A DNA stretch of 64,000 bases, from the IMG/VR virus record IMGVR_UViG_3300027143_000001, positions 45,119 through 109,118 of that record. One strand, written 5' to 3'. This document shows positions 1 to 64,000 of the stretch, piece after piece. This DNA comes from a virus. The notes below the pieces were generated by a model. It was not told where the DNA came from and did not search any database. It saw only the letters and a list, made by a program, of their open reading frames with translations. Both the position numbers and the translations under genes were made by a program. Each line of letters begins with the position of its first letter. Within the stretch, counting starts at the first letter, position 1.

Positions 1-3000
1 TTGGTCTGGAAGCTGCGAAGCTCCTCACCCAGCGTGTTTGTAAACCAGAACTCTGCGGTAAACGTATCTTGCAACGCTTTGTCTTCACGATCAATCAAAC
101 TCTGGATGTACTTATCACTTGACTTTCTGCTACCTGGTAACGTATCTCTCAAACGCTTGATAGCCACATAACCTACAATCGTCTTAGCAATCTGACTCTT
201 GTCGTTGAACAACTCTTTAAACACGCGGTTGATCTCGCGGAAGAATGGTCCACGCTCCAGGAACAGGTTGGATGACTGTTGATCCAGGTCGTTTGCCATC
301 CTGTACAGCTGATTCCACACCTGATCGTTAATCATAGGTGCCATAGACTCTTCTGTAAAGATGCTCTCTGCCGTCATCATGGATGACATGTTTTTGTAAA
401 TTGTATCAAAACTTGCAAAGTCAGGGTTAAGTGACTTGAGCATGTTGATCATGGAGCCTGCCGTTGAAATATCAAATGACTGAGCGGCTTGTTGTTCATA
501 CATAAACAACAGCACAAACTTCTTTGCTTCTTCTGACAAAACAGCTTTGCTCTTTAGTGCAGAAACATTGAATCCGATTTCGCCAATGCTGAGCTCATTA
601 TTCATCATGCGCTCGTCGTTGAGCATCTCACCACGATCTTTTGGTGTGGTAAACTCGATGACCAACTGGCTCTTGTTGAGCATAGGCTCAAACATGGTAG
701 AGTTTTCGTTCAATAAACCTGCCTCTTCCAGCTCCTGGTACACCTCTTCTGTCAATACAGCACTGGCTGCTTTTCTCACTTCTGAGGACAGTGATGCAAA
801 TTGCTGGTTGGTAGTAGAACGTAACGCGCGCTGTGTAGCAATTACATTTGCAGTTGCCTTGGCTATCTCAGGGATAAAGTTAAACCCAATGGCAAACTCA
901 GGACGCAGACCCACACCGATCATGGCTAGGGTGACACCTGTGTTCACGTCGTTCATCTTCAGCGCAGATGGAATAGGCTCCTTAACACCATCAGCAAACA
1001 TACCTAGTACGTTTCCTATCAGTGCAATTACACGCTGGTTCTCACCATTGATACTACCAAACTTGTTCAGACGATTCCAGTTCTTTCCGTCTGCTGTGGC
1101 ATGGAACTGCCATACAGGCTTAGCCAACTCCAGCTGATACCAGCTAGCCATTGCCAAAAACTTGTTCATGTTGGCAGTGATACCGATACCGTCCTTGAAG
1201 ATACCATTGTCCGCCTTGGAGCGAATGATAGAACTGATGGTATAGTGGTTGGTCTTAAGACCTGAACGTTTCAGGTCAATGCCAAATTCTTTAGCAAGCT
1301 GTTTGAAACGATCCACGCTGGAACGCTCACGCTTGTACAGGTAGTTAAAGATATACTCGTTACCCAACATTGCCTGGCGTGCATTCAGGTTCTGGTTCTG
1401 AAACTTATCCGCCACCAGGTCTTTCATGAACTCATGCTTCTCAAAAGCTTCAATGCTGATTGGGATATCAAACTTGCTAAACACATCAAACATGGCTTTT
1501 ATCTTAGCAGCGCTGTACATAAACTTCTCTGCTGTAGATGCAGCCTCCCAAGACTCTTCCTGTAACGGACGGATGTTCTTGATGGTGTCAAACAACTGTT
1601 GCTTTACGCCACGGATTTCTTCAATGGCTTTTCTGCGTCGCTCCTTGATATCCTTTATGCTGTTAGCACGCTTCTTGCCTTTCATCTTGGTCTCACCCAG
1701 CGCAATCTGATCTTTCAGATCATCCAGGTAATTTCCCAATTCATCACGCTGCTCAGAAAGTGCGTCAATATCTGATTGCATTTCATCCAGGCGTGCGCGA
1801 ATCTGACCAAGGTTGACTGTTTTTACAAAGTCATCCTCAGTAAATCCAAGCATCTCCATGTAGCGGAAGATCTCTGAATCTGAGTCCATGTCAAATGAAC
1901 CCTCTTCCATGATCTCACGCATGCGGTTAGCAATCAAATCACTAAACTCTTCTTTCTTGCTCATGAAGTGCATGAACTCTACAAATTGTCCCTCACGTTC
2001 GTTACGGTAATTCTTGTAGTCTCCATACTTTACAAACTTGCCCATCATATTCTTGTAGTAAGAATACGCCTGTGCATACAAAGTGTCCACGTCAAAGTCA
2101 GAACCTGCTAGCAAGTGCACCATGTAAGGCACTACAATACCATTCAGGTTAGATGAGTCCATGTAGTCTACAGCTTTGAGGATTACCATAGAACGCTTGT
2201 CCTCCGTAGGGATACGGGTAGCAAACATGCGGGTCAACTCCTGCTCAAAGAACTCTTTGAACTCAGGGTTGTCGCGGAATGGTTCTGGCAGAATACACTC
2301 TACCATGTAGATAGTACGACCGGTAGGATTACCGTCTTTGTCTAACTCTGCTTCCTGGGTTACGCCCAGTTTGCGGGTACCTACATTGGTATACAGTTTT
2401 GGGTTCTTAGCATAGTCCGCAGTCTTGATCACCTTGCCGGTGGTCTTATCATAGAGTACGTCGTATCCAAACTGGCTGATGTGGATGTATTTACCTCCTG
2501 CTCCTTTCTCGTCAGTGACGTGCTTGGAATATTGAGAGAAGAAATAGTACTCCAGCATGCTGCGGATCTCCGGCATGTTGGGGCTATACAATGGTTTACC
2601 TGAAGCATCCAGTTCAAAGAGCTCCAGCATTTGCTGAGGCGCACCTTGTACAGACAAGTTCTCACGGATCATATCGTAGATCTTGCTGATCTTAAAGTTA
2701 CCCGCTTCTACAATGTCGTTTACAATGCTCTCCGCCTGTTCTGCAATCTCTTTAGATACGCTGCTGTCATTGTTTAATGCGTCCAGTATCAAACGCGCAT
2801 TTTGCTTATGGCGTTCTGTAACTGCTTTCTTACCCTTGAAGTCATTGATGACCACTGCCAGTTGACTGATCTGTGCTGCTGCATCTGCAGATACATTCTC
2901 TGCTGCTGCGTTCTTAGAAAGTTCTTTCTGGCGGGCCGATGCATCTGAAGGCACCATGCCTCTCATAACATTAGTCAGGTACAACAAGCGTGAACGTGTT

Positions 3001-6000
3001 GCGTCACGCAGCGAATCTTCATAGTCTTTTACAAGTCTCTCAGACAAATCGTCCAGGAACTTACGCTCTTTAGCATCCAACTTGCGATTGTCTGCAATCT
3101 CAATGAGGTCAGCCAGCATGTTAATGTCAGCTGGCAACAGCATCTTGGCTTGTACGGAAAGCTTGGCTTTATCTTTTACTCCTGAGGTTTCCACCTGCAG
3201 GAACTTAAATCGGTTGTCTACCTCCACCGCAATGAAATCAAGGTTCATGTAACCTTCTTTCTGTGGTGCAGTAAATACGCTGATTGGCAACTTGGTTGTG
3301 TTCTTAGACGCCTCGTTATCCATCAACTGGTCAATCTGGAAGTACTCCATGGCATTGAGCATATCGTGCGCCATCTTACGGTGGGGCAATGGCTCATAGA
3401 ATTCATGGATCATCTTTACAGTATCCTGGATCTGTCTAAATGTGCTGGCAGCGTCTTCACCATTAAGTCGCTGTGACTGGTATACTTTACGCAAGTCATA
3501 GACTTTACTCCACATTGTGTGTAGCACATCATATACGTCCTGCTCTGTTTCAGCAGTACCGTCAAAGTACTCATCCTTGATGCGGCTGGTATCCAGACGG
3601 TCAAACAAGTTTTCAGATTGTTTGTGGTATGCATTGCGCGCTCCTACTACTGTCTTCTTAGCATTGTTCACCACCTTCATGGCCTGCAACGTCATGATCT
3701 CAGACTCTGTCAGTTTACGGTAGTGCTTTGCAATCAACAAATCGAGCACCTTGGACGTCAGACGACCCAGTTGTTCGTGCATATCTATCTGGTGCATAAG
3801 CAACGATATTGACTGACCGTCAAATATCTTTTGCAACATGCCTGCATACTTGCCACCAAAATCGTTTTCACCACTTTCTTCTGCAATGGCTTTCTTGTAA
3901 TCATCCATCAGGATCTGCTTTACTTCAGCAGATGGTAATGGGTCATTCACAATCTCCTGTTCTGTAAAGTAAGGTCCATACTCAGGATAATCCTCGTGTA
4001 TAAATCCTTTAATAGTTTCCAGCACAGCTGCGCGGTGATAACCTTCTTTCATGTTGTCACCACTGGCCAGGTATTTCTTGGCACGCTTAACCATATCCTG
4101 CGCGTTCTTTACGTTCATCGCAGGGTTGCCGTCAAACACGTCGTTGAAATGCAGGGCGTTGGTCCAGTTGTTATAGAAGTAATCTGCCAGGATATTCTCC
4201 CAGTTCATGCGGCTTACCGGTGAACCTTTCACCACGCCGTATTGCTCCATCAAACCAACAGGTTTCTGATAACCTATTTTCAGCTTGGATGGTAACATGG
4301 TGCTGGTGATGAATTCTACTTCAGCATCACCCGCAGCATTCTTTTCTTTTTTGCGCTCAATGATGTTGTTGAACTCCAGTACTTTCAAGTACGTTTCAAA
4401 CTGCTTCTTGGCATACTCTTCCAACAATAGTGGAAGACCGCCCAAATCAATCTCTTCAAACTCCAGTCCCTCTTCTGCTGACTCTGCAAACACATCCTGG
4501 ATAGCAGGGTTGGCTGCAAAGAAATCTTCAAGCTTGTGGAACTTGTATGCTTTCAGCGGATTACCATTGGCATCGGTGAACTGCACCTTGCCATTGGAAT
4601 CACGACGACCGTTAAAGTCTTTGACAATGTTGTTGGCAGTATAAGACTCGTATTCTTTTTTCAGAGCATCACGACGGGCAAACTCCTTACGCATGCTCAT
4701 ATACTCCTGGCGGATAACGCCTACCAGGTCTTCTACTACAGCAAGCACAGGTTTAGCCACACCATCCATCTTCACAGTTTTCATACCGTCCTTGTTCGCA
4801 AACTCGCGGTATAGCGCTGATACTAAAAAGTTAGTGTTGGATGACTCCAGCTGATGAAACGTGCGTCGGTAAGTTTGTATGGTTACTTTACCATCTTTGG
4901 CATTGGAGGTTTCCTCCATGCGACTCAGAAATGATGTAAAGTTCAGGATGTGTAAAGCGTATTCATCCAGGTCCTTGAACGTCTTACCGTCCAGCACCGT
5001 GTCTCCCACCTTACCCTGCACACCACCAAACATCTCTACACGCAGGTTATTCAGCATAAGCTTGACCATCTTGGTCATCTCATCGTCCTTACCCTGCATC
5101 ACGCCACCCAACAAGTGGTTGTTGGCAATATAATCTTTCAGGTATGCCTCATAGTATGGGTCTTCCTGCAACATGCCATCCAGTCCTTTCTGGCGCACGT
5201 CTTCTGCAGTAATCACCATTGGTGAGTACTTCACATACTCATAGATTGGTTTACCTTCTGCATTGTACACCACCGAGCTGAATGCTGTTGGGTCATACTT
5301 AACCATGAACTTGGCAGACTTACGCAGGATGCTATTGAAGCTTTTTACTTCAGTAGATGCTGTGTTCTCATCGTCCAGCATGTTCTCAAACATCTTACCG
5401 GGTGCTGTCTCAGAACCTGCAGCAGCTTCCAGTATGTTCTTCAGGTTGGTGAAGAATGTTTTCTCCAGGTATTCTTTCTCGTTGGCAAACGGACGGTCAA
5501 GCTCGTACTTGGCAAGGGTGTCTTCACTCAGTTTGCTGATGGTCTTCTCATTCTCCATCTCCTGGATAGCAATCAATGAAAAGCGCAACATGGATTTAGG
5601 AATCTGCAGACCAATAGCCCACATGTTCTTGTGCAAACTGTCTACCAGGTTGTCTAGTGTTTTCTGACTCTTGTCACCGGTAAACAGCGTCTCAGAAGAA
5701 TCCACTTTGCTCATCAGTTTGATGAGTGCCAGCATAGCCTTGCGGTATTCTGGATTGTCCTTCTCAGACTTCTGTGTCAGGATCATGCGTTCAACAAGCT
5801 TGTTTTTCTTGTTGTTGATGTCCTTGTATTGTATCTTGTCTGATATGCTGAAGCGAGGCGTGGTATCCTTTTGGATATCTTCATCGCTCATCATGTCAAT
5901 ATCAACTGCTTCAGTGTACTGCATGTTGAACATCACATATCCAATGCGTGTTCCGTGCAGCACGTTCAGTATCATCTTGTACATCTGCACATTGGCCATA

Positions 6001-9000
6001 GGCATAGAGCCGTTGTCCAATAATGTCAGTTTCTTAATCTCATTGTATACCGCCTCCAGGTCCATGGCTTCGTTGATAAGACCATCGTCATACCAGCGCT
6101 CATATACCATTTTCAAAGTAGGCAGGATTTGTTGTGGCTCTTTGTTAGCAGCAATCTTTAAAAGCGTAGGGGACATCTTGCGTCCGTCTACAATCGCTGG
6201 AACCAGGATGCCATACACAGGGTGAATATAGTCCCTGCGGATGGTGCTCAAGAACTTCTTGAATTCTGCAGGAAGAGAGTCCATGCGGTTCAACTCATTG
6301 ATGGATGCTTCAAAGTCACCAGACTCAGGATTCTCCTCACGGTTCTCTGCGTTCTCATCATGTGGTTTGACCGCTGCGTTCATTGCATCTTCCAGGTTCT
6401 GCGTATTCAATGGATTGGTAGAGCTTACGTTGAACTCATTCAAACGCTTGCGCACCAGTGCCATCAATGCGGCCATAGATTCTTCACCATAGGTGTTGGT
6501 ACCGTTGTCCAATACCATGGCATCATTGGTGTCTATGCCTGTGGTATTAATATCATACACATCTGTTTGCTTACCTGCTTTGTTATCACGCAGGCGCTGA
6601 CCCAGGACAAAACGCATCTGGTTATACTTAGGCAAGAACTCCTTTTTGATGTCCGCGTGGAACTTAGGATCTGCCTGGCGCAGCAACATGTCTATGTTAT
6701 ACACTTCATTCAGCAGCACAGTAGCTGCGTCCTGAAACTTCTCTTCAAACTTTTTCTTGGTGTTGTCTGCCAGCATTTGGCGTACAACCATGTTAACCGC
6801 TTCTTTCTCCAGGTCATCCAGCAATATAGTAGGTCCACTCATCACACGACCCGTAGGTGTAGTGACCAGCTTTCTCAGACCCTTGATTTCAAAGGCTGCC
6901 TTGCCATCATATGCTTTTCCAGAGATAATACTTTCTTTGTACTTGCCAGTAGCGATGTCACTATATGTTTGTTCAATGACGTCACGGTTGGCTTTGAACA
7001 TACCAATCAGTTTCTTGAGCAATTCAAACAACTTGCCTATCAGTCCTTTAGGGGCTGTGGCACGCTTGGCACGCATATAACGCTGGAACCCATCAGCTAG
7101 AATCTCTTCTGCTACCAGGTCCATCATCTCCGCTTTGTTGTACACAAAGTTGCGCACACGGGCAAACTCAATCAGGTTCTCATCTCTGAACTGCTCTGCG
7201 TATTTAGGATTGCCAATAACCTCATTCAGCAACTCCCTGCGTTGCATGTCTGTCATCAGGTAGCGGAACACACCATGAAATGCTTCATGGAATACAATCC
7301 CTTTGCTCAGCATGGCTGCGTTGAGGTGCAATACGCGATCCTTAAACATACCCAACACTGTACCATCAATACGCATCAGGTCTGCAATGCTTTGCATGTC
7401 AGAAACCTCGATACCAAACTGACCCAATGCTTCCTTGAACCATGCAATCTCGCTCTTGATATCCTGCATGGATGCAGCTTCATACTCGTCTGCAATCTTA
7501 AACGCCTCATCCTCCATACGGGGGATGTCAGGGAATGAACTTGGATTCTCTGCACTCTTAGCATCGCTTGCCATCATCTCATTGACAATGCGCATTGCTT
7601 CTTCCATAGAAGGAACGTACTCTGCCACAACACCCTCCTCTTCGTGCTGGATGTCATAGCTGTCATTGATCTTCAAGATGGTGTAAGGACCCACCACCGC
7701 ACTGTTGGCAGCAGGGTTGACCATGGCATCAATAGCATTAGATAACTCATCATACATCTGATTGAGGATGCTATCCAGTACAGCATTGACCACATCATCA
7801 GGTTGACCTTCCATTTGATCAGCCATCATTTCCATGCGACCCATAAAGTCGTTGTAGATCATGCTGTAGGTAGGATTGTTAACCAGTTCCTGTTGTTGTG
7901 CGTTCAGCTCTTTAAGCGGAATACCATCTGCCAACATCTCAAATGCTTCAACAATTACATCTGCATTTACTACAGCTGCATCATCGGTAAGCGTTGATGA
8001 GGGTTCTACAATATTCACAGGCGGTGCTGTGATAGACGTACCTTCACCAGACGGTGACGTAGGATTTACAATTACTTCTGTGGCAGGTGCTGTTGCAGTA
8101 CTTGCCTTGGAGGTGATCAGGGTTTCTGCACGGTTGGAGTGCTTAACCGTAAAACGTTTAGCATTGCGATAGAACGATGGGGTGCCCGCTTCTTTTTTAC
8201 GGTTCAGTCCCACGTGCGGCCACTTGTTACCTTCATTGTCTTTGTCTACTACCAGGTACTCCAGGTTAAACCCTTCGTTAGGGAATGTATAGGTACTGCG
8301 CAATGCAGCTTCTACCTCAGGGTGTTCACCCATTCTCTCTTGCAGCGGCTTAATCACCAAGTCAATCAGGAATTGTGCAAACTTCTCACGGGTATCATTA
8401 AGATATTGTACAAGCTCTTGTGCAGATTCAGTCAGACTGTTGCTTTCTTCCATTACGCTTAGTGCACTGTAGAATGCCATACGACCTTCTGCGGTACTAA
8501 GGTCATAGGATTTTAGTGATGGATTGTCAGCAATCGCTGCTTTAACCATCTTACCGTTAGGACCTAACTCATCTGCAAGACTAACCAGTCTGGCTTTGAA
8601 TGCTTCTGAAAATGGAAACTGGAACGCGCTGCGATCCTGTAACATGACTCTCAGTGGACTGGTACTTGTTTTATCTTTAGGTACAAGCTCAAACTTAAGC
8701 TTACCATTAAAGTATTCCAGGTTTAGGTAGAACGGTCCGCGTGCACCACTAAAACGGTACATAGCGTTAAACGCCTGGGCAGCTTTAGTGGGCTGTCCTT
8801 TACCAGTACGTTCCTTAGTGCTGACCATCTCTGACACCATGTTGATGAAATCCACAAACCCTTCATTTGTTTGCATGGGTTTCTGGTCTTCTAGTGTCAG
8901 GTAGCTGGAGGGTTGTCCGTCTTTGAAGCGTACTACAATCAGCGTATTCTTCTGGCTGTATTTGTTATCGCTAAATAATTCTTCTTTGATGAATGCATCA

Positions 9001-10727
9001 ACATCTGTGATTCCCAGCTCATACTCAAAGTATTCAGCCTCATTGTATAAAGAGTCTCCAACCTTGATGCGCTCATTGGCAGCCAATACAGAGTTAGGCA
9101 TAAAGAATGATGTCTCACGGTTACCAGTGCGATAAAATACAAAAGGCACTTTACGCTTGGTGGTGCTGATCACGTTCTCATCATCGTCAATGGTAGCCAC
9201 TTCCAGCTCCAGGCTCAGTGATGAATCCACGTTCATGAATTCCTCCAGGCTTGGGTTTTCCCTGGTGCGGCCTTGAGACATGTCAAAGCTCTCAAAGAAC
9301 TCCTCTGTGAAATCCACAGAGTTTACGCCTTTGGAGAACATGTCATCCAGCATGTCAGCATGCTTTGCCTTAAACTGTTGCAACTGGTTATAAGATTGCA
9401 TCAGTGTAGACATGTCAGACTCGGTCAACTCCACCGGTCCCGCAGATCCGTTTAACAACGCCAGGCGCTGGAACTTCTCACGGTGTGCCGCATTATTGAA
9501 ATCTACTTTCTCAGTAGTGTTGTTGTCGTATACAAATACGTAGTTGTCCAGAGTCCACAGGTTGAACAGGATGTTCTTTCCGTCTTCCATGGTGATCTCC
9601 CCTATCAGCTGAAACTTTTGCTCCTCCTGGCTAGGACGTGCCACAGACAATACCACACCACCTGGTGTGTTCTTCAGGAAGTTGATCTGTCCGGTGCTCT
9701 CAAATGTTTCATGCTTGCGATTGGCCAGTCCTGCCATCTCTGGATTTGATGCAGCCAGTTCCTGGATACGCTCCATACGGGCAGCAGCAATGCCTGGTCT
9801 TACCGCGTGGATTTTCACACGGCTCATGGGATTCTCCATGGCAGCCAGTTCATTTTTCAATCGCTCTCTGTCTTCTTCAAACGCTGCCTGGATCTTCATC
9901 GCAGAGTGCAACATGGTTACAGGTACGCGCTCCTCTGAGGAATTACTCTCAAATGGTGCAGGTCTACCTGCTTTGTAGTTGCGGATGTCTTCTTTGCTTA
10001 ACGCCACGGTCTCCCCTGTCTCGTCTATCATATACAGGATGCCGTCCTGGATGAATCCTTCTACCAGCTCGCGGTTGTTCAAGGATATCAGTACGTTGTT
10101 TAGCTCTGTTTCTGCAGGAAGTTCGTTCAGGTTAATATAACCTGTGTTCTGTAACAAGTCATCAAGCGCTGCACCCAGGTACTTGCGCATGCTTGCGTTG
10201 TACGCAGTGTCTTCTGTATAGCTGTCGATGATATCGGTTACGCTTTTGCGGACCATGTCCACATAGCTGTCACGATCCTTTCCAGTGATACCGTTGGCGG
10301 TAAAGAATTGTCTGAGCAGGGTAATGATACCCTTGTCACCAAACAAATCACGGCCACGCTCAAACTCAGTTTGGCTGGCCATCGCATCAATGCGGTCCTC
10401 AATGGTCTTGGCTGTAACAGCAGGCGCGGCTTTCTTGCCATACAAACCGTTCATGAACTTCATGTACGCTTTTGTGTCAGCAAGCAAGTGCACAGCACCC
10501 TTTACATCTGCAGCTTTACCAGGCTCGTAGAACTTAGCGTCTACACCGGCAAGCCCTTCATAAATGTAGGCCAGTTGATGGATGGATAATTTTTTCTGCT
10601 CAGGAGTTAGGTCGCTGTCCATCACAAAGCGGACGGCATTGTCATAACTGCGGAAAGCAGCGGGATCATACTTGATCAGTTTTTGTACAAAAGAAATGTA
10701 CTTGCCAGTTAGAATATCACAGGCCAT
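1..10727 (-). CDS. Giant virion-packaged DNA-dependent RNA polymerase (crAss-like, phi14:2 gp66 type) with zincin domain; >3575 aa, 3' end outside window
   Basis: Absent from the ORF track because no stop occurs before the window edge. Segments translated by hand from ATG 10727 (MACDILTGKYISFVQK...). The same frame gives HEAFH (7275-7289) followed by EEILADGF, IFDGQS (~3810), and FATRIPTEDKRSM...GIVVP...AGSDFDVDTLY (DFDVD at 2085-2099, aa ~2877), the double-psi beta-barrel RNAP metal-binding motif. Confidence 0.93.
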   Translation of the reverse strand, partial: MACDILTGKYISFVQKLIKYDPAAFRSYDNAVRFVMDSDLTPEQKKLSIHQLAYIYEGLAGVDAKFYEPGKAADVKGAVHLLADTKAYMKFMNGLYGKKAAPAVTAKTIEDRIDAMASQTEFERGRDLFGDKGIITLLRQFFTANGITGKDRDSYVDMVRKSVTDIIDSYTEDTAYNASMRKYLGAALDDLLQNTGYINLNELPAETELNNVLISLNNRELVEGFIQDGILYMIDETGETVALSKEDIRNYKAGRPAPFESNSSEERVPVTMLHSAMKIQAAFEEDRERLKNELAAMENPMSRVKIHAVRPGIAAARMERIQELAASNPEMAGLANRKHETFESTGQINFLKNTPGGVVLSVARPSQEEQKFQLIGEITMEDGKNILFNLWTLDNYVFVYDNNTTEKVDFNNAAHREKFQRLALLNGSAGPVELTESDMSTLMQSYNQLQQFKAKHADMLDDMFSKGVNSVDFTEEFFESFDMSQGRTRENPSLEEFMNVDSSLSLELEVATIDDDENVISTTKRKVPFVFYRTGNRETSFFMPNSVLAANERIKVGDSLYNEAEYFEYELGITDVDAFIKEELFSDNKYSQKNTLIVVRFKDGQPSSYLTLEDQKPMQTNEGFVDFINMVSEMVSTKERTGKGQPTKAAQAFNAMYRFSGARGPFYLNLEYFNGKLKFELVPKDKTSTSPLRVMLQDRSAFQFPFSEAFKARLVSLADELGPNGKMVKAAIADNPSLKSYDLSTAEGRMAFYSALSVMEESNSLTESAQELVQYLNDTREKFAQFLIDLVIKPLQERMGEHPEVEAALRSTYTFPNEGFNLEYLVVDKDNEGNKWPHVGLNRKKEAGTPSFYRNAKRFTVKHSNRAETLITSKASTATAPATEVIVNPTSPSGEGTSITAPPVNIVEPSSTLTDDAAVVNADVIVEAFEMLADGIPLKELNAQQQELVNNPTYSMIYNDFMGRMEMMADQMEGQPDDVVNAVLDSILNQMYDELSNAIDAMVNPAANSAVVGPYTILKINDSYDIQHEEEGVVAEYVPSMEEAMRIVNEMMASDAKSAENPSSFPDIPRMEDEAFKIADEYEAASMQDIKSEIAWFKEALGQFGIEVSDMQSIADLMRIDGTVLGMFKDRVLHLNAAMLSKGIVFHEAFHGVFRYLMTDMQRRELLNEVIGNPKYAEQFRDENLIEFARVRNFVYNKAEMMDLVAEEILADGFQRYMRAKRATAPKGLIGKLFELLKKLIGMFKANRDVIEQTYSDIATGKYKESIISGKAYDGKAAFEIKGLRKLVTTPTGRVMSGPTILLDDLEKEAVNMVVRQMLADNTKKKFEEKFQDAATVLLNEVYNIDMLLRQADPKFHADIKKEFLPKYNQMRFVLGQRLRDNKAGKQTDVYDINTTGIDTNDAMVLDNGTNTYGEESMAALMALVRKRLNEFNVSSTNPLNTQNLEDAMNAAVKPHDENAENREENPESGDFEASINELNRMDSLPAEFKKFLSTIRRDYIHPVYGILVPAIVDGRKMSPTLLKIAANKEPQQILPTLKMVYERWYDDGLINEAMDLEAVYNEIKKLTLLDNGSMPMANVQMYKMILNVLHGTRIGYVMFNMQYTEAVDIDMMSDEDIQKDTTPRFSISDKIQYKDINNKKNKLVERMILTQKSEKDNPEYRKAMLALIKLMSKVDSSETLFTGDKSQKTLDNLVDSLHKNMWAIGLQIPKSMLRFSLIAIQEMENEKTISKLSEDTLAKYELDRPFANEKEYLEKTFFTNLKNILEAAAGSETAPGKMFENMLDDENTASTEVKSFNSILRKSAKFMVKYDPTAFSSVVYNAEGKPIYEYVKYSPMVITAEDVRQKGLDGMLQEDPYYEAYLKDYIANNHLLGGVMQGKDDEMTKMVKLMLNNLRVEMFGGVQGKVGDTVLDGKTFKDLDEYALHILNFTSFLSRMEETSNAKDGKVTIQTYRRTFHQLESSNTNFLVSALYREFANKDGMKTVKMDGVAKPVLAVVEDLVGVIRQEYMSMRKEFARRDALKKEYESYTANNIVKDFNGRRDSNGKVQFTDANGNPLKAYKFHKLEDFFAANPAIQDVFAESAEEGLEFEEIDLGGLPLLLEEYAKKQFETYLKVLEFNNIIERKKEKNAAGDAEVEFITSTMLPSKLKIGYQKPVGLMEQYGVVKGSPVSRMNWENILADYFYNNWTNALHFNDVFDGNPAMNVKNAQDMVKRAKKYLASGDNMKEGYHRAAVLETIKGFIHEDYPEYGPYFTEQEIVNDPLPSAEVKQILMDDYKKAIAEESGENDFGGKYAGMLQKIFDGQSISLLMHQIDMHEQLGRLTSKVLDLLIAKHYRKLTESEIMTLQAMKVVNNAKKTVVGARNAYHKQSENLFDRLDTSRIKDEYFDGTAETEQDVYDVLHTMWSKVYDLRKVYQSQRLNGEDAASTFRQIQDTVKMIHEFYEPLPHRKMAHDMLNAMEYFQIDQLMDNEASKNTTKLPISVFTAPQKEGYMNLDFIAVEVDNRFKFLQVETSGVKDKAKLSVQAKMLLPADINMLADLIEIADNRKLDAKERKFLDDLSERLVKDYEDSLRDATRSRLLYLTNVMRGMVPSDASARQKELSKNAAAENVSADAAAQISQLAVVINDFKGKKAVTERHKQNARLILDALNNDSSVSKEIAEQAESIVNDIVEAGNFKISKIYDMIRENLSVQGAPQQMLELFELDASGKPLYSPNMPEIRSMLEYYFFSQYSKHVTDEKGAGGKYIHISQFGYDVLYDKTTGKVIKTADYAKNPKLYTNVGTRKLGVTQEAELDKDGNPTGRTIYMVECILPEPFRDNPEFKEFFEQELTRMFATRIPTEDKRSMVILKAVDYMDSSNLNGIVVPYMVHLLAGSDFDVDTLYAQAYSYYKNMMGKFVKYGDYKNYRNEREGQFVEFMHFMSKKEEFSDLIANRMREIMEEGSFDMDSDSEIFRYMEMLGFTEDDFVKTVNLGQIRARLDEMQSDIDALSEQRDELGNYLDDLKDQIALGETKMKGKKRANSIKDIKERRRKAIEEIRGVKQQLFDTIKNIRPLQEESWEAASTAEKFMYSAAKIKAMFDVFSKFDIPISIEAFEKHEFMKDLVADKFQNQNLNARQAMLGNEYIFNYLYKRERSSVDRFKQLAKEFGIDLKRSGLKTNHYTISSIIRSKADNGIFKDGIGITANMNKFLAMASWYQLELAKPVWQFHATADGKNWNRLNKFGSINGENQRVIALIGNVLGMFADGVKEPIPSALKMNDVNTGVTLAMIGVGLRPEFAIGFNFIPEIAKATANVIATQRALRSTTNQQFASLSSEVRKAASAVLTEEVYQELEEAGLLNENSTMFEPMLNKSQLVIEFTTPKDRGEMLNDERMMNNELSIGEIGFNVSALKSKAVLSEEAKKFVLLFMYEQQAAQSFDISTAGSMINMLKSLNPDFASFDTIYKNMSSMMTAESIFTEESMAPMINDQVWNQLYRMANDLDQQSSNLFLERGPFFREINRVFKELFNDKSQIAKTIVGYVAIKRLRDTLPGSRKSSDKYIQSLIDREDKALQDTFTAEFWFTNTLGEELRSFQT

Positions 10728-10759
10728 AACAGGTTAGCGTATTATCAGAGGGTACTGGA

Positions 10760-13700
10760 TTAGAAGCATGCATGTATATCGCGGAGGATATTTACAAGGT
10801 CTGTCTTCGTCACCGGTGCCTCAGTTTTTGTAGATGTGTCCTCCTCTACAAATTTACTAATTTCCTGTGTATCTTGGTTAGCTTTAGCTTTAAATTCTGC
10901 AAGTTTTTCGTCAAGCTCTACAAAATCTTCAAAAGTTAAACTTGCTGCATTCGCTGTGGTAGTTGTCTCAAACAGTGGTACATCCTCGCCTGCAGGGCTT
11001 TCCACTACCACCGGAGCGTCTGCCGCTTCCTGTGTAGTTCCCTTTTTCAGAATACGTGTGGCAATTCCTTTCAAGGTACTTTTTCCCTTAGGGGTTTTGC
11101 TAAACTCTTCCAGGCTTGAAAACGGTGTATCACGTTTAGCGTTAGCTCTTGCCAGTGCCTCCAGTGCTTTGGAGTGGAACTCATTCTTCTGTGTAAGCGT
11201 TGCACCCGTCATGTAGTTGTACACCACATCCAGTTCACTGCGCGTGCGGTCCAGCGATTGCTGTAGTTCATCTGCCTGTTCTTCTGTCAGGGGTTGGTCA
11301 TTTACAGGTGTACCGTTATTGTCCACCACGTTCATACCATTGCCCTGCTGTTCTGTATGAAAATTATCACCGCTTTCTTCACGTGCAGCCTGCTGACGTT
11401 GTTGGCGCTTGTTCCTTAATAACTGGGCAGCACTCATGGCTCCTGACTCTCCTACACCTTCTGTTTCATCTACCTCTTCAGGTTCCGTTTGCTCAGGTTT
11501 AACAACTGGTGCATACTGTTCTAAAGCAGCTAGTTCTGCGTTATATTCAGCAATAATATCAAAAGCTTGTTTTGGTGCATTAAGTTTATCAGCAACCGCA
11601 TAACCAATAGGATTAGCTTTTTGTAACCAACTAATATAAGTACCTTTTGATAAATCTTCGGTAAACTTGGGTATGCCTAATACTTCTGCATAATAATCAA
11701 GAAGCATTTGAGTTACAGGGGTTCTAGTATTAGATTGTGTATCTGGAAAATCTTCTCTTTTATATTTAGCTTCTGTATCAGCTTTAGCATCTGTAGCAGA
11801 ATCTTGACCTTCTTGTGAAGATTGTCCTGAATTTTCTGAAGATGCCTTTGCAACAATACGGTGTGGCTCTTGCATGACTTGGATATCCAGATCAGGATAT
11901 TTGTCAGACACTGCCTGGATAGCGTCCAGGATAGCCTGACGGTCTTCTGGTGAAGCGTTCTGTAAACCGGTAGCAATGTGTACACCCCCGTTGAGGATGT
12001 CCTCCTCAATCTGCTGTACCATTACTTCATTGCCTTCTTCTACTTGTTCCGGTGTGGCATTCACTGCCTGGCCACCGTTGAGCTCAGCCAACTTGGCTTC
12101 TGCCTCACTGCGGTTCTTGGTCCAAAACGATTGACCGTTCTCATCATACCAGTAGTCGTTGATCGTGGAATCCAGAATGCTAAAACCAAGATACTTGTCT
12201 TCAGCCAGGATATACTTTGGACCTGCCGCTGCAGCAGGTTGTTCCTCTTCCTCTTCTTCTTCTGTTTGCTGAGGTGTTGCGCCTGCTGGTGCAGGAGCAG
12301 GTGAAGGACCTGTAGGGTTCTGTGGTGTAGCAGCCGGTGCAGGATTTTCTGTATCGTCCACCCTGGTTTCTGTCTGTGGTGTTGCTTCTACTTCTGCTGC
12401 TTTGTAATCGTTTACCACCTCATCAATGTCAGTGGTGTATTTATCATACACTTCCTGTTCACGGCTTGTCAGTGGGATTTCATCAAATAACTTATTGGCA
12501 ATGCGCACCATAACCTGAAACGACGGGCGCATGTCTTTCTTAAAATTCTCATACTGCTCATCACTTAGGTCAGCATAACCTTCCATACTGATGTTTCTGC
12601 GGTAGATCTTAGCCATGACAGCTTTAAGGTTGCTGCTGATCTTTTCCACCTGCTCTTGTGCATACTTGTTCATCTGCACACCAGCGTTAGGATCAAGCAC
12701 AATAGTCTCCAGGTTTCTGTACTCTTCACTCTTAAATGTAGCAGCTGCAATCTCCTCACGAATACGGTCACGCTCAGCTTTCTCAGAGTCGCTGTCCCCA
12801 AAGATCTTAAGGTTCATCACCGCAACCATCCATTGTTTCTGTGCAAGTTCTTCTACACTATCCAAATACTGCATTACCAGGTACTTGAAATTACCGTCCG
12901 TCATGCGGTACAGCATCATCTCAAAGTTCTCTGGGTTAAACAATACGTCTACTGCTTTCATGTACTCCTTAGCGTCCTTATCCAGGCGCATGTAGTCAAT
13001 GATCTTTTGGAAAGGCTCCTGGTACGGAAAGGTCATGTTCATGTCCACGTCCAGTCCAGCCTGTTTGTTTTTGAGTTGCATCAGTCGCGCAAAGTTGGTA
13101 AACACCTCTGGGTCGTGCATGTCAAACTCATCATCTTCCTCTACGGTAGATGTTTCTGTAAGTGTGGTACCGTCTGCTTGTGTACGTTCACCACTCATGG
13201 TGCGATAGGTCTTGCGACCAGGCTTGCGCTTTCCAATGAATGATTCCAAATCGTCTTCTTCAATCTCTTCCTCCATCTCCTGACCCTGGTCATTGGTCAC
13301 CGTGTTCTTGGTTGTACGCATACTCCACCACGATGTCCACGTATCAAGCTCTTGCAGTTCACTTTTCTTATCAGCAATTTGTTGCTCCAGATCTTTCTTT
13401 TGCTCAGGGGTAAGACCCTCCGCCTGCATGTTCTGCATCAGGATGTTGATGTCTGCTGATATGTTACCAATCTCCGCTTTCAGGGCATTAGGGTTTGTCA
13501 GAATGCGCAGTGCATAATCTGCAGAGTCTGCAATTCCTGCAATAGAGCGGATGTCATTGGATAATTGTTGTACACGCTTAACAGTCATCTCCCCTTTGAT
13601 TGCATTGTATGCAATTACAGAGATTGCCTCGTCTTGTACCTGGCGCATTACAGCAGCCACGTAGCGGTCACGTGAACCTTCCTGGTATCTGAATGGGTCA

Positions 13701-16030
13701 GCTAACTGCCCTACCTTTCTTTTTACACCCTCAATGACCTCAGAGTATTTCTTGACATCACGGGCTACAGAGTCACTAAACTCAGCTGCACTAGAGTACT
13801 TGGTGTCTTCAATGTTAACACCCATCATCTTACTGAACTCCTCGTTGGACATTTCCATGCCCATGTTACGGATTGCACTCTCAAATGCTTTAACAGAGTT
13901 GGTACGCTGTGCTGCTAATACAGCATGTAGCAACGCGTTATCCTTACCGTTCTGAAATTCATACTGCTTACCTTGCGCAGCAGCCGCGGTCATTTCCTGG
14001 GCAGCTTCTGTTTGGGCAGCAAAGTTGAACATTTTGTGGCTCATGTTGTCCCCAGAGCTTAGCTGACGAAACGCTGCATTTAGTGTTTTCAAATCGTTGT
14101 CAAGTGCTTTCTCAGCTTGCTTGACGGGATCTGCAGCAGGGTCGTTTTTATACTGCATGCTGGTAGCAGCATTGCTCATCTTCTCCAGCAAACGTGATGT
14201 GGCAGCAGTGGGGATGCGTATCACCGATCCTGTCACAGCCCCCATCAAAAATGTCTTGAATCCCTGTTTGGTAAACTGCTCTTGAAATCCTTCACCAAAC
14301 GCTTCTGTTAAACTCTTTTCTGCATTTTGCGCTTTGGCCATGTAGTATTCCTGCCATGACTTGGAACTCATTTCCTGCAAGTTTTCCTGCAAACCTTCTG
14401 TTACCTCCATGCGCAGCATGTCCTTGGTCAATGCTTTACCTACCTGGTATGCAGCTTCTTTCTTTCCAAAGTCCTTGGATATCTGGCCCAGTACACCGTA
14501 CGTGCCAAAGAATCCTTTCTTATAACCCTGAGTAAGTAATTTCTTAGTTGCAATATCACGTCCTTCCACAAACAGCATACGCTCTGCACCTTCTTCCAAC
14601 AGGTCCTTGATTACTTTGTTGGCTGGTGTAAATCGGTTGAACAGGTTACCAAACTGTAACTTGTTGGTTACCATCAGGATAGCCAGGTTTGTATTGTAGT
14701 TAGATGCACTGGTATCTGTAGCAGCCTGCTTGAATTTTTCAAACTCTTCTTCAGGAGGTAGCAAGCCGTTGTTTCTGTCTTTATAATCTTTGACAAGTTT
14801 GTCCAGGGTATCACCATATGACGTCACCGCTTCAAACGATGCCTCTGTTGCACTCATATTAAACTCCTGAGCCAGTCTTCTGACACCCTGGAGTCCCATA
14901 CCTGTTAACTCAAAAGCATTCTTTCCCGCCTTGGCTCCCGCTACAATCTTTTCCCCATAGCGCACGCCTGTACCTAACAAAGGTACACCACGCACAAACT
15001 GTCCTGCAAACTCACTGAAGTTCTTACTGCGCCACATACCACCAATATTGTTGGAGTACATGGTAAACGTATCAGCAATCGTATCCTGCATGCGTGCAGA
15101 GAAAGAACGTCCTGTTGCAGCAGCCACCTCAGCAGCTTCATCTGCCTTACCGGCTACTTTAGCAGAAGCACGGATAGCATCTACACTTTGATTGGCTTCA
15201 GTGAAACCTCTACCAATATCTGAAATAGCATCTGTAAACCTGAAGCCTGATTTGACTCCAGCCTCCACGCCTTCTTTAGCAAGCTTCTTGACTCCCATCT
15301 TGGCACCCAGCCTGGCAAAGGTGGCACCAAAGGATGCAATGCCTCCACCTGCGGTCAGTGCTGTGATAGCAGCATCTGCAGCCAGCTCGACGCCTAACGC
15401 ACCAAATGTACCCAGGGCAAACCCGGAGTTGGAGATCAGGTCAGCTGCAAACTTCTTGTTGAATATACCTTCCTCATCTTCCTTGGACGCAAACACAAAG
15501 TTGCGGTTCATGTCAAGCTGGTCCTGGTAGTACTGATCAATCAGTGTCTGTTCGTCTGGGCGCAACTTGTCCCAGTCCATGGACAATAATGCATCACCCA
15601 TGCGACCATAGTCTTTCCACCAGTCCGTAAAAGTGTTACCAAATCTATAACCTGCTGAGTCAAATGCTTTGCCCATAGCAGTGCCCCATGTTTCATTATC
15701 AATGGCACGTTGGGTGTTATAGGCATCGCCAGGTGAAAATGCGTCACCTTTGAAATTTTCCTGTTGAATAAACTTATCAACCTGCTCTGCATTCCAGTAT
15801 TCTGTACCAGGAGATTCAGCAGTGGTCAGGCTTTCCAAGAGACTCATCTTGGGAGGAGCAAAGTTTTCCTGCGCATACTGGTTGGCAGATTGCTCCATAC
15901 TTGTTTTAAAAGAAGATGCAGGTCCTGAAGCGCCAGTTAACTGTCCGCTTTGGAATGCATCTGCTATTTGTCCAATGGTAGGTGGATCACCTCCACCTTC
16001 CTGCATATTCAAATCTAGTTCCTCCGCCAT
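10760..16030 (-). CDS. Large virion ejection/cargo protein adjacent to RNAP (1756 aa)
   Basis: Long ORF directly upstream of the RNAP gene, as in Crassvirales; Gly/Ala-rich hydrophobic segment GFALGTFGALGVELAADAAITALTAGGGIASFG, coiled-coil-like stretches, acidic/Pro-rich linkers. Confidence 0.7.
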   Translation of the reverse strand: MAEELDLNMQEGGGDPPTIGQIADAFQSGQLTGASGPASSFKTSMEQSANQYAQENFAPPKMSLLESLTTAESPGTEYWNAEQVDKFIQQENFKGDAFSPGDAYNTQRAIDNETWGTAMGKAFDSAGYRFGNTFTDWWKDYGRMGDALLSMDWDKLRPDEQTLIDQYYQDQLDMNRNFVFASKEDEEGIFNKKFAADLISNSGFALGTFGALGVELAADAAITALTAGGGIASFGATFARLGAKMGVKKLAKEGVEAGVKSGFRFTDAISDIGRGFTEANQSVDAIRASAKVAGKADEAAEVAAATGRSFSARMQDTIADTFTMYSNNIGGMWRSKNFSEFAGQFVRGVPLLGTGVRYGEKIVAGAKAGKNAFELTGMGLQGVRRLAQEFNMSATEASFEAVTSYGDTLDKLVKDYKDRNNGLLPPEEEFEKFKQAATDTSASNYNTNLAILMVTNKLQFGNLFNRFTPANKVIKDLLEEGAERMLFVEGRDIATKKLLTQGYKKGFFGTYGVLGQISKDFGKKEAAYQVGKALTKDMLRMEVTEGLQENLQEMSSKSWQEYYMAKAQNAEKSLTEAFGEGFQEQFTKQGFKTFLMGAVTGSVIRIPTAATSRLLEKMSNAATSMQYKNDPAADPVKQAEKALDNDLKTLNAAFRQLSSGDNMSHKMFNFAAQTEAAQEMTAAAAQGKQYEFQNGKDNALLHAVLAAQRTNSVKAFESAIRNMGMEMSNEEFSKMMGVNIEDTKYSSAAEFSDSVARDVKKYSEVIEGVKRKVGQLADPFRYQEGSRDRYVAAVMRQVQDEAISVIAYNAIKGEMTVKRVQQLSNDIRSIAGIADSADYALRILTNPNALKAEIGNISADINILMQNMQAEGLTPEQKKDLEQQIADKKSELQELDTWTSWWSMRTTKNTVTNDQGQEMEEEIEEDDLESFIGKRKPGRKTYRTMSGERTQADGTTLTETSTVEEDDEFDMHDPEVFTNFARLMQLKNKQAGLDVDMNMTFPYQEPFQKIIDYMRLDKDAKEYMKAVDVLFNPENFEMMLYRMTDGNFKYLVMQYLDSVEELAQKQWMVAVMNLKIFGDSDSEKAERDRIREEIAAATFKSEEYRNLETIVLDPNAGVQMNKYAQEQVEKISSNLKAVMAKIYRRNISMEGYADLSDEQYENFKKDMRPSFQVMVRIANKLFDEIPLTSREQEVYDKYTTDIDEVVNDYKAAEVEATPQTETRVDDTENPAPAATPQNPTGPSPAPAPAGATPQQTEEEEEEEQPAAAAGPKYILAEDKYLGFSILDSTINDYWYDENGQSFWTKNRSEAEAKLAELNGGQAVNATPEQVEEGNEVMVQQIEEDILNGGVHIATGLQNASPEDRQAILDAIQAVSDKYPDLDIQVMQEPHRIVAKASSENSGQSSQEGQDSATDAKADTEAKYKREDFPDTQSNTRTPVTQMLLDYYAEVLGIPKFTEDLSKGTYISWLQKANPIGYAVADKLNAPKQAFDIIAEYNAELAALEQYAPVVKPEQTEPEEVDETEGVGESGAMSAAQLLRNKRQQRQQAAREESGDNFHTEQQGNGMNVVDNNGTPVNDQPLTEEQADELQQSLDRTRSELDVVYNYMTGATLTQKNEFHSKALEALARANAKRDTPFSSLEEFSKTPKGKSTLKGIATRILKKGTTQEAADAPVVVESPAGEDVPLFETTTTANAASLTFEDFVELDEKLAEFKAKANQDTQEISKFVEEDTSTKTEAPVTKTDLVNILRDIHACF

Positions 16031-16035
16031 ATCAA

Positions 16036-18699
16036 TTACTTGCCGCTTTCTGCGACTTTTCTGTTGGTTACATATTTTTCAAACATATCCGTTACATAGG
16101 TTCCAGCACTCAGATACGAGGTAGGGTCATTTGGATTGTCAATCTTCTGAAATTTGTACAGCTTCTCGTTACGCTTTGTGCTAGGGTCAAAATACTGGAA
16201 AGTGATACCCAAGCCAAATGCACCAGAGACGTCACGCACACCAGCAGCGGTGTAATCAAAACCAACAGCGTTCATATAGCCAGGAGCTGTCACAATGGTG
16301 TTGGGATCAGCTGCAAATGCTGAGAAAGATCCTAGGTCAGTAGAGTTCACCGTATTCTTAGCCAGATACTTGTTGAAGCGTTCCAGCGGTAATGCGTTCT
16401 CACGGATGGTAGAATAAGGAAGTGTTACTGTTACAGTTTCTCCCTGCTTAAAACCTAAAGTTTTTGCAGCACTGGAATTAATATCAACCTTGAACTTTAC
16501 CTTTACCTTCTCTCCCTGCGCATCATATGATACCGTGGCTGAATTACCCATCAGTTCTTTGATACTTACAGGAGACATGGATGCTAACTTTTCAGGTGCA
16601 ATCTTAGCACCGGTCTCTGCTACTTCTACAGAAGCAGCCGTATTTCCTGAAGCAGCGCCATCAATCAGCTGATACAATTCTGCGGAAGTAATCCCACTAA
16701 ACTCAAATGTATCACCTGTTACACGCGCACGGTCATTGTATTGTGCGTCTACACGTTGGCTTAAATAAGATTGCTGAGCATCACTTAGTCCGCTCAAATC
16801 ATATACCGGTGTTCCGTCTTCTAATCTGTACAACAACTTAGCGCTTTCATATCCAGACTTAAGGTTGCCATATCCATCAGTAATTTCTTTACTGATGTTT
16901 TTGGCATTACGTAGCAAGCTCTCGCGCTGTGTCATCAGTATGTTCATACTCGATAGCGACTTGCTGAACATATCCAACATCTTTGTGATTTCTTCTGTTT
17001 TCTTAATACCTGCATAGTCAGCAACAATCTCACGACCACGTGTATAAGTTGCTGCAGTAAACCCATCCAGCAATGATTGAGCTGCCTGCGGATTATTATT
17101 AGGATCTACAACTTTGGTATGTGTTTTCTTACCGTACTCTTTTAAGATTTCCTTGTCAGCATCTGTCAGCTGAATCCTGGTATCACCATTGGCAATCTGC
17201 TGTACTTTATACATAATGTTATAGTACTTGCCATGTTCTGCCTCACCCACCACCAGGTTCATCAAACCGTTACCGGCTCCAAACGTAGTGTTGAACAAAT
17301 TATCGCGGTTCTTGGCCATACCATCCATCAATACATCTACCCCTGTAAAGACCTGTTGTCCAGCAGCATTACGTCCTAAGTAAGATTCAGACGGAAGATC
17401 GCCTTTACCTTGTGCAATTTTAACATCCAGAGCATACTCGCGATCCTTGTTCGCCTGCTCCTGGTTCATCTCCATGATCTTAAGCTCGCGATCCTGTTTC
17501 ATCTTGGCGTAGGTTAGCTCTCTATCCTGTGCCATTTTCCATCTGGTAAGAACTACATCGTCAGACTTGATATCTACAGATGCTGTAGCATCGCTGTATC
17601 CTTTGGCCCACATCTTTGCAGTCTGGCTTTTAGCTTGTTGTGCAAAAATACCATGGATGTTTTGTGCTATAAAGTTTGCACCCTCTTCATCAAGTTTACT
17701 TGACAGAGATGATGCACCATCACGCTGGTTAATGTATGCGTCTTTTTCGTTGAGCGCATTGATGTACTTTTCTTTTACATCTGGATCCTCAATGCCATCA
17801 GGATATTTTTCTTCAATAAGCTTGATGCGTGATTCTATTTTCTCTAGCTCTGTGTCAGCTGTAGTAGTTTCTTCTGCGGTATCAGTTTGCAATTGTTTTG
17901 CAAGCTGACCAGATACCATTTGTAACGCCTGCTCACGGGATACACCCTGAGATTGCTGAATGTTACGAATAGCGCTCTCTGCCTGCACCCAGCCTTGTTG
18001 CTGTAACTGACGGTCAAAGCGATTGCCCATCTGTGCCTGCGCCCAGTTGGTAAATGCTGCGTAAGACATCTTACCATTACCATAAGTAACAATGTAAGGA
18101 TTCTTACCATCTGCCGTAGCTACCTTAACGCCAATGTTTTGCTGCTTTGCTGCATCATTTAAGAATGTTGCAATATCATCCATAGGCACAAACTCCTGCG
18201 GGCGAATCTTCTGAATAGACCCGTCACCACGTTTAGAGCTACGTAAATCTTCTTCTGCAAACCCAATAGCCTGACGACTAAAGTCATTATACTGCGCACG
18301 CATTTTAGGATCAGTACTGTTTTTGTACTGCTCCATACGTTGCTTTTGCTTTTGGTGAAACGAGGTAACCTGCATATCATATGCGAGCTCCTGGTCCCTG
18401 GAGATTGGATTAAAGATTTCCTGCGCCTGCATTACGTTGGTAGGATTGGACAAGTCCACCCCTGCCAGACTCTTAATAGAGTTCTGCAGTTTCTTCATAA
18501 CCTCCTGACGGTAGAGTTCGTTGGACTCACTGGTCAGGGGATTGTTAAGCGCAGAGTTATAGATACTCTTGACCATGTTAAAACCACGGTCGTACTCCTG
18601 CTGACGCTGGCCATAGATCTCAGTCAAAAACTGGTAATCTGGCTTGTACACCTCAGCAGGTGTAATGTTGTCTGTTATACCTTGTATGAATGTTGACAT
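16036..18699 (-). CDS. Putative virion ejection protein (887 aa)
   Basis: Long helical/coiled-coil-like ORF in the ejection-protein block; TAATG coupling with the upstream gene. Confidence 0.6.
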   Translation of the reverse strand: MSTFIQGITDNITPAEVYKPDYQFLTEIYGQRQQEYDRGFNMVKSIYNSALNNPLTSESNELYRQEVMKKLQNSIKSLAGVDLSNPTNVMQAQEIFNPISRDQELAYDMQVTSFHQKQKQRMEQYKNSTDPKMRAQYNDFSRQAIGFAEEDLRSSKRGDGSIQKIRPQEFVPMDDIATFLNDAAKQQNIGVKVATADGKNPYIVTYGNGKMSYAAFTNWAQAQMGNRFDRQLQQQGWVQAESAIRNIQQSQGVSREQALQMVSGQLAKQLQTDTAEETTTADTELEKIESRIKLIEEKYPDGIEDPDVKEKYINALNEKDAYINQRDGASSLSSKLDEEGANFIAQNIHGIFAQQAKSQTAKMWAKGYSDATASVDIKSDDVVLTRWKMAQDRELTYAKMKQDRELKIMEMNQEQANKDREYALDVKIAQGKGDLPSESYLGRNAAGQQVFTGVDVLMDGMAKNRDNLFNTTFGAGNGLMNLVVGEAEHGKYYNIMYKVQQIANGDTRIQLTDADKEILKEYGKKTHTKVVDPNNNPQAAQSLLDGFTAATYTRGREIVADYAGIKKTEEITKMLDMFSKSLSSMNILMTQRESLLRNAKNISKEITDGYGNLKSGYESAKLLYRLEDGTPVYDLSGLSDAQQSYLSQRVDAQYNDRARVTGDTFEFSGITSAELYQLIDGAASGNTAASVEVAETGAKIAPEKLASMSPVSIKELMGNSATVSYDAQGEKVKVKFKVDINSSAAKTLGFKQGETVTVTLPYSTIRENALPLERFNKYLAKNTVNSTDLGSFSAFAADPNTIVTAPGYMNAVGFDYTAAGVRDVSGAFGLGITFQYFDPSTKRNEKLYKFQKIDNPNDPTSYLSAGTYVTDMFEKYVTNRKVAESGK

Positions 18700-21600
18700 T
18701 ATCTTCCTGTCTTACGCTTGATTAATATTCTGAACATCTCGTCTGGTGTAACCACCGCTCCGCCCGTAGCAAAACCTCGTACGCCACTCATGCCTGCAAT
18801 GTCATAACCTGAATAGTTTGAATACCCTGCATAGGGATCTGCATACAACGCTGCTGCAGGATTACTTCTCAGAAGTGCATTGGTGCGATTCATCTCTGCA
18901 AGTGCTGCTTGTTTTGCAGCATCTTCTCCCAGCTCCGCTTTATAAGCTTCAAATGTCTCTCTGTAGGCTTTGATACCAGCGTCACTGTTCATTGCAGCAC
19001 TAACTGCATATGGATCAGCAGTACCTTTGCGTCCTGAACCTGAAGCATACCCTGTTGCATAGCCCGGTACGTATAAGTCCGCCATAGTCATGTCGCGACC
19101 TTGGCCTGAAAACTCAGCGTTATAAGAAATAGGATCAATATACACCTGTGGAGTCTTAACTTGCTCTTGCAATTTTTTGCGCTGGTAATTAGTCATACCT
19201 GCCATAAGTGCTCTCAGTTTATTTCTATCTTGCAGATTTTGCGAGTTTTCATTTTGCTGTCCTTCTGTTGCAAGATCCTTGTTATACTGATAAGCATACT
19301 TGGAGTTCATGTCACGCTCCGTGTTCTCAATCTGCGCGTTAAACTGTCCAGCCTGTGTAGACGTTTGACCATTGACAGTGTTGGTCTGTGCGTCGCTCAG
19401 TGCATTGTTTTGCAGGGTCTCACCAGTATTACCCATCATGGCTCCCAACGCTACGTTACCATCAGCGGAGTTTTGCGCCATGTTATTAAAATTGGCAGAA
19501 ACACCTTGGTTGTTGGCAATGGTAGACGCATTGGTAACAGTAGTCCACTCCGGGGTAACAAAATCAACCTGTTGTTTAGCAGGTCTGAAACGCTCGTTAT
19601 CGCGGGTAGATTCAAAGGCAAAGTTTACAATGTCTTGTGCCCACCACGGTCCTTGTTTTCTTCTTCCTGGAGGAACTTCTGTAGTTGTATACTCTTGACA
19701 TTCTGCCTGCGCTTTCTCTAATGAGTCATAAGGAGTAACTTTTTTTCCAGTTGGAGCAACAGGTGAAGAACCTTCATCATAGTTTACAGTTTGCACAGAA
19801 CGCGTACCATCTTCTGACTCTACGCAGTAATAAGCCTGCTTCTTACCTGGATCTTTTTCTTTTTCTACCTCAGGTGGCTGCCAATCTTCTTTAATTCCAA
19901 AATACTGGCGAGAAGTGTTGTTGCCATAAAAGTCATCAATATAAGAAGTACCAGTCTTGTCAGAATCCTGATCCGTTTTACTACCAGTTGCATCAACATC
20001 AAATCCTGCGTCTTTGAACTGCTGAATATACTCAGGTTGTCTGCCCACTTTGTTTGCGGCACGATACGCAGCCTGAAATGCAACGCGTCCCACATCGTCC
20101 ATGGCCTGAATACCTAAACGATTTGCAACAGCGTTATACACTTTGTTCTTTGTGTTTACAGGATTACCTTTCTCATCATAGATTTGACCAACAGTTCCTG
20201 TAAAAGAGTCCCAAGCTTTGGAGTTTCTAAAATCACCTTCATCACCATACACAGAACGCATCAGCAAGTTGTCTTTATTTCCTTGTAGCAAGTATTTAAG
20301 AACGTCCTCTTGCTTAAGCCCCTTAAGTTGATCCAATGTCTCCTTAGGTATTTTACCTGTGCTGTTTGGATCATTTAATATTGCCTGAAACTCTTTGAAC
20401 AATGCATCTCTCAAACCCTGGTTGTTAGCACCTTGGATGATAGACTCATATGATTTGATATCCTCTGCATACTTATTCTGATATGTTTTAGGATCATATC
20501 CCTCAACCTCAGGCGCTTCATAGTCAACTAGCTTGTTGCCTGCGTTATAAACATAAATACCATCAGGATTGTAAACCTTTTTCTGATTGGTCTTTGTGTC
20601 TTTTACTTCTATAATCTTGCCTGTCTCAGCGTCTCGTACAATGTTTAATGTACCTTTCTTGTAGCGCTTTACTTTTCTGTTGGTTTTTGGATCAACAACC
20701 TCGTCCACAAATGTCTCCTGATTAGCCGTTCCTGCATCTTGATAGCGCGGAATCATGTAGCCTGAAGTAAACGTAGGCATTTCATATGCACCGCCTTCTT
20801 TAAAATCAGTAAGATTGCTAGGTGCTGGTGCAGATCTTCTTGCGGGTGCTGCTTGTTGAGGGCGAGATCTTTGTGTAGTGTTTTGTTGCTGAGGTTGCTG
20901 TTGTGTTTGTCTTGCAGGTGCAGGTTGGCTATCTGGATCATATAGTACAGCAGCGTTACCACTTGATGCTCTATTTGTATCAGCGGCTCCAGCTTGTTGA
21001 GACTGTTTGGGGTTTTGAAAACCTTGACTCAAATCAACTTTTGTAAACTGTCTGTCACGGTCTGCATAAATCAGATCACTTTGAAAAAGGTTTTCAGTCT
21101 GTGATCCATAAATCTCATTGTATCCTGTGATTTTTCCGTTTTGGTCATAGATAGGGGTTACCTTTCTAGCTTTCAGTGAAGGTGATGAATGAGGATGGTT
21201 TTGAAATTTTCTTGCTGCATATGGCCACTCAACGCGGTACATGCTATCACCTTTAAAAAACAAATCACCAGTGTTTAGTTTTTTACCGTTTACGTCAATG
21301 CCGTAATTGTACTTGTACCAGTCGTCACCAATAAAGGGTTCATTGCTTTCTCCAATGTAGTAATGAAGGTTCTGATCACCATACATGCGATCATAAGGAA
21401 CACTGGTGTTGTAAGATTTATTGAAGCTGTGCTCATCAATGTAAAACTTTTGTCCGCTTTCTGTATTAAGAAACACATATTGATTGGGACTAAAAGTGTT
21501 AATCTGACTTTCATTGGCCATGTAACGGTGAGGCTTGCCATTGATGTAGACAATTGTAGCAGGAGTAAGTCCAATCTGATCTCCTGTTGGTCTAACCTTT

Positions 21601-22301
21601 TTTACATCACCTGCACTCTGGTATTTATGTAATCCACCCCATCTGCCTTGTGGCATTTCTTGAGGCATCATTTCTTGTGACTCTTGCTGCTGTGGCTGTT
21701 GTACCATCTCTGGTGTAACACCCAGCACTGAAGCAGCCATCTCTGCAATAGCAGGAATACCATCAGGAAAACCTTTCATGGATTCCTGAATAAGCGCCAG
21801 TGTGCTCAGCTTCTGCAAGTTGTTCTTCAACATCTCAGACGCGCTGCGCTTGGTAATGTTATCTGCCTCAGGATTTTTCAGGTCAGCAACGTATGCATTG
21901 ATCTGATATTTCTTAGCAATTTCAGCAGGCGTGTATCCTCCCTTTCTGGGAGAAAGACCAAACACCTTTTGCAACACTTCCTCATCCTTAATGCGAAGCT
22001 TGCGAGTGTTGGAATATATGAATGAACCTGCAGGTACATCAACGGGTGTACCACCCTTGCTGTGAGGTTTGCCGGTAAAGGTAAACAGTTCCAGGAAACC
22101 ATCTTTGTTGGTATCCCCTACAACAACTTCACCGCGCTCCACTTCAATGGATGCTTCTTCGCGGGGTACTGGACCCATTGTTGTTTTGACGTCGTCTTCT
22201 GCATTACCTCCCATACCCGCGTTGCGGTAACGGCTGTCATAGAAGCTATAGTCTACTTGGTCACCCAGCTTAGGGGCGGTTTTGATACGGATTCTTTGCA
22301 T
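18699..22301 (-). CDS. Putative internal cargo/structural protein (1200 aa) with xxGG motifs
   Basis: N-terminal EVERGEVV...GKPHSKGGTPV segment recalled from crAss-like cargo proteins; GRWGG, FKEGG, FATGG motifs separate distinct segments; Q-rich linkers. Confidence 0.6.
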   Translation of the reverse strand: MQRIRIKTAPKLGDQVDYSFYDSRYRNAGMGGNAEDDVKTTMGPVPREEASIEVERGEVVVGDTNKDGFLELFTFTGKPHSKGGTPVDVPAGSFIYSNTRKLRIKDEEVLQKVFGLSPRKGGYTPAEIAKKYQINAYVADLKNPEADNITKRSASEMLKNNLQKLSTLALIQESMKGFPDGIPAIAEMAASVLGVTPEMVQQPQQQESQEMMPQEMPQGRWGGLHKYQSAGDVKKVRPTGDQIGLTPATIVYINGKPHRYMANESQINTFSPNQYVFLNTESGQKFYIDEHSFNKSYNTSVPYDRMYGDQNLHYYIGESNEPFIGDDWYKYNYGIDVNGKKLNTGDLFFKGDSMYRVEWPYAARKFQNHPHSSPSLKARKVTPIYDQNGKITGYNEIYGSQTENLFQSDLIYADRDRQFTKVDLSQGFQNPKQSQQAGAADTNRASSGNAAVLYDPDSQPAPARQTQQQPQQQNTTQRSRPQQAAPARRSAPAPSNLTDFKEGGAYEMPTFTSGYMIPRYQDAGTANQETFVDEVVDPKTNRKVKRYKKGTLNIVRDAETGKIIEVKDTKTNQKKVYNPDGIYVYNAGNKLVDYEAPEVEGYDPKTYQNKYAEDIKSYESIIQGANNQGLRDALFKEFQAILNDPNSTGKIPKETLDQLKGLKQEDVLKYLLQGNKDNLLMRSVYGDEGDFRNSKAWDSFTGTVGQIYDEKGNPVNTKNKVYNAVANRLGIQAMDDVGRVAFQAAYRAANKVGRQPEYIQQFKDAGFDVDATGSKTDQDSDKTGTSYIDDFYGNNTSRQYFGIKEDWQPPEVEKEKDPGKKQAYYCVESEDGTRSVQTVNYDEGSSPVAPTGKKVTPYDSLEKAQAECQEYTTTEVPPGRRKQGPWWAQDIVNFAFESTRDNERFRPAKQQVDFVTPEWTTVTNASTIANNQGVSANFNNMAQNSADGNVALGAMMGNTGETLQNNALSDAQTNTVNGQTSTQAGQFNAQIENTERDMNSKYAYQYNKDLATEGQQNENSQNLQDRNKLRALMAGMTNYQRKKLQEQVKTPQVYIDPISYNAEFSGQGRDMTMADLYVPGYATGYASGSGRKGTADPYAVSAAMNSDAGIKAYRETFEAYKAELGEDAAKQAALAEMNRTNALLRSNPAAALYADPYAGYSNYSGYDIAGMSGVRGFATGGAVVTPDEMFRILIKRKTGR

Positions 22302-22340
22302 AAACTTTAGAAGTTTAAAAGGGTAGGAAGGCTAAACATC

Positions 22341-22360
22341 TCACATTTAGAATTTACAAA
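22341..22360 (-). promoter_or_regulatory. Phage-specific repeated promoter-like motif, copy 1
   Basis: TTTGTAAATTCTAAATGTGA upstream of the 22301 start. Confidence 0.6.
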
Positions 22361-22404
22361 TTTAATCGCAAAAGTCCTACTCTTGTAGATGTTTTTTGTA
22401 GAGG

Positions 22405-24483
22405 TTATAAAAATTCAATCTCACCACCGGCAGCCAGGATTGCTGCAATCTCTTCTGCAGAGACTTCATAGGTTCCACCCTGGCGGTATCTTTTTGTACC
22501 TCCGTAGCGTGCTCCTACTTGTGAGAAGTCTTGCATGGGTGTACCCATTACTAGTTGTGAATTAGGACCTACAGCCATGTTGGTACGCTCGTTACCAAAT
22601 GCATTCTTGGGGTTGTAGGCATTGTACATGGAGTCTGTGTTGTTGGTTTCACGCAACAGTTGGTCGTAGCTTTTGTTTCTGCGCTGGTCGCGTTTTTCCG
22701 CCCAGTCTGCAAAGTAACCCAAACCGACAATAGCATTGTTACCTGCCACAAATCCAGCTTCGTCACCCTGATATTTTGTTTGTGATGTTTGCTGCATTTT
22801 AACGCCAGGATTTTCAACAGTACCCAAACCGCTTCCTACTGCAACATCACCCAACACACCTTCAAGTTGTTGTTGTCCAAGCATTGCATTGTACATACCA
22901 GATCCTGGACCTGTGCCTTTAACAGGCGTGCCTGTACCTATACTGTTTGCAGGTGTATTCTGCGCAGGTTGGTTAGCAGTTTCTTCTGTTTGACCAGTTT
23001 CACTTCTCCACATCTCCATAAGCTTGGCTTGGTTTGCGCTGTTCTGCATTACGTCTTGACGCATTGCATTCTGTGCAAACCACTGGTTAAATGGAACAGC
23101 ACCCCCTGGTTGAAAGCGCATCATACCACCTTGTCTTTTCTGCTGCAAATTTCCTCTGTCCATGTAGTCTTGAAAGCCTGCAGGCATTTGAGGCATTACA
23201 GGTGCAGCACTTGCAGCAGGATTTGGAGTATACATGCTCTCCATATCCATCATGTTACCCATACCTGATCCTTTAGACCCCCTATGAGGAAGCGGCTGAG
23301 ATGCGGGAGGTGTAGTAGTGGATGTCTGAGAAGTTGTAGTAGAAGATCCGCTACCCATGTATCCAGATTGAGCACCAGCAAAATCATCATACATATTGCC
23401 AGCTTCTAATGTAGCACCCATCCCTGATCCACCAGACTTTGTCATCCTGGTTTTTGGATCCGGATTCATATCCTGTTGTGCAGGAGGCGTTGCAGGTGTA
23501 GGATTGGCTTTGTCATAACGTGCTTTCAATACATCCTGAGTGTTACCATACTCGCCAGTACCTGTATTCATAAGCTTGCTGTCGTGCTTGTCTTTAGCAA
23601 ACATTTTCTCATAGCCAAGTGTTGCCCCTGACAATCCTGATGCAAGTCCAATCATACCTTTTAAGAATGAACCTTTTGGTAAGTATTGAGCAACACCGCG
23701 AGGATCTGTCAGAGTTGTAGCTGTAGCCAAACCACGATTCCATTTACTATTGTCAAGGTTCTCCAGCCTGTGACGACTTACTCTGTCTACCTGGTAGTCA
23801 CCCTCTTGGTACATATCGCTATGTGGACCACTATAGTAATCTCCTCCGTCATCATACATGGACAACTCACCACCCTCTTCCCAGGTACCAAAGCGCTTAT
23901 GCCAGTACAGTGGTGAGAATGGATCTTTTGCTTTTGCAGAATCTCTGCCACCCATGCGGTCCCAGAAACGCTCGCGACGGTCTTCACTACCATGTTGAGT
24001 GTAGTCTTTCATACCGTCATATCCACCATGCACCACTTTGTATTGATCTCCTTTTTTAGCAAGCACCATCCACTTCTTACCATCACTTGTGGATTCTTTC
24101 TTTACACCTACTTTGGTGAAACCCATGTTCTTGTAGCGTTCAGGAATTCCTCCGCCATCCTCATAAGATTCCACTTCTTCTGGCAAATCTTCTCCAAGAT
24201 ATCCTCCAAAGCGTTTGCTAAAGTCCATTGACATGCCTCCTTGTTCCATAAAAGGAACTGTGTACACGCCTCCAAAATTATACATACCGCCACACTCATA
24301 GCAGATATTACCACCCATCTCAGCTTTTTTCCAGCCGCCACCACGTTCCTTATACCACTTGGCAGCATAACCGTTCGCATATGCAGAAGGATAAACATCA
24401 TACTTAGCTTTAGCAGCAGCTTTTGCTCTGCTCCAAAGTTCAGGGTTGGTTGGGGTGTTGCCACCGTTTTTCATGTATTCCAT
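22405..24483 (-). CDS. Modular low-complexity cargo protein (692 aa), many xxGG motifs, two small basic modules
   Basis: Nine xxGG motifs flank modules in the first 215 aa; basic Trp/Tyr-rich modules at aa 9-52 and 113-201. Confidence 0.65.
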   Translation of the reverse strand: MEYMKNGGNTPTNPELWSRAKAAAKAKYDVYPSAYANGYAAKWYKERGGGWKKAEMGGNICYECGGMYNFGGVYTVPFMEQGGMSMDFSKRFGGYLGEDLPEEVESYEDGGGIPERYKNMGFTKVGVKKESTSDGKKWMVLAKKGDQYKVVHGGYDGMKDYTQHGSEDRRERFWDRMGGRDSAKAKDPFSPLYWHKRFGTWEEGGELSMYDDGGDYYSGPHSDMYQEGDYQVDRVSRHRLENLDNSKWNRGLATATTLTDPRGVAQYLPKGSFLKGMIGLASGLSGATLGYEKMFAKDKHDSKLMNTGTGEYGNTQDVLKARYDKANPTPATPPAQQDMNPDPKTRMTKSGGSGMGATLEAGNMYDDFAGAQSGYMGSGSSTTTSQTSTTTPPASQPLPHRGSKGSGMGNMMDMESMYTPNPAASAAPVMPQMPAGFQDYMDRGNLQQKRQGGMMRFQPGGAVPFNQWFAQNAMRQDVMQNSANQAKLMEMWRSETGQTEETANQPAQNTPANSIGTGTPVKGTGPGSGMYNAMLGQQQLEGVLGDVAVGSGLGTVENPGVKMQQTSQTKYQGDEAGFVAGNNAIVGLGYFADWAEKRDQRRNKSYDQLLRETNNTDSMYNAYNPKNAFGNERTNMAVGPNSQLVMGTPMQDFSQVGARYGGTKRYRQGGTYEVSAEEIAAILAAGGEIEFL

Positions 24484-24491
24484 AGGTAAGC

Positions 24492-27400
24492 TTATATTTG
24501 TCCACCATCTTCCTTACGTCTGTGCTGATAAGGAATGCGCTGGCTGGATGTCTTTGTTCTTTTAAATTTTTCTTTCTCTGAAGCACTAAGTTCTGACGAC
24601 GTTTTAGGTGTGTCATCAGATACACGTTTAGAGGGTCTGCATGCAGGATATCCTTTACGCTTTTCACCTTCCTGTCTTCCGCAAGGTTTACCGGTTTTTA
24701 CATCAACCCACTTCTCTGCAAACCAGCGGTCAAGTCCGCCATGCTCTCCTCCCCCTACAAATTTACTCAATGCTCCGCCAAAAGCAAAACCTTCTGGTGT
24801 AGATTCTTGTTCATCCATCATCATACCTGCACCTACAGCTGGTATTGCAGCAGGTAACATGCGAATCAACTTGCGTTTATCTTCTATAGAAGTGTTGCCT
24901 TTGAAGAACCTGTTGAGGTATTGGTCTTTGATCATATAGTCTACCATATCATCTGAAGGATTCTGCAATGCCTGAATGGCTTGCTCCATACTTATACCTG
25001 ATTCCTGAGCATATCTCTTTGCAAGGTTCATGCGCGCCACCATTAACTCAGAGTGAAGTTCTTTTGGTGAGGCCGCCCATGTTTTAACTTTGTCTTTATT
25101 TGCTTTCCTATATAATGGAAGTTCAACATCCTCAATCTTTTTAATCTTGTCATCATACTCATCTACAATTTGTATTGCAAAATCATAATGATCATTTGTA
25201 GAAACTTTTCCGGCAGCCACGTCGTCATTGAGCTGCTGAAGCTTTGCATTCTTTTCATCACCTAAGTCAATAAGTCTTTGACGTATTTGCTGATAACCAA
25301 CATCATCTCGCCACAGCTTTGGTTCAACCATTGCATCTGCAAACATTTTACCTGTAGGTGTAGATGTGTTTGCAAAAAAGTAAGGAGTGATGGTTGAGTC
25401 ATAATTTGTAATAGCGCTTGACCAGGGAAAAACTGGATCCCCAAATCTTTGAAAAGTGTGACCTGTTTCGTGTGCACTTGTTGCAGCAACACCTTTTGGA
25501 TCAACATGATAAAATCCCTGATTTCTTAAGGTAATGTTATAATCGTTATTGTTTACACCAAGTATCTTACCCCTATTCTCTGTAATGTAATCTTTAGCAG
25601 TATCAACAATTTTAGAGTCTGCGGCAAGATCTGAAGAACGACTGCTTACAAGCCTTGAAGGATTAGTGTTCAAAATATTGTTAGAGTCCATAACTGAGCT
25701 ATTGGTATCAAACGTCAGTCGGAATCTATTAACCGTTGCTGGATCAAGTGCGGTAGCGCGGTCAACAACTTGACCTCTGATTTCTCCGTCAGGGCCATAA
25801 ATCCACTGCTTGACAAAGTCCTCACCTTCTTTAAGTGCCGCGTCTTGTTTGGCCCATACCTTTTGCTTTTGTGATTTTGTCATAGGAAAGATCTCAAAGA
25901 ATGGACGCTCTCCTTCTACCACTTCAGCCAACCCTTGACCAAGTCCATATAAATGCTCATTAACGGCAGGAGTCTTTTTTTCTCTGACAAACTTAGCAAG
26001 CTTACCATCTCCTTTGGGTTGCCACACACTGGCATCATATGCAAAGCTTCTAAATTTACTAGGTAAATTACCAAAGATACTTGCAGAAGCAGGAGCTGCT
26101 GCTTGTGACATTTGTGCTACATCTTGCGAAGCATTCACCATCCTGCCTATGTTTCCTGCACGTGTAGCATCGTCTATAATTCCTGCACCTACTAGGTTTA
26201 GTGGATCCGATCCTGCTAAGATTAATTCTTCTAGCGCCTGTGTACTGCCGGGTTGAACATAAGATTCCAGGCTACCATAAGTCATAGGCTTTGTACTTCT
26301 GCCAGACACAGCATTTGCCATATCCCCACTGAACGCTCCTCTGACAAGATTGCTGGTATACCCTAATGGTGCAAACACTCCCAGTCGTGACGCATTCTTT
26401 GCTTCTTCAGGACTCAAGTCTTCATCATTGTAGTCAATACCAAATAGATTAGCCATACCCTGGCGGAACTGTGTACCCATGTCTGGGTTCAAATTGTATC
26501 TAGCCTGGGATTCTCCAATAATGCTAAGCTGCTCAGGTGTAAATGTCTTTAACCACTCTTGGCGGTTTCTATCACCTTGAGGGTTTTGTGCCAAGATTTG
26601 TTCTGCTACTTTAGTACGTGCATAATCATATGCCCTTTTTTTAGAGCGCTTGTCGCTGTATGCATCAAAGCCCACCGCACGGGCAAATCCTGTGTCTTCT
26701 TTACCCATCCACTCTTTGGCAAACTTGTCCATATCACCTGCGTATTGGCCACGATCTGACATGACCTCTACAGGTTTTCTATAAGTGAATACAGGGGCGT
26801 TGTTTTTAGTGTCCCACGATGTGTAACCACTATCAAACAAAAAATCAAAACGTCTGTCATTGGCACGATCGTAATTAAACTTACGCTGCCCTTCTGCAGG
26901 CTTTACATATTTTTCAATGAATGCTTCTTTTTCTTCTACTGTCAGCTCTCTTCCTCTGCGCTGCTCCTCACGATTAAGCATATCAGACCACTGTTGTGCG
27001 CCTTGTGTGTATGCCTTCCAACCAGCTTCATATTCTGCACGCTGGTCAGCATTATTCATAGCATCATAGTTTGTAACTGGAGCATCAACGCTTTTGCGCC
27101 TGGGCCCACCTTTGACAAACTTCTGCAATTTTGAATTACTGTAGGTTACACCACCGTCTCGCTGAACTTCATGAAAAGTAAACCACCAACCAAAAGGCGA
27201 GTTCTTATCCTTCTTACCCATGTCACGGTGCAATAGTTCAGCGTACGTGTGCCCCGTAGTGCCATGATCGCGTATAGGATATTCATCCAGGTCATCAGGA
27301 TTCATGTGCCTATAATGATCCATTGTTCGCTTCATCTCAGGATCATCTTTATACTTATCATGCATGGCTTTAAAAGTCTGCTCGCCAAAGTATCCATCGG

Positions 27401-28286
27401 CTTCTACACCTAAAAAGTTCTGGATGTTTTTAATCTTTTCAGGAGTAAGATGATAATATGATGTCATGGCAATACCAGGCTCATACAATCTGTGAGTTTT
27501 ATACTCTACAGTCCCTGGAGTCTTGTACGTGTCTTCGCCATACCTAAGTCTTTCCAATAAAACCTCAAGATTCTGTCCTACATTGCTTAAGCCAGGGTCT
27601 TTGACATGCGCCATTTCTGCAATAAGATTGGATATAAACTCCTCACGAGGCTCTTTACCAACTCCAATTTCATTAAAAAAAGAGTTGTAATGAGCTCTGT
27701 TTTCTTGGTCTGCAAATGCGCCATCAAAGTTAATTTTATCAACACCTTTACCTCTGTTTACCAACTTAGCAAGCTCAGGATAAACATTAAGAAGGTCTAC
27801 ATACATTTTTGCATTGGGATGAGACATATCAATGTTTACAGGATCTGTATCTTTTCTGGTGTTGTACCTGTCACTATTCCACATAAACTCTTGTTCACCC
27901 GCTGCTCTAGCTTTGGCAAATGCTTCATCTCTAGTGGGATATTGAGAGTAGTCATCTAGTCCCCAGTTCTTAGGATTTAACGCTGCCCCTACAGTTTTAA
28001 GCATGCCTGGTTTTTTAATAGCCCTGGTTTTAATTTCTAAGCCAGGCATTGAGGTGCCGGATTCCCATATGTTATCCTGCACATCAAACAGTGCTAAGTC
28101 TTGAGGAGGAACAACATGCTCTCCTTGTTCATTAACATAATATCTTTGGTCTTTGAACCTTGGGTCCAGGAATACACTCTCCCCTGTGGGAAGTTTATAC
28201 TCTCTCCACCCATTCTCTCTAGGACCTCCTGTTACATACTTGCGCAAGTTTCTTTTGCCAAAGTGTGAATTGTAATCATTATTCAT
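24492..28286 (-). CDS. Modular cargo/polyvalent-like protein (1264 aa): PG-binding-like motif, zincin HETGH, C-terminal basic Cys module
   Basis: IQNFLGVEADGYFGEQT (peptidoglycan-binding-1-like); AHETGH at 25458-25475 followed by SPKELHSE; C-terminal GLDRWFAEKWVDVKTGKPCGR...YPACRP. Confidence 0.65.
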   Translation of the reverse strand: MNNDYNSHFGKRNLRKYVTGGPRENGWREYKLPTGESVFLDPRFKDQRYYVNEQGEHVVPPQDLALFDVQDNIWESGTSMPGLEIKTRAIKKPGMLKTVGAALNPKNWGLDDYSQYPTRDEAFAKARAAGEQEFMWNSDRYNTRKDTDPVNIDMSHPNAKMYVDLLNVYPELAKLVNRGKGVDKINFDGAFADQENRAHYNSFFNEIGVGKEPREEFISNLIAEMAHVKDPGLSNVGQNLEVLLERLRYGEDTYKTPGTVEYKTHRLYEPGIAMTSYYHLTPEKIKNIQNFLGVEADGYFGEQTFKAMHDKYKDDPEMKRTMDHYRHMNPDDLDEYPIRDHGTTGHTYAELLHRDMGKKDKNSPFGWWFTFHEVQRDGGVTYSNSKLQKFVKGGPRRKSVDAPVTNYDAMNNADQRAEYEAGWKAYTQGAQQWSDMLNREEQRRGRELTVEEKEAFIEKYVKPAEGQRKFNYDRANDRRFDFLFDSGYTSWDTKNNAPVFTYRKPVEVMSDRGQYAGDMDKFAKEWMGKEDTGFARAVGFDAYSDKRSKKRAYDYARTKVAEQILAQNPQGDRNRQEWLKTFTPEQLSIIGESQARYNLNPDMGTQFRQGMANLFGIDYNDEDLSPEEAKNASRLGVFAPLGYTSNLVRGAFSGDMANAVSGRSTKPMTYGSLESYVQPGSTQALEELILAGSDPLNLVGAGIIDDATRAGNIGRMVNASQDVAQMSQAAAPASASIFGNLPSKFRSFAYDASVWQPKGDGKLAKFVREKKTPAVNEHLYGLGQGLAEVVEGERPFFEIFPMTKSQKQKVWAKQDAALKEGEDFVKQWIYGPDGEIRGQVVDRATALDPATVNRFRLTFDTNSSVMDSNNILNTNPSRLVSSRSSDLAADSKIVDTAKDYITENRGKILGVNNNDYNITLRNQGFYHVDPKGVAATSAHETGHTFQRFGDPVFPWSSAITNYDSTITPYFFANTSTPTGKMFADAMVEPKLWRDDVGYQQIRQRLIDLGDEKNAKLQQLNDDVAAGKVSTNDHYDFAIQIVDEYDDKIKKIEDVELPLYRKANKDKVKTWAASPKELHSELMVARMNLAKRYAQESGISMEQAIQALQNPSDDMVDYMIKDQYLNRFFKGNTSIEDKRKLIRMLPAAIPAVGAGMMMDEQESTPEGFAFGGALSKFVGGGEHGGLDRWFAEKWVDVKTGKPCGRQEGEKRKGYPACRPSKRVSDDTPKTSSELSASEKEKFKRTKTSSQRIPYQHRRKEDGGQI

Positions 28287-28304
28287 GAACGGCAGCGTTA
28301 ACAG

Positions 28305-30458
28305 TTATAAACCTTTGATAAATTTTTGAAGGATAGCGTTCTCATAAGACTGACCGCCGTTACGTTTAATTTCCATAGTACCTGTAGTGGGGTAGTGCTG
28401 AAACATGTTAGCAAAAGTACGCACGTTTCTTACGTACTCGTTGTTTGTGTTATTTGGATTCTGCACAATAGCTTCCTCAGGACTGATACCCTCATCAATT
28501 GCCTTAATAACAGTTTTCTTATCACCTCTTCTCAGACGACCAGGCATGCTGTACAGATAAGGTAAGAAGTCTAAGTAATTGCTTTCATCAAGCGCAGCAG
28601 TCTCACCCTTGGCAGCCAGCTTTCTCAACTGCGGTAGGTTCTGTGCGTTTGCAATCATAGCTGCTACAAATGCTTTCTCAGGATCAGTGTCAACACTCTC
28701 AGGTGTAATTCCGTAAAGCTTCATATCTGCATCACTCAAGTTCTTAAGCTTCACTTGCGTTAGCCCTCTACTGTACTCTGTCTTAGGATTAATGTTATTG
28801 CCTTTGGCAAGACCATTTGACATCCATCTTGCTATAAGATTTTGAGTACTCGCTGCTGTACTACGGCCAAAATCAGATTCAGAAAATCCTCCAGCCTTGG
28901 TTCCAAATCCAGTCTCCTGTCCATAGATTCCAAACGTGTTGGACACAATACCGTTATACTCACGATTTGAAATGTTGTAGCGCTTCATGAACTCTTTCTT
29001 AAAATTCTCATCGTTCACTTTGTTCAGAATCTGATTAAAACCTGCCTTCTCAGACAGCGCTTTATAATCTACATCATATGCCGTTTGAACTTTAAGATCT
29101 TTGTCTACAAACGGCATATCAAAACTGCGCGTTGTCAAGAGTCTTGACGCTTCCTGAAATCCAGGATCCGTATTCTGCATCATAGTTGGCGTACTTACAC
29201 CAACGGTCTCGCCATTCATAGTAATCCAGTTCTTACCTTTTTCTGCAAACATGCCTGGTGAATATGTTTGCCAGCGACTCTCAGCACCTTTAGAACGGGT
29301 AAAGAACTGTGGGTCTTGCTTCTTTATCTTTTGGTCCAGCCAGTTGCGCAACTTTGTATTTTTGTTGTCATTACCAAAATCGCGTGTGATTAACTGAATG
29401 TGTTCATTAGATGCAGGTGCCATAATAGGATCACCATTGTCATCTGTAAGATACCGCCAAATCGTATCATCAGGGTTATCTGAATCGGGATCATCAATCC
29501 ATTCCCCTGATGCGTCTAAATGTTTGTCTGAAGAAGGATTAACTGTATACTCTTGTTCAAACATTGTACCCGTTCCACCATTCATAAAAAGAGTAAAACT
29601 GATTGTACCGTCTGAGTTTTTGAAAATAGAACCAGGTTTTACCAATCCTGCATGATGGGGATGACCTTGATCAAACGCAAACTGTACAATGTCACCACCT
29701 TTAATATCATTAGTATCATAGTTCAGTTTCCAGTTGGGCACTTCACCAGCTTTTACAGCATCTTGAAATGCGGAATTTGAATAGTAGTGAAGGTCTTCAC
29801 CGACATTAGCATCATTAATTGTATAACATACGCCTGATATACAATACATTGGTGATCCATAACCGTTTGGGTCATTGTAAGCAGCTTGCTTAACACTCTC
29901 AGGCATGTAGTCTGTATTTGCAACCTCAAAATTTTGTGCACCTAGCCTATTAATTGCGTTTAATATACCCTGCTCATAATCGTACCTTGGACCCTTGTTG
30001 ATGTTATCCTGTGTAAGGTTTCTGCGATTTACCAAGTCTTGGTCTACCCACTGTGTTCCAGGAGCTGGTTGCGCGTCAATACCGTAGCGGTCTGCGTCGG
30101 CAGGTATTTGAACAATAGGTCTTGCCGCCTCAGCCTTAACGGGTCCTTCAGCTTCTAACCCACCTTGTGCTTTAGGTAAAAATTTATACAGACCACCATA
30201 ACGCATCTCATACTCATCTACGTATTGTGCACCAGGAAAATGGACATTGGTCTCATCATAAGGCTGTAGCTCTGCCTGAATACCGTTATCACTCACAGCC
30301 TTGATGCGATGAGGTGTAGGGTTATACAAAGTGTCGCTAGGAATCCTATAATTAGTTCCAGGAGCAGGTGCTCCATTTAAGAATCCTTGGTTGCTAACAA
30401 CAGGAGTAGTCTTTTGTCTCTGCTCCTGTATGAATCTTAGTAGTACTTCTTTTTTCAT
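28305..30458 (-). CDS. Virion-associated peptidoglycan hydrolase: NlpC/P60-CHAP-like plus lytic transglycosylase-like domains (717 aa)
   Basis: YCISGVC...GGDIVQF...PHHAGLV (Cys/His pattern); GIYGQETGFG...SRGLTQVK...DPEKAFVAA...YVRNV (catalytic Glu and GLxQ motif of SLT/lysozyme fold). Confidence 0.65.
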   Translation of the reverse strand: MKKEVLLRFIQEQRQKTTPVVSNQGFLNGAPAPGTNYRIPSDTLYNPTPHRIKAVSDNGIQAELQPYDETNVHFPGAQYVDEYEMRYGGLYKFLPKAQGGLEAEGPVKAEAARPIVQIPADADRYGIDAQPAPGTQWVDQDLVNRRNLTQDNINKGPRYDYEQGILNAINRLGAQNFEVANTDYMPESVKQAAYNDPNGYGSPMYCISGVCYTINDANVGEDLHYYSNSAFQDAVKAGEVPNWKLNYDTNDIKGGDIVQFAFDQGHPHHAGLVKPGSIFKNSDGTISFTLFMNGGTGTMFEQEYTVNPSSDKHLDASGEWIDDPDSDNPDDTIWRYLTDDNGDPIMAPASNEHIQLITRDFGNDNKNTKLRNWLDQKIKKQDPQFFTRSKGAESRWQTYSPGMFAEKGKNWITMNGETVGVSTPTMMQNTDPGFQEASRLLTTRSFDMPFVDKDLKVQTAYDVDYKALSEKAGFNQILNKVNDENFKKEFMKRYNISNREYNGIVSNTFGIYGQETGFGTKAGGFSESDFGRSTAASTQNLIARWMSNGLAKGNNINPKTEYSRGLTQVKLKNLSDADMKLYGITPESVDTDPEKAFVAAMIANAQNLPQLRKLAAKGETAALDESNYLDFLPYLYSMPGRLRRGDKKTVIKAIDEGISPEEAIVQNPNNTNNEYVRNVRTFANMFQHYPTTGTMEIKRNGGQSYENAILQKFIKGL

Positions 30459-33400
30459 CGTGGACTATTCAAATGCTTGGTTAAACCTACTTTCAAGATC
30501 ATCTTCTTATCTGTAGAAGCAGTCTTACGCAAGATGACTCTGTTACCATAGTGACGGAACTTCTTACGCTGAAGAGCAGGCTTGTCATAATTAATATACT
30601 GAGGATTTACTGTACGTTGGTAACCATTACAATTGGTAATCCACATTGGTGTCTGGTCAAAGCTAAATTCACCGCGGTCGTTAGTGTTGTCCCAGAACTG
30701 ATTGAAGCGATACTTGTTCTCTTCCTTAGCCACCATGATCTGCATGTTGTACTGTGTAATCACGGGTTGCGCCACCAATGCAAACGGATCATTCTTAGGC
30801 TTGGTGTTCAGCTTTAGAATACCTGAATGCTGTTCTGAATTATAGATGATTGCGGTATCAAAGTTCTCATCCAACACGTGGTTGTAATCAACACCATTGT
30901 TATAATATTTGTACGCCTCCATCCAGTACTCCACACTTCTAAGGGTTGTTACACCGGTGGTGTTGACTACAGGAAACTCAATCTCCCATCCTTTTTGCTC
31001 ACCATAGTACTCAGTAAACAGGTCCCACTTAGTGTTGTGTTTCCAGATACCAGAACCCTTCACTGTAAAGAAATGCTCATATGCGGGCATGTTCAGGTCT
31101 GGTGCCCAGCTGTGAAAACTGATCCACTGCTTGCTCTTTGGGTCATAAGACACCGTCCAATTACAAGGCTCAAAACAGTTAGGGTCATCAAACTTACAGG
31201 GGCATGTTTTGTTAATTGGATCGCGCGGGCGAGGTGTAAGAGTTACAGTACATGTACTTGTACTACCCTTTCCATCATCCAGTAGCAATGTGTATATAAC
31301 CTGGTCTCCCACAGGAACTACCACTGCGCTTCCATCTACGGGTACTGAAAATGATTCTACAAGGTTCAATGATACGTAGTTTACCTCAAGCGTTGCGTTC
31401 ACAGCGCTTATAGTTGTCCAATATAACAGTACTTGTTCTCCTTCTGTAAACACGTTAGTGTTTGCTTCAAAATTACACCCTATGCCTGGAATGCATACTG
31501 ATGCCGAAACAGCATCTACAACAGATTGCACAGAGGCAGGGCTTGACGCATTTACTGCATATTGATAAGATCCTATTCCGTTGGTAGGTCCGTTAAAACA
31601 TGATATTTTTCCCAAAGTTTCTTCTACGTTTGCTGGAACTGACGCAGTTGGTCCTGCATAAATTCCATATACAAACTGGTTGTCAGGACCCGATGCTGAA
31701 CCACCCAGTGTAGCAGACTGAAGAAAGCACAAATCGTCAGAAAGACCTGACTGCTGAGCAGTAGATTGGCTATCCGTTATGACTAATAATATTTGCCTAA
31801 AGGCAGAACTGGCAGAGCGGTCTCCAAGCTGAGAAGAAGTTTTGTTATTCAAAACATCCCTTCCCTCCAAAGCGCCATTTCTAATGTGTGTTCCATTACA
31901 ATACCAGTTATCAATAAGCCATGTTTCAACTTCGGCACCTGTAATGGTATTACTCATAGAAAATCCATTAGGTGTCATGGAGACCTGATCGTTTTGACCC
32001 GACCAGGATACAATACCTACCTGGATGTTACCTTCCTGCATAGACTGAAGAATCGCAGGGGATTCCAAAAACTGCCTTATAAAAGATATCTCAGCTAATG
32101 CAACTGAACCAACGGGGATGTTAGAAACACATCCTGTACTACCTGAACTGTCCACAGCAATCACAATGTCAATCAAGCAGGATGCACTAGGTTGTGGTAG
32201 TCCTACAATGGCGTCAACCACAGGATCCACAGGAGTAATAGGCGGAGGTGGCGTCTGGCCACAGATATAGTAAGGCACACCGGTAGGACTGTCAAAGTAC
32301 AAGTCACGGCGCTTAGGGATATAGTCCTTCTTAGAGAAATACAACAGTTCATACTGCTGATCATACATTGTCTGGCAACCAATACCTGCTACAGGATTAT
32401 CGTATAGTGGAAAGTCAGGATACGCTTCCAGTAACTTAGACGGCAGATGCTCATTGAACCAGAACTTCAGACCGTCACGGCTAATCTCTGTTACTCCTCC
32501 ACCACCGTACTGCATAATTTTACCTGTCTTCTGAGACATAAAGAACAAACCAAATGGTGTGTTCACCGCAGAACGGGATGATATACATGATGCATAATCT
32601 AGGGCGTCGTCTGCATTGACAACGCTTTGCATATTCTGCTGGAACAATCCGCCATCTCCAATGGTGATTTTTACGTCACCTTTGGTCTGCAATGTATCAA
32701 CACCAACAAATTGTACAGGTTCAGCATCCTCAAACAGGATAACTGCTCCCTGTGCATTCAGACTTTTGATAGTTGATATCTTGCCACTAAAGTCTTTATA
32801 ATTCAACGGGAGGTAGTTCCTCCAGTTGTCTCGCTTCATTCCTGAACGCTGTGGTAAACTATAGACAGCCCTGTTTGGGAAATACTCAAAACATGAGGAA
32901 TACAAAGCGGGGTCATAGTCCCGTGGTAGGACAGATCCCCAGCTTGCAGTGTTGTTGAAGAGTTTGCTGGCAGATAATGAAGTGTCGTATTTGGCATAGA
33001 TTGGTGTTTTGATCATGTCTGTGCGGAACATGGTACTCAGGTCATTAAATGAGTTTCCATATACGTCATAGAACTTTTCACGGTCATCTTCTCCATAGTC
33101 ACGGTAAGCCATGTTTAGCTCACTTTCACAGAAGAAATCACGTACCCCATTGTAAAACAGGTATGCCCAAACATTTCTCAACAAGAAAGTGCCTGTATTA
33201 TTACCTCTGTCAAAGCGGTGAAAATCAGATGGCGTGTTGAAGTTAATACCAGTTGGCTTATTGATGTCAATTCCAAGAAATGATACTGTCTCTGTTTCTA
33301 CGGTAACACCAAAATCAGTAACGTCGTACTTACTCAGGTTAGCCCAATAGCGAGGACAAGGTCCGTTGACATAAATACGATAGTCCATCTCTGCACCATC

Positions 33401-36187
33401 TGGCTCATTGAACATCCAGTTATTGAAAAAGTAGAATGGATTCTTTTCTGTAAAACGATTGATGTACACATCTCCACCAAAAATTGTGTCTGTGGTAGTT
33501 GTTATGCTAATATCAGGCGTTGACGGATACACACAGGAATTTACAGGAATCTGTACAATACTTTCCAGCAATCCATACTGGTTCTGAAAGTCTAATTTAA
33601 TAGCACCATAGTATGCGGTGGTATTACTGTTGAACGCACCAAAAGGAGTTTTGTGGTTTACTCCACCTCCTACATCGCGCACGCGCTTACGTGAATTGTC
33701 TGTAGAGCTTTGAGGATCCGGAACATTGCTGGTAAGTTTGATACCTACAAACTTGTTGCGGTTATTGTTGTTAATGCGGTATGTTGCGTCAAAATCCTGC
33801 AGGGCTCCGCCTACATATTTGGCACCATTATCTGATACCAGCCTGCTAAATGACGGAGCACTTGACCCTGTCGCGGAATTGGTGACATTGCTAAAGCTGT
33901 GATAGAAACCGTGGGAATTGTATTGCAACATGTAGTCGCGGTAACGACCCATGGCAAATATAGCTCTCAACACCTGGTCAATGGCCATACTTCCAAAATA
34001 AGTCATCTGAGCAACCATTAAAGCTACGCCGGCTGCAGTTGCCGCAATAGAACCCTGAGCACCAGTACTGGCAGCCTGTAGACCTGCTGTGGCAATTAAA
34101 TCAGGTATAGCGGAAGCCTGACCAGACTCTTTTGCACCATACGCTACCACAAATCCACCAAGTGCGGCACCCACTTCATTACCACCAGTTACAGTAGTAC
34201 TGCCTAAACCAATAACTGCTGCAAGACCCAGACCTACAACAATGGCTGCACCAAATGCACCGTCTGTAAGCAATTTGTGTTTGGGATGCTTATGAGGGAC
34301 CTGGAAACTACCAGTCACCGTGCCGCGTTCTTCTGTATAAATCTTGATATGGTTGCCACCCAGGTAAGGGCGAATGAACGCGGTCTCTGGAGAGTGGAAT
34401 GAAAAGTAGTTCTTCTTGTATGTGCTTAGCTTGCTGGCGCTTTCCGCCTCTTCTGAACCACCTGTATCAAGCGCGGTAAAGTCAGGTGTCAAAAATGGAT
34501 CAGGGCGCAAGTCATTGTAAGGATAGTTTTGATACAATCCTTTTCTGGTAGTGCTGCTTCCGGCCTGTGGAGTATACTCCCACATGTTGTTGAACATCCC
34601 CTTAGCAACAATGGAACGGTTGCCCTCACGTGAACCTCTTAGGATCTCATAGCCCACAATGTCAGCAAGAGGATTGCCGTTTTCATCAACAGGATGGGAT
34701 ATGTTTGCAAACTCAACACCAAGCACGTATATCTTATCACCGCCTTGGCTGTGTATATGCATTGTCTCATTGGACGGCATTTTATGGTGACGTATGGGTT
34801 TGCCACAAAGGTCTCCCCATATTTCAGGTTTATCATCAGGATATGTGTTTACACTCTCCCAGTAACCCATTTTACCCTTGAACACAACAGCTCCACCATC
34901 GCGAGTTTCCCCGACAGAAGGTGTCTTAGTTGATGTGTCATACACCTGCCAGCGTTTATTCTGACCAGCATAGACCACATCGCCTGAAGATATTATATCA
35001 ACATCATTAGCATTTGAAGCCCTGCCTGGTATATGAAACGATGCACTGCGTGCCCCAGTCTGATATACCCAGCGAATGAAGAAGGAATACACCTCATCAC
35101 GCATGTAACCCAGCGATGTACCTGCTCCCCAGTAGTAATCAGCTGCATATTCTGCAGCTACCCATTTAGTAGTAATCTGGTTAGCCAGGGGTTGATAGTT
35201 AAAGTATGGTTGAGTAGTTACGCCTGTACGAATGAGGTAATCTCCAACCTTGTGGATCTTGTCACTCTTTTCATAGACAACGTTTCTCAATGGTAATACG
35301 TTGATGGGAACGGTTTCAAGTGCAGAGCTGTAGTTGTCTAATGTTACCTTGTTCTGACGTATAGGAAAGTTGCCAATTTTTTTAGCAACCGGATTCTGCT
35401 TTGTCACAGATACAATTACCAACTCATATTCTTCAAAGCTCTGATCCAGGTTGGAAAGTTCAATATCCAAAGATCCACCCAATCCTTCATGATCCCATAG
35501 ACCTACAGGTGTGCTAGGCATTGAGTAGTCTGTAAGGCGTATGCCATTCTCAGAATAGGCAACACATGCCATGTAGCTCCCGTTATTGAGCTGACCTCCT
35601 CCAGGTGCACGTCTTACATTTACACATGGCTGGTCAACTATAGGGTGCAAACGAATAGCGTCGCAGTCAAGCTGCGTAGTATATTCAGGAATAAAGCAAT
35701 CAGGATCTTCAGAAAGGTTGTTGCCTGTAGTCTTGTATGGAATTCTATCCACGTTGAGCATGCGGTCAGGGTTAAGACCGTCCTGGAAGTACACGCTATG
35801 GGTGCAGTCATAGTTCTCTTTGCAGACACCTGTGATCAGATTAGTTTGCTTAAAACCCAAGCAATTGTCATTGACCAGCATCTGGTAAGTTTCAAGTTGC
35901 TCATCAAATACACCAATCTCTGATTGATAGTTGTTGGTAGAAAATATCAGCCATTCGCGTCCTGACTTGTGTACAGCACCAATGATTGTATAAGGCGCGT
36001 TAGATGCATTGTAGTTTGCAGGCTCATTAGAAACGGTACCCTGCTCACCAAGATGCGAATTGTTGATTGCGTTGATAGCATGTGTCCACGCCTGGTCATT
36101 CATGTAGATGTCAGCGACATCTTTATTCATGCCTTTTACAAACGAGTTCGCCTTGATTCCTGATGTATTGGGTGTAGTCTGTGCCAT
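30455..36187 (-). CDS. Tail stabilisation/muzzle-type protein (1910 aa) with inserted vWA and Ig/PKD-like domains
   Basis: N-terminal NSFVKGMNKD and C-terminal WTVSYDPKSKQWISFHSW segments recalled from crAss-like tail proteins; position after ring-protein genes; DIVIAVDSSGS MIDAS motif at 32138-32170. Confidence 0.7.
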   Translation of the reverse strand: MAQTTPNTSGIKANSFVKGMNKDVADIYMNDQAWTHAINAINNSHLGEQGTVSNEPANYNASNAPYTIIGAVHKSGREWLIFSTNNYQSEIGVFDEQLETYQMLVNDNCLGFKQTNLITGVCKENYDCTHSVYFQDGLNPDRMLNVDRIPYKTTGNNLSEDPDCFIPEYTTQLDCDAIRLHPIVDQPCVNVRRAPGGGQLNNGSYMACVAYSENGIRLTDYSMPSTPVGLWDHEGLGGSLDIELSNLDQSFEEYELVIVSVTKQNPVAKKIGNFPIRQNKVTLDNYSSALETVPINVLPLRNVVYEKSDKIHKVGDYLIRTGVTTQPYFNYQPLANQITTKWVAAEYAADYYWGAGTSLGYMRDEVYSFFIRWVYQTGARSASFHIPGRASNANDVDIISSGDVVYAGQNKRWQVYDTSTKTPSVGETRDGGAVVFKGKMGYWESVNTYPDDKPEIWGDLCGKPIRHHKMPSNETMHIHSQGGDKIYVLGVEFANISHPVDENGNPLADIVGYEILRGSREGNRSIVAKGMFNNMWEYTPQAGSSTTRKGLYQNYPYNDLRPDPFLTPDFTALDTGGSEEAESASKLSTYKKNYFSFHSPETAFIRPYLGGNHIKIYTEERGTVTGSFQVPHKHPKHKLLTDGAFGAAIVVGLGLAAVIGLGSTTVTGGNEVGAALGGFVVAYGAKESGQASAIPDLIATAGLQAASTGAQGSIAATAAGVALMVAQMTYFGSMAIDQVLRAIFAMGRYRDYMLQYNSHGFYHSFSNVTNSATGSSAPSFSRLVSDNGAKYVGGALQDFDATYRINNNNRNKFVGIKLTSNVPDPQSSTDNSRKRVRDVGGGVNHKTPFGAFNSNTTAYYGAIKLDFQNQYGLLESIVQIPVNSCVYPSTPDISITTTTDTIFGGDVYINRFTEKNPFYFFNNWMFNEPDGAEMDYRIYVNGPCPRYWANLSKYDVTDFGVTVETETVSFLGIDINKPTGINFNTPSDFHRFDRGNNTGTFLLRNVWAYLFYNGVRDFFCESELNMAYRDYGEDDREKFYDVYGNSFNDLSTMFRTDMIKTPIYAKYDTSLSASKLFNNTASWGSVLPRDYDPALYSSCFEYFPNRAVYSLPQRSGMKRDNWRNYLPLNYKDFSGKISTIKSLNAQGAVILFEDAEPVQFVGVDTLQTKGDVKITIGDGGLFQQNMQSVVNADDALDYASCISSRSAVNTPFGLFFMSQKTGKIMQYGGGGVTEISRDGLKFWFNEHLPSKLLEAYPDFPLYDNPVAGIGCQTMYDQQYELLYFSKKDYIPKRRDLYFDSPTGVPYYICGQTPPPPITPVDPVVDAIVGLPQPSASCLIDIVIAVDSSGSTGCVSNIPVGSVALAEISFIRQFLESPAILQSMQEGNIQVGIVSWSGQNDQVSMTPNGFSMSNTITGAEVETWLIDNWYCNGTHIRNGALEGRDVLNNKTSSQLGDRSASSAFRQILLVITDSQSTAQQSGLSDDLCFLQSATLGGSASGPDNQFVYGIYAGPTASVPANVEETLGKISCFNGPTNGIGSYQYAVNASSPASVQSVVDAVSASVCIPGIGCNFEANTNVFTEGEQVLLYWTTISAVNATLEVNYVSLNLVESFSVPVDGSAVVVPVGDQVIYTLLLDDGKGSTSTCTVTLTPRPRDPINKTCPCKFDDPNCFEPCNWTVSYDPKSKQWISFHSWAPDLNMPAYEHFFTVKGSGIWKHNTKWDLFTEYYGEQKGWEIEFPVVNTTGVTTLRSVEYWMEAYKYYNNGVDYNHVLDENFDTAIIYNSEQHSGILKLNTKPKNDPFALVAQPVITQYNMQIMVAKEENKYRFNQFWDNTNDRGEFSFDQTPMWITNCNGYQRTVNPQYINYDKPALQRKKFRHYGNRVILRKTASTDKKMILKVGLTKHLNSPR

Positions 36188-36190
36188 TGG

Positions 36191-36541
36191 TTATCTGATC
36201 GCAAAGTTTTTCTTATTGAGTGCTTTATACACGTTCTCCGTCAGGTGACCATTCAGCCATGCCTGGGATTCTTCGTCTATAATATCTATGTCTGTAGTGA
36301 TGGCCATTGTCAGGTGAAAGATTTCATGAGCCAGCAGATTGTGCGTAAGCGAATCTTCTTTCAGTGCAATAATGTACTCTGAGTTGCCCCAGTTAAACAC
36401 CACGCCATATGTATCCAACACATCCACATTAGCCTTTTTTTTCTTCATCACATGTTGCTGCAACTCTTCCATAGTAGAGGTTACAATCAGGATCACCTTG
36501 CACTCATACAAAGGAACCTTGATAGTTGTCTTAGACATCAT
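36191..36541 (-). CDS. Small zincin-like protein (HEIFH)
   Basis: LAHEIFHL...DEESQAWL: HExxH plus a downstream Glu; overlaps the stop of the upstream gene. Confidence 0.6.
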   Translation of the reverse strand: MMSKTTIKVPLYECKVILIVTSTMEELQQHVMKKKKANVDVLDTYGVVFNWGNSEYIIALKEDSLTHNLLAHEIFHLTMAITTDIDIIDEESQAWLNGHLTENVYKALNKKNFAIR

Positions 36542-37652
36542 GGCTTTTAAACATGTTATAGTATTTGTGATACTGTGCTTTACGGTTCATCTCCCATGTG
36601 CGCTGCATTTCGCGGAAGTTTGGCGTATTCACAAAAGATATTGCGTTGTTACGTGCACCACGAAGTCTCTGTTCAATCAGCTGGATAAATCCGCTGACGT
36701 TCTCACCGCTCATAAACAGGTTCTCATAGATGCGCTGTTTAATAGCGTACTCATAGAACTCGTTGACCAGCGGATGGTCCATAACAAGCAGGTTACCCTG
36801 GTCGTCTTCCATCAGGCTTTGGTAGTTAATGAATACTACGCCTTCATCAAAGTTGGTCACCAGGAATCCGTTCTTGATATGACCTGCAAATACAGCACGG
36901 CTTTGTAAGTTGAGACAGTCCGCACTAACACTTTTGCTTTTGTCAATACGCATTTGTATCAGCTTCTTTGACTCATACTTGCGACCCATGTTGTTATAGA
37001 TCACCTTGGGTATGTGGTAGAAAGGATCATTGACCACTTCTGCAGGACAACCTCCGGGCTGTATCTGCGTAACGGTGTTTGTAGGCGTATCAGGTACACC
37101 TACAATTACAAACTTAATAGTGTTCTGCAGGGGTGCTGAAGAAATGATCTGTACCGTATTTGGTGTATTGGGATCTACCTCAAAACTCAGCATGGTGCCA
37201 TCCGGAGCAAATGCTTCAATGACCAGATTCTGTGTGTTAAGGTTATGGGTAATAGTGGTCGTACCTGTAGGTACATCAATGGTTGTTACAAAATGACCCA
37301 GGCTGTTTTGCAGGTAGTATTGCTGAGCCAGGTAAATACCTTCCAGTACGCCTTCTGTCTTTCCTTCCACATAAGTCTTATCGTCCTCTGGAGGATATGC
37401 ATAGTGATCTTCACAGATCATGGCAAAGTTTAGTACATAGAAATCAGGTGGTAATTTAGCCTTACCATTGTGCACTTCTAATGCTTTACTGCGTGATGGA
37501 TTTACTTTTAGTCCCAGCTCATAGCTTACACGCTGCGCCACTTTGATCAGTTGCTGGGGATCTATCATCCCTTCCAGGTCATAGCTTTTCAAATCCAGCT
37601 TTATACTGTCAAGAAGTTCGTCAAAGGTTCTGTATTGTGTTTCAGTCAGCAT
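36531..37652 (-). CDS. Tail ring/adaptor-like protein (373 aa) with an internal beta-rich insertion
   Basis: KAKLPPDFY and GVVFINYQSLMEDDQGNLLVMDHP segments typical of crAss-like ring proteins; insert TTTITHNLNTQNLVIEAF. Confidence 0.55.
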   Translation of the reverse strand: MLTETQYRTFDELLDSIKLDLKSYDLEGMIDPQQLIKVAQRVSYELGLKVNPSRSKALEVHNGKAKLPPDFYVLNFAMICEDHYAYPPEDDKTYVEGKTEGVLEGIYLAQQYYLQNSLGHFVTTIDVPTGTTTITHNLNTQNLVIEAFAPDGTMLSFEVDPNTPNTVQIISSAPLQNTIKFVIVGVPDTPTNTVTQIQPGGCPAEVVNDPFYHIPKVIYNNMGRKYESKKLIQMRIDKSKSVSADCLNLQSRAVFAGHIKNGFLVTNFDEGVVFINYQSLMEDDQGNLLVMDHPLVNEFYEYAIKQRIYENLFMSGENVSGFIQLIEQRLRGARNNAISFVNTPNFREMQRTWEMNRKAQYHKYYNMFKSHDV

Positions 37653-37662
37653 GGATCAGGAA

Positions 37663-38337
37663 TTAAGGGCGTTCTATGTGTTTGTTGTCACTGGCAGCGT
37701 CCTGTGGGATCTGCAACAGCATCATCATGTCTTTGGCCACAAGCTGTTCAATTTCTGCAAACAGGAACTCAGGCACATGCATTTCTTTATCTTGTATGTA
37801 CTGGCAGTTGTCAGCAGGGTCACAGTTGTAGTGAGACACGTCTCCCTCAAACACACCTTCCACGCGAACAGCGTCCCAGTCCATGTTAGGGAAGTACAGG
37901 TACCCGTTAAGGAACCAGTAGTATTTTTTCTTGTTGTACTTGAAGTTCTTCTGGCGGCTCATTTGTTCAAAGCTTACCGGGTAAGTAGGCTGCAAATCTT
38001 CTGAGAGGTCAATTGAAGTAATACTTCTGATAAGCGGACCCCAGTAGCCTTCCATAGTAGCAGGAAGTTTCTCTTTGCTGCGCTTAAAGTAGCAGCCGGT
38101 ATCAACACCGCGACAGCCTGCTTGAGCTCTGTCTACGTCAATAAGCTCTACAAAGTCCAGCGTCTGAAAGATGCTGTTAAACTTCATGAGCTTGTTCAGG
38201 TTATCCTGGCGACGCATCAGCAATTTAGCATGCTTCATCACCATGGAGTAGATAAAGCGGTCCGTCATAAAGGCGTCCTGTCTGGTAGCCTTATACTGGT
38301 TACGCACGCGGGATATTACTTCTCCAATGGTTATCAT
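37663..38337 (-). CDS. Tail ring-like structural protein (224 aa)
   Basis: Synteny; YYWFLNGYLYF...VRVEGVFE pattern recalled from crAss-like ring proteins. Confidence 0.55.
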   Translation of the reverse strand: MITIGEVISRVRNQYKATRQDAFMTDRFIYSMVMKHAKLLMRRQDNLNKLMKFNSIFQTLDFVELIDVDRAQAGCRGVDTGCYFKRSKEKLPATMEGYWGPLIRSITSIDLSEDLQPTYPVSFEQMSRQKNFKYNKKKYYWFLNGYLYFPNMDWDAVRVEGVFEGDVSHYNCDPADNCQYIQDKEMHVPEFLFAEIEQLVAKDMMMLLQIPQDAASDNKHIERP

Positions 38338-38915
38338 AGGTCAAATTCGTTGTAGTTCTCAAGGGTTATGGCGTCCTGTTTGGTCTGCTCCATCGCCTTG
38401 ATATTATCGCGGTAGACATAGCTGATCTTCTTGTGAGGGTCAACCATAACATACCGTTTCCAGTACTCAGGATAGGTGCGTCCGACTTCACGCTTGAACG
38501 CGCGTGTGGGATTGAATGCCCAAAGTTCATGGTGCTTGAAGCGGTACTTGCTGCCGAATGTCGTATAGAAGATCTTGGCCAGGTAGTTATCACTCTCCCA
38601 GTTGCGGTGTTGGACAACCTTGCGGAAGTCTGCGCTTAGCTTGAAGTCCACATTTTTAGACTTCTTGGGCGGACATGTTCCTATGAAGATGTGGCCCAGC
38701 TGGTTGGGTAGCTCAACCCCGTCACGTACATCAATGGCCGTTTGCCATACAATACCGTTGAAGGTTTTGATTACCTCTTTGATCTCCTTGTCATTCAGCA
38801 CATTACAGCCTGGGACCTTTTCCCGTAGCTGCTCAATAAATGCCGCGTTCAACATTCCAGACGCACACTTCCTGTAACGGGGTGCGTGCAAATCTGGTTT
38901 CTTTGCTGCTTTCAT
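38334..38915 (-). CDS. HU/IHF-like DNA-binding protein (193 aa)
   Basis: IKEVIKTFNGIVWQTAIDVRDGVELPNQLGHIFIG resembles the HU helix-to-beta-arm transition; basic; IHF-like genes are known in crAss-like structural modules. Confidence 0.55.
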   Translation of the reverse strand: MKAAKKPDLHAPRYRKCASGMLNAAFIEQLREKVPGCNVLNDKEIKEVIKTFNGIVWQTAIDVRDGVELPNQLGHIFIGTCPPKKSKNVDFKLSADFRKVVQHRNWESDNYLAKIFYTTFGSKYRFKHHELWAFNPTRAFKREVGRTYPEYWKRYVMVDPHKKISYVYRDNIKAMEQTKQDAITLENYNEFDL

Positions 38916-38920
38916 ATTCC

Positions 38921-38940
38921 CTACACTAAGAATTTACAAA
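38921..38940 (-). promoter_or_regulatory. Phage-specific repeated promoter-like motif, copy 2
   Basis: TTTGTAAATTCTTAGTGTAG upstream of the 38915 start. Confidence 0.6.
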
Positions 38941-38964
38941 AAAATGAGTAGATATTAAAGAGAA

Positions 38965-40278
38965 TCAGAGAGTATATACAAACTCACTGATCAATCCTTT
39001 GTGCTCGTCATGCAGGTGCAGGATTGCACTGCGCTTGTTGCCCACGTACTTGTTGTGGTAATGGTAGTAGTCTGAGCTGGTCAGCGCGGGAATGATGCGG
39101 GTCACAAACCCGTGCTCTTCATTCTCTGTGACAAACTCCTTGGTCTTGCGCCCGTGGTAGTGACCGGTGTACAGCATGCGGTGCTGGCACATGCCCCATT
39201 GCTCAGGAAACTCTACGGCAAACACCAGGGGATTGTTTTTGGCAGATACATCACCGTGTTCAAAACACAGCATGTTCTCTCCATACTTGAGCACTTTACG
39301 CTCTGCATATTCAATGTTGAAACTAACGGTAGACCATTCCCTGAATACCTGCTTAACAGCATGCAACAGGTGAAAGGAGCTCAGACGGTCATGATTACCT
39401 GGTACAAATACCACTTCCACGTTTTGTGCAAAGTGTGACAGGGTTGTCACGGCTTGACAGATTGCGTCAAATGCCTTCAGGTATGTATCGGTAGCGCTTT
39501 CAGAATTTTCCACCGGCGTACCCTTGGTGGTGGTTCCCCCAAAGGTATCCATATTCAGTGTATCTGGACCAATAACCAGTACAACTTTTTCCAGGAAGTA
39601 GTTCTTGTGTGCTTTGTCTATGAGATACTTGACGGCATCGTTCATGATCACACCCATATCTTCATTGCCTGTCTTACCAAAGTGCAGGTCCTGTAAAGAA
39701 AAAACCCCGCAAACCTTTTCCTGTGCTGTAACGTTAAGGAAGTAGGATTCGGGGGCGGGCATGGCAGGCAGGTCGTAGTTTTCCAGCAGTTCCAGAAACG
39801 AACTTTGCAATTGCTCTGCTTCTGGTTTCTTGCTGACAAGTGCTGAGATTTCCCAGCGGTCACTCTTTTCCTTGTTCCAATACTGCGATAGTTTCCACTT
39901 GCTGGTATCAATCTGCAGGATGCGGATAATCTCCTCAGCTGTCTTGGGTTCTGTAGTTGCAATACCTGTGATCTTACTGGTACCGCTTTCCAAGTCTTCA
40001 TGTATACTTACGCGTTTGCCTGTTTCTTCAGGCGTCTCCACCGTCTCCAGTGCAGATAAGATTTCTTCATCAGTTTTGCGGTAGCCTTTCTTACTCAGTT
40101 CTTTTTCTACCAGTTCAATGACCACGTTGTCAATGGTGTCACCCACGCGGGCAACTACTTCCATGACTTTGTCTTTGATCTTGAGGTAATGAGAAGTGGG
40201 GATACCTAGTCTGGCCGCCTCAGCTTCCGCTGATTTTTTGCGCTTCAGACTGTGATAGACAGCTGAAATAATGGTCAT
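38965..40278 (-). CDS. Calcineurin-like metallophosphoesterase with N-terminal extension (437 aa)
   Basis: Motifs in order: QDLHFG, IGPD, PGNHD, FEHGD, TGHYH. Confidence 0.85.
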   Translation of the reverse strand: MTIISAVYHSLKRKKSAEAEAARLGIPTSHYLKIKDKVMEVVARVGDTIDNVVIELVEKELSKKGYRKTDEEILSALETVETPEETGKRVSIHEDLESGTSKITGIATTEPKTAEEIIRILQIDTSKWKLSQYWNKEKSDRWEISALVSKKPEAEQLQSSFLELLENYDLPAMPAPESYFLNVTAQEKVCGVFSLQDLHFGKTGNEDMGVIMNDAVKYLIDKAHKNYFLEKVVLVIGPDTLNMDTFGGTTTKGTPVENSESATDTYLKAFDAICQAVTTLSHFAQNVEVVFVPGNHDRLSSFHLLHAVKQVFREWSTVSFNIEYAERKVLKYGENMLCFEHGDVSAKNNPLVFAVEFPEQWGMCQHRMLYTGHYHGRKTKEFVTENEEHGFVTRIIPALTSSDYYHYHNKYVGNKRSAILHLHDEHKGLISEFVYTL

Positions 40279-40308
40279 AGGGTCTTAGAGGATATTGGGC
40301 TTATGTTA

Positions 40309-40341
40309 CAAATGTATATACAAAACTCGTTGGTTTACAAA
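40309..40341 (-). promoter_or_regulatory. Bacteroidota sigma70-type promoter for the phosphoesterase gene
   Basis: Minus strand TTTG (40341-40338), 21-nt spacer, TACATTTG (40316-40309). Confidence 0.75.
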
Positions 40342-40350
40342 TGTTTGTGC

Positions 40351-40382
40351 AAAAAAGAACCCCCGGTTACCCAGGGGCACTC
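40351..40382 (-). terminator. Intrinsic terminator after the fibre gene block
   Basis: Minus strand GAGTGCCCCTGG-GTAA-CCGGGGGTTC followed by T6. Confidence 0.8.
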
Positions 40383-40420
40383 CCATTCGTCAGGAAAACC
40401 AACAAACCTGATTCATGTTA

Positions 40421-42061
40421 TTACTTAGGTTTATTAAACTGGCAGTTGAATACAGAAGGTCCCAAGTCGGCAAGGTTAGAGGGTATATTGTAATAGGTGC
40501 GGTCTCTTTGAGAGAAGTTAAAGTTGGTAATGCTTGGCGCATATCCTTTGACGCTCACAATCTCAGCAAATTGGCTGTCCCCAGGGTTAAAACCTGGATT
40601 AAAAACACCAATGAACTTTGCGTTGTGAGGGTAGAGTGCATTTGCACCACCACCAATACCTGTTTGTCCAGGGTTTAATGTAGCAACAGTGCTAATGCTT
40701 TGACCTTGCAAAACACCAAGACTTGTTCTTACTATTTTGCGCACGCCATCAACTGCAGATGAAGGGACATCCCATCCGGTCAGCACTGTTCCTCCATAAT
40801 CATTACTTATTGAAGTACTTTTGTTAAAAGTCATGACCATACCGTTAGGCAACGTTATCAATTTGGACATGTTGCTAAACGATCCTGAGGTCGTATTTAC
40901 AGAATATGACATGGCAATGATGTTCATGGTTTGCGTTACCGGATCAAGTACCAGAATGCCATTTGAAACATTGAGATTGGCCTGAGTATCCACCGCAATC
41001 CTTGGGACGCAGTAGATCTTCAGGGTATTGATGTCATGACTGGCATCACGAGGCTTTTCCAAAAATGCAGACTGTATCTGAATATTTTTTGTCATACCTG
41101 TATAGGTTGTTCTTAAATTAGGCGCAGACACCAGTTCTCCACTAGTCCCCCACGCACTTTGTTTGACATAAAAAATGCGTCCGCGTCCTTTTCCAGGCAT
41201 CAGATATATACACCCACTGGGGTGAACAATGGCATCTGAAATTGCAGTAAAATTCCGCGCTGACGCACTATTTGACCCTGCTGAATCCGTAGCGTATGCA
41301 GGGGTAAAACCCGTTGTGTCTGGGTAATCTGTATAGGTTGTACCAGCTTCATCTCTCCAGCTCAGGACTGATTGTCCAAAAGGCGCAGTAGTTGCAAAGT
41401 AATTTGAGTAATAACTGTCTTCCACCGTGTCAGCGGAAGCATTTGAAGTAGTGGTAATTCTGAAAGACTGAGCATATACCGAAAACACGTAGATCTTATT
41501 GTCAGTTCCCAGTACCGCACTACTTATTGCGCGGTTAGTAATGAATGTGGCACCGCTTGGGCGCAACATGTCTGTGACTTTCCAAAGTTCACTGTTTGGA
41601 TTGAATATCACCCACTTGTTGTCATTGCTTCCACATTGCGCAGGAGGAAAGTATATCAATCCATTTGATGCTAATATTCCTGTGTTGAACCTGAAAAGTG
41701 CATTGTCAGTTGTATTACTGCTTACGGCACTAGGCGCACCCCATGATGGTTTTGCAAACCCACTTCCGTTAGCTGTTACACCGTTATCTGCCACCAGATA
41801 TGAAATGGTGGGCGGGGTGTAATTGGTGGTAGCTGTGTTGCTCGTACCAGGAACAATCTTCATGATCACAAAAGCCTCGTAAGTTCCTGACACATTGAAA
41901 GCAGTGGCTCCCAGTATGGCGTACATATTTCCGTTAGGGGCAAGCGTGGGTTTTGTAAACAACCCTATGTACGACGCACTACCGTATGCTCCTGCAAGTG
42001 GTGCAATATCACGTACGCTGTAGCCCCATGTTGCGGCCTGGTGTGTTCCTAAAGATATCAT
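40421..42061 (-). CDS. Putative tail fibre/receptor-binding protein, beta-propeller-like (546 aa)
   Basis: Repeated L(A/G)x(N/D)GxxY-like units (LAPNGNMY, LASNGLIY, LGTDNKIY, HPSGCIY, LPNGMVM); S/T/N-rich. Confidence 0.5.
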   Translation of the reverse strand: MISLGTHQAATWGYSVRDIAPLAGAYGSASYIGLFTKPTLAPNGNMYAILGATAFNVSGTYEAFVIMKIVPGTSNTATTNYTPPTISYLVADNGVTANGSGFAKPSWGAPSAVSSNTTDNALFRFNTGILASNGLIYFPPAQCGSNDNKWVIFNPNSELWKVTDMLRPSGATFITNRAISSAVLGTDNKIYVFSVYAQSFRITTTSNASADTVEDSYYSNYFATTAPFGQSVLSWRDEAGTTYTDYPDTTGFTPAYATDSAGSNSASARNFTAISDAIVHPSGCIYLMPGKGRGRIFYVKQSAWGTSGELVSAPNLRTTYTGMTKNIQIQSAFLEKPRDASHDINTLKIYCVPRIAVDTQANLNVSNGILVLDPVTQTMNIIAMSYSVNTTSGSFSNMSKLITLPNGMVMTFNKSTSISNDYGGTVLTGWDVPSSAVDGVRKIVRTSLGVLQGQSISTVATLNPGQTGIGGGANALYPHNAKFIGVFNPGFNPGDSQFAEIVSVKGYAPSITNFNFSQRDRTYYNIPSNLADLGPSVFNCQFNKPK

Positions 42062-42067
42062 CTGTTA

Positions 42068-43414
42068 TTATACTACTACGTTTGTAAGGTCACCGAACAT
42101 GTACCACAACGCGTCACTTCTTTTTACCAAAGTGGCAGCACTGTATCGTGTTCTTAAATATTGCATGCTGTTGGCACTTTCAAGGGTTACGCCTATTCCG
42201 CCTATGATGCGCACCTGTCCTGTTCCCTTTTGCATAATCGTCACCTGGTAGCCAACCGGAAAGTTGGTTAATCCTGCTGGAACAGTGATGGTTACAGGGT
42301 TGGAAGATTCGGCCAATACAACAACACCTGCATCTGTACTGGGAAAAGTTGCAGGGCCTCCTCCGGCCTGAACAGATCCTACAGCACCATCTGCTTTCAA
42401 TGTATATGCAACAACAGCACTCGTCAAATCTCTGAATCCTGCGACTCCTGTTGAACTGTTGGCTCCGTTGGAACCTGCAGGTCCCTGAGATCCTGTTGCA
42501 CCTGTCGCTCCTGTTGCTCCTGTTGGTCCAGCAGGGCCAGCGGGTCCCGCGGGGCCGGTAGCTCCAGCAGGTCCGGCAGGTCCGGTTGCACCCGTAGGTC
42601 CAGCAGGACCGGCAGGGCCAGCAGGACCAGTAGCACCAGGTAAACCATTGGCACCATTTGCTCCGGCAGGTCCAACCAGGCTAATACCCGTTGTTGGCCA
42701 TACCCCTCCTACTTTTGGGCCTATGAGAATGTTGGTGTCGGTTCTGATATAGTAGTCGCCATTGTTACCAATTGAATTGTTAGGCGCAAAGTTTCCTGAA
42801 AGGATTAAGTTTCCAGCAGGTCCTTGTGGGCCAACGCTTCCTCCAGTACCAGGAGGGCCTGCGATCTGGCCTAGATTCACCCAGCCGCTTCCATCCGCTG
42901 ATGTACTAGTAGGGTCATAAACATATATAGTCCCATTGACACCACTATCCACATCCGTTAACATGACAACTGTCAAGGGATCAGGTGTAGGAAAGTCTAC
43001 AAGCATGGTTGCATATGTAGATGTATATCCCTCAACCGTTACAGATTGTCCGGGAGCACCGGGAGGGCCTTGGGCACCTATGGCGCTGATCTCAATAACC
43101 TGTCCAGGCGTATCCACCACCACAGGGTCAATTCCGCCATTTAAAGTGACACTGCCGTCTAGTGCAGGTTGCAGGGTAAAGTTATTTGCACCACCAATGT
43201 TTCCATTGTTAGACAAACCTTGCAGTACGTCAGTCATGTTGTCGCCAGTATCAGCAACACCAGGAATGGCTGGTCCGTCATAACGAACACAAGATGTATT
43301 CATTACCTCTGGGCATGGCTCACCATCTACGCAGATGGGAGGTGCAGGTACGGTAACCGGAGGAGTAGTTGGCTCCTGAGGGCATCCGCAAGTTGAAGGG
43401 TTATCAGGGTACAT
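42068..43414 (-). CDS. Collagen-like fibre protein (448 aa)
   Basis: Cys-rich N-terminus (CVRYDGP), several G-X-Y runs, C-terminal VTITVP...[14 protein letters not shown]...W.MFGDL beta module. Confidence 0.8.
42458..42673 (-). repeat. Collagen-like (Gly-X-Y)24 coding repeat
   Basis: [30 protein letters not shown]...GSNGAN, 24 uninterrupted triplets. Confidence 0.9.
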
Positions 43415-43438
43415 ATCTTAAATAATGTTTTTCATAGT

Positions 43439-45025
43439 TTAGGGTTGGGCACACATGTTATAAGAAACACCTGCACAAAGCGGTACGGTTTGACCAGTGA
43501 TTGACTGCACACATCCCAAAATGCGGGTGACAGTTCCACATTGTCCGGTTCCTGAACATAGTGCGGTTGTTACGGCAACATAGTCAAGAGTTGCTTGAGA
43601 ATTACCTCCTGTAATTGACAGAACCTCTGTGTAGTAGCTTTGTACACCACATTCATTGGTAAGTTCAAAATACAAGGTTACATCTATCGTTGCGCCTGCA
43701 TTGCTAATAGGAGATCCTGTAGAAGAGTTCTGAAGAGTTACAGTTATACGCTTATTGGTTTCATTGTATGTAGTTGTCGATCCTGCAGTTGGTGTACAAT
43801 CAACAGTTGTTGTTGGAAGAATGGTCTCCTCAATATCTATGCACATCGGAATTATAGAAGACCTAAGCACTGCAATTTGCGTCACAGGCGCACTTCCACA
43901 GCCATAAACTGCTGTTACACGCACTGCGTAGTTTTTGTTCTCATTAGCAAACCCGTTTAAAATTGTAAGAGGTAAAGTTGCTGGATGAGATAAAATAGTC
44001 TGAGGTAATAAAGATGGACCTGATGGAGTGCTACCTATAAGATTAAAAATCTCAACAACGTACTCAATTGGAGGTTCACCAGTTCCATACAAGGGATCAC
44101 TCCAGGAAATCTGAAAATTATTTGATGTCACATTGTTGATGCTTAATCCCCGTACAGGTAAAGGAGAACACACAAGTACTTCCTGGCAACAGTCAATGAT
44201 CTTTGCTCTCATATCGCAGATGGTGATCCACATGTTGGAAAGCGTTTCTGCTAGTGTACTAGGATTACTTACCCAGCCTGGCAAATCTGCCATAATTGTT
44301 CCAGGTGTCATCAGTGAATCAACTGATTCAATAGTTGCACATCCTGCATAATCTGTCACAGCATTAATCTGGGCAATAGATCCCAGTACAGCACTTAAGT
44401 CACAAAAGGTAGACTCAAAGTTGGCAAACGCCATTTGGATAGGCAATACCAAACCAGGAGAAGGACCACTGGCACATTGCGTAGTGATGTTAATCACAGG
44501 AGATCCTGTAGTAGGCGTCTGATTTTCCAGAATTGTTACACGCTGGTCAAGGCTGTCAAGTTGTGTTTGGTGATCGTCTGTGATTGTGTACAGATCACAA
44601 ACAGCATTTGCAATAAGATCAATGTACTCTTCCTGGGTAACCTGTGTAATAGTATTGCCATCCCCGTCAATATATTGCAAACAGGCTGGTAAATCGTAGA
44701 GCATGTCAGGACCTGGTGTTACAGGATCGTCTGTCAACGCTTCACATAATTTATTTACAATAAGCTGGATAAGTGCTTCCTGTGTTTCAGGAGTAGTGTC
44801 ACCCACACCCAGCAAACAGTTTACATCTATGCCCGCTACATCAAACAGATTATCATTTAGCTCGCATACTTTAAGTGCAAGCTGATAGACCACATCTGTG
44901 ATTGTGTCCCCGCTGCACAATGACAGGCAGGAAATATCCGGTCCCTGCCACACCACACAGTTGCTGGACAACGGTGTACAGTTGGCATTTGGATCAGGAT
45001 TGCTATTTGACCTTACAGGGTTCAT
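43439..45025 (-). CDS. Cys-rich tail fibre/hub protein with FN3-like domain (528 aa)
   Basis: N-terminal SNCVVWQGPDISCLSLCSGD similar to the collagen gene N-terminus; heptad stretch; PVRGLSINNVTSNNFQISWSDP...YAVRVTAV fibronectin-III pattern. Confidence 0.65.
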   Translation of the reverse strand: MNPVRSNSNPDPNANCTPLSSNCVVWQGPDISCLSLCSGDTITDVVYQLALKVCELNDNLFDVAGIDVNCLLGVGDTTPETQEALIQLIVNKLCEALTDDPVTPGPDMLYDLPACLQYIDGDGNTITQVTQEEYIDLIANAVCDLYTITDDHQTQLDSLDQRVTILENQTPTTGSPVINITTQCASGPSPGLVLPIQMAFANFESTFCDLSAVLGSIAQINAVTDYAGCATIESVDSLMTPGTIMADLPGWVSNPSTLAETLSNMWITICDMRAKIIDCCQEVLVCSPLPVRGLSINNVTSNNFQISWSDPLYGTGEPPIEYVVEIFNLIGSTPSGPSLLPQTILSHPATLPLTILNGFANENKNYAVRVTAVYGCGSAPVTQIAVLRSSIIPMCIDIEETILPTTTVDCTPTAGSTTTYNETNKRITVTLQNSSTGSPISNAGATIDVTLYFELTNECGVQSYYTEVLSITGGNSQATLDYVAVTTALCSGTGQCGTVTRILGCVQSITGQTVPLCAGVSYNMCAQP

Positions 45026-45252
45026 AGGGTATTGATTCTTTCAATTACAGCATCATGTGTACAGCCTGCGCTGTCAACGTTACATCCACACGCTTTTCGC
45101 TCCTCTCCTCTCATATAGAGATTTCTCAGATCATCTGCCAGGTCAGCATCCACTTTTGCGCGACAGGTCTTAAGACCAAAGCGCTTGCGCTGCATGTCCT
45201 GAAAAAGAGCATCTGCAAAGAGCTGGTTGATATGGGTTAGCGTGTCAGTCAC
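45022..45252 (-). CDS. Small structural-module protein (76 aa, GTG start)
   Basis: GTGA and ATGA overlaps with both neighbours. Confidence 0.6.
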   Translation of the reverse strand: MTDTLTHINQLFADALFQDMQRKRFGLKTCRAKVDADLADDLRNLYMRGEERKACGCNVDSAGCTHDAVIERINTL

Positions 45253-45413
45253 GATTTAGTGAAGTTGTTGTTATTATTGATATTGGTGTTCGTGTATTTT
45301 AGCTGAGCTTCATACACTTTGATACAATTTGAGCATACAGAACGTCCGTCTGATGCAGTGCGAACCTGGCATGAGCAGCCAAGGTTGGTGTTACAGTTGT
45401 TACACTTTGCCAT
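45249..45413 (-). CDS. Small Cys-rich protein (54 aa), not in ORF track
   Basis: Hand translation MAKCNNCNTNLGCSCQVRTASDGRSVCSNCIKVYEAQLK...; fills the gap exactly, has an AACCAAC leader, and its TGA overlaps the next GTG. Confidence 0.7.
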   Translation of the reverse strand: MAKCNNCNTNLGCSCQVRTASDGRSVCSNCIKVYEAQLKYTNTNINNNNNFTKS

Positions 45414-45428
45414 ATACTTGTTGGTTGG

Positions 45429-45995
45429 TTAGCAGTTACAGGTAGAGCAACATCCGCTCTGGTACTTTTTCAACAGCTTCTGTGCGTAGGCAAGCATGTT
45501 CACCGCATCTTTTGGCGAGTGACAATATTCAGCCTTTGCTTTGGCTGCTTCTAAAAACATTTTGATGTAGCGCAGGTCATGCATTTTATCATGCTGCTCA
45601 GGAGTGGGCTCACACGCTGCAAGCTGCACTTTGCACACTTCCTTATAGTAGGTGTTCAATGTAGCAGTGATTCTCAGGTGGTAGTATTCCACGTACACCT
45701 TGTCATTTGGAGAAACACTATACTTGATGGTGTAAAGACCGTCTGGCAAATCTGCCACGGCAGGATTGTTCACCGGCATCAGTCCCAGGTCATAAGCAGA
45801 AAAGTTCTTGCAGAATCCAGGGGTTAAATCCTCTGTGATGTATACAGGCACTGTATAGCCAGGAACATAGATATCCAGGCGCTGGCAATCCACGTTCAAT
45901 CCTTGTGCGTATACAGAGGCGTCGCAGATGCGCAGGATGTTCTCACACGCTGTGTCTGGAACATCTAGGGATAAATGGTGTTTAAGTGCGGCCAT
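45429..45995 (-). CDS. Conserved structural protein (188 aa)
   Basis: DLPDGLYTIKYSVSP motif recalled from crAss-like tail/hub proteins; ACCCTATG start context. Confidence 0.55.
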   Translation of the reverse strand: MAALKHHLSLDVPDTACENILRICDASVYAQGLNVDCQRLDIYVPGYTVPVYITEDLTPGFCKNFSAYDLGLMPVNNPAVADLPDGLYTIKYSVSPNDKVYVEYYHLRITATLNTYYKEVCKVQLAACEPTPEQHDKMHDLRYIKMFLEAAKAKAEYCHSPKDAVNMLAYAQKLLKKYQSGCCSTCNC

Positions 45996-46019
45996 AGGGT
46001 ATAGTGGGCAGATTAATCT

Positions 46020-46039
46020 CTACAATAAGAATTTACAAA
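46020..46039 (-). promoter_or_regulatory. Phage-specific repeated promoter-like motif, copy 3
   Basis: TTTGTAAATTCTTATTGTAG right after a terminator and upstream of the 45995 start. Confidence 0.6.
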
Positions 46040-46051
46040 AAATACCTCTAC

Positions 46052-46089
46052 AAAACAAAAAAGGAGGCGAGTTTCCTCGACCTCCTTTT
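46052..46089 (-). terminator. Intrinsic terminator (possibly bidirectional) after the capsid operon
   Basis: Minus strand AAAAGGAGGTCGAG-GAAA-CTCGCCTCCTTTTTTGTTTT. Confidence 0.85.
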
Positions 46090-46111
46090 CATAGGGTAGG
46101 GTTAATTAAGA

Positions 46112-47578
46112 TTAAAGAGTGCTGATCAAGCTTGCTTCGCTTCCACCAGCAATAAGCCAGTTGTTCATGAATTGCTCAAAATTTGAGTTTGTTCCGTTGG
46201 TAACAATCTTCACCAAGTACTGGTCAGCATCCATAGTGCCTGATGGGTTGCTCTTGCGAGGAACACTGTGCAGGATGTAGTATGCTCCGTAGCGAGCAGC
46301 GCGAGATACGCCATTGCTATGTAATGTAGTAACATCTAATACTTCACGCATACGTGGATCATTGTTCCATGGCTCTTGCATGTAACGGTTAGACAAGATC
46401 AACTCGCGGATGATGGTCTCACCGAATCCGTTTCCTTGTGCAGTTGCTTGAGTTTCAAAAACACCACCTGTAGCTTCGTTAGTTACAAGCACGCTTTCAA
46501 AAGTCTTAGTTTCGTCAGACTGAACTCCAGTTGAACCGAAACACTTGGTAGCGCAAGGCTGATCCTTATCGTCTACAACAGAAGCGTAGATCTGGATTGG
46601 CTGCAACTCGTAGTGGTCAGTTGGCTGGAATGAACAGTTACCGAAAGTGGTATCTGCATAAGCACCAGTCAATTCCAAGAACGCGTCGTTGGTAGCTGGT
46701 GTAGCATCTGGAACGTATGAGCTGAACGCAGTAGTTACGTTGTTGTAGAACTTAACAGGAGTTGCAGCAGAAACAGTTACTGTCACAGCTGAACCGTCAG
46801 CATTCACCAAACCAACAGTTGTTCCACTTACGTAGTTATAACTCACAAAAGTGTTTGCAGGAATACCTGCACCAACTACTCTTTGGTTGGCAACAATACC
46901 TGTAGCAGAAGCAACAGTCAAGCTAGTTGCAGCAGCAGCAGTACCAGTTGTTTCAGCAGCTAAGCTGTATACTTTTGGCGATACAAACTGCTTTAAGATT
47001 GGACTTGCAGCCAATTGCTCTTTCCATTGAAGCAATACGATCAACGGATCTACAGCTGCACCAGGAGTAGCGCAACATCCAGTGTATGCGTCAACAGTCA
47101 TGTATGCGTTGTGCGTTAAGAAACGAAGTGCAGGAGAACCTTTAACGTCTACACGTAAACGGTAAGTGGTGTCACATACAAGTGCCGTGCAGTCAGCAGC
47201 GGGTTTTACCACAACGATGTTCTGAACAGGAGCCTCAGCTGGGATGTAGTAGAAAGCACTAACATATCTAGGGTTGATACCCTTAGATTTGATAGTCTCT
47301 TTGTACCCTCCGTGGAAAGGTCCGATCTTATCGTTTGCATGGAAGCTTCCTTGAGCCAAATAGATCATAGGAAGTTGCGCATACGTTGGGAAGGAACCTG
47401 GGTTCAAATCCAAAACTTTGTGAGTCTTAGCGTTGATTACACCAATCTGTCCAGCCAAAAGGGCTGTAGTAGCAATGGTACCTACTCCATTAGGAGCGCC
47501 TGTGTCATTTCCGTCTACAAACGGAGTTGCGTTCGTAGCTAACATGAGCTTCTGAAACGCGTGGGGAAAATAAGCCAT
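46112..47578 (-). CDS. Probable auxiliary capsid/major structural protein (488 aa)
   Basis: Last gene of the capsid operon before a terminator; Ala/Thr-rich beta insert (TSLTVASATGIVANQRVVGAGIPANT). Confidence 0.5.
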   Translation of the reverse strand: MAYFPHAFQKLMLATNATPFVDGNDTGAPNGVGTIATTALLAGQIGVINAKTHKVLDLNPGSFPTYAQLPMIYLAQGSFHANDKIGPFHGGYKETIKSKGINPRYVSAFYYIPAEAPVQNIVVVKPAADCTALVCDTTYRLRVDVKGSPALRFLTHNAYMTVDAYTGCCATPGAAVDPLIVLLQWKEQLAASPILKQFVSPKVYSLAAETTGTAAAATSLTVASATGIVANQRVVGAGIPANTFVSYNYVSGTTVGLVNADGSAVTVTVSAATPVKFYNNVTTAFSSYVPDATPATNDAFLELTGAYADTTFGNCSFQPTDHYELQPIQIYASVVDDKDQPCATKCFGSTGVQSDETKTFESVLVTNEATGGVFETQATAQGNGFGETIIRELILSNRYMQEPWNNDPRMREVLDVTTLHSNGVSRAARYGAYYILHSVPRKSNPSGTMDADQYLVKIVTNGTNSNFEQFMNNWLIAGGSEASLISTL

Positions 47579-47614
47579 AGGGTTATAAGAATTATGAGGT
47601 TAGATAAAAAAAAA

Positions 47615-48046
47615 TCATTGTAAAAACAGGAGCTTGTACTTGATGGAGTTGATTGTGCTTTTCACATTGTCCAGGTCGTTTCCTATCTCACTGTAAGGCA
47701 TCACTGACTGCAGGTCATTGACCATTGTCTTGAGCTCTCTTAAATAAGATAATCCATCCTCTACACTGTTCAAAATTTTAGGAGAACTTTCTTCACCATA
47801 CTCCAGCAACTTTTCATGTGCACCCTGAAATCCTTCTGCCAGTGTATCAGCATGTCCGGGCAATGCGTCATAGAGTTCATTTAAAGCTTTGTGGCTAGCA
47901 AATGAACCTGGTCCTGTTACCTTCAGGTGTAGTTTGTGAATACTTGTAGCAGCATTCATCAGTTCTGATACAACCATTGCAGTACGAGCTTCCAGCGTGT
48001 TTGTTGACGCACCTTCTACAGGTATGATAAGTTTACGCTTCTCCAT
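47615..48046 (-). CDS. Ferritin/Dps-like protein (143 aa)
   Basis: HKLHLKVTGPGSFASHKALNELYDALPGHADTLAE resembles the Dps HWxxxG..F...H...E.Y......D..AE pattern. Confidence 0.7.
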   Translation of the reverse strand: MEKRKLIIPVEGASTNTLEARTAMVVSELMNAATSIHKLHLKVTGPGSFASHKALNELYDALPGHADTLAEGFQGAHEKLLEYGEESSPKILNSVEDGLSYLRELKTMVNDLQSVMPYSEIGNDLDNVKSTINSIKYKLLFLQ

Positions 48047-48747
48047 TAGTTATTTCCTGTTGCGTTGGTTTTGTTACGTTGATACTGTGTGATAGACTCA
48101 ATGTCTCCAGCCAGTATGCTTGCAGCGTCATCAACAAGCATCTCTGCTACATCATCCTTAAACTCGCAGGTTACGTCTGCTGTAACAGCTTGTCCTGTGT
48201 TCAGGTTTATGCATCCTGCAAACTGTACGTCTATGGGTTTGCGGTAGTAGGTAAGCTTTGTGTCAGCAACTGTAAACTTGTTGTTGTGATAAATTCTGAA
48301 TTTGTTACCCTGTAATGTGCAGAAGGTTTCTCCCCACTCTGCACTGGGGTTTCTCAGAGAATCCACCAGCAGTTGACTAACATCTGCAACCGGTGCCAGG
48401 TATACACCGATGGCACGGTCCGGGCAGCAGTCTGTGTGGCTCTTGGCACTGATACGTTTGAAATACAAGTAGTCGGGTGGGAGTACCTGCGTTTCAAAGT
48501 ATATCAACTGGTTTGCACCAGTAAGCGGGGCTTCTACCAATAAACGTTGCAAGTCATCGATCAGGACATCAGAAGACTCATCGCCCTCCTTGGTCTGGTT
48601 AACACCATGAACCTGGCGTCTGACAAACTCCAGTTGTGCTTTGTTGAACGCTTCCGCGATCTGCCAGCACTCGATGTTGTCATAGTCCATAGAGGCCAAC
48701 TTATTGAGGCGCTCCTTTATCTTGATCTGTAACAGTGCGTTGTTCAT
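48046..48747 (-). CDS. Head-tail ring/adaptor protein (233 aa)
   Basis: AFNKAQLEFV, LPPDYLY and LTYYRKP motifs; position two genes after MCP as in Crassvirales. Confidence 0.6.
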   Translation of the reverse strand: MNNALLQIKIKERLNKLASMDYDNIECWQIAEAFNKAQLEFVRRQVHGVNQTKEGDESSDVLIDDLQRLLVEAPLTGANQLIYFETQVLPPDYLYFKRISAKSHTDCCPDRAIGVYLAPVADVSQLLVDSLRNPSAEWGETFCTLQGNKFRIYHNNKFTVADTKLTYYRKPIDVQFAGCINLNTGQAVTADVTCEFKDDVAEMLVDDAASILAGDIESITQYQRNKTNATGNN

Positions 48748-49760
48748 CAGTTATTCCACATTTTCTCTACGTTCTTTGTTAAGTCCATCAGGATCTCCTC
48801 GTTCAAAGGATTCTTCAGGTACTCAACCACATCTGAAGGATTCTTACCAATCATTGTCGCACTCTTCATGTGATAGATAAAACCATCACCACGGGTTGCA
48901 ATCAACTTGTACAGGTTTGCATCCTTTACAATGGCGCGCAACTTAAGCGTTTCCATATCCAGGCCGTTTACGTCCAGGAAGCGCTGTGCTGTCTTCTTCT
49001 TATCCTTCTCAACCGTTTCACCGTTGATATACTTATCCATGTTATCATAGAGTACGTCAAGCGGAGTGGTTTTACGATACTGTGTAGAATTGGGATCAAC
49101 AATCTTACACACGTAGAACAGCTTATTGGCGTTCTTGTCAAATAATTTCTGCAATTCAGCCAAAGCTTTGTTGCGTAATTTCTTCACTTCAGTTCTGATG
49201 GAAGCGGTCTCCTCAAACTTGTCTAAGTAGAATTTAGCTCCAGGACGTCTGCGTGCTTCTTCAAGGCTTGGTGCAATCAAGGAAAATCCTCCAGCTTCAA
49301 TAGCCTTAAGCTTGATCAGATCGTGTGGGTCTTTGATTGGATCTAAGAACACAGGATCATTGCCCATGCGAATCACAATTGTCTCCCAGAACTTTGCATT
49401 GTCTGGTCTAAGCAACTTGACTTTGTTCCAGAACTCCGGATCCTTTGGATCAATCACGTTAGATACCAGTTCTTTTTCAAGCTGCGCTACAGTGACGCGA
49501 ATCTGATTGATCTTTGCTTCACGCTCATCGTCATCCAGTTCTTTTAGTTCTGGTGCAAATTCATTGAGGCCCGTCATGTAACGACTGATACCATTAATGG
49601 TCAGACAGATTAGCGGCTCCTCGTGAAAACAGTTTTCAAACAAGGCCATGTTGTAACGCTGTAGACCCATGTTATCAGCAGAGGTGTCTACAAAAGGTCG
49701 GATGCTTACTTGTGCACCCGTCTTCAATGAGTTGTGTTTCTCAATCAAAGTAACTTCCAT
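48747..49760 (-). CDS. Conserved protein downstream of MCP (337 aa; possible portal-vertex protein)
   Basis: Start moved to MEVTLIEK (49760) because the track's extension lies in a structured RNA region; AACCAAC leader. Confidence 0.6.
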   Translation of the reverse strand: MEVTLIEKHNSLKTGAQVSIRPFVDTSADNMGLQRYNMALFENCFHEEPLICLTINGISRYMTGLNEFAPELKELDDDEREAKINQIRVTVAQLEKELVSNVIDPKDPEFWNKVKLLRPDNAKFWETIVIRMGNDPVFLDPIKDPHDLIKLKAIEAGGFSLIAPSLEEARRRPGAKFYLDKFEETASIRTEVKKLRNKALAELQKLFDKNANKLFYVCKIVDPNSTQYRKTTPLDVLYDNMDKYINGETVEKDKKKTAQRFLDVNGLDMETLKLRAIVKDANLYKLIATRGDGFIYHMKSATMIGKNPSDVVEYLKNPLNEEILMDLTKNVEKMWNN

Positions 49761-49789
49761 AAAAATTTTTAGTTGGTTTGGTGTTCTTC

Positions 49790-49969
49790 TGCAACATTGG
49801 TGGGGCATTGCTGCCTTTAAGCTCCTGAACCACGTCACGGTTGTTGCTTCTCAGGAGTACCTGAACCTTTCGGTCCAGGCTTGGCTGTACATTACTAATG
49901 CACAGAGGGAGGTGGTCATAAGTTAGCCTGCAAAGACCAGGAGGATTTTAATGCCCTCCTGGTTTGCAG
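49790..49969 (-). ncRNA. Putative structured RNA between MCP and the next gene
   Basis: Five hairpins, two closed by GNRA tetraloops; G-U pairs favour the minus strand; possible 6-bp pseudoknot. Confidence 0.55.
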
Positions 49970-49986
49970 TATTACCTTCAGGGTTC

Positions 49987-51645
49987 TTAGAATGAACCTC
50001 CAGTGATGGGGTTGCGCATCACGATTTTGAGAACTTTGGTTGGGTCCTTAACCCAGATAGAAGGCATCATCTGAGTCATGAATACACGGTAACCGTTGAA
50101 GTTACCTACAGAGGCAAACCCTTGAGAGCGACCCATGTAGTCCATAGTACCGTTTTGATAGAACCACTTCAACTCGCTGTCCCACTTCAACTTCAACAAG
50201 AAGATGTTGTCGTTGGTGTTGTCAGTGATGTCGAACACGATAAAGTTGTAAGAAGACAATGGGAAACCGTCAATGATTGGGTTCTCCACATCGTTAGTGT
50301 GTACGTTGTCAAAAGCAGGGTTCAACACAAACTTCACGTTTGCCAAGAATGGGATAGTGTAGCTGGTGAACGCAAACCCGAAGTTCAGGTCCATAGCGTT
50401 GTTACCAGAGATAGCACCAATACCGTTCTTAGACATGTCTGTGAACAAAGAGTTGTTCTGTGTAGCACTTGCACCTGCGATGTTGAAGGCCTCTTGCTTG
50501 ATCGCCTCGTTAACCATACGCATACCGGCCATACCAGTTTGAACGATGATCTGACGAGAAGGATCTGGACCTTTGAAATCAACCTTACCATTGTAGAAGT
50601 TGAAGATCTCAGAGCGGAACAATTCCAAAGAGAAACCATTCTTGTTGTAGATTCTCTTGAACGAGTTGTCCAATTGATCCCACAAACCTACTGACAAACG
50701 AATGTCATCTGGTCCGTCTTGCTTGATTCTTCCACCCTTACCCCACATCAGGTAAGTTTCAATGTCATTGGCAATCTTGCTCAAGTGAGCTGATTCCATC
50801 TTAGTAACGAATGTTCTGGTCAAAGAACCATTGTCATACGCCTTCTTGATGTAATCTTTACCAAGTTTAGAAACCATTGCATCGATGTTAGTCAATGATG
50901 GGTCGTTTGCGATGTTAGCATCAAATGAGCGCCAGATCTCAGTTACAGGAACTGTACCGTCAGCGTTCATACCGCCTTTCATCATCATCTCTGCACGAGA
51001 AGATACAGAGTAGTGTACGTTAGCTTCAGCTCCACCTACAAAGTTGTAGTACTCACGGAAGCCAGCGTTCAATTCTCCGATGTCAGAGAACTTCTCACCG
51101 TACTCACCACGAGCAGAACCTTTGCGGAAGAACTTAGTTCCAGGCTTCAAATACTTGCCTGTCTCCAAGCCAGTGTCGTTGCTGTTGTTTACCAACTGTA
51201 CAGTGTAGATGAAACCATCACCTGCAGGAAGGATGTCATCAGCAGTAACGAACAATTCCAAACCTTTGAACTTGTCATAGGTGATGATGTCGTTGTGACC
51301 GAAAGCACGCTTGTTCAATTTGATCTTGAACGTAGTACCGTCGATACCTACTGTTCCTGTCTCGATGTTCTCAACTACATAAGGAAGATCCTGTACAATA
51401 GGAGTCTGCCATTTGTACTCGCCACGAGCGTTGTCTACTAAGATGGTATTCTTACCACCGAATGATGCCATTTGATAAAGGGGCATCTCTACCTTTTGGG
51501 ACATGGCCCACAAATCAACCGGACCTAAATCCATAGGTTCGGTGTTTTTGAGCATGTTCACCAAATGGTAGCTGTCCACGTGTGAAGACACCTTGTAGTT
51601 GGTGTCACGTAGGAACAAACCATTGTTTAAAACTGGTGTTGCCAT
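49987..51645 (-). CDS. Major capsid protein (552 aa)
   Basis: Order terL-portal-acidic protein-MCP; GEYKWQT, YLMWGKGG...GLWDQL and TGMAGM segments typical of crAss-like MCPs; strong codon bias. Confidence 0.85.
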   Translation of the reverse strand: MATPVLNNGLFLRDTNYKVSSHVDSYHLVNMLKNTEPMDLGPVDLWAMSQKVEMPLYQMASFGGKNTILVDNARGEYKWQTPIVQDLPYVVENIETGTVGIDGTTFKIKLNKRAFGHNDIITYDKFKGLELFVTADDILPAGDGFIYTVQLVNNSNDTGLETGKYLKPGTKFFRKGSARGEYGEKFSDIGELNAGFREYYNFVGGAEANVHYSVSSRAEMMMKGGMNADGTVPVTEIWRSFDANIANDPSLTNIDAMVSKLGKDYIKKAYDNGSLTRTFVTKMESAHLSKIANDIETYLMWGKGGRIKQDGPDDIRLSVGLWDQLDNSFKRIYNKNGFSLELFRSEIFNFYNGKVDFKGPDPSRQIIVQTGMAGMRMVNEAIKQEAFNIAGASATQNNSLFTDMSKNGIGAISGNNAMDLNFGFAFTSYTIPFLANVKFVLNPAFDNVHTNDVENPIIDGFPLSSYNFIVFDITDNTNDNIFLLKLKWDSELKWFYQNGTMDYMGRSQGFASVGNFNGYRVFMTQMMPSIWVKDPTKVLKIVMRNPITGGSF

Positions 51646-51686
51646 AGTTAGGGTTAGGGATTAAGTGTTAATATAGGTGTACGTTG

Positions 51687-52940
51687 TTATCGCTTAAATA
51701 TGTTTGCAGGCTGGTTTCTGGAGATTCTGCGCTGCGCTGGTTTGCTAGGTGCATCATCTTCTTCATCTCTTACAGAAGAGCTCAGCTTGCGCGCTTCCTC
51801 TGTCTTTAATTTGCGGGCAGTGTCCTGTACTACTTCGTTCTTTGCCTGGCGACGGATATTCTCCTTGTAGTCGTCTGGATCACTCAACAACCAAAGCGTT
51901 TCTGCAATCAGGTCGTAGCGTGGCTCCTTGCCAAACTGGTAGTCTTCCAATAGTCTTCCCAACAGGTTGGTAGGACGTCCGGTGATAGAGTTGTACTTTA
52001 CAGTGGTCAACTCGTCCCACAGGAACTTCTGGCGCTTTCCATCAATCTTCACACCGTTCAGTTCACCTGGTTTAAGTGTGTGATAGATATTGCTCATGAA
52101 CTGCTCTTTCTGCTCTTGTTGTTGCTGGCGGAACTGCTCTTGCTGAACAAGTTTAGCCTGCACCATTTCTTCCTGCTTCTGGTCCAACTTGGGTTTAAAC
52201 TGCTGTGCTTTTTTAGCCAGCGTTCCCATGTCTACCCATTCCTGAATCTGATCTTCCAACAAGTCCTGGTCTCCGTTACCAAAATTGGTAGCTTGCAGGT
52301 ACTGACGAACAATAAGTTCCTGGTGGTCAGAATTGGTTACATCAAGGCTGCGTACTTCTTCTACTGCGGCAAGGGCTCTGAAAAGACCTTTCATGTCATT
52401 GCCACCGCGGGCTACATACTCAGCTGCATACTTGAGTTCATTAGGTAATGCATCAAAAAATTCTTTTGGAGTCTGATCACGAATCGCTTTCTCGCGTTCT
52501 TCAATGTTAGCCTGGATAAGTTCCTTCCAGTCCTTCATAGAGTAATCATCCAACGGCTTTTCCTCATCAAAAGGGAATATCACTCCCTCATCAATAAGTT
52601 TGGTGAACGTTTCCACCATACCGCTTTTATCAATCTTCTTGCGTCCTGGCTTAGAGGCAGTGTCATCATCGACACCTTCAAGCTCTTCATCAAGAGCAGC
52701 AAGAGTTTTTTGTACGTCAACGACTCTGGGTTTGTCACCCTCTCCGTCGTCTGTGCCACCTTTATCGTCATCTTCTAGAAAACTTAGGTCGGCTGGTTTT
52801 GCATTGCTGAACAAGGAAGGTTTTGCACCTTCATCATCGTCGGATGTAACAATGCTATCAGCACCTGGCATTGGCAAAAAGTCATCAATGCTGTCGATAG
52901 TAACACTATCGGTGCTGGTGTTTTCTCCGGGTTTACTCAT
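51687..52940 (-). CDS. Acidic scaffold-like protein (417 aa)
   Basis: Very acidic N-terminus, Q-rich coiled coil, located between portal and MCP. Confidence 0.65.
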   Translation of the reverse strand: MSKPGENTSTDSVTIDSIDDFLPMPGADSIVTSDDDEGAKPSLFSNAKPADLSFLEDDDKGGTDDGEGDKPRVVDVQKTLAALDEELEGVDDDTASKPGRKKIDKSGMVETFTKLIDEGVIFPFDEEKPLDDYSMKDWKELIQANIEEREKAIRDQTPKEFFDALPNELKYAAEYVARGGNDMKGLFRALAAVEEVRSLDVTNSDHQELIVRQYLQATNFGNGDQDLLEDQIQEWVDMGTLAKKAQQFKPKLDQKQEEMVQAKLVQQEQFRQQQQEQKEQFMSNIYHTLKPGELNGVKIDGKRQKFLWDELTTVKYNSITGRPTNLLGRLLEDYQFGKEPRYDLIAETLWLLSDPDDYKENIRRQAKNEVVQDTARKLKTEEARKLSSSVRDEEDDAPSKPAQRRISRNQPANIFKR

Positions 52941-53049
52941 AATTGGTTTATGTTGGTTAGCTCTTCATATATAATCTACAAGAATAAACCTGTAGAATTT
53001 ACATCTTAGAGAGGTAAGCTTTACATTTTCCGCACTATATCGCTAAGGC

Positions 53050-55779
53050 TTACTCCTTGTCGTACTTATTCTTGTTGGTTTGCGCTACTTGCAGCTGTTT
53101 GTTGGCAATACTCTCGCGAATACGCAGCTCATCACGCTGAAGATTAAGCTTCTGCTGTTCAGTCATTTGCTTATTTAGTTCGCGCTCGCGCTGCATGGCT
53201 CCATCACGTTCCTGCATGTTCTTTTTATCCAGGTATTCCAGTGTCTTGATGTAGTCGGTCTGACCATCTTTGTCAGCGTCCATCATCGCGGTGTAACCCG
53301 CAGAGCGGATCTCAGCGACCTGTACATCTTTCTCGCGGTCAAGAGCGCGTTGTTCTGCCTGGAACTTAAGCTGAGCCTCCATGCGTTGTGTTTCCGCTTC
53401 CTGCTTCATCTTTTCAGTTTCCTGCATGGACTGCATCTCCTGTTGCTTGGATTGTGCAACTTTCTCCTCGATACCTTTCATGGTATGGGTGATCTCAGCA
53501 AGCGAATCTGCTTTGAGGATATTACCCAGGTCATAGATAGAAGCACCTGCGGTGTTGTTGTTCATGGCCAGTCCGCGGATCTGCTCCATGATCTGGCGCT
53601 GGTTCACCTTGGTAGAGGCAAACACGTTGAGCTCACGGCTTAATAATTCTGTACCGTTGATCTGGAAGTTAACCTTCTCATCCAACGATGTGATATACTG
53701 CAGGCGCAGTGATGGACGGTTGGAGTGGTAGTATTGTGCCAGGTCAGTACGCATCTGGTGCACGCGTGGCATCAGGTACTCTGAGTGCTGAATAAAGTAC
53801 ATCTCAGTTTGAGAGTATGAGGCATTCATTGCCTGCTGGACACCGGTAGCGGTTTCCTGGGCAATGACCTGTCCCATACGCTGGGGATTTACACCAATGG
53901 TCTCATAGGCTTGTTGCTTAAAGTGATTGGCCAGTTGGATACGGCTCATCAAACGCTGGGTCTGCTCCAGGTTCAGTACCTGGTAGTGCTGGAAGTTCAG
54001 CGCGTTTTCTGTATTGGTGATGGATGTGTCAAACGGTAGCATCTGAAAGTTCTTCATGGCCACATATGCTTTAGCAAATTGGTCATGTCCCCAGTCTTCT
54101 CCCATAGAGTGCTTAGGTAATGCGTTCTGGTCTAGCATGATAACTGTGCCTAACTCATCTACCAGGATGTCTGCAATCTGGTTGTTTACCAGATTGTATC
54201 CTATCTGGTATGGCTTCATTTTATCAACCATTGAAGCACTCTTGGTATTACGGTCTGAGAATACAGCTCCTTCTACAGGAAGCTTGCAACCGTATATGCT
54301 GAAGTCTCCCTTAAACTGGAAGCGTACAGGTTTTACATTTAAGTATAGTGGTTGAAATCCATTAGCATCTACGTTACCATAGAAACTTGGACGGTTAGGT
54401 CCAATCTTGATTCCACCCCATACCTCGTTGATCCATATCCAATCCACGTGCTCGCCATAGATTAATGTCTCACGACACTTCTTCTTCATAACGGAGTTGT
54501 CATACAATGGCTTTTCTGTTACCTTGTAGTTCTCATCTACAATCATGTCGACAATGATACCATCGTCACCAATCTTACTTAGGTGACCCACCATGCGCTG
54601 GCTTTTCCAGTATGATGTAGTCACACGAAGCAGGTTCATATTAGATAAGTCACTAAGGTCTTCAGATTCGTTTAAGATTCTGAACAGGACATCATCTCCT
54701 GTGCTGATAAATGTATCGCGTGCAGTCATGAACTGGCGCATACCCAAAGAAGGACCTTGTGTGTTCCACTCATAAGAGCGAGTAGGGTCATAGAAACTTC
54801 CGTCGTTCTGCACGCCTGGTAACATGTACCCAGCAGCTTTAGTAGGATAGATTGCTTCAAGAGCTTCCAGTTGTTCACCGCTCATCATCCAACCGTACTT
54901 GTCCACGATATCTGAAAGAGTCATCAGGTCAAGGCGTCCCACCCAGTTGGACTGAGAAATGTAACGCGCCTCAGGACTTTTGTGATAGAATGTCAATACA
55001 GGGTTCCACACTTCAATGTCAAAGTCATCCTCGTTCATTTTGAAGTGCCAGAACTCGCGGTCGGTCACCAGCATGTCGCGGAATGCCATAGTCTCCAGCT
55101 CCTGCATGTAGAATCTCTCTACATCCACGTTGTGCTGGTGGGTTGCCCACTCCTCTACCATACTGCGGTAGTCTTTCTTAAAGAACTCCTCAATTTCAGG
55201 AAGGGTCTTCAGGTTCTCAGGGCTCATCATTTGCTGAGCTTTCTGTGCCTGCTCCTCGTTTTCCATATCCAGTCCCATTTGTTCAATGGTCTGTTGCATC
55301 TGGCGTTCTGCATCGGCCAACAATGTCTGCTCAATCATGAGGCGCTTTGCCTCCATGAGTTCATTGAATGAAGTATCGTCTACTGCACGGTAAGTGATGC
55401 GGTCGTTGCGCTTGGCAAACTCCCCTACCATCACGTTGATGACGTTGGGAATGATGGGAAAAAACTTCAGCTCAAATGCAGAAGCATCTTCTTTGGTAAG
55501 CACATCGATCAAATCTGCTACCTCATTGTCTTCCTCTACCACATAGTCTGTCTTGTCAATGATACCGTTAGCCAGTTTGTAGTTTTTCAACAAACGGCGC
55601 GCATTACGGCGGATCTGCTTAAGCCCCTGCATTTCCAACCAGTCCATGTTCCACGCTCCCCAAGCATCATCTTTTTCATCGCGCAACAAAAATTGCACGG
55701 GCTGTGTAATGGTACCCATGCGGTTGTATTCCGCTCTGGCGCCATTCTTTAATTGTAATGCGTTATAAATTTTAGGCAT
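53050..55779 (-). CDS. Portal protein (909 aa)
   Basis: Follows terL; FFPIIPNVINVMVGE, SMVDKMKPYQIGYN and GVNPQRMG segments; long C-terminal coiled coil. Confidence 0.88.
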   Translation of the reverse strand: MPKIYNALQLKNGARAEYNRMGTITQPVQFLLRDEKDDAWGAWNMDWLEMQGLKQIRRNARRLLKNYKLANGIIDKTDYVVEEDNEVADLIDVLTKEDASAFELKFFPIIPNVINVMVGEFAKRNDRITYRAVDDTSFNELMEAKRLMIEQTLLADAERQMQQTIEQMGLDMENEEQAQKAQQMMSPENLKTLPEIEEFFKKDYRSMVEEWATHQHNVDVERFYMQELETMAFRDMLVTDREFWHFKMNEDDFDIEVWNPVLTFYHKSPEARYISQSNWVGRLDLMTLSDIVDKYGWMMSGEQLEALEAIYPTKAAGYMLPGVQNDGSFYDPTRSYEWNTQGPSLGMRQFMTARDTFISTGDDVLFRILNESEDLSDLSNMNLLRVTTSYWKSQRMVGHLSKIGDDGIIVDMIVDENYKVTEKPLYDNSVMKKKCRETLIYGEHVDWIWINEVWGGIKIGPNRPSFYGNVDANGFQPLYLNVKPVRFQFKGDFSIYGCKLPVEGAVFSDRNTKSASMVDKMKPYQIGYNLVNNQIADILVDELGTVIMLDQNALPKHSMGEDWGHDQFAKAYVAMKNFQMLPFDTSITNTENALNFQHYQVLNLEQTQRLMSRIQLANHFKQQAYETIGVNPQRMGQVIAQETATGVQQAMNASYSQTEMYFIQHSEYLMPRVHQMRTDLAQYYHSNRPSLRLQYITSLDEKVNFQINGTELLSRELNVFASTKVNQRQIMEQIRGLAMNNNTAGASIYDLGNILKADSLAEITHTMKGIEEKVAQSKQQEMQSMQETEKMKQEAETQRMEAQLKFQAEQRALDREKDVQVAEIRSAGYTAMMDADKDGQTDYIKTLEYLDKKNMQERDGAMQRERELNKQMTEQQKLNLQRDELRIRESIANKQLQVAQTNKNKYDKE

Positions 55780-55799
55780 GGTGTTTTCAATAGGTCAGG

Positions 55800-57998
55800 T
55801 TAACGTAAATTCCTGAACGGATTTCTGGGTTTTTTACTAAGTGGAGAACCGCCACTGGTTTGACCCATATGGCGGAAGGGGCTCTTATATAATGTACTGA
55901 ATTTGGAAGAGTTATCCAAATTGGTTTGTTCACGTTCCACGCGTTTACTGTAGCCCCTGTTGGACTCTTGCACCTTGGCAAAAGCAACCAGTGCACAGAA
56001 CGTTACAAGTCTATCGACGTTGAGCCCTTTGCGATATGCCTGCATTTCTTTAAGCAGCATCGGATCAGGTATGCGCTCTACTCCGTGTATAGTTTTTTTG
56101 ATCTCACCGTTCTCATCACTTTCATGATCAAGCTCCTCTTCCATGAACTGTACCGCATAGCTGAGCAGGTTGCCACGGAAGATGTTTCCTACGTTGCGCC
56201 ATCCATACTCCTGGTATACGTTGGTGTTACTCATCAGCTCTTTAAGAAACAGAATCTGGTTCTTTGGTACCAGGTACTTTTGCTTGCGCTTGGAGATCAT
56301 GTACTGGATAAACAAACTGATGTTGTTTTCCACAATGGTCCATGCGTTGTACCACTCAATGATCAGCTCCAGGCGTTCATGGGTTTTATTCAGGTCGTCA
56401 AAACGACCGCACCATGACGCCACGATCCTGTCACGCTCAATATGCTGTTCAATGCTGCCGTCTTTTTTGTGACGGGTAATCTCCTGTGAGGTTTTGTATA
56501 CGTATATCGAGCACAGGGATTCAGACGTAGTTGTCTTACCTTCTGCCACGGGGTCAATGCTTGCGTAGTACGTACCAAACTGCGGGTCTTTGACCGGGCG
56601 TTCGTATACGCATATCACCCCTTCCTTGTTCTGTGTTTTGGGTGTGATGGGAAACTCCATGATGGGAAGCTTGCGACTTTCCTTGGCCTGAATCTTACCA
56701 TGCTCATCACGGTTGAGTTCTACGTATTCTGTAAAGTATGTTTTGTCTTCAATGCGTCTGAGCTGCTGGGTCACCAGGTGAAGCGGGAACACAGAGTCCT
56801 CGCGCGACGCAAATGCCTCTGATATGTACATGGGTTTCTGAGATACCCTCAGCTGGTACTCATCCGGGCGCAGTTGCTTTTTCCACAGCTCACGCTCTGC
56901 TAGGATCATTGCCATGGCTTCCTCTACCTTAGAGTTACCCCACTGGTCAATGCAGGGAATCATACTCCACTGTTCAGGAATAAACAAGCCGCACTCGCCA
57001 ATCTGTCCGTTCTCATCCATCAGGTTAGTCTCAATGGCAAGCACGTCCTTGGAATCCGGGTTCATGATCAGCTCCTTCAACGGTTCACACTGCTCCAGAT
57101 CACCCACAGATCCTGCTACCACAAACTGACCGGTGTATATCATACCGGATTTCATCGCAGGTAACAAGTACTCCAGCGTTTTACCCATGTGTGGGGCGAT
57201 ACCCGCCTCCTCATGGAAGAACAACGTACAGGGACCACCGACTCCGTTGGTAGGATCTTTTTCCAGTACCAGTCCAATCAGTACGGATTTCAAACCCACG
57301 TCACGCTTGCGACCACCCTGGTTGATCTCAATCTTCTGTTCCCAGTTAAGTACCTTGTCAGGATTACTGGGACGGTACCATGCAGTGTGGGTGTTTAAGA
57401 AGTTACGGTACTCCTCCAGGAAACGCCAGGTACCTTTCTCTGCGATGTAATCTTTTAGAGAACCCGCCATCTTGTTGATGGCACCCTCTTCAAACCAGTA
57501 CAGGTTAATCATCTTGGCAGCATGGAAATAGGAGGACGCAATCTGACGTTTCTTTAAAATCGCTGCGTGTTTGTATTGCTGCTTGGCCAGCTCTTCATAA
57601 AGAGCCATGTGATACTGTGCATCACGCACGTCCGGGAAGGTAAACTTACTGACCTCTTTGTTGTAGATAGGTAAGAAGTTTAACCACATGTAGTAGTCAC
57701 GGGTAAGGTACCAGGTGTGCTTGCCGTTTTTGAAAATGACACCGTTACGGCACTTCTCTTTCTCCGTGTCCCAGTACACCACAAAGTCTTTACTCTTGGG
57801 TGGTGCAGGGCAGTAGAACTTATCCTGGTTGAACTTGCGGGCCTGCTTGTTAAACAATAGGGAACACTCGTCAAAATGATACTCACCAGGCTTCTTGAAA
57901 ATGGACCACAGAAATTCGCGGAACGTTTCACGTGTCACAAATTCCGTGTGGCCCCACTCTCCAGTGGCGTAATCATAGGTTGGGATCTTTATATACAT
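55800..57998 (-). CDS. terL: Terminase large subunit (732 aa)
   Basis: LKKRQIASSY (Walker A region), FFHEEAG (Walker B), YASIDPV nuclease Asp, IVENN, NVDRL. Confidence 0.92.
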   Translation of the reverse strand: MYIKIPTYDYATGEWGHTEFVTRETFREFLWSIFKKPGEYHFDECSLLFNKQARKFNQDKFYCPAPPKSKDFVVYWDTEKEKCRNGVIFKNGKHTWYLTRDYYMWLNFLPIYNKEVSKFTFPDVRDAQYHMALYEELAKQQYKHAAILKKRQIASSYFHAAKMINLYWFEEGAINKMAGSLKDYIAEKGTWRFLEEYRNFLNTHTAWYRPSNPDKVLNWEQKIEINQGGRKRDVGLKSVLIGLVLEKDPTNGVGGPCTLFFHEEAGIAPHMGKTLEYLLPAMKSGMIYTGQFVVAGSVGDLEQCEPLKELIMNPDSKDVLAIETNLMDENGQIGECGLFIPEQWSMIPCIDQWGNSKVEEAMAMILAERELWKKQLRPDEYQLRVSQKPMYISEAFASREDSVFPLHLVTQQLRRIEDKTYFTEYVELNRDEHGKIQAKESRKLPIMEFPITPKTQNKEGVICVYERPVKDPQFGTYYASIDPVAEGKTTTSESLCSIYVYKTSQEITRHKKDGSIEQHIERDRIVASWCGRFDDLNKTHERLELIIEWYNAWTIVENNISLFIQYMISKRKQKYLVPKNQILFLKELMSNTNVYQEYGWRNVGNIFRGNLLSYAVQFMEEELDHESDENGEIKKTIHGVERIPDPMLLKEMQAYRKGLNVDRLVTFCALVAFAKVQESNRGYSKRVEREQTNLDNSSKFSTLYKSPFRHMGQTSGGSPLSKKPRNPFRNLR

Positions 57999-58198
57999 CA
58001 GTTCTTCAGGTCGTCTACATGCAATCGCACGTGTAGCATGTCAGGGCACCATACCACATCTTCAATGCGGTAGCGTTGTGCGTTGATTTCTATGCTCTCT
58101 CCAATTCTTGGGACAAAACTGGACATATAGCGTTTTAGTGTACCGTCATTTTTGTGCAGTACAATGATCTTAATAGCCGTTGTCGTACTCATATGCAT
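57998..58198 (-). CDS. Hypothetical protein (66 aa)
   Basis: VPRIGESIEINAQRYRIEDVVW small beta domain; TGATG coupling to terL. Confidence 0.55.
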   Translation of the reverse strand: MHMSTTTAIKIIVLHKNDGTLKRYMSSFVPRIGESIEINAQRYRIEDVVWCPDMLHVRLHVDDLKN

Positions 58199-58538
58199 CA
58201 GGGGAATTATGGTGTGCTTTTAATTTTTGCAGCAAAGACGTAATGCATGACGCTTCAAACACCTTGTGTGTTGTAGCCATGCCGCTCCAGTATGGGTTAC
58301 TGTCTTCCCTGTGATAAGCCTTCCATGTTTTGGTATAGCTGTTATAGTGGTACAACCAGTCGTACATCCACTCATCTTCTGATACGGTAGGCGTAACAGT
58401 TTCTTTAGTGTGGCGGGTGCGTAATTTGTACCCTTTAAACCATAACCAATCAGCAACGCGTTGGCAATATTGTTTGTGGTGCAGCCAAAGAGAAATCTCT
58501 ACAAGGCACCAGGCCAGGGATTCAGTGATTCTTTTCAT
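58170..58538 (-). CDS. Hypothetical protein (~122 aa)
   Basis: Aromatic-rich DWLYHYNSYTKTWKAY module; start placed at MKRITES, uncertain. Confidence 0.5.
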   Translation of the reverse strand: MKRITESLAWCLVEISLWLHHKQYCQRVADWLWFKGYKLRTRHTKETVTPTVSEDEWMYDWLYHYNSYTKTWKAYHREDSNPYWSGMATTHKVFEASCITSLLQKLKAHHNSPDAYEYDNGY

Positions 58539-58737
58539 GTTGATAGGATTTTGTATGTAAGTAATACAAGCCAAAGAACAAACCCGACACGCAGTAAAAC
58601 ACGATGTCCGTAGTCCAGTAGGAACCTGTCCACTCCATCACCAGGGCGAAGAGTGCATCGAAACCAAAAGGGTTGAAGAACATAGCCAGCATCAGCAGGA
58701 TGTTCCTGGTGGTTGTATGTCTGTATAGCTTCATCAT
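58522..58737 (-). CDS. Small membrane protein (71 aa)
   Basis: Two to three hydrophobic segments. Confidence 0.55.
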   Translation of the reverse strand: MMKLYRHTTTRNILLMLAMFFNPFGFDALFALVMEWTGSYWTTDIVFYCVSGLFFGLYYLHTKSYQHEKNH

Positions 58738-58767
58738 CAGGGTCCATAGAATACGTATTCGTTCAAC

Positions 58768-59283
58768 TTACATCTGGTCGTAGCCCAGTTGCTGGCCTCC
58801 GCGTACCATGCTTTTCTGCTCTTCCATCAAATCTTTGTATGCACCTTTAAAGCTCATGCGGATTGCTTCAAACTTTGCAGCTGCATTTACCAGGGAGTTT
58901 ATGTTGCCATCACGCCCGTGTTCAATGGGCGTGGTTTCCATGTACTTTGCCAGACGGTCCAACATATGTTTCATACCAATGTATGCACGATAGGTTGGCG
59001 TCTCGTAAAGCTTCTTGCACATCTCCAGGGCATACAGGATCGGTTCATCTTCTGTAGAGAAATCAGGGTTGATCTGTGAGAGTATTAGTTCTTCTTTTTC
59101 ATTCTCCGGTGTATCAAAGAATGGGTTCATGTCCGGGTTGGGACAGCTCATGTAGAACAGGTATAGGTACACTTTCATGTAACTGTCAGGATACTCATCC
59201 ATAATATCCTTCAGGAACTTTAGCGCATAGCAGTGTTCTGATGGTATGATGGCGCCTTCGTTTATGTCAAATAGCTTTACCAT
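58768..59283 (-). CDS. Conserved protein upstream of terL (171 aa), candidate terminase small subunit
   Basis: Helical protein ending MVRGGQQLGYDQM, close upstream of terL; function inferred from position only. Confidence 0.5.
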   Translation of the reverse strand: MVKLFDINEGAIIPSEHCYALKFLKDIMDEYPDSYMKVYLYLFYMSCPNPDMNPFFDTPENEKEELILSQINPDFSTEDEPILYALEMCKKLYETPTYRAYIGMKHMLDRLAKYMETTPIEHGRDGNINSLVNAAAKFEAIRMSFKGAYKDLMEEQKSMVRGGQQLGYDQM

Positions 59284-60131
59284 TATTTCTTTTTCTTCTT
59301 CTGCAACATTGCAGCGTTATCCTTGTACCAGCTCATGATTGCCATGACCTCATCTTTAAGATAAGGCAAGTGATAGGGAATTACTTCTTTTACAATAGGT
59401 TCCCCGTTGCTGTCAAGCTTGCTGATAGGATATCCAAACTCATCTTTTTCATCTTCCTCCTCAAACACAATGTGATGAATTGTCAGTTTGCCAGGTTTTA
59501 AGTTTGGATTATGCTTTAAGATCATGAACATGTAGATGCTCAGCTGGAGGTTGTAATGATTTAGGTTGCAATCATCCAGGTGTGATACAGGAAAGTTCAT
59601 CTTCTGTGAGATACCTTCCCAGTTCTTAAAAGATTCCTGCTTGATCTCCTTATTGGTTTTGTAGTCGGTGATATACACTGCACCATTAGCCACCTCCACC
59701 AGGTCTGATTGTCCACAGACACCTGCTGAGCGTAAGTATACCATGTGTTCAGGATAGATCCCTTCAATTAGTTTCTGCGAAGGGGCCACTTTTTTTCCGT
59801 GTTCATCAAACATGGGACGAATCACCGGCAGTTCCTGGTTGTGACGAGTCAGGGTTGTGCAGCCGGTGATATCATTCTCACGTTGGTCATGATACCAGTT
59901 ACCCAGGTTACAGGCACGCTCAGATTCTTTCTTCCATGCAGCCTGTATCTGGTCTACTGTCATACCATACCATTTGCCCTTTTTGTTTGCGGCACTTTTT
60001 TTCGCTACCGTGTCGCTGTCAAAGGGTTGTTTCAAATGACCAATAAGTGTGGTCACGCTTGTCCAGACGGTTGTGTCGCTGGTGTCAATACTCTTGTACG
60101 AGTGGGTTGTGGGTTCAAATACCAGTGCCAT
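59283..60131 (-). CDS. PD-(D/E)xK (RecB/Cas4-like) nuclease (282 aa)
   Basis: SVTTLI, GNWYH, EHMVY, GQSDLV, ITDYKT, YNLQLSIY; start at MALVFEP through a TGATG overlap. Confidence 0.85.
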   Translation of the reverse strand: MALVFEPTTHSYKSIDTSDTTVWTSVTTLIGHLKQPFDSDTVAKKSAANKKGKWYGMTVDQIQAAWKKESERACNLGNWYHDQRENDITGCTTLTRHNQELPVIRPMFDEHGKKVAPSQKLIEGIYPEHMVYLRSAGVCGQSDLVEVANGAVYITDYKTNKEIKQESFKNWEGISQKMNFPVSHLDDCNLNHYNLQLSIYMFMILKHNPNLKPGKLTIHHIVFEEEDEKDEFGYPISKLDSNGEPIVKEVIPYHLPYLKDEVMAIMSWYKDNAAMLQKKKKK

Positions 60132-60448
60132 CAGTCCTCCGCTTCTAATTGTTCTTTCAGTTTGTCTTCTTCTTCCGGTGTCATCACCGCCTCCCACTTA
60201 CCCTTGTCACAGGCAGCTGACATTGCTCGTAGCTTTAGGGCCAGCGAGCAGCCACATGCACCGCAACAGGGTTGCGTACCAGGAATGGCACAGCTCTTAC
60301 CCTCTCTGTCAATAAACTCACATGCCTCACAGATCTCCCGGCGTGCTGCCGCAATCTGCTCCACATGCTCTTTTTTGAACACCCGGTTCACGATTCCTTC
60401 AAGAATCTTCCCCTTGTTTTTCCAGATCTGAATGATCGTATTTTTCAT
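60131..60448 (-). CDS. Cys-rich putative metal-binding protein (105 aa)
   Basis: RREICEAC...C...CCGACGC...K......C..GKW. Confidence 0.65.
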   Translation of the reverse strand: MKNTIIQIWKNKGKILEGIVNRVFKKEHVEQIAAARREICEACEFIDREGKSCAIPGTQPCCGACGCSLALKLRAMSAACDKGKWEAVMTPEEEDKLKEQLEAED

Positions 60449-60818
60449 AGGTTGTTGATTTTCTCTTTGCCATGATTTCAGCTTTGCGGTCCCGCTCCTG
60501 CTGAAGTTTATCCTTTAGGTCGTAGAATTTGGCCAGGTCTTTTTGACCCTGCAACTTCATCTCGTATGCCAGCATGGAAGGCATTTGCTCCAGCTGTGGG
60601 ATGCGACGGGATAGTATCTCCATCTTGCGGTCAAGGCTTTTTGGTTTGACCACAAACTGACCCAGGTTGGGAACCTGGATCGAATAGTAATCTCCTGAGC
60701 TCATGCGTTTTCTCAGGGATGTGTAAAAAAACGACACAATATCTTCCACCAACTCTAGCGGAAGCTCCATCTGTTGTGCTGTCTTTGCAATCAGCTCTTT
60801 ACGCTTTACCGGATTCAA
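60399..60818 (-). CDS. HU/IHF-like DNA-binding protein (139 aa)
   Basis: KRKELIAKTAQQMELPLELVEDIVSFFYTSLRKRM...IQVPNLGQFVVK. Confidence 0.7.
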   Translation of the reverse strand: MNPVKRKELIAKTAQQMELPLELVEDIVSFFYTSLRKRMSSGDYYSIQVPNLGQFVVKPKSLDRKMEILSRRIPQLEQMPSMLAYEMKLQGQKDLAKFYDLKDKLQQERDRKAEIMAKRKSTTYEKYDHSDLEKQGEDS

Positions 60819-61194
60819 CAGATAAAAAGTTATAGTCCAACAACACGTTTCCTTTAGCAGATACAGGTATGCGCCCGGTTATCTGTATCATCTTCTTGCC
60901 GCGCCCGGTTTTCTCCACCAGCGCCCGCTTTTCCAACTTGACAATCCTGTTACGCACGTTTTGTGCGCGCACCGCAATCTCTTCCGGCTTCATATCAGGA
61001 TACAGCTCACGGGCTGCATCGGTACAAAATGTACCCAGATTCATAGGTCCCCATACCCCAAGCAGGGTAAGCAGCTCCATGTCTGATGGGATCAGGTGCT
61101 CCTTACCAAAGAATACGACCTCGGTCATTATCTGGTATCTCACCAGGTCTTTGGGGGTTACCCTTACTTTTTTAAGTATACGGTTTACTTCCAT
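60799..61194 (-). CDS. Putative winged-helix DNA-binding protein (131 aa)
   Basis: LIPSDMELLTLL...AQNVRNRIVKLEKRALVEKTG resembles a wHTH. Confidence 0.5.
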   Translation of the reverse strand: MEVNRILKKVRVTPKDLVRYQIMTEVVFFGKEHLIPSDMELLTLLGVWGPMNLGTFCTDAARELYPDMKPEEIAVRAQNVRNRIVKLEKRALVEKTGRGKKMIQITGRIPVSAKGNVLLDYNFLSVESGKA

Positions 61195-61209
61195 AGGGAA
61201 TTAAGTATT

Positions 61210-61337
61210 GTATCCTGAGCCCAGGTCTTGCACCTGGATATCACCCGTTGTCACAAAAGTTGCCAACATTTGTGACGAGCTATCCCACCCGATAGCAGAT
61301 GTGGTTATCTTTTAAGGCTTCGCCCAGCCCAGGATAC
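61210..61337 (-). ncRNA. tRNA-like structured ncRNA (128 nt)
   Basis: 11-bp closing stem GTATCCTGGGC/GCTCAGGATAC stacked on the T-arm-like CCAGG-TGCAAGA-CCTGG, plus internal hairpins. Confidence 0.65.
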
Positions 61338-61354
61338 CTTGGTTTTTCACTTAG

Positions 61355-61429
61355 TTGCGGGGGCAGGATTCGAACCTGCGTACTTTGGCTTATGAGACCA
61401 AGCTGGGACCAACTCCAGTCCACCCCACC
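61355..61429 (-). tRNA. tRNA-Met (CAT), initiator-like, CCA not encoded
   Basis: GGTGGGG/CCCCGCA acceptor with 1:72 mismatch, anticodon arm TTGGT-CTCATAA-GCCAA, T arm GCAGG-TTCGAAT-CCTGC. Confidence 0.9.
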
Positions 61430-61439
61430 TTACCAGAGA

Positions 61440-61727
61440 TTACCACACAATGGCAACCTCAAATGCGTTCAGCATCAAATAGTGTTTATCCTCGATGCTC
61501 ACTACCTCACAGCTCTGCAACGCCTGGCCTGGAATGTATACTTCGTCACCGGCTGACATGCCTTCCACGTCTTCACCAACGGCAGCGATTTTCAAACGGC
61601 TCCACTTGCTGATGAACTCCTGGTCCATGGCAGCTTCCTGATCCGGTGTCAGTTCGATCACTGACTTTGGACGCTCTGGCTTCTCAATGAGAATACGGCG
61701 TCCCTTAAGGGCTTTAAACTCTAACAT
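61440..61727 (-). CDS. groES: GroES/Cpn10-like co-chaperonin (95 aa)
   Basis: FKALKGRRILIEK...IAAVGEDVEGMSAGDEVYI...IEDKHYLMLNAFEVAIV fits the GroES pattern and length. Confidence 0.75.
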   Translation of the reverse strand: MLEFKALKGRRILIEKPERPKSVIELTPDQEAAMDQEFISKWSRLKIAAVGEDVEGMSAGDEVYIPGQALQSCEVVSIEDKHYLMLNAFEVAIVW

Positions 61728-61984
61728 TACTTATTGCTTTTTAATGGTCTCATTTTGGGAGCTTCTGCAGGTGCATCCTCCTCCTCTTGCTCAGGAGCGT
61801 TTTGCTGGTTTTGTACCTGGGCCATAAACATGGTAGCCTGCAGGCGTTCTGCGTCAGATTTAGCAGCACGGGCTTGCTGTTCAGCAAGGTCTGCTCTTAG
61901 TGTAGCCAGTTCAATCTGGTCTTTGTACCACGCTACTACTTCATCGCGGGTAACTTCCTTTTCAGGAGTTTCAGTTTTTGACAT
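61727..61984 (-). CDS. Hypothetical coiled-coil protein (85 aa)
   Basis: Start at MSKTETP (AACCAACTAACCCTATG); the track's extension overlaps the promoter. Confidence 0.65.
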   Translation of the reverse strand: MSKTETPEKEVTRDEVVAWYKDQIELATLRADLAEQQARAAKSDAERLQATMFMAQVQNQQNAPEQEEEDAPAEAPKMRPLKSNK

Positions 61985-62027
61985 AGGGTTAGTTGGTTTA
62001 TTCAGCAAACTGCTGAGGTTTACAGTA

Positions 62028-62059
62028 CAAATATACTTCAAAAGTTTAACCTCTACAAA
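62028..62059 (-). promoter_or_regulatory. Bacteroidota sigma70-type promoter for the leftward operon
   Basis: Minus strand TTTG (62059-62056), 20-nt spacer, TATATTTG (62035-62028). Confidence 0.75.
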
Positions 62060-62075
62060 TTTATGCATATATTTG
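62045..62075 (+). promoter_or_regulatory. Divergent sigma70-type promoter for the 62099 gene
   Basis: TATATTTG at 62068-62075; imperfect TTTA 19 nt upstream. Confidence 0.6.
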
Positions 62076-62098
62076 TACCCTAACCTCTACAAAATAAT

Positions 62099-62848
62099 AT
62101 GTACGTAACCAGAGAAGACGAATGGTCCGCAATGCAAAAGGTATCTGTATTGCTGGAAAAGTACGATGACCTCACACCTGAGAACACGGTGATCCTGAAC
62201 GTAAGCCCTGACTACAGTTCTTCTGTGGCCATGTACCTGGCCCATCAGCTCAGCGTTGAAGGAGAGATGATAAACATGATCCCGGTAGATGTACCCTACC
62301 CCGATGAAGACAAAACCCCATACCAGGATAAGTTTATCAAGCTTATTCCTGAGCTCAAGGGTTATTATAAGATTATCCTGGTAGAAGCGGGTGTGATTAC
62401 CGGCAAGAACTATGCGTTCATGGTAGACCAGTTAAACATGGCAGGATACAATCCCATCACAGTGGCATTGTATGAAAATAAACACAGCACGTTTAAGTGT
62501 GATGTTGTAGGACAGTATTATGACTCCCAGGAGCGGGAGCTGGAATTTTACTATGAGGTGTACAACAAGCACTGGGACAATACCAATGGTTATACATTGA
62601 TTCGTGAACACGACCAGAAGACAATGCATGGTAAGCAAATCAAGTGGATAGAATGGGCTGACAACAACTTTGCAAAGAAAATGCACGACGAGCCTGCAGT
62701 GGGTCGTTCTTTAATTTTGGACCCGCAACACATGTATGCATACACCTGGCTAACAACAACAGTGGCCGAGATTCTTGAACAGACCCCGACCACTGTAAAA
62801 TTTAAGACTAAGAACTCTGTCTACCTGCTAACAGGCATGCGTGCATAA
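62099..62848 (+). CDS. Phosphoribosyltransferase-fold protein with C-terminal extra domain (249 aa)
   Basis: KIILVEAGVITGKN aligns to the PRPP-binding loop (VLLVDDVxxTGxT); VILNVSPDYSSSVAMYLAHQL matches the earlier PRTase strand-helix. Confidence 0.6.
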   Translation: MYVTREDEWSAMQKVSVLLEKYDDLTPENTVILNVSPDYSSSVAMYLAHQLSVEGEMINMIPVDVPYPDEDKTPYQDKFIKLIPELKGYYKIILVEAGVITGKNYAFMVDQLNMAGYNPITVALYENKHSTFKCDVVGQYYDSQERELEFYYEVYNKHWDNTNGYTLIREHDQKTMHGKQIKWIEWADNNFAKKMHDEPAVGRSLILDPQHMYAYTWLTTTVAEILEQTPTTVKFKTKNSVYLLTGMRA

Positions 62849-62850
62849 TC

Positions 62851-63156
62851 TTACTTAACCCTCCATATACGAGCAAACCGTTGCTCTGGTTTAATGACCG
62901 CTGATTTCATCAGCAAATTACCGTGATGCGTTTTGATGATTTTTTTGACGGTGTGCAGTTTAACCTTGGGGATTACAAATGACTGCCTGGGCTTGATCTG
63001 AGTCAGGAGGTCTCCAACTTGTTTTACAAACTCAGGGTCGCGGACTCCTCTTTCTGGAAGAGGTACGTTTGATTCTAACTTGAGCGTCTGCATTTCATCA
63101 GCAACGCTCTTAAGTTTCACAGCAGATTTCGCTGCGATCTTCTTGGATGATGCCAT
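62851..63156 (-). CDS. Hypothetical basic protein (101 aa)
   Basis: LKLESNVPLP...IKPRQSFVIP...ARIWRVK; convergent with the PRTase-like gene. Confidence 0.6.
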   Translation of the reverse strand: MASSKKIAAKSAVKLKSVADEMQTLKLESNVPLPERGVRDPEFVKQVGDLLTQIKPRQSFVIPKVKLHTVKKIIKTHHGNLLMKSAVIKPEQRFARIWRVK

Positions 63157-63217
63157 AGTAAAAGTGATTTTTAATTGTAGAGCAAGGTAGAAAAATCTAA
63201 TGATTCAACAAAAAGAT

Positions 63218-63249
63218 TTTGTACAAAACCAAATTCACCTCTACATTTG
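63218..63249 (+). promoter_or_regulatory. Bacteroidota sigma70-type promoter
   Basis: TTTG (63218-63221), 20-nt spacer, TACATTTG (63242-63249). Confidence 0.75.
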
Positions 63250-63259
63250 TATTGTACCT

Positions 63260-63538
63260 ATGAGTGAAAACCACAAAGCAAAACTGACCCTGTTCTTCAC
63301 AGGGGTCATTCAAGTCTACTTCGTAGCAATCAACACCTATTTCTTAAGCAAAGAGTTTTACCTGGGCGTCACCTTTGCCGCCTTTATGATCTCAATGATA
63401 TGGTCACACAACATCAAGAAGATTGCCTTCGGAACAACGAGCGACAGGGTGCTGTACTCCCTGGGGGCCACGGTAGGTTCTCTCGCAGGTCTTGCGACAA
63501 GCAAAGCAATGACCAGTCTAATCTCCAATCTGCTATGA
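63260..63538 (+). CDS. Small membrane protein (92 aa)
   Basis: Start MSENHK (ACCTATG) just after the promoter; three hydrophobic helices. Confidence 0.65.
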   Translation: MSENHKAKLTLFFTGVIQVYFVAINTYFLSKEFYLGVTFAAFMISMIWSHNIKKIAFGTTSDRVLYSLGATVGSLAGLATSKAMTSLISNLL

Positions 63539-63735
63539 CAATCAACAACAAATTCAAGTTGGGAGAGACTGTCTTTTTAAAGACAGATCCCGACCAGTAT
63601 GCACGCATCATCGTGGCTATTCAGATCACGGTAGACGGAGGCATGCTCTACAAGCTCGCCATCAACATGAGTGAGCAGTGGCACTATGAAGTAGAACTTC
63701 AACGCGAAAAGACTCCAGACTTTATGCAAAACTAA
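63535..63735 (+). CDS. Hypothetical protein (66 aa)
   Basis: ATGA overlap; MTINNKFKLGETVFLKTD... small beta-barrel-like sequence. Confidence 0.65.
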   Translation: MTINNKFKLGETVFLKTDPDQYARIIVAIQITVDGGMLYKLAINMSEQWHYEVELQREKTPDFMQN

Positions 63736-63783
63736 TTCCCTCGACCGCTACCTTGGGACCTGTTACGTGACAGCAGGACAATG

Positions 63784-63818
63784 AAACCCCCGGCCTCATC
63801 GCTTGGGGTTTTTTGTTT
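63784..63818 (+). terminator. Intrinsic terminator
   Basis: AAACCCC...GGGG followed by TTTTTTGTTT. Confidence 0.7.
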
Positions 63819-64000
63819 GCCGGAATCACTCTTCTAACGCTGCCTCATCTGCATGAATTTTTCCAAAAACTGCATGCACTACTGTCCAGTTTTTTACGCA
63901 AGAAACTTGACACATGTACGTAGGGACAGATTGTCCCCCTAGGGTTACCTCACTTTCACCTACCCCCGGTTATACCTACAGGTATTATACCCCCCGGTCT

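Follow-up and report, generated by a model that had tools for sequence, protein, structure and literature searches.

Polyvalent proteins of phages and conjugative elements are large proteins with unrelated enzymatic or binding domains in series, and they are presumed to accompany the DNA (Iyer, Burroughs, Anand, de Souza and Aravind 2017; PMC5512222). No defined junction peptide is described there, as the main text contains neither "glycine" nor "linker". The cargo proteins C1 (gp45) and C2 (gp46) of crAss001 are partly disordered and were proposed to thread through the tail partly unfolded, and short segments of the cargo dock on the portal, tail rings and muzzle (Bayfield et al. 2023; PMC10172136). 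Peptides from along the gp45 chain were found in virions, and segments of one protein occur in both capsid and tail. The main text of PMC10172136 has no word beginning with "cleav" or "protease" and reports no Gly-Gly motif.

The first minutes of infection are decided by the proteins that a phage injects, and the organisation of crAss-like cargo is almost unknown. In podoviruses, the internal virion proteins T7 gp14/gp15/gp16 and P22 gp7/gp16/gp20 are packaged, ejected before the DNA and build a trans-envelope conduit. These ejection proteins are not known to be mosaics of mini-modules and carry no repeated junction motif. Processing at Gly-Gly is known from other systems. The adenovirus protease cuts (M/L/I)XGG↓X, the ASFV protease pS273R cuts GG↓X on pp220 and pp62, and the C39 enzymes are double-glycine leader peptidases.

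Gene context and comparison with described systems

The locus belongs to an uncultured crAss-like phage (genome 109 kb, estimated 85% complete) and lies in the window, that is, the whole 64,000-nt stretch of DNA analysed. The block consists of four adjacent minus-strand ORFs of 717, 1264, 692 and 1200 aa. The gene order is 1910-aa muzzle-like protein, 717, 1264, 692, 1200, 887, 1756 and 4198-aa DFDVD protein (Table 1). The portal showed 21–24% identity over 85–96% of its length to Crassvirales portals and 31% identity to that of Leptolyngbya phage Lbo-JY46. The portal, the PHROG matches and the DFDVD motif correspond to the marks of Crassvirales-like phages (a related portal, terminase and major capsid protein plus a giant DFDxD virion RNAP), and the phage is a distant crAss-like phage. 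The 4198-aa giant resembles a virion RNA polymerase (DFDVD).

The 1910-aa protein had 25% identity over 79% of its length to gp042 of Cellulophaga phage phi4:1, which MS/MS identified as a virion protein. According to the record annotation, MS/MS also found every phi4:1 protein at the position that matches the block in virions. The four genes follow the muzzle-like gene and precede the RNAP-associated giants, which is the position of the crAss001 cargo genes. Judging by this order and by the MS/MS-based annotation of the syntenic phi4:1 genes, the four proteins are probably virion-carried, injected cargo. Two genes after the muzzle-like homologue, phi4:1 encodes gp040 (895 aa, annotated as a virion protein, MS/MS), which has an N-terminal IPSNSITMKG-type module and carries NFQAGG, SYQNGG, TFQIGG and KFQSGG. 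It contains 14 GG (7.1 expected) and 4 [FYW]xxGG (0.6 expected), and phi4:1 is a cultured carrier of the motif. The protein differs from the block in its marginal match to the 1200-aa protein (E = 0.01) and its fewer mini-modules.

Like polyvalent proteins, the block proteins combine diverse domains: CHAP-like, transglycosylase-like, DUF5872, DUF5754, a weak PG_binding_1 and an HExxH core. Unlike that class, they come from a genome in which the signature domains PF18818 (MPTase-PolyVal) and PF18838 had no match at E ≤ 1; for PF18760 the only records are in the relatives P0194 and P0203, and the block modules are unusually small (40–100 aa) and numerous. The domains on record for relatives are ART-PolyVal (PF18760), ADP-ribosyltransferase, SET, YkuD, LysM, SLT and glucosaminidase. 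The block resembles the crAss001 cargo in its place in the structural gene block, upstream of RNA-polymerase-associated giants, but has no sequence relationship to it, and a search of the full 109-kb genome with PF25725 (crAss_CARG1, the portal-binding domain) gave nothing at E ≤ 1. As in T7 gp16 with its lytic transglycosylase domain, predicted cell-wall enzymes occur in the 717-aa protein, and the 692-aa protein has a conserved hydrophobic helix; no homology between the T7/P22 ejection proteins and the block was detectable. As in the GG-processing systems, the connectors stand where functional units meet and have a Gly-Gly preceded by a hydrophobic residue. They differ in that no clan CE or C39 match was found here, the hydrophobic residue is at P5 and the sites form tandem arrays. 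For prohead-protease substrates (T4 internal proteins, phiKZ inner-body proteins) the mark would be an S77, S78, ClpP or S49 protease in the structural module, and no match to these families was found. The Gly-Gly junction pattern is real, and we found no published description of it; it adds a new feature to polyvalent/cargo proteins, which are themselves known.

Table 1. Features of the modular-protein block and its neighbours (positions in the window)
Feature	Position	Strand	Remarks
1910-aa muzzle-like virion protein	30455..36187	-	directly upstream of block; phrog_37948, E=3e-61
717-aa modular protein P0003	28305..30458	-	N-terminal module, CHAP-like domain, lytic-transglycosylase-like region, C-terminal connector remnant
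N-terminal module, 717-aa protein	30159..30422	-	residues 13-100; ends EYEMRYGG-LYKFLPKAQGG; connector 30159-30197
Predicted CHAP / NlpC-P60-like papain-fold domain	29454..30041	-	residues 140-335 of 717-aa protein
Lytic-transglycosylase-like region	28479..29081	-	residues 460-660 of 717-aa protein
C-terminal connector remnant, 717-aa protein	28308..28361	-	NGGQSYENAILQKFIKGL, then stop codon
1264-aa modular protein P0002	24492..28286	-	N-terminal connector, 370-aa variable region, 770-aa conserved core with HETGH, C-terminal DUF5872-C mini-module
N-terminal connector, 1264-aa protein	28224..28286	-	MNNDYNSHFGKRNLRKYVTGG
Internal junction, 1264-aa protein	27105..27155	-	GGVTYSNSKLQKFVKGG, residues 378-394, before conserved core
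HETGH, candidate zincin site	25458..25472	-	residues 939-943 of 1264-aa protein
Connector GGALSKFVGG	24750..24779	-	residues 1170-1179 of 1264-aa protein, before DUF5872-C
DUF5872 C-part mini-module	24546..24746	-	Pfam PF19197, E=1e-14, profile positions 52-111; basic, two Cys
Gap between 1264-aa and 692-aa genes	24484..24491	-	8 nt; one open reading frame in relatives
692-aa modular protein P0001	22405..24483	-	densest in motif among the four; 18 GG sites
DUF5872 N-part mini-module	24334..24459	-	helical, pLDDT about 90; between MKNGG and KERGGG
Disordered linker, 692-aa protein	24148..24324	-	six motif copies: AEMGG, YECGG, YNFGG, MEQGG, KRFGG, YEDGGG
DUF5754 module	23881..24153	-	residues 111-201; Pfam PF19058, E=3.9e-8; nearly invariant in family
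Gly-rich hydrophobic helix	23602..23682	-	residues 268-294 of 692-aa protein; Kyte-Doolittle 1.0; AlphaFold helix 273-294
Connector GGMMRFQPGG	23101..23130	-	residues 452-461 of 692-aa protein; at disorder-to-order transition
C-terminal element, 692-aa protein	22408..22515	-	ARYGG-TKRYRQGG + helix YEVSAEEIAAILAAGGEIEFL
1200-aa protein P0004	18699..22301	-	fewer motif sites, larger folded blocks
Connector GGLHKYQSAG	21609..21638	-	residues 222-231 of 1200-aa protein
Connector region GGAYEMPTFTSGYMIPRYQDAG	20730..20795	-	residues 503-524 of 1200-aa protein
4198-aa giant, window part	3..10727	-	HEAFH (residue 1147), DFDVD (residue 2877)

Gly-Gly connectors mark the junctions of mosaic proteins

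The first-pass annotation had described a short motif ending in GG in the four proteins, and all the penta- and hexapeptides it listed were found in the four ORFs. Other GG sites, off-pattern or within folds, had gone unmentioned: KERGG, VVHGG, DRMGG, TKSGG and LAAGG in the 692-aa protein, GEHGG in the 1264-aa protein, DIKGG, FMNGG and TKAGG in the 717-aa protein, and AGMGG, HSKGG and PRKGG in the 1200-aa protein. The background was 2000 shuffles preserving the composition of each protein. The four proteins showed no significant excess of bare GG over what their Gly content predicts (40 observed, 33.6 expected; P = 0.13). The contextual motif [FYWMAK]xxGG occurred 27 times against 9.6 in shuffles, a count reached by 0/2000 of them, and [FYW]xxGG 14 times against 3.4. 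The proposed enrichment over a Gly-matched background thus held for the contextual motif (2.8- to 4-fold) and failed for bare GG. Both contextual forms were flat in the rest of the proteome (30,646 aa; 31 vs 33.1 and 12 vs 12.2 expected). The signal was driven by the 692-aa protein (14 [FYWMAK]xxGG vs 4.1), with 6 vs 2.2 in the 1264-aa protein (P = 0.02), 4 vs 1.2 in the 717-aa protein (P = 0.03) and a non-significant 3 vs 2.2 in the 1200-aa protein alone; these shuffle P values are optimistic because the motif class was defined on the same data, and independent support comes from the homologues.

The homology break-points of the family clustered at GG. Among 226 homologues, GG lay within 5 aa of 61% of 102,823 internal homology end-points, against 18% of random positions, and seven control dipeptides showed little or no enrichment (at most 1.3-fold). 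Right-hand homology ends peaked exactly at the second Gly. De-duplication left 192 junction types, of which 98 were near GG (15.6% expected; P = 4e-30). In relatives, two of the three boundaries between genes of the block are fused, at connector peptides, and after gene fission a connector copy remains on both new termini. The connector is a feature of the junctions and not of the modules. The four proteins are mosaic "polyvalent" strings of independently folding modules of about 40–200 aa, and their disordered linkers carry the connector peptide. The idea that the motif delimits modules was borne out, as the proteins are mosaic and motif-bounded modules are exchanged among relatives. Its predicted place at domain boundaries was also confirmed in the AlphaFold model of the 692-aa protein, where GG lay within 3 aa of 7/11 order/disorder transitions (P = 0.002). 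Its predicted place at N- and C-termini was seen in isolated cases and not across the family, whose terminal 25-aa windows gave 51/355 and 48/361 against 54 expected in each.

Across 69 homologues, identity was 67% at linker GG residues, 18% at the remaining linker residues and 15% at other Gly (P = 2e-8). The motif sites use Gly codons as the genome does, so the constraint acts on the protein, and no codon or nucleotide signal was found there. These results bear on a recombination scar or chance, by which the motif would merely mark joins or reflect Gly-rich composition. Bare GG is not enriched over Gly content and the modules are clearly shuffled, as this explanation expects. We nevertheless disfavour it as very improbable, given the 2.8- to 4-fold excess of the contextual motif over composition-matched shuffles, the conservation of linker GG far above its surroundings and the lack of a codon or nucleotide signal at the sites.

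Identity at position -3 was 29% against an 18% background, and the class preference there was M (24%), Y (17%) and K (13%). Class preferences at -3, -2, -1 and the first two post-GG positions held across 2,099 sites, with E enriched 3.2-fold at the first post-GG position and I 4.3-fold at the second. Neighbouring GG pairs lay within 12 aa of each other in 27.6% of cases against 9.6% in shuffles. The spacing peaks at 4, 6, 8 and 9 aa give GG-x6-GG units with a central [KR][FY]. The simplest connector is [M/Y/F/W/K]-x-x-G-G. The fuller form is GG-x-x-[KR]-[FY]-x-x-GG, with a basic and aromatic hexapeptide between the Gly pairs. That GG is only a flexible, fold-insulating spacer whose neighbouring residues have no role is in line with the strongly conserved, junction-specific Gly pair and with the identity of only 29% at position -3. 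This explanation is unlikely, since the position-specific preferences hold across the 2,099 sites, the regular GG-x6-GG units carry their central [KR][FY], and connector copies are kept at free termini, where a spacer is needless.

A junction-marking peptide in more than 1,400 homologues, more strongly selected than the surrounding folded modules, points to a common mechanism. Such a mechanism, which may be cutting, docking or threading, allows free swapping of small effector modules. The motif is also a handle to delimit modules in thousands of unannotated proteins and to find new mini-effectors.

Modules and connectors of the four proteins

The module limits of the 717-aa protein came from a whole-library HMMER search. 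Its N-terminal module (residues about 13–100) recurs at 40–65% identity in about 90 proteins of 110–2,800 aa, mostly near the N-terminus and occasionally internally. The predicted CHAP fold of residues 140–335 is supported by the Atlas structure comparison, in which 10/10 rows were CHAP domains (TM by query 0.51–0.57); a Pfam search of this domain gave no match. In the lytic-transglycosylase-like region, G-x-x-G-Q-E-T and S-R-G-x-T-Q-I-K are invariant in alignment A6, and we take them to resemble the family-1 motifs (ES, GLMQ). The assignment is by motif resemblance because residues 460–660 had no match in Pfam or in the PDB profile search. The C-terminal remnant NGGQSYENAILQKFIKGL has its homologue in EGGMHYGNPALMKFVKGGP, the internal junction of the relatives P0131 and P0132, in which a homologue of the 717-aa protein is fused to a homologue of the next gene.

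In the 1264-aa protein, the PG_binding_1 match in the variable region was weak and sub-threshold (19.5 bits vs a cut-off of 23). Its N-terminal connector MNNDYNSHFGKRNLRKYVTGG matches the pattern of the internal junction, Y-x-N/S...L-x-K-[FY]-V-x-G-G. At that junction (GGVTYSNSKLQKFVKGG), homology starts in 5/6 aligned relatives, and KFVKGGP is kept in 6/6 covering the site. H939, E940 and H943 of the candidate zincin site are invariant in 7 homologues, and the HETGH core is common to only about 7/202 relatives found with this protein. The HETGH protein had no match to the MPTase-PolyVal or LPD23 profiles, the Atlas feature match to LPD23 (0.90, 146 shared features) is a weak lead only, and AlphaFold gave no usable model of the core (pLDDT 42). 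At GGALSKFVGG, 115 homology starts were mapped, and its residues are invariant in alignment A4. About 200 architectures that are unrelated in other respects share DUF5872-C at 80–90% identity. The 1264/692 boundary is read through in P0017 and P0033 as ...RKDQGG...MEFMREGGNVPTNPELW.

The 692-aa protein has more than 1,400 homologues, and the motif is present in them. DUF5872-N has a 57-aa stand-alone version in Phage C72C1 and also occurs within a cyanomyophage protein. Linker residues 57–110 had an AlphaFold pLDDT below 50, and modules of up to about 250 aa are inserted between the linker motifs in relatives. DUF5754 and DUF5872 are found in giant viruses and polinton-like viruses too. Stand-alone DUF5754 genes stop exactly at FGTW, without EEGG, in 16/19 cases. 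GG occurs inside the folded DUF5754 module as well (VVHGG, DRMGG). The Gly-rich helix, with conserved L268, P269, K275, G279, A281, G286, L289, G290 and K293, is a possible membrane segment (residues 268–294). G453 and G460 of GGMMRFQPGG are invariant. Among 70 homologues, the only invariant columns were G669, G670, G686 and E690, and a 674-aa protein of Leptolyngbya phage Lbo-JY46 ends like the C-terminal element, including YEVSAEEIAAILAAGGEIEFL. Foldseek of the model against the PDB gave no match.

RWGG, KYQSAG, FKEGG, RYQDAG and FATGG are retained in orthologues of the 1200-aa protein with 67% and 33% identity. In alignment A3, G222, G223, K226, Y227 and G231 of GGLHKYQSAG are invariant amid a divergent Q/P-rich linker, and so are G503, G504, A523 and G524 of GGAYEMPTFTSGYMIPRYQDAG. 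The payloads proposed earlier between the motifs stood in part: the DUF5872 and DUF5754 mini-modules were found and the CHAP domain is supported, PG_binding_1 stayed sub-threshold, and the transglycosylase and zincin are read from conserved motifs only.

Function of the connectors

As noted at first pass, no canonical prohead protease was recognised (Pfam S78, S77, ClpP and S49 profiles had no match in the genome), and the three HExxH proteins are present. A search of the genome for Ulp1/adenain-type (PF02902) and C39 (PF03412) peptidases gave no match, which does not prove the absence of a cognate GG peptidase because the genome is only about 85% complete. Pfam found no peptidase among ten unannotated structural-module ORFs. 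The preferred M/Y/W/K three residues before the first Gly corresponds to P5, and P4 is mostly A/E/K/Q/R. The known GG-protease site pattern (hydrophobic P4, any P3, Gly P2, Gly P1) was tried and did not fit the connectors. Pro directly follows GG at two conserved sites.

Our leading reading, to which we give a rough probability of 0.4, is that the connectors stay uncleaved and serve as hinge and docking connectors for stored, threaded cargo. Tandem GG, connector copies kept after fission, GG-Pro, the lack of a protease match and the crAss001 findings on gp45 (virion peptides from along the chain, segments of one protein in both capsid and tail) count against simple scissile sites and favour an uncleaved connector. 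The Gly pairs would be hinges, so that the chain could be stored compactly and pass single file through portal and tail, and the exposed aromatic/basic hexapeptide would dock multivalently on the inner portal or tail surface, on DNA or on other connectors. After ejection, the chain would bring the putative cell-wall enzymes (CHAP, transglycosylase-like) and the small basic modules to their sites of action. The docking proposal is modelled on the crAss001 gp45 segments seated on portal, ring and muzzle proteins, and the analogy is weak because PF25725 (gp45) had no match in the genome. Should connectors govern loading or ejection, they would offer a possible design rule for foreign-protein delivery by phage particles.

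As a separate observation on position -3, a passive hinge would not require the class preference found there, which is a point against the hinge-and-docking reading.

Ranked second, and possible though doubtful, is a polyprotein reading in which a protease carried by the phage cuts after GG, at assembly or after ejection, and releases mini-modules and enzymes as separate effectors. The cut could be made by the HETGH module, by the HEAFH zincin in the RNAP giant, by the CHAP domain or by an enzyme that escaped recognition. The motif sits in accessible disordered linkers at module borders, and GG with an upstream hydrophobic residue recalls adenain, ASFV pS273R and the C39 double-glycine peptidases. 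Fused and split gene versions coexist at junctions. A cut after YEDGGG would give a module starting IPERY, and the shortest stand-alone DUF5754 genes start M-IPxRY. Periplasmic enzymes share a chain with cytoplasmic ones (SET, ART, GNAT) in relatives. Zincin processing of polyvalent proteins was proposed by Iyer et al. 2017 (PMC5512222), and the phi14:2 preprint expects cleavage of fused RNAP polyproteins. Against this, no Ulp1, C39, S77, S78, ClpP, S49 or MPTase-PolyVal match was found in the 85%-complete genome. Only about 7 relatives have the HETGH core, against more than 1,400 proteins with the motif, and the fused zincin-RNAP giant has 1 motif against 3.3 expected. Tandem sites 4–9 aa apart would yield tiny peptides, conserved sites have Pro at P1', the hydrophobic residue occupies P5 and not the P4 of known GG proteases, and the VVHGG and DRMGG pattern also lies inside folded DUF5754.

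A stronger form, a dedicated GG-specific system in which an unrecognised phage protease frees a dozen or more mini-effectors from the injected polyproteins, is somewhat more doubtful still. The protease could be, among others, the HETGH core, the 116-aa HEIFH protein or the DUF5754 module with its near-invariant sequence. If GG processing were true, it would be a phage counterpart of adenovirus- or ASFV-type polyprotein maturation and would give DUF5754 and DUF5872 a function.

The giants of 887, 1756, 4198 and 2012 aa lack the motif (4198-aa: 1 vs 3.3 expected), and by synteny they are cargo too. This speaks against a general capsid-loading tag that would recruit any motif-bearing protein into the procapsid, as do the lack of terminal enrichment, the many copies per protein and the stand-alone modules without the motif. 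The block does lie in the cargo position, the most conserved element of the family is the C-terminal GG-plus-helix peptide, and several relatives start with a connector, yet we regard such a tag as quite unlikely. The stand-alone modules indicate that the motif is unnecessary for each module's own function or packaging. As for the hinge-and-docking reading, the motif-free giant RNAP-type cargo limits any docking role to the modular proteins; such a putative role, restricted to these proteins, may exist and is compatible with the data.

Genome setting and candidate cargo position

The sequence spans positions 45119-109118 of one virus contig of 109,118 bp (completeness 85%, CheckV), and within the window the minus strand carries nearly all genes. 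The gene order was large terminase, portal, major capsid protein, tail-fibre-like genes, the 1910-aa muzzle-like protein, the four motif proteins, and then proteins of 887, 1756, 4198, and 2012 aa. The portal showed 31% identity to that of Leptolyngbya phage Lbo-JY46 and 21-24% identity to Crassvirales portals. The 4198-aa protein contains both HEAFH and DFDVD, and the DFDxD motif is a mark of crAss-like virion RNA polymerases (preprint 10.1101/2020.03.07.982082). The portal similarity and the DFDVD motif therefore place the source among distant, uncultured crAss-like phages. No close DNA relatives of the genome were found among cultured phages, and in tblastn the 692-aa protein matched only through its DUF5872-N mini-module, with hits in Phage C72C1 and Synechococcus myophages.

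The cargo protein genes of crAss001 occupy a place matching that of the four genes (PMC10172136). In the block after gp042 of Cellulophaga phage phi4:1 (gp041 to gp035), every gene except one small one carries an MS/MS-based annotation as a virion protein. From this synteny, we infer that the four proteins are candidate cargo. They fall outside the crAss001 gp45 family by profile (PF25725). The cargo-position proteins of Lbo-JY46, the phage with the closest cultured portal, showed no motif enrichment and share only a C-terminal element with those of the window.

Features of the window and their positions
Feature	Position	Strand	Remarks
Large terminase	55800-57998		mostly-minus-strand block
Portal	53050-55779		mostly-minus-strand block
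Major capsid protein	49987-51645		mostly-minus-strand block
143-aa ferritin-like protein	47615-48046	-	in head-tail structural module; DUF5856 E=1.5e-13, weak Ferritin match
437-aa SbcD/Mre11-like 'DNA repair exonuclease'	38965-40278	-	amid tail and virion genes; phrog_704, E=1.9e-49
116-aa ORF with HEIFH	36191-36541	-	between muzzle-like gene and next structural gene; sole Pfam match weak (DUF5097)
1910-aa muzzle-like protein	30455-36187		homologous to phi4:1 gp042
717-aa protein	28305-30458	-	
1264-aa protein	24492-28286	-	
DUF5872 halves	24334-24746		across 1264/692 boundary
692-aa protein	22405-24483	-	
Region related to stand-alone DUF5754 genes	23881-24153		
Gly-rich hydrophobic helix of 692-aa protein	23602-23682		GSFLKGMIGLASGLSGATLG
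C-terminal element of 692-aa protein	22408-22515		ARYGG-TKRYRQGG, then helix YEVSAEEIAAILAAGGEIEFL
1200-aa protein	18699-22301	-	
Looser C-terminal element of 1200-aa protein	18702-18776		FATGGAVVTPDEMFRILIKRKTGR
4198-aa protein	3-10727	-	one ORF, continuing upstream of the window; HEAFH at residue 1147, DFDVD at residue 2877

Motif enrichment and module junctions

Every motif listed in the first-pass annotation was found in the four proteins. Enrichment was judged against 2000 shuffles preserving the composition of each protein. Plain GG was not enriched over the Gly content of the four proteins (40 observed, 33.6 expected), whereas the contextual motif [FYWMAK]xxGG occurred 27 times against 9.6 expected, a count reached in 0 of 2000 shuffles, so the excess over a composition-matched background holds for the motif and not for the Gly pair. 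The narrower [FYW]xxGG occurred 14 times (3.4 expected). Both were at expectation in the remaining 30,646 residues of the proteome (31 vs 33.1 and 12 vs 12.2). Most of the signal came from the 692-aa protein (14 vs 4.1 expected); the 1264- and 717-aa proteins were each marginally enriched, and the 1200-aa protein alone was not significant.

Since the class of motif came from the four sequences themselves, independent tests were sought among relatives. More than 1,410 homologues of the 692-aa protein were found; all come from uncultured contigs, and many of these contigs are 100-126 kb long. A set of 2,099 GG sites from 120 homologues had, at position -3 before the first Gly, M (24%), Y (17%), K (13%), A (9%), or W (6%), matching the class originally proposed, and E was favoured directly after GG.

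The motif lies where modules meet. When 226 family members were compared all against all by BLAST, homology stopped while both proteins ran on at 102,823 points, and 61% of these were within 5 aa of a GG, compared with 18% of random positions. The control pairs KK, EE, AA, SS, PP, NN, and DD showed little or no stop enrichment (at most 1.3-fold), and right-hand homology ends peaked exactly at the second Gly. Collapsing the junctions to distinct types shared by three or more proteins left 192, of which 98 were near GG (15.6% expected, P=4e-30). The 692-aa protein was modelled with AlphaFold from a 70-sequence alignment (mean pLDDT 63); the model had confident blocks at residues 8-50, 111-200, 216-342, 461-502, 561-614, and 664-692, and 7 of its 11 order/disorder transitions had a GG within 3 aa (P=0.002). 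In the low-confidence linkers of this model, GG was 67% identical over 69 homologues, compared with 18% for other linker residues, 15% for other glycines, and 51% for folded blocks (Mann-Whitney P=2e-8). All five sites of the 1200-aa protein were kept amid divergent linkers in an orthologue of 33% identity. Homologue counts are not phylogenetically independent, a problem that the de-duplicated junction test and the within-linker test lessen but do not remove. The motif is thus real, selected, and a mark of module junctions, as first proposed. The first-pass annotation also placed copies at N- and C-termini, but in the family termini were not enriched for the motif relative to interiors.

Codon choice for Gly at the sites matches that of the genome, with no dominant codon pair, which excludes a nucleotide-level cause such as recombination microhomology or a Shine-Dalgarno-like GGAGG. 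An origin as a scar or by chance is opposed by these codons and by the shuffles; we consider it very improbable, the least likely of the explanations weighed here.

Connector anatomy and payload modules

In its fuller form, the connector reads GG-x-x-[KR]-[FY]-x-x-GG (e.g., GGMMRFQPGG, GGTKRYRQGG, GGALSKFVGG, and GGLHKYQSAG). A spacing of at most 12 aa was seen for 27.6% of neighbouring GG pairs, compared with 9.6% in shuffles, and the spacings peaked at 4, 6, 8, and 9 aa. Gene boundaries fall within connectors. Reading is uninterrupted across the 1264/692 boundary in two relatives (P0017, P0033), and in two others (P0131, P0132) the 717-aa homologue is joined to the core of the 1264-aa protein via EGG-MHYGNPALMKFVKGGP. 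The window has NGG-QSYENAILQKFIKGL at the end of the 717-aa protein, and the 1264-aa protein has NDYNSHFGKRNLRKYVTGGP at its start and GGVTYSNSKLQKFVKGGP internally; thus, a connector copy is present on both new ends after fission. Of the stand-alone DUF5754 genes, 16/19 finish exactly at FGTW and only 2/19 have GG in a leader or tail. The motif is a property of junctions, not of modules.

The C-terminal element of the 692-aa protein held the sole invariant columns among 70 homologues. It also occurs at the C-terminus of a 674-aa protein of Lbo-JY46, and a looser version closes the 1200-aa protein. This GG-plus-helix element could act as a signal of its own for assembly or packaging.

The small modules DUF5872 (N and C parts) and DUF5754 were confirmed by Pfam. 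DUF5872-C of the 1264-aa protein was found at 80-90% identity in approximately 200 different architectures, including LysM, YkuD, SLT, glucosaminidase, SET, and ADP-ribosyltransferase domains (ART-PolyVal among them). By the usage of Iyer et al. 2017 (PMC5512222), such chains of unrelated domains, as seen in the relatives, make these polyvalent proteins. The larger payloads proposed were borne out unevenly. Residues 140-335 of the 717-aa protein matched CHAP in all ten Atlas structure comparison rows (TM 0.51-0.57). Its transglycosylase-like region is named from invariant GQET and GxTQIK motifs, with no match in Pfam or in a PDB search with its profile. The putative zincin of the 1264-aa protein is named from a HETGH invariant in seven relatives; its core had no profile match (PF18818, PF18838) and only a low-confidence AlphaFold model (mean pLDDT 42). 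The PG_binding_1 match was under its cut-off. Pfam gave no match for the 717- and 1200-aa proteins and ten short relatives, nor did PDB sequence searches for the 1264-, 717-, and 1200-aa proteins; Foldseek and VIA-align with the 692-aa model returned non-significant or generic helical matches only.

The Pfam DUF5872 halves behave as independent mini-modules. In the window and in the fused relatives, the C part comes first and the N part second; a basic protein of 337 aa in Synechococcus phage S-BM3 (record L004, 121-1134), whose gene adjoins the small terminase gene, has them in that order too. The N part alone forms a 57-aa gene in Phage C72C1. Stand-alone DUF5754 genes of 90-120 aa are many (P0367-P0486), on contigs up to 226 kb. 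DUF5754 and DUF5872 also occur in giant viruses and polinton-like viruses (Pfam and literature). The near-invariant DUF5754 residues H152, D160, H164, R169, R172, W174, and D175 hint at some activity. The conserved hydrophobic helix of the 692-aa protein, confidently predicted as a helix, could be a membrane-inserting segment of an ejection protein.

Possible function of the connector

A junction element is under selection, and the first-pass annotation had read it as a protease site (cut after GG) or a capsid-loading tag. Cleavage would suit the accessible linkers, the likeness to known GG-specific sites, and the interchangeable fused and split gene versions; zincin processing of polyvalent and RNAP polyproteins is expected in the literature (Iyer et al. 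2017, PMC5512222; phi14:2 preprint). However, the 85%-complete genome had no match to profiles of the Ulp1, C39, S78, S77, ClpP, S49, and MPTase families (PF02902, PF03412, PF04586, PF03420, PF00574, PF01343, PF18818), in line with the earlier remark that no canonical prohead protease was recognised; PF25725 and PF18838 were likewise without a match. The only HExxH of the block sits in a core found in approximately seven relatives. The giants of 887, 1756, 4198, and 2012 aa showed no motif excess (0 to 2 copies vs 1.1 to 3.3 expected), including the fused 4198-aa zincin-RNAP (1 vs 3.3), a form for which the phi14:2 preprint expects cleavage. Cuts in tandem GG-x6-GG units would release tiny products, conserved sites have Pro after the GG, and the hydrophobic residue occupies P5 rather than P4. 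A single gp45 chain of crAss001 is reported from the capsid as well as the tail, with processing unmentioned (PMC10172136). We regard cleavage as a doubtful second choice.

Because of the lack of a protease match, the tandem units, Pro, P5, and gp45, we favour an uncleaved connector, with a probability of about 0.4. The Gly pairs would be hinges in an uncut chain, and the exposed basic/aromatic hexapeptide would be a multivalent docking element; together they might serve chain storage and single-file threading. A purely passive spacer is unlikely and comes third, and a general loading tag is more unlikely still.

The polyvalent or cargo protein class and the idea of processing are known already. 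The motif was not found described in the literature searched, which covered DUF5872/DUF5754, polyproteins of crAss-like phages, and Gly-Gly in ejection proteins, and none of those papers defines a conserved peptide at junctions. The phi4:1 gp040 (record L007, 25065-27752), virion-borne by MS/MS annotation, contains NFQAGG, SYQNGG, TFQIGG, and KFQSGG and an IPSNSITMKG-type N-terminal module like that found among relatives of the 717-aa protein. This motif carrier from a cultured phage offers a ready experimental system. The 116-aa HEIFH ORF next to the muzzle-like gene could, from its motif, encode a minimal zincin-like protein.

What the first reader, a model, noticed from the sequence alone, without database searches (positions are those of the whole stretch)
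40351..40415. Candidate sRNA whose loop is antisense to the AACCAAC leaders of several phage genes
Seen: between the fibre-gene stop and its terminator the minus-strand RNA forms UCAGG-[UUUGUUGGUUUU]-CCUGA (40411-40390), then the terminator hairpin, an sRNA-like layout. The loop's GUUGGUU is complementary to AACCAAC, found just upstream of four same-strand start codons: scaffold (CUAACCAACAUAAACCAAUUAUG, 52940), the 49760 gene (CAAACCAACUAAAAAUUUUUAUG), the 45413 gene (AACCAACCAACAAGUAUAUG) and the 61984 gene (UAAACCAACUAACCCUAUG). Inference: a 3'UTR-derived trans-acting RNA that tunes translation of these genes, or a dedicated guide for a phage translation-initiation signal. The stem is only 5 bp, so the structure is tentative.
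Basis: partly seen in the sequence, partly recalled or inferred. Interest (0 to 1): 0.7.

Follow-up and report, generated by a model that had tools for sequence, protein, structure and literature searches.

The report
Conserved anti-leader RNA hairpin, crAss-like phages
At the end of its tail-fibre genes this river phage carries a small RNA hairpin, kept in hundreds of related phages, whose exposed loop mirrors a phage-specific signal in front of several phage genes; this suggests, but does not prove, an RNA-on-RNA control of protein synthesis.

Summary
On the minus strand, 40417-40351 is a two-part stem (CAU/AUG, UCAGG/CCUGA) with a 12-nt loop UUUGUUGGUUUU, then an intrinsic terminator. A covariance model finds one copy per genome. 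It lies at the same place (fibre block | hairpin-terminator | promoter | exonuclease gene) in 84 of 89 related loci. All five stem pairs covary, G.U wobbles fix the RNA strand, and the loop is almost invariant down to 40% protein identity. By eye it is also in the isolated Leptolyngbya phage Lbo-JY46. Rfam has no such family.

AACCAAC is the commonest of its 35 letter permutations in phage leaders: 65 copies, against 20 for its reverse and about 8 at the median. Orthologous scaffold, 337-aa and 54-aa gene leaders keep it. Two Bacteroidota genomes lack it in leaders and rRNA.

The sRNA reading is only partly supported. Loop variants are not compensated in the leaders. An AT-rich subclade and Lbo-JY46 keep the loop with little or no leader motif. 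RNA contigs show no small species.

Best reading (about 0.4): a 3'-end riboregulator pairing with these leaders. Main rival (about 0.33): a protein or host-factor site.

The scan had already found this element on another genome (e1-5971432).

The parts
40384..40417 (-). Conserved stem-loop: outer helix CAU (40417-40415) / AUG (40386-40384), inner helix UCAGG (40411-40407) / CCUGA (40394-40390), and 12-nt loop UUUGUUGGUUUU (40406-40395).
   Evidence: Sequence and fold. Covariation on 31 and on 65 distinct relatives. In a stem-finder pass that mis-placed a few stems, 44 G.U/U.G against 5 A.C/C.A within stems fix the sense strand.
40351..40378 (-). Intrinsic terminator: stem GCCCCUGG/CCGGGGGU with loop GUAA (40378-40359) and U-tract UCUUUUUU (40358-40351).
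   Evidence: All 7 pairs covary in relatives.
40421..42061 (-). Upstream gene (546 aa, no family match), the last gene of the tail-fibre block. The hairpin lies in its 3' untranslated end.
   Evidence: ORF list. No PHROG or Pfam match. The neighbour 42068-43414 matches tail-fibre PHROGs. This gene is replaced by unrelated genes in relatives while the hairpin stays.
40309..40341 (-). Bacteroidota-type promoter of the exonuclease operon (TTTG 40341-40338, 21 nt, TAcaTTTG 40316-40309). Its spacer holds AAACCAAC (40336-40329), which is complementary to the loop.
   Evidence: Sequence. Same layout in relatives. The consensus TTTG / TAnnTTTG is from my own knowledge.
38965..40278 (-). Downstream DNA-repair exonuclease gene (437 aa), used as the anchor to find relatives.
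   Evidence: phrog_704, E = 1.9e-49.
52941..52958 (-). Leader of the 417-aa gene called scaffold by position (no family match): AACCAAC 52958-52952 plus AAACCAA nearer the ATG at 52940.
   Evidence: The motif is kept in 15 of 17 genomes. Loop-only duplex energy -9.9 kcal/mol.
49761..49778 (-). Leader of the 337-aa gene that follows the capsid gene: AACCAAC 49778-49772, ATG at 49760.
   Evidence: AACCAA is present in 53 of 61 further distinct orthologous leaders. RNA contigs run across it.
45414..45430 (-). Leader of the 54-aa gene: AACCAACCAAC 45430-45420, overlapping the stop codon of the gene before it; ATG at 45413.
   Evidence: There is no room for a promoter here, which argues for a role in the mRNA.
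61985..61998 (-). Leader of the 85-aa gene: AACCAAC 61998-61992, ATG at 61984.
48047..48070 (-). AACCAAC 48070-48064, 17 nt before the ATG at 48046 of the 143-aa DUF5856 gene and inside the preceding ORF.
   Evidence: It is not kept at the orthologues, so it is a weak member of the set.

Best explanation
The element is an uncatalogued, conserved RNA stem-loop at the 3' end of the late (capsid to tail-fibre) transcript of a large clade of crAss-like phages. The stem and the terminator that follows give a stable 3' end that displays 11-12 unpaired bases, UUUGUUGGUUU. I think it most likely acts through this loop by base pairing with (A)AACCAAC(AA) in the short A/C-rich leaders of a small set of phage genes: the scaffold-position gene, the 337-aa gene after the capsid gene, a 54-aa gene and some early genes. 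The pairing sites lie 3-25 nt before the start codon. Host mRNAs here have no Shine-Dalgarno sequence and depend on open A-rich leaders, so pairing would most simply block ribosome loading and lower output of these genes as late transcripts build up. The RNA could act as a processed ~65-75-nt 3'-end fragment or as the 3' end of the long mRNA. Shown here: the structure, the strand, the single copy, the conservation, the complementarity, and the specificity and conservation of the leader motif. Inferred: that the two RNAs meet, the sign of the effect, and the existence of a separate small RNA.
For: Structure and conservation: one copy per genome; 84 of 89 loci; strong covariation; G.U wobbles show it is RNA of the gene strand. 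The loop is nearly invariant while the flanking gene and the stem change. Partner: among the 35 permutations of A4C3, AACCAAC is first in leaders, with 65 copies in 1360 leaders of 16 genomes against 20 for its reverse and about 8 at the median; it ranks first in 12 of 16 genomes. Orthologous leaders keep it in otherwise unalignable sequence: scaffold and 337-aa genes in 15 of 17 genomes, and the 337-aa gene in 53 of 61 further distinct leaders. They often extend to AAACCAACAAA, the full complement of the loop. Loop-only duplexes score -9.6 to -11.8 kcal/mol for six motif leaders against -3.7 to -6.6 for six other leaders. The motif is phage-specific: 1 and 0 copies in 187 and 125 leaders of two Bacteroidota genomes, and no UUGGUU or AACCAA in their 16S rRNA or in one rRNA operon. 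G017, the one large genome with no hairpin found, also lacks the motif at all nine leaders examined. G006 has loop UUGGUUGG and leaders ACCAACCAA. Precedent: Bacteroides sRNAs pair with translation initiation regions, and 3'UTR-derived candidates exist (PMC7366714).
Against: The loop stays invariant where the proposed targets are missing. G019, G021 and G024 lack the motif at scaffold and 337-aa leaders. G019 shows no enrichment of AACCAA. Lbo-JY46 has the hairpin but no enrichment in 46 leaders. Loop variants are not compensated: G011 (G to A), G013 (an inserted A) and G014 (3' half changed) keep AAACCAACAA leaders. G004 and G007 have ACCAACCAA leaders with the standard loop. With all 7-mers of the loop complement counted, leaders give 139 hits against 54 in shuffled leaders but 97 for the reversed words, so much of the signal is A/C-rich composition. 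If one assumes an A/C-only motif and a U/G-only loop, a chance match is about 5% (my estimate). There is no evidence of a small RNA or of any interaction.
Confidence: 0.4

Rival explanations
1. The loop is a sequence-specific binding site for a conserved protein or host factor, such as an RNA-binding protein, a ribonuclease or a termination factor. It would mark or protect the 3' end of the late transcript. The leader motif would be an independent phage translation signal, and the complementarity would be secondary or accidental.
For: The loop is invariant from 94% down to 40% protein identity, and in Lbo-JY46 at 28%, whether or not the leaders carry the motif. Loop variants are not compensated. 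The position directly before a strong terminator is fixed. The closing pairs GG/CC are also strongly conserved, as expected for a protein-recognised hairpin.
Against: No candidate protein was found. No S21 gene is present, and the published RbpB in-vitro motif GUAGGAUA does not resemble the loop. This reading leaves unexplained why the top phage-specific leader word is the exact complement of the loop, and why the hairpin-less G017 also lacks the motif.
Confidence: 0.33
2. It is only an accessory of transcription termination or mRNA stability: a second hairpin that pauses the polymerase or blocks 3' exonucleases, with no trans-acting role.
For: It always sits 6-20 nt before an intrinsic terminator, at an operon border that is followed by a new promoter.
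Against: A structural accessory needs a stem, not an invariant 11-nt loop. Here the stem drifts freely and the loop does not. Each genome has many other terminators but only one carries this hairpin.
Confidence: 0.15
3. It is a cis switch. In read-through transcripts the loop pairs with AAAACCAA just beyond the U-tract (AAACCAAC at 40336-40329 in the window), forming a pseudoknot around the terminator that marks or regulates read-through into the exonuclease operon.
For: About a third of relatives have AAA(A)CCA(A) directly after the U-tract, and the window and G001 have it in the promoter spacer.
Against: It is absent in many relatives that have the same loop (for example L215-L218, L224, L228). 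The segment is transcribed only after read-through of a strong terminator.
Confidence: 0.05
4. It is a DNA-level signal, such as a hairpin promoter of the N4 type, an origin or a packaging site, with AACCAAC displayed on the plus strand.
For: On the plus strand the loop reads AAAACCAACAAA, the same word as in the leaders. crAss-like phages carry a virion RNA polymerase whose promoter is, as far as I know, not defined; earlier scan notes say the same.
Against: A stem-finder pass, which mis-placed a few stems, counted 44 G.U/U.G pairs against 5 A.C/C.A, so the plus-strand hairpin would be full of mismatches. There is one copy per genome, and no plus-strand gene follows. Two motif leaders leave no room for a promoter (45430-45413 and 48070-48046). 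RNA contigs run across the motif at 49778-49772.
Confidence: 0.03

Closest known systems
3'UTR-derived base-pairing small RNAs of bacteria (CpxQ, SroC, DapZ: my own knowledge) and Bacteroides trans-acting sRNAs such as GibS and the FopS family (PMC7366714, PMC11697453)
   Same: It lies at the 3' end of a coding transcript and shares that transcript's intrinsic terminator. It has a short conserved single-stranded seed complementary to the translation initiation regions of several mRNAs. The host phylum has no Shine-Dalgarno use, and there sRNAs are known to pair at start regions.
   Different: It is phage-encoded and the proposed targets are the phage's own genes. The seed sits in a hairpin loop, not a 5' single strand. 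No processing site, small species or interaction has been shown. The loop is conserved even in relatives without the leader motif.
Loop-displayed antisense and kissing RNAs (CopA/CopT, OxyS-fhlA, phi29 pRNA loop-loop AACC/GGUU: my own knowledge)
   Same: A 6-9 nt recognition sequence is presented in a hairpin loop and pairs with an open partner.
   Different: The partner here is a linear leader, not a loop. It shares no sequence or structure with those RNAs beyond the accidental AACC/GGUU letters of pRNA.
Intrinsic (Rho-independent) terminators
   Same: The 3' half (40378-40351) is a textbook terminator.
   Different: The upstream hairpin with its invariant loop is not part of any terminator definition, and it occurs at only one terminator per genome.
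Protein-recognised phage RNA hairpins (lambda boxB, MS2 operator, T4 RegA sites: my own knowledge)
   Same: A short stem with a sequence-invariant loop and a freely covarying stem.
   Different: The loop is much larger (11-13 nt), it lies at a transcript's 3' end, and no cognate protein is known.

Membership tests
Intrinsic terminator | G+C-rich stem of at least 5 bp, a short loop, then a U-tract on the transcribed strand | tested here: met
   Stem 40378-40359 has 8 pairs (6 G-C) and a 4-nt loop, followed by UCUUUUUU. It covaries in relatives. This applies to the 3' half only.
3'UTR-derived base-pairing sRNA | Lies downstream of a stop codon and shares the mRNA's terminator | tested here: met
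   The stop codon is at 40423-40421, the hairpin at 40417-40384 and the terminator at 40378-40351. No promoter-like site lies between them.
3'UTR-derived base-pairing sRNA | A discrete stable small species made by processing or an internal promoter | tested here: inconclusive
   Only assembled RNA contigs of river metatranscriptomes were available. Depth around 40171-40804 was about 0-2, and contigs cannot show ends.
3'UTR-derived base-pairing sRNA | A conserved single-stranded seed complementary to target mRNAs | tested here: met
   The loop is invariant and is the complement of the top leader word. Duplex energies favour motif leaders.
3'UTR-derived base-pairing sRNA | Seed and target sites co-vary or co-occur across relatives | tested here: inconclusive
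   For: G017 lacks both, and in G006 the loop and leaders match. Against: G011, G013 and G014 are not compensated, and G019, G021, G024 and Lbo-JY46 have the hairpin without the motif.
3'UTR-derived base-pairing sRNA | Demonstrated RNA-RNA interaction and a regulatory effect | not testable with these tools
   This needs gel shifts, probing, reporters or RIL-seq.
Any Rfam family | A match at the family's gathering score | tested here: not met
   The whole window gives only a tRNA. A permissive scan of 40250-40500 gives three chance-level hits of 13.8-17 bits, E = 1.2-3.
Shine-Dalgarno-like rRNA pairing of the leader motif | The leader word is complementary to an accessible stretch of host 16S rRNA | tested here: not met
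   No UUGGUU or GUUGGUU in the 16S of a Chitinophagaceae and a Flavobacteriales genome, whose 3' tail is GGCUGGAAYACCUCCUUU. These are stand-ins, because the host is unknown.
N4-type hairpin promoter (DNA) | The hairpin forms in DNA, occurs in several copies before early genes, and has a short 3-nt loop | tested here: not met
   There is a single copy, the loop is 12 nt, and the wobble pattern fits only the gene strand.

The most novel reading that the evidence does not exclude
The hairpin and the AACCAAC leaders together form a phage-private translation-initiation code for a host phylum without Shine-Dalgarno pairing. The 3'-end RNA would act as a trans or cis guide that either delivers ribosomes to, or withholds them from, a defined set of phage cistrons, for example by looping the 3' end of the 12-kb late mRNA back onto its internal leaders in the manner of plant-virus 3' translation enhancers. 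The loop would have a second, universally conserved partner on the ribosome or an RNA-binding protein, which would explain why it never changes.
Probability: 0.07. Interest if true: 0.9.

Novelty: new variant of a known kind. Interest (0 to 1): 0.6.

Why it matters
crAss-like phages are among the most abundant phages known, yet almost nothing is known about how they control gene expression after transcription. Their Bacteroidota hosts do not use Shine-Dalgarno pairing, so how particular phage mRNAs are selected for translation is an open question.

This element gives a precise handle on that question. It is a single, deeply conserved, covarying RNA with an 11-nt invariant loop, found in more than 250 uncultured genomes and, by eye, in one isolated phage. 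It has a short list of candidate target leaders that can be tested with compensatory mutations.

If pairing is confirmed, it would be, to my knowledge, the first regulatory RNA family described in this phage group, and an example of a phage regulating its own structural genes from the 3' end of their operon. If the loop instead binds a protein, the bait sequence is defined. Either way the family deserves an Rfam entry and improves annotation of operon borders in these genomes.

Tried and rejected
- **RNA contigs:** four river metatranscriptomes were laid on 37001-56000. They show that late genes are transcribed, with capsid and the 46112-47578 gene highest. They give no usable cover or ends at the hairpin. 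Contigs of two studies stop at 52951/52952, just 3' of the scaffold-leader AACCAAC; this is only a weak hint of a 5' end.
- **Recoding in window 1-10700:** this was an artefact of not listing open-ended ORFs. The stretch is the C-terminal part of a 4198-aa ORF.
- **Exact-pattern scan of viral contigs for the loop:** most of the 118 hits were chance, and only 9 scored with the model.
- **Other database searches:** a DNA search of the phage collection and a search with the 546-aa protein found no relatives.
- **rRNA pairing:** no complement in two Bacteroidota 16S rRNAs. The single ACCAACAA in one 23S is within chance expectation.
- **Phage S21 gene:** none found.
- **RRM protein RbpB motif from the literature:** no resemblance to the loop.
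- **Host identification through MAG contigs:** the MAG labels span unrelated phyla and so are binning artefacts.
- **Portal C-terminal AAACCAACAA site (G000 and G019):** explained by codon choice for Gln-Thr-Asn-Lys and not conserved elsewhere.
- **Promoter reading of AACCAAC:** suggested by earlier scan notes on other crAss-like phages, but disfavoured. The distance to the upstream promoter-like box and to the ATG varies, two sites overlap the preceding ORF, and RNA contigs cross one site.
- **tRNA CCA-end or T-box-like pairing (UGGU with ACCA):** considered from memory only. Nothing was testable, and there is no alternative antiterminator fold.

Full report
**1. What is in the window**

The window is the last 64 kb of a 109,118-bp IMG/VR virus record. 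Nearly all genes from 10.7 kb to 62 kb lie on the minus strand.

Read on that strand, the 546-aa gene 42061-40421 ends with UAA at 40423-40421. It is followed by these features:
- CAU (40417-40415)
- UCAGG (40411-40407)
- the loop UUUGUUGGUUUU (40406-40395)
- CCUGA (40394-40390)
- AUG (40386-40384), which pairs with the CAU
- a terminator with stem GCCCCUGG/CCGGGGGU (40378-40359) and U-tract (40358-40351)

Next comes a Bacteroidota-type promoter: TTTG at 40341-40338, a 21-nt spacer, and TAcaTTTG at 40316-40309. The consensus is from my own knowledge. The promoter serves a DNA-repair exonuclease gene (40278-38965; phrog_704, E = 1.9e-49).

The capsid protein is distantly related to those of crAss-like and Cellulophaga phages. 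Giant ORFs of 1756 to 4198 aa follow the exonuclease block. So this is a crAss-like phage of a Bacteroidota host, found in river metagenomes.

**2. The hairpin is a conserved, covarying, single-copy RNA**

As a single sequence the fold is unremarkable (z = -2.0). Relatives decide the matter.
- With the exonuclease as anchor, 35 of 36 viral loci show the same arrangement.
- A profile search found 253 relatives and kept 80. A further 8 are phage-sized contigs inside MAGs.
- A covariance model of hairpin plus terminator (R1) hits 84 of these 89 loci at the same position.
- R1 gives exactly one strong hit in the whole genome here and in every near-complete relative tested.
- On 65 distinct sequences, 95% of cells pair, every one of the five hairpin pairs has compensatory changes, and no shuffle or slid register comes close.
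- A simple stem finder, which mis-placed a few stems, counted 44 G.U/U.G pairs against 5 A.C/C.A inside stems. The structure therefore forms in the gene-sense strand, that is in the RNA.

The gene upstream of the hairpin is different in different relatives, and the stem sequence drifts. The loop core (U)UUGUUGGUUU(U) is almost invariant down to 40% exonuclease identity.

The hairpin is also visible by eye in the isolated Leptolyngbya phage Lbo-JY46, with stem AUAAA/UUUAU, loop UUUGUUGGUUG and then a terminator. R1 did not reach threshold there.

Rfam has no matching family.

**3. The leader motif is real and phage-specific**

- In the whole genome, AACCAAC occurs 7 times within 35 nt upstream of called starts, against 0.46 expected.
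- Controlling for composition: across 1360 leaders of 16 genomes, AACCAAC is the most frequent of the 35 orderings of four A and three C. It has 65 copies; its reverse has 20 and the median is about 8. It ranks first in 12 of 16 genomes.
- Orthologous leaders that otherwise cannot be aligned keep it. The 417-aa gene at the scaffold position and the 337-aa gene after the capsid gene carry it in 15 of 17 genomes. A 54-aa gene carries it in most. Some early genes carry it in the nearer relatives.
- For the 337-aa gene, 53 of 61 further distinct leaders have AACCAA, often as two tandem AAAACCAA copies.
- Many leaders read AAACCAACAAA, the full complement of the loop.
- Two sites overlap the preceding ORF and leave no room for a promoter (45430-45413 and 48070-48046).
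- RNA contigs cross the site at 49778-49772. So the motif acts, if at all, in the mRNA.
- In two Bacteroidota cellular genomes the word is not enriched in leaders (1 of 187 and 0 of 125). Their 16S rRNA holds no complement.

**4. Does the loop act on the leaders?**

*In favour*
- The complementarity is exact, between the only invariant single-stranded RNA found here and the top phage-specific leader word.
- Duplex energies are -9.6 to -11.8 kcal/mol for six motif leaders, against -3.7 to -6.6 for six other leaders.
- The binding sites lie within reach of the ribosome footprint.
- G017, the one large genome where no hairpin was found, also lacks the motif at every orthologous leader examined.
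- G006 has loop UUGGUUGG together with leaders reading ACCAACCAA.

*Against*
- The loop variants of G011, G013 and G014 are not compensated in the leaders.
- G004 and G007 share G006's leader variant but have the standard loop.
- An AT-rich subclade (G019, G021, G024) keeps the invariant loop although its scaffold and 337-aa leaders have lost the motif. G023 and G025 keep it at one gene only.
- Lbo-JY46 shows no enrichment in 46 annotated leaders.
- A broader test that counts every 7-mer of the loop complement gives 139 leaders, against 54 for shuffled leaders but 97 for reversed words. Outside the central AACCAAC, much of the signal is A/C-rich composition.
- The earlier scan report on another genome (e1-5971432) said that hairpin and signal change together. 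I could not reproduce that in general.
- No data here show a discrete small RNA.

**5. Verdict**

This is a new, widespread RNA family that marks the end of the tail-fibre operon of this phage clade.

The persistence of the loop without the leader motif means the loop probably has another conserved partner, or an additional one. A protein or host-factor site is the main rival, at about 0.33. Pure terminator accessory, cis pseudoknot and DNA-level readings are less likely, for the reasons given under the rivals.

The element works like a 3'UTR-derived, loop-seeded base-pairing RNA. Membership of that class remains unproven, because processing and interaction could not be tested.

Noticed in passing
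window starts at 40278, 45025, 45995, 47578, 61194, 61984 (minus strand): A second leader signature, (A)ACCCUAUG, lies directly before many start codons in this genome and in G001. TAACC-type words are among the most enriched words in leaders. Its meaning is unknown.
   Followed up: no
window about 53030-52960 (minus strand), and all relatives: Between the portal gene and the scaffold-position gene, every relative keeps a TAGCGATATAGT-like box. About 60 nt later comes AAAGTTTATT..TGTAGATTATATATGAAGA, just before the leader. It looks like a conserved late promoter or operator that differs from the host TTTG/TAnnTTTG type.
   Followed up: partly
window 40336-40329, and after the U-tract in L213, L214, L220, L222, L249, L257, L259, L284: AAA(A)CCAA, complementary to the loop, lies just beyond the terminator in about a third of relatives. 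In this window it sits in the spacer of the exonuclease promoter.
   Followed up: partly
L349-L428 (leaders of the 337-aa gene): Most relatives carry two tandem AAAACCAA copies directly before the ATG and a small perfect hairpin about 10 nt upstream, for example GGUUACAUUUGUAACC. This is the region that another first-reader note called a densely structured RNA after the capsid gene.
   Followed up: no
L449/L450 = PP438436.1 (Leptolyngbya phage Lbo-JY46): This isolate shares capsid, scaffold-position, portal and exonuclease genes and the hairpin with the clade. Its intergenic regions carry TAnnTTTG boxes typical of Bacteroidota promoters, although the listed host is a cyanobacterium. The true host may be worth rechecking.
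   Followed up: no
L338-L345 (MAG contigs): Phage-sized contigs of this clade (114,697 and 120,283 bp) are filed in MAGs labelled Pseudomonadales, Rickettsiales, Sphingomonadaceae, Campylobacteraceae, Chitinophagaceae and Flavobacteriales. These are most likely binning artefacts.
   Followed up: no
window 61354-61429 (minus strand): A tRNA gene scores 42.8 bits in Rfam, but ARAGORN cannot assign its anticodon.
   Followed up: no
window 46112-47578 and 49987-51645: In four river metatranscriptomes the capsid gene and the 488-aa gene have by far the highest contig depth of the region laid, 37001-56000. The 488-aa leader keeps a conserved UAACCC(U)UAA word in all relatives.
   Followed up: no
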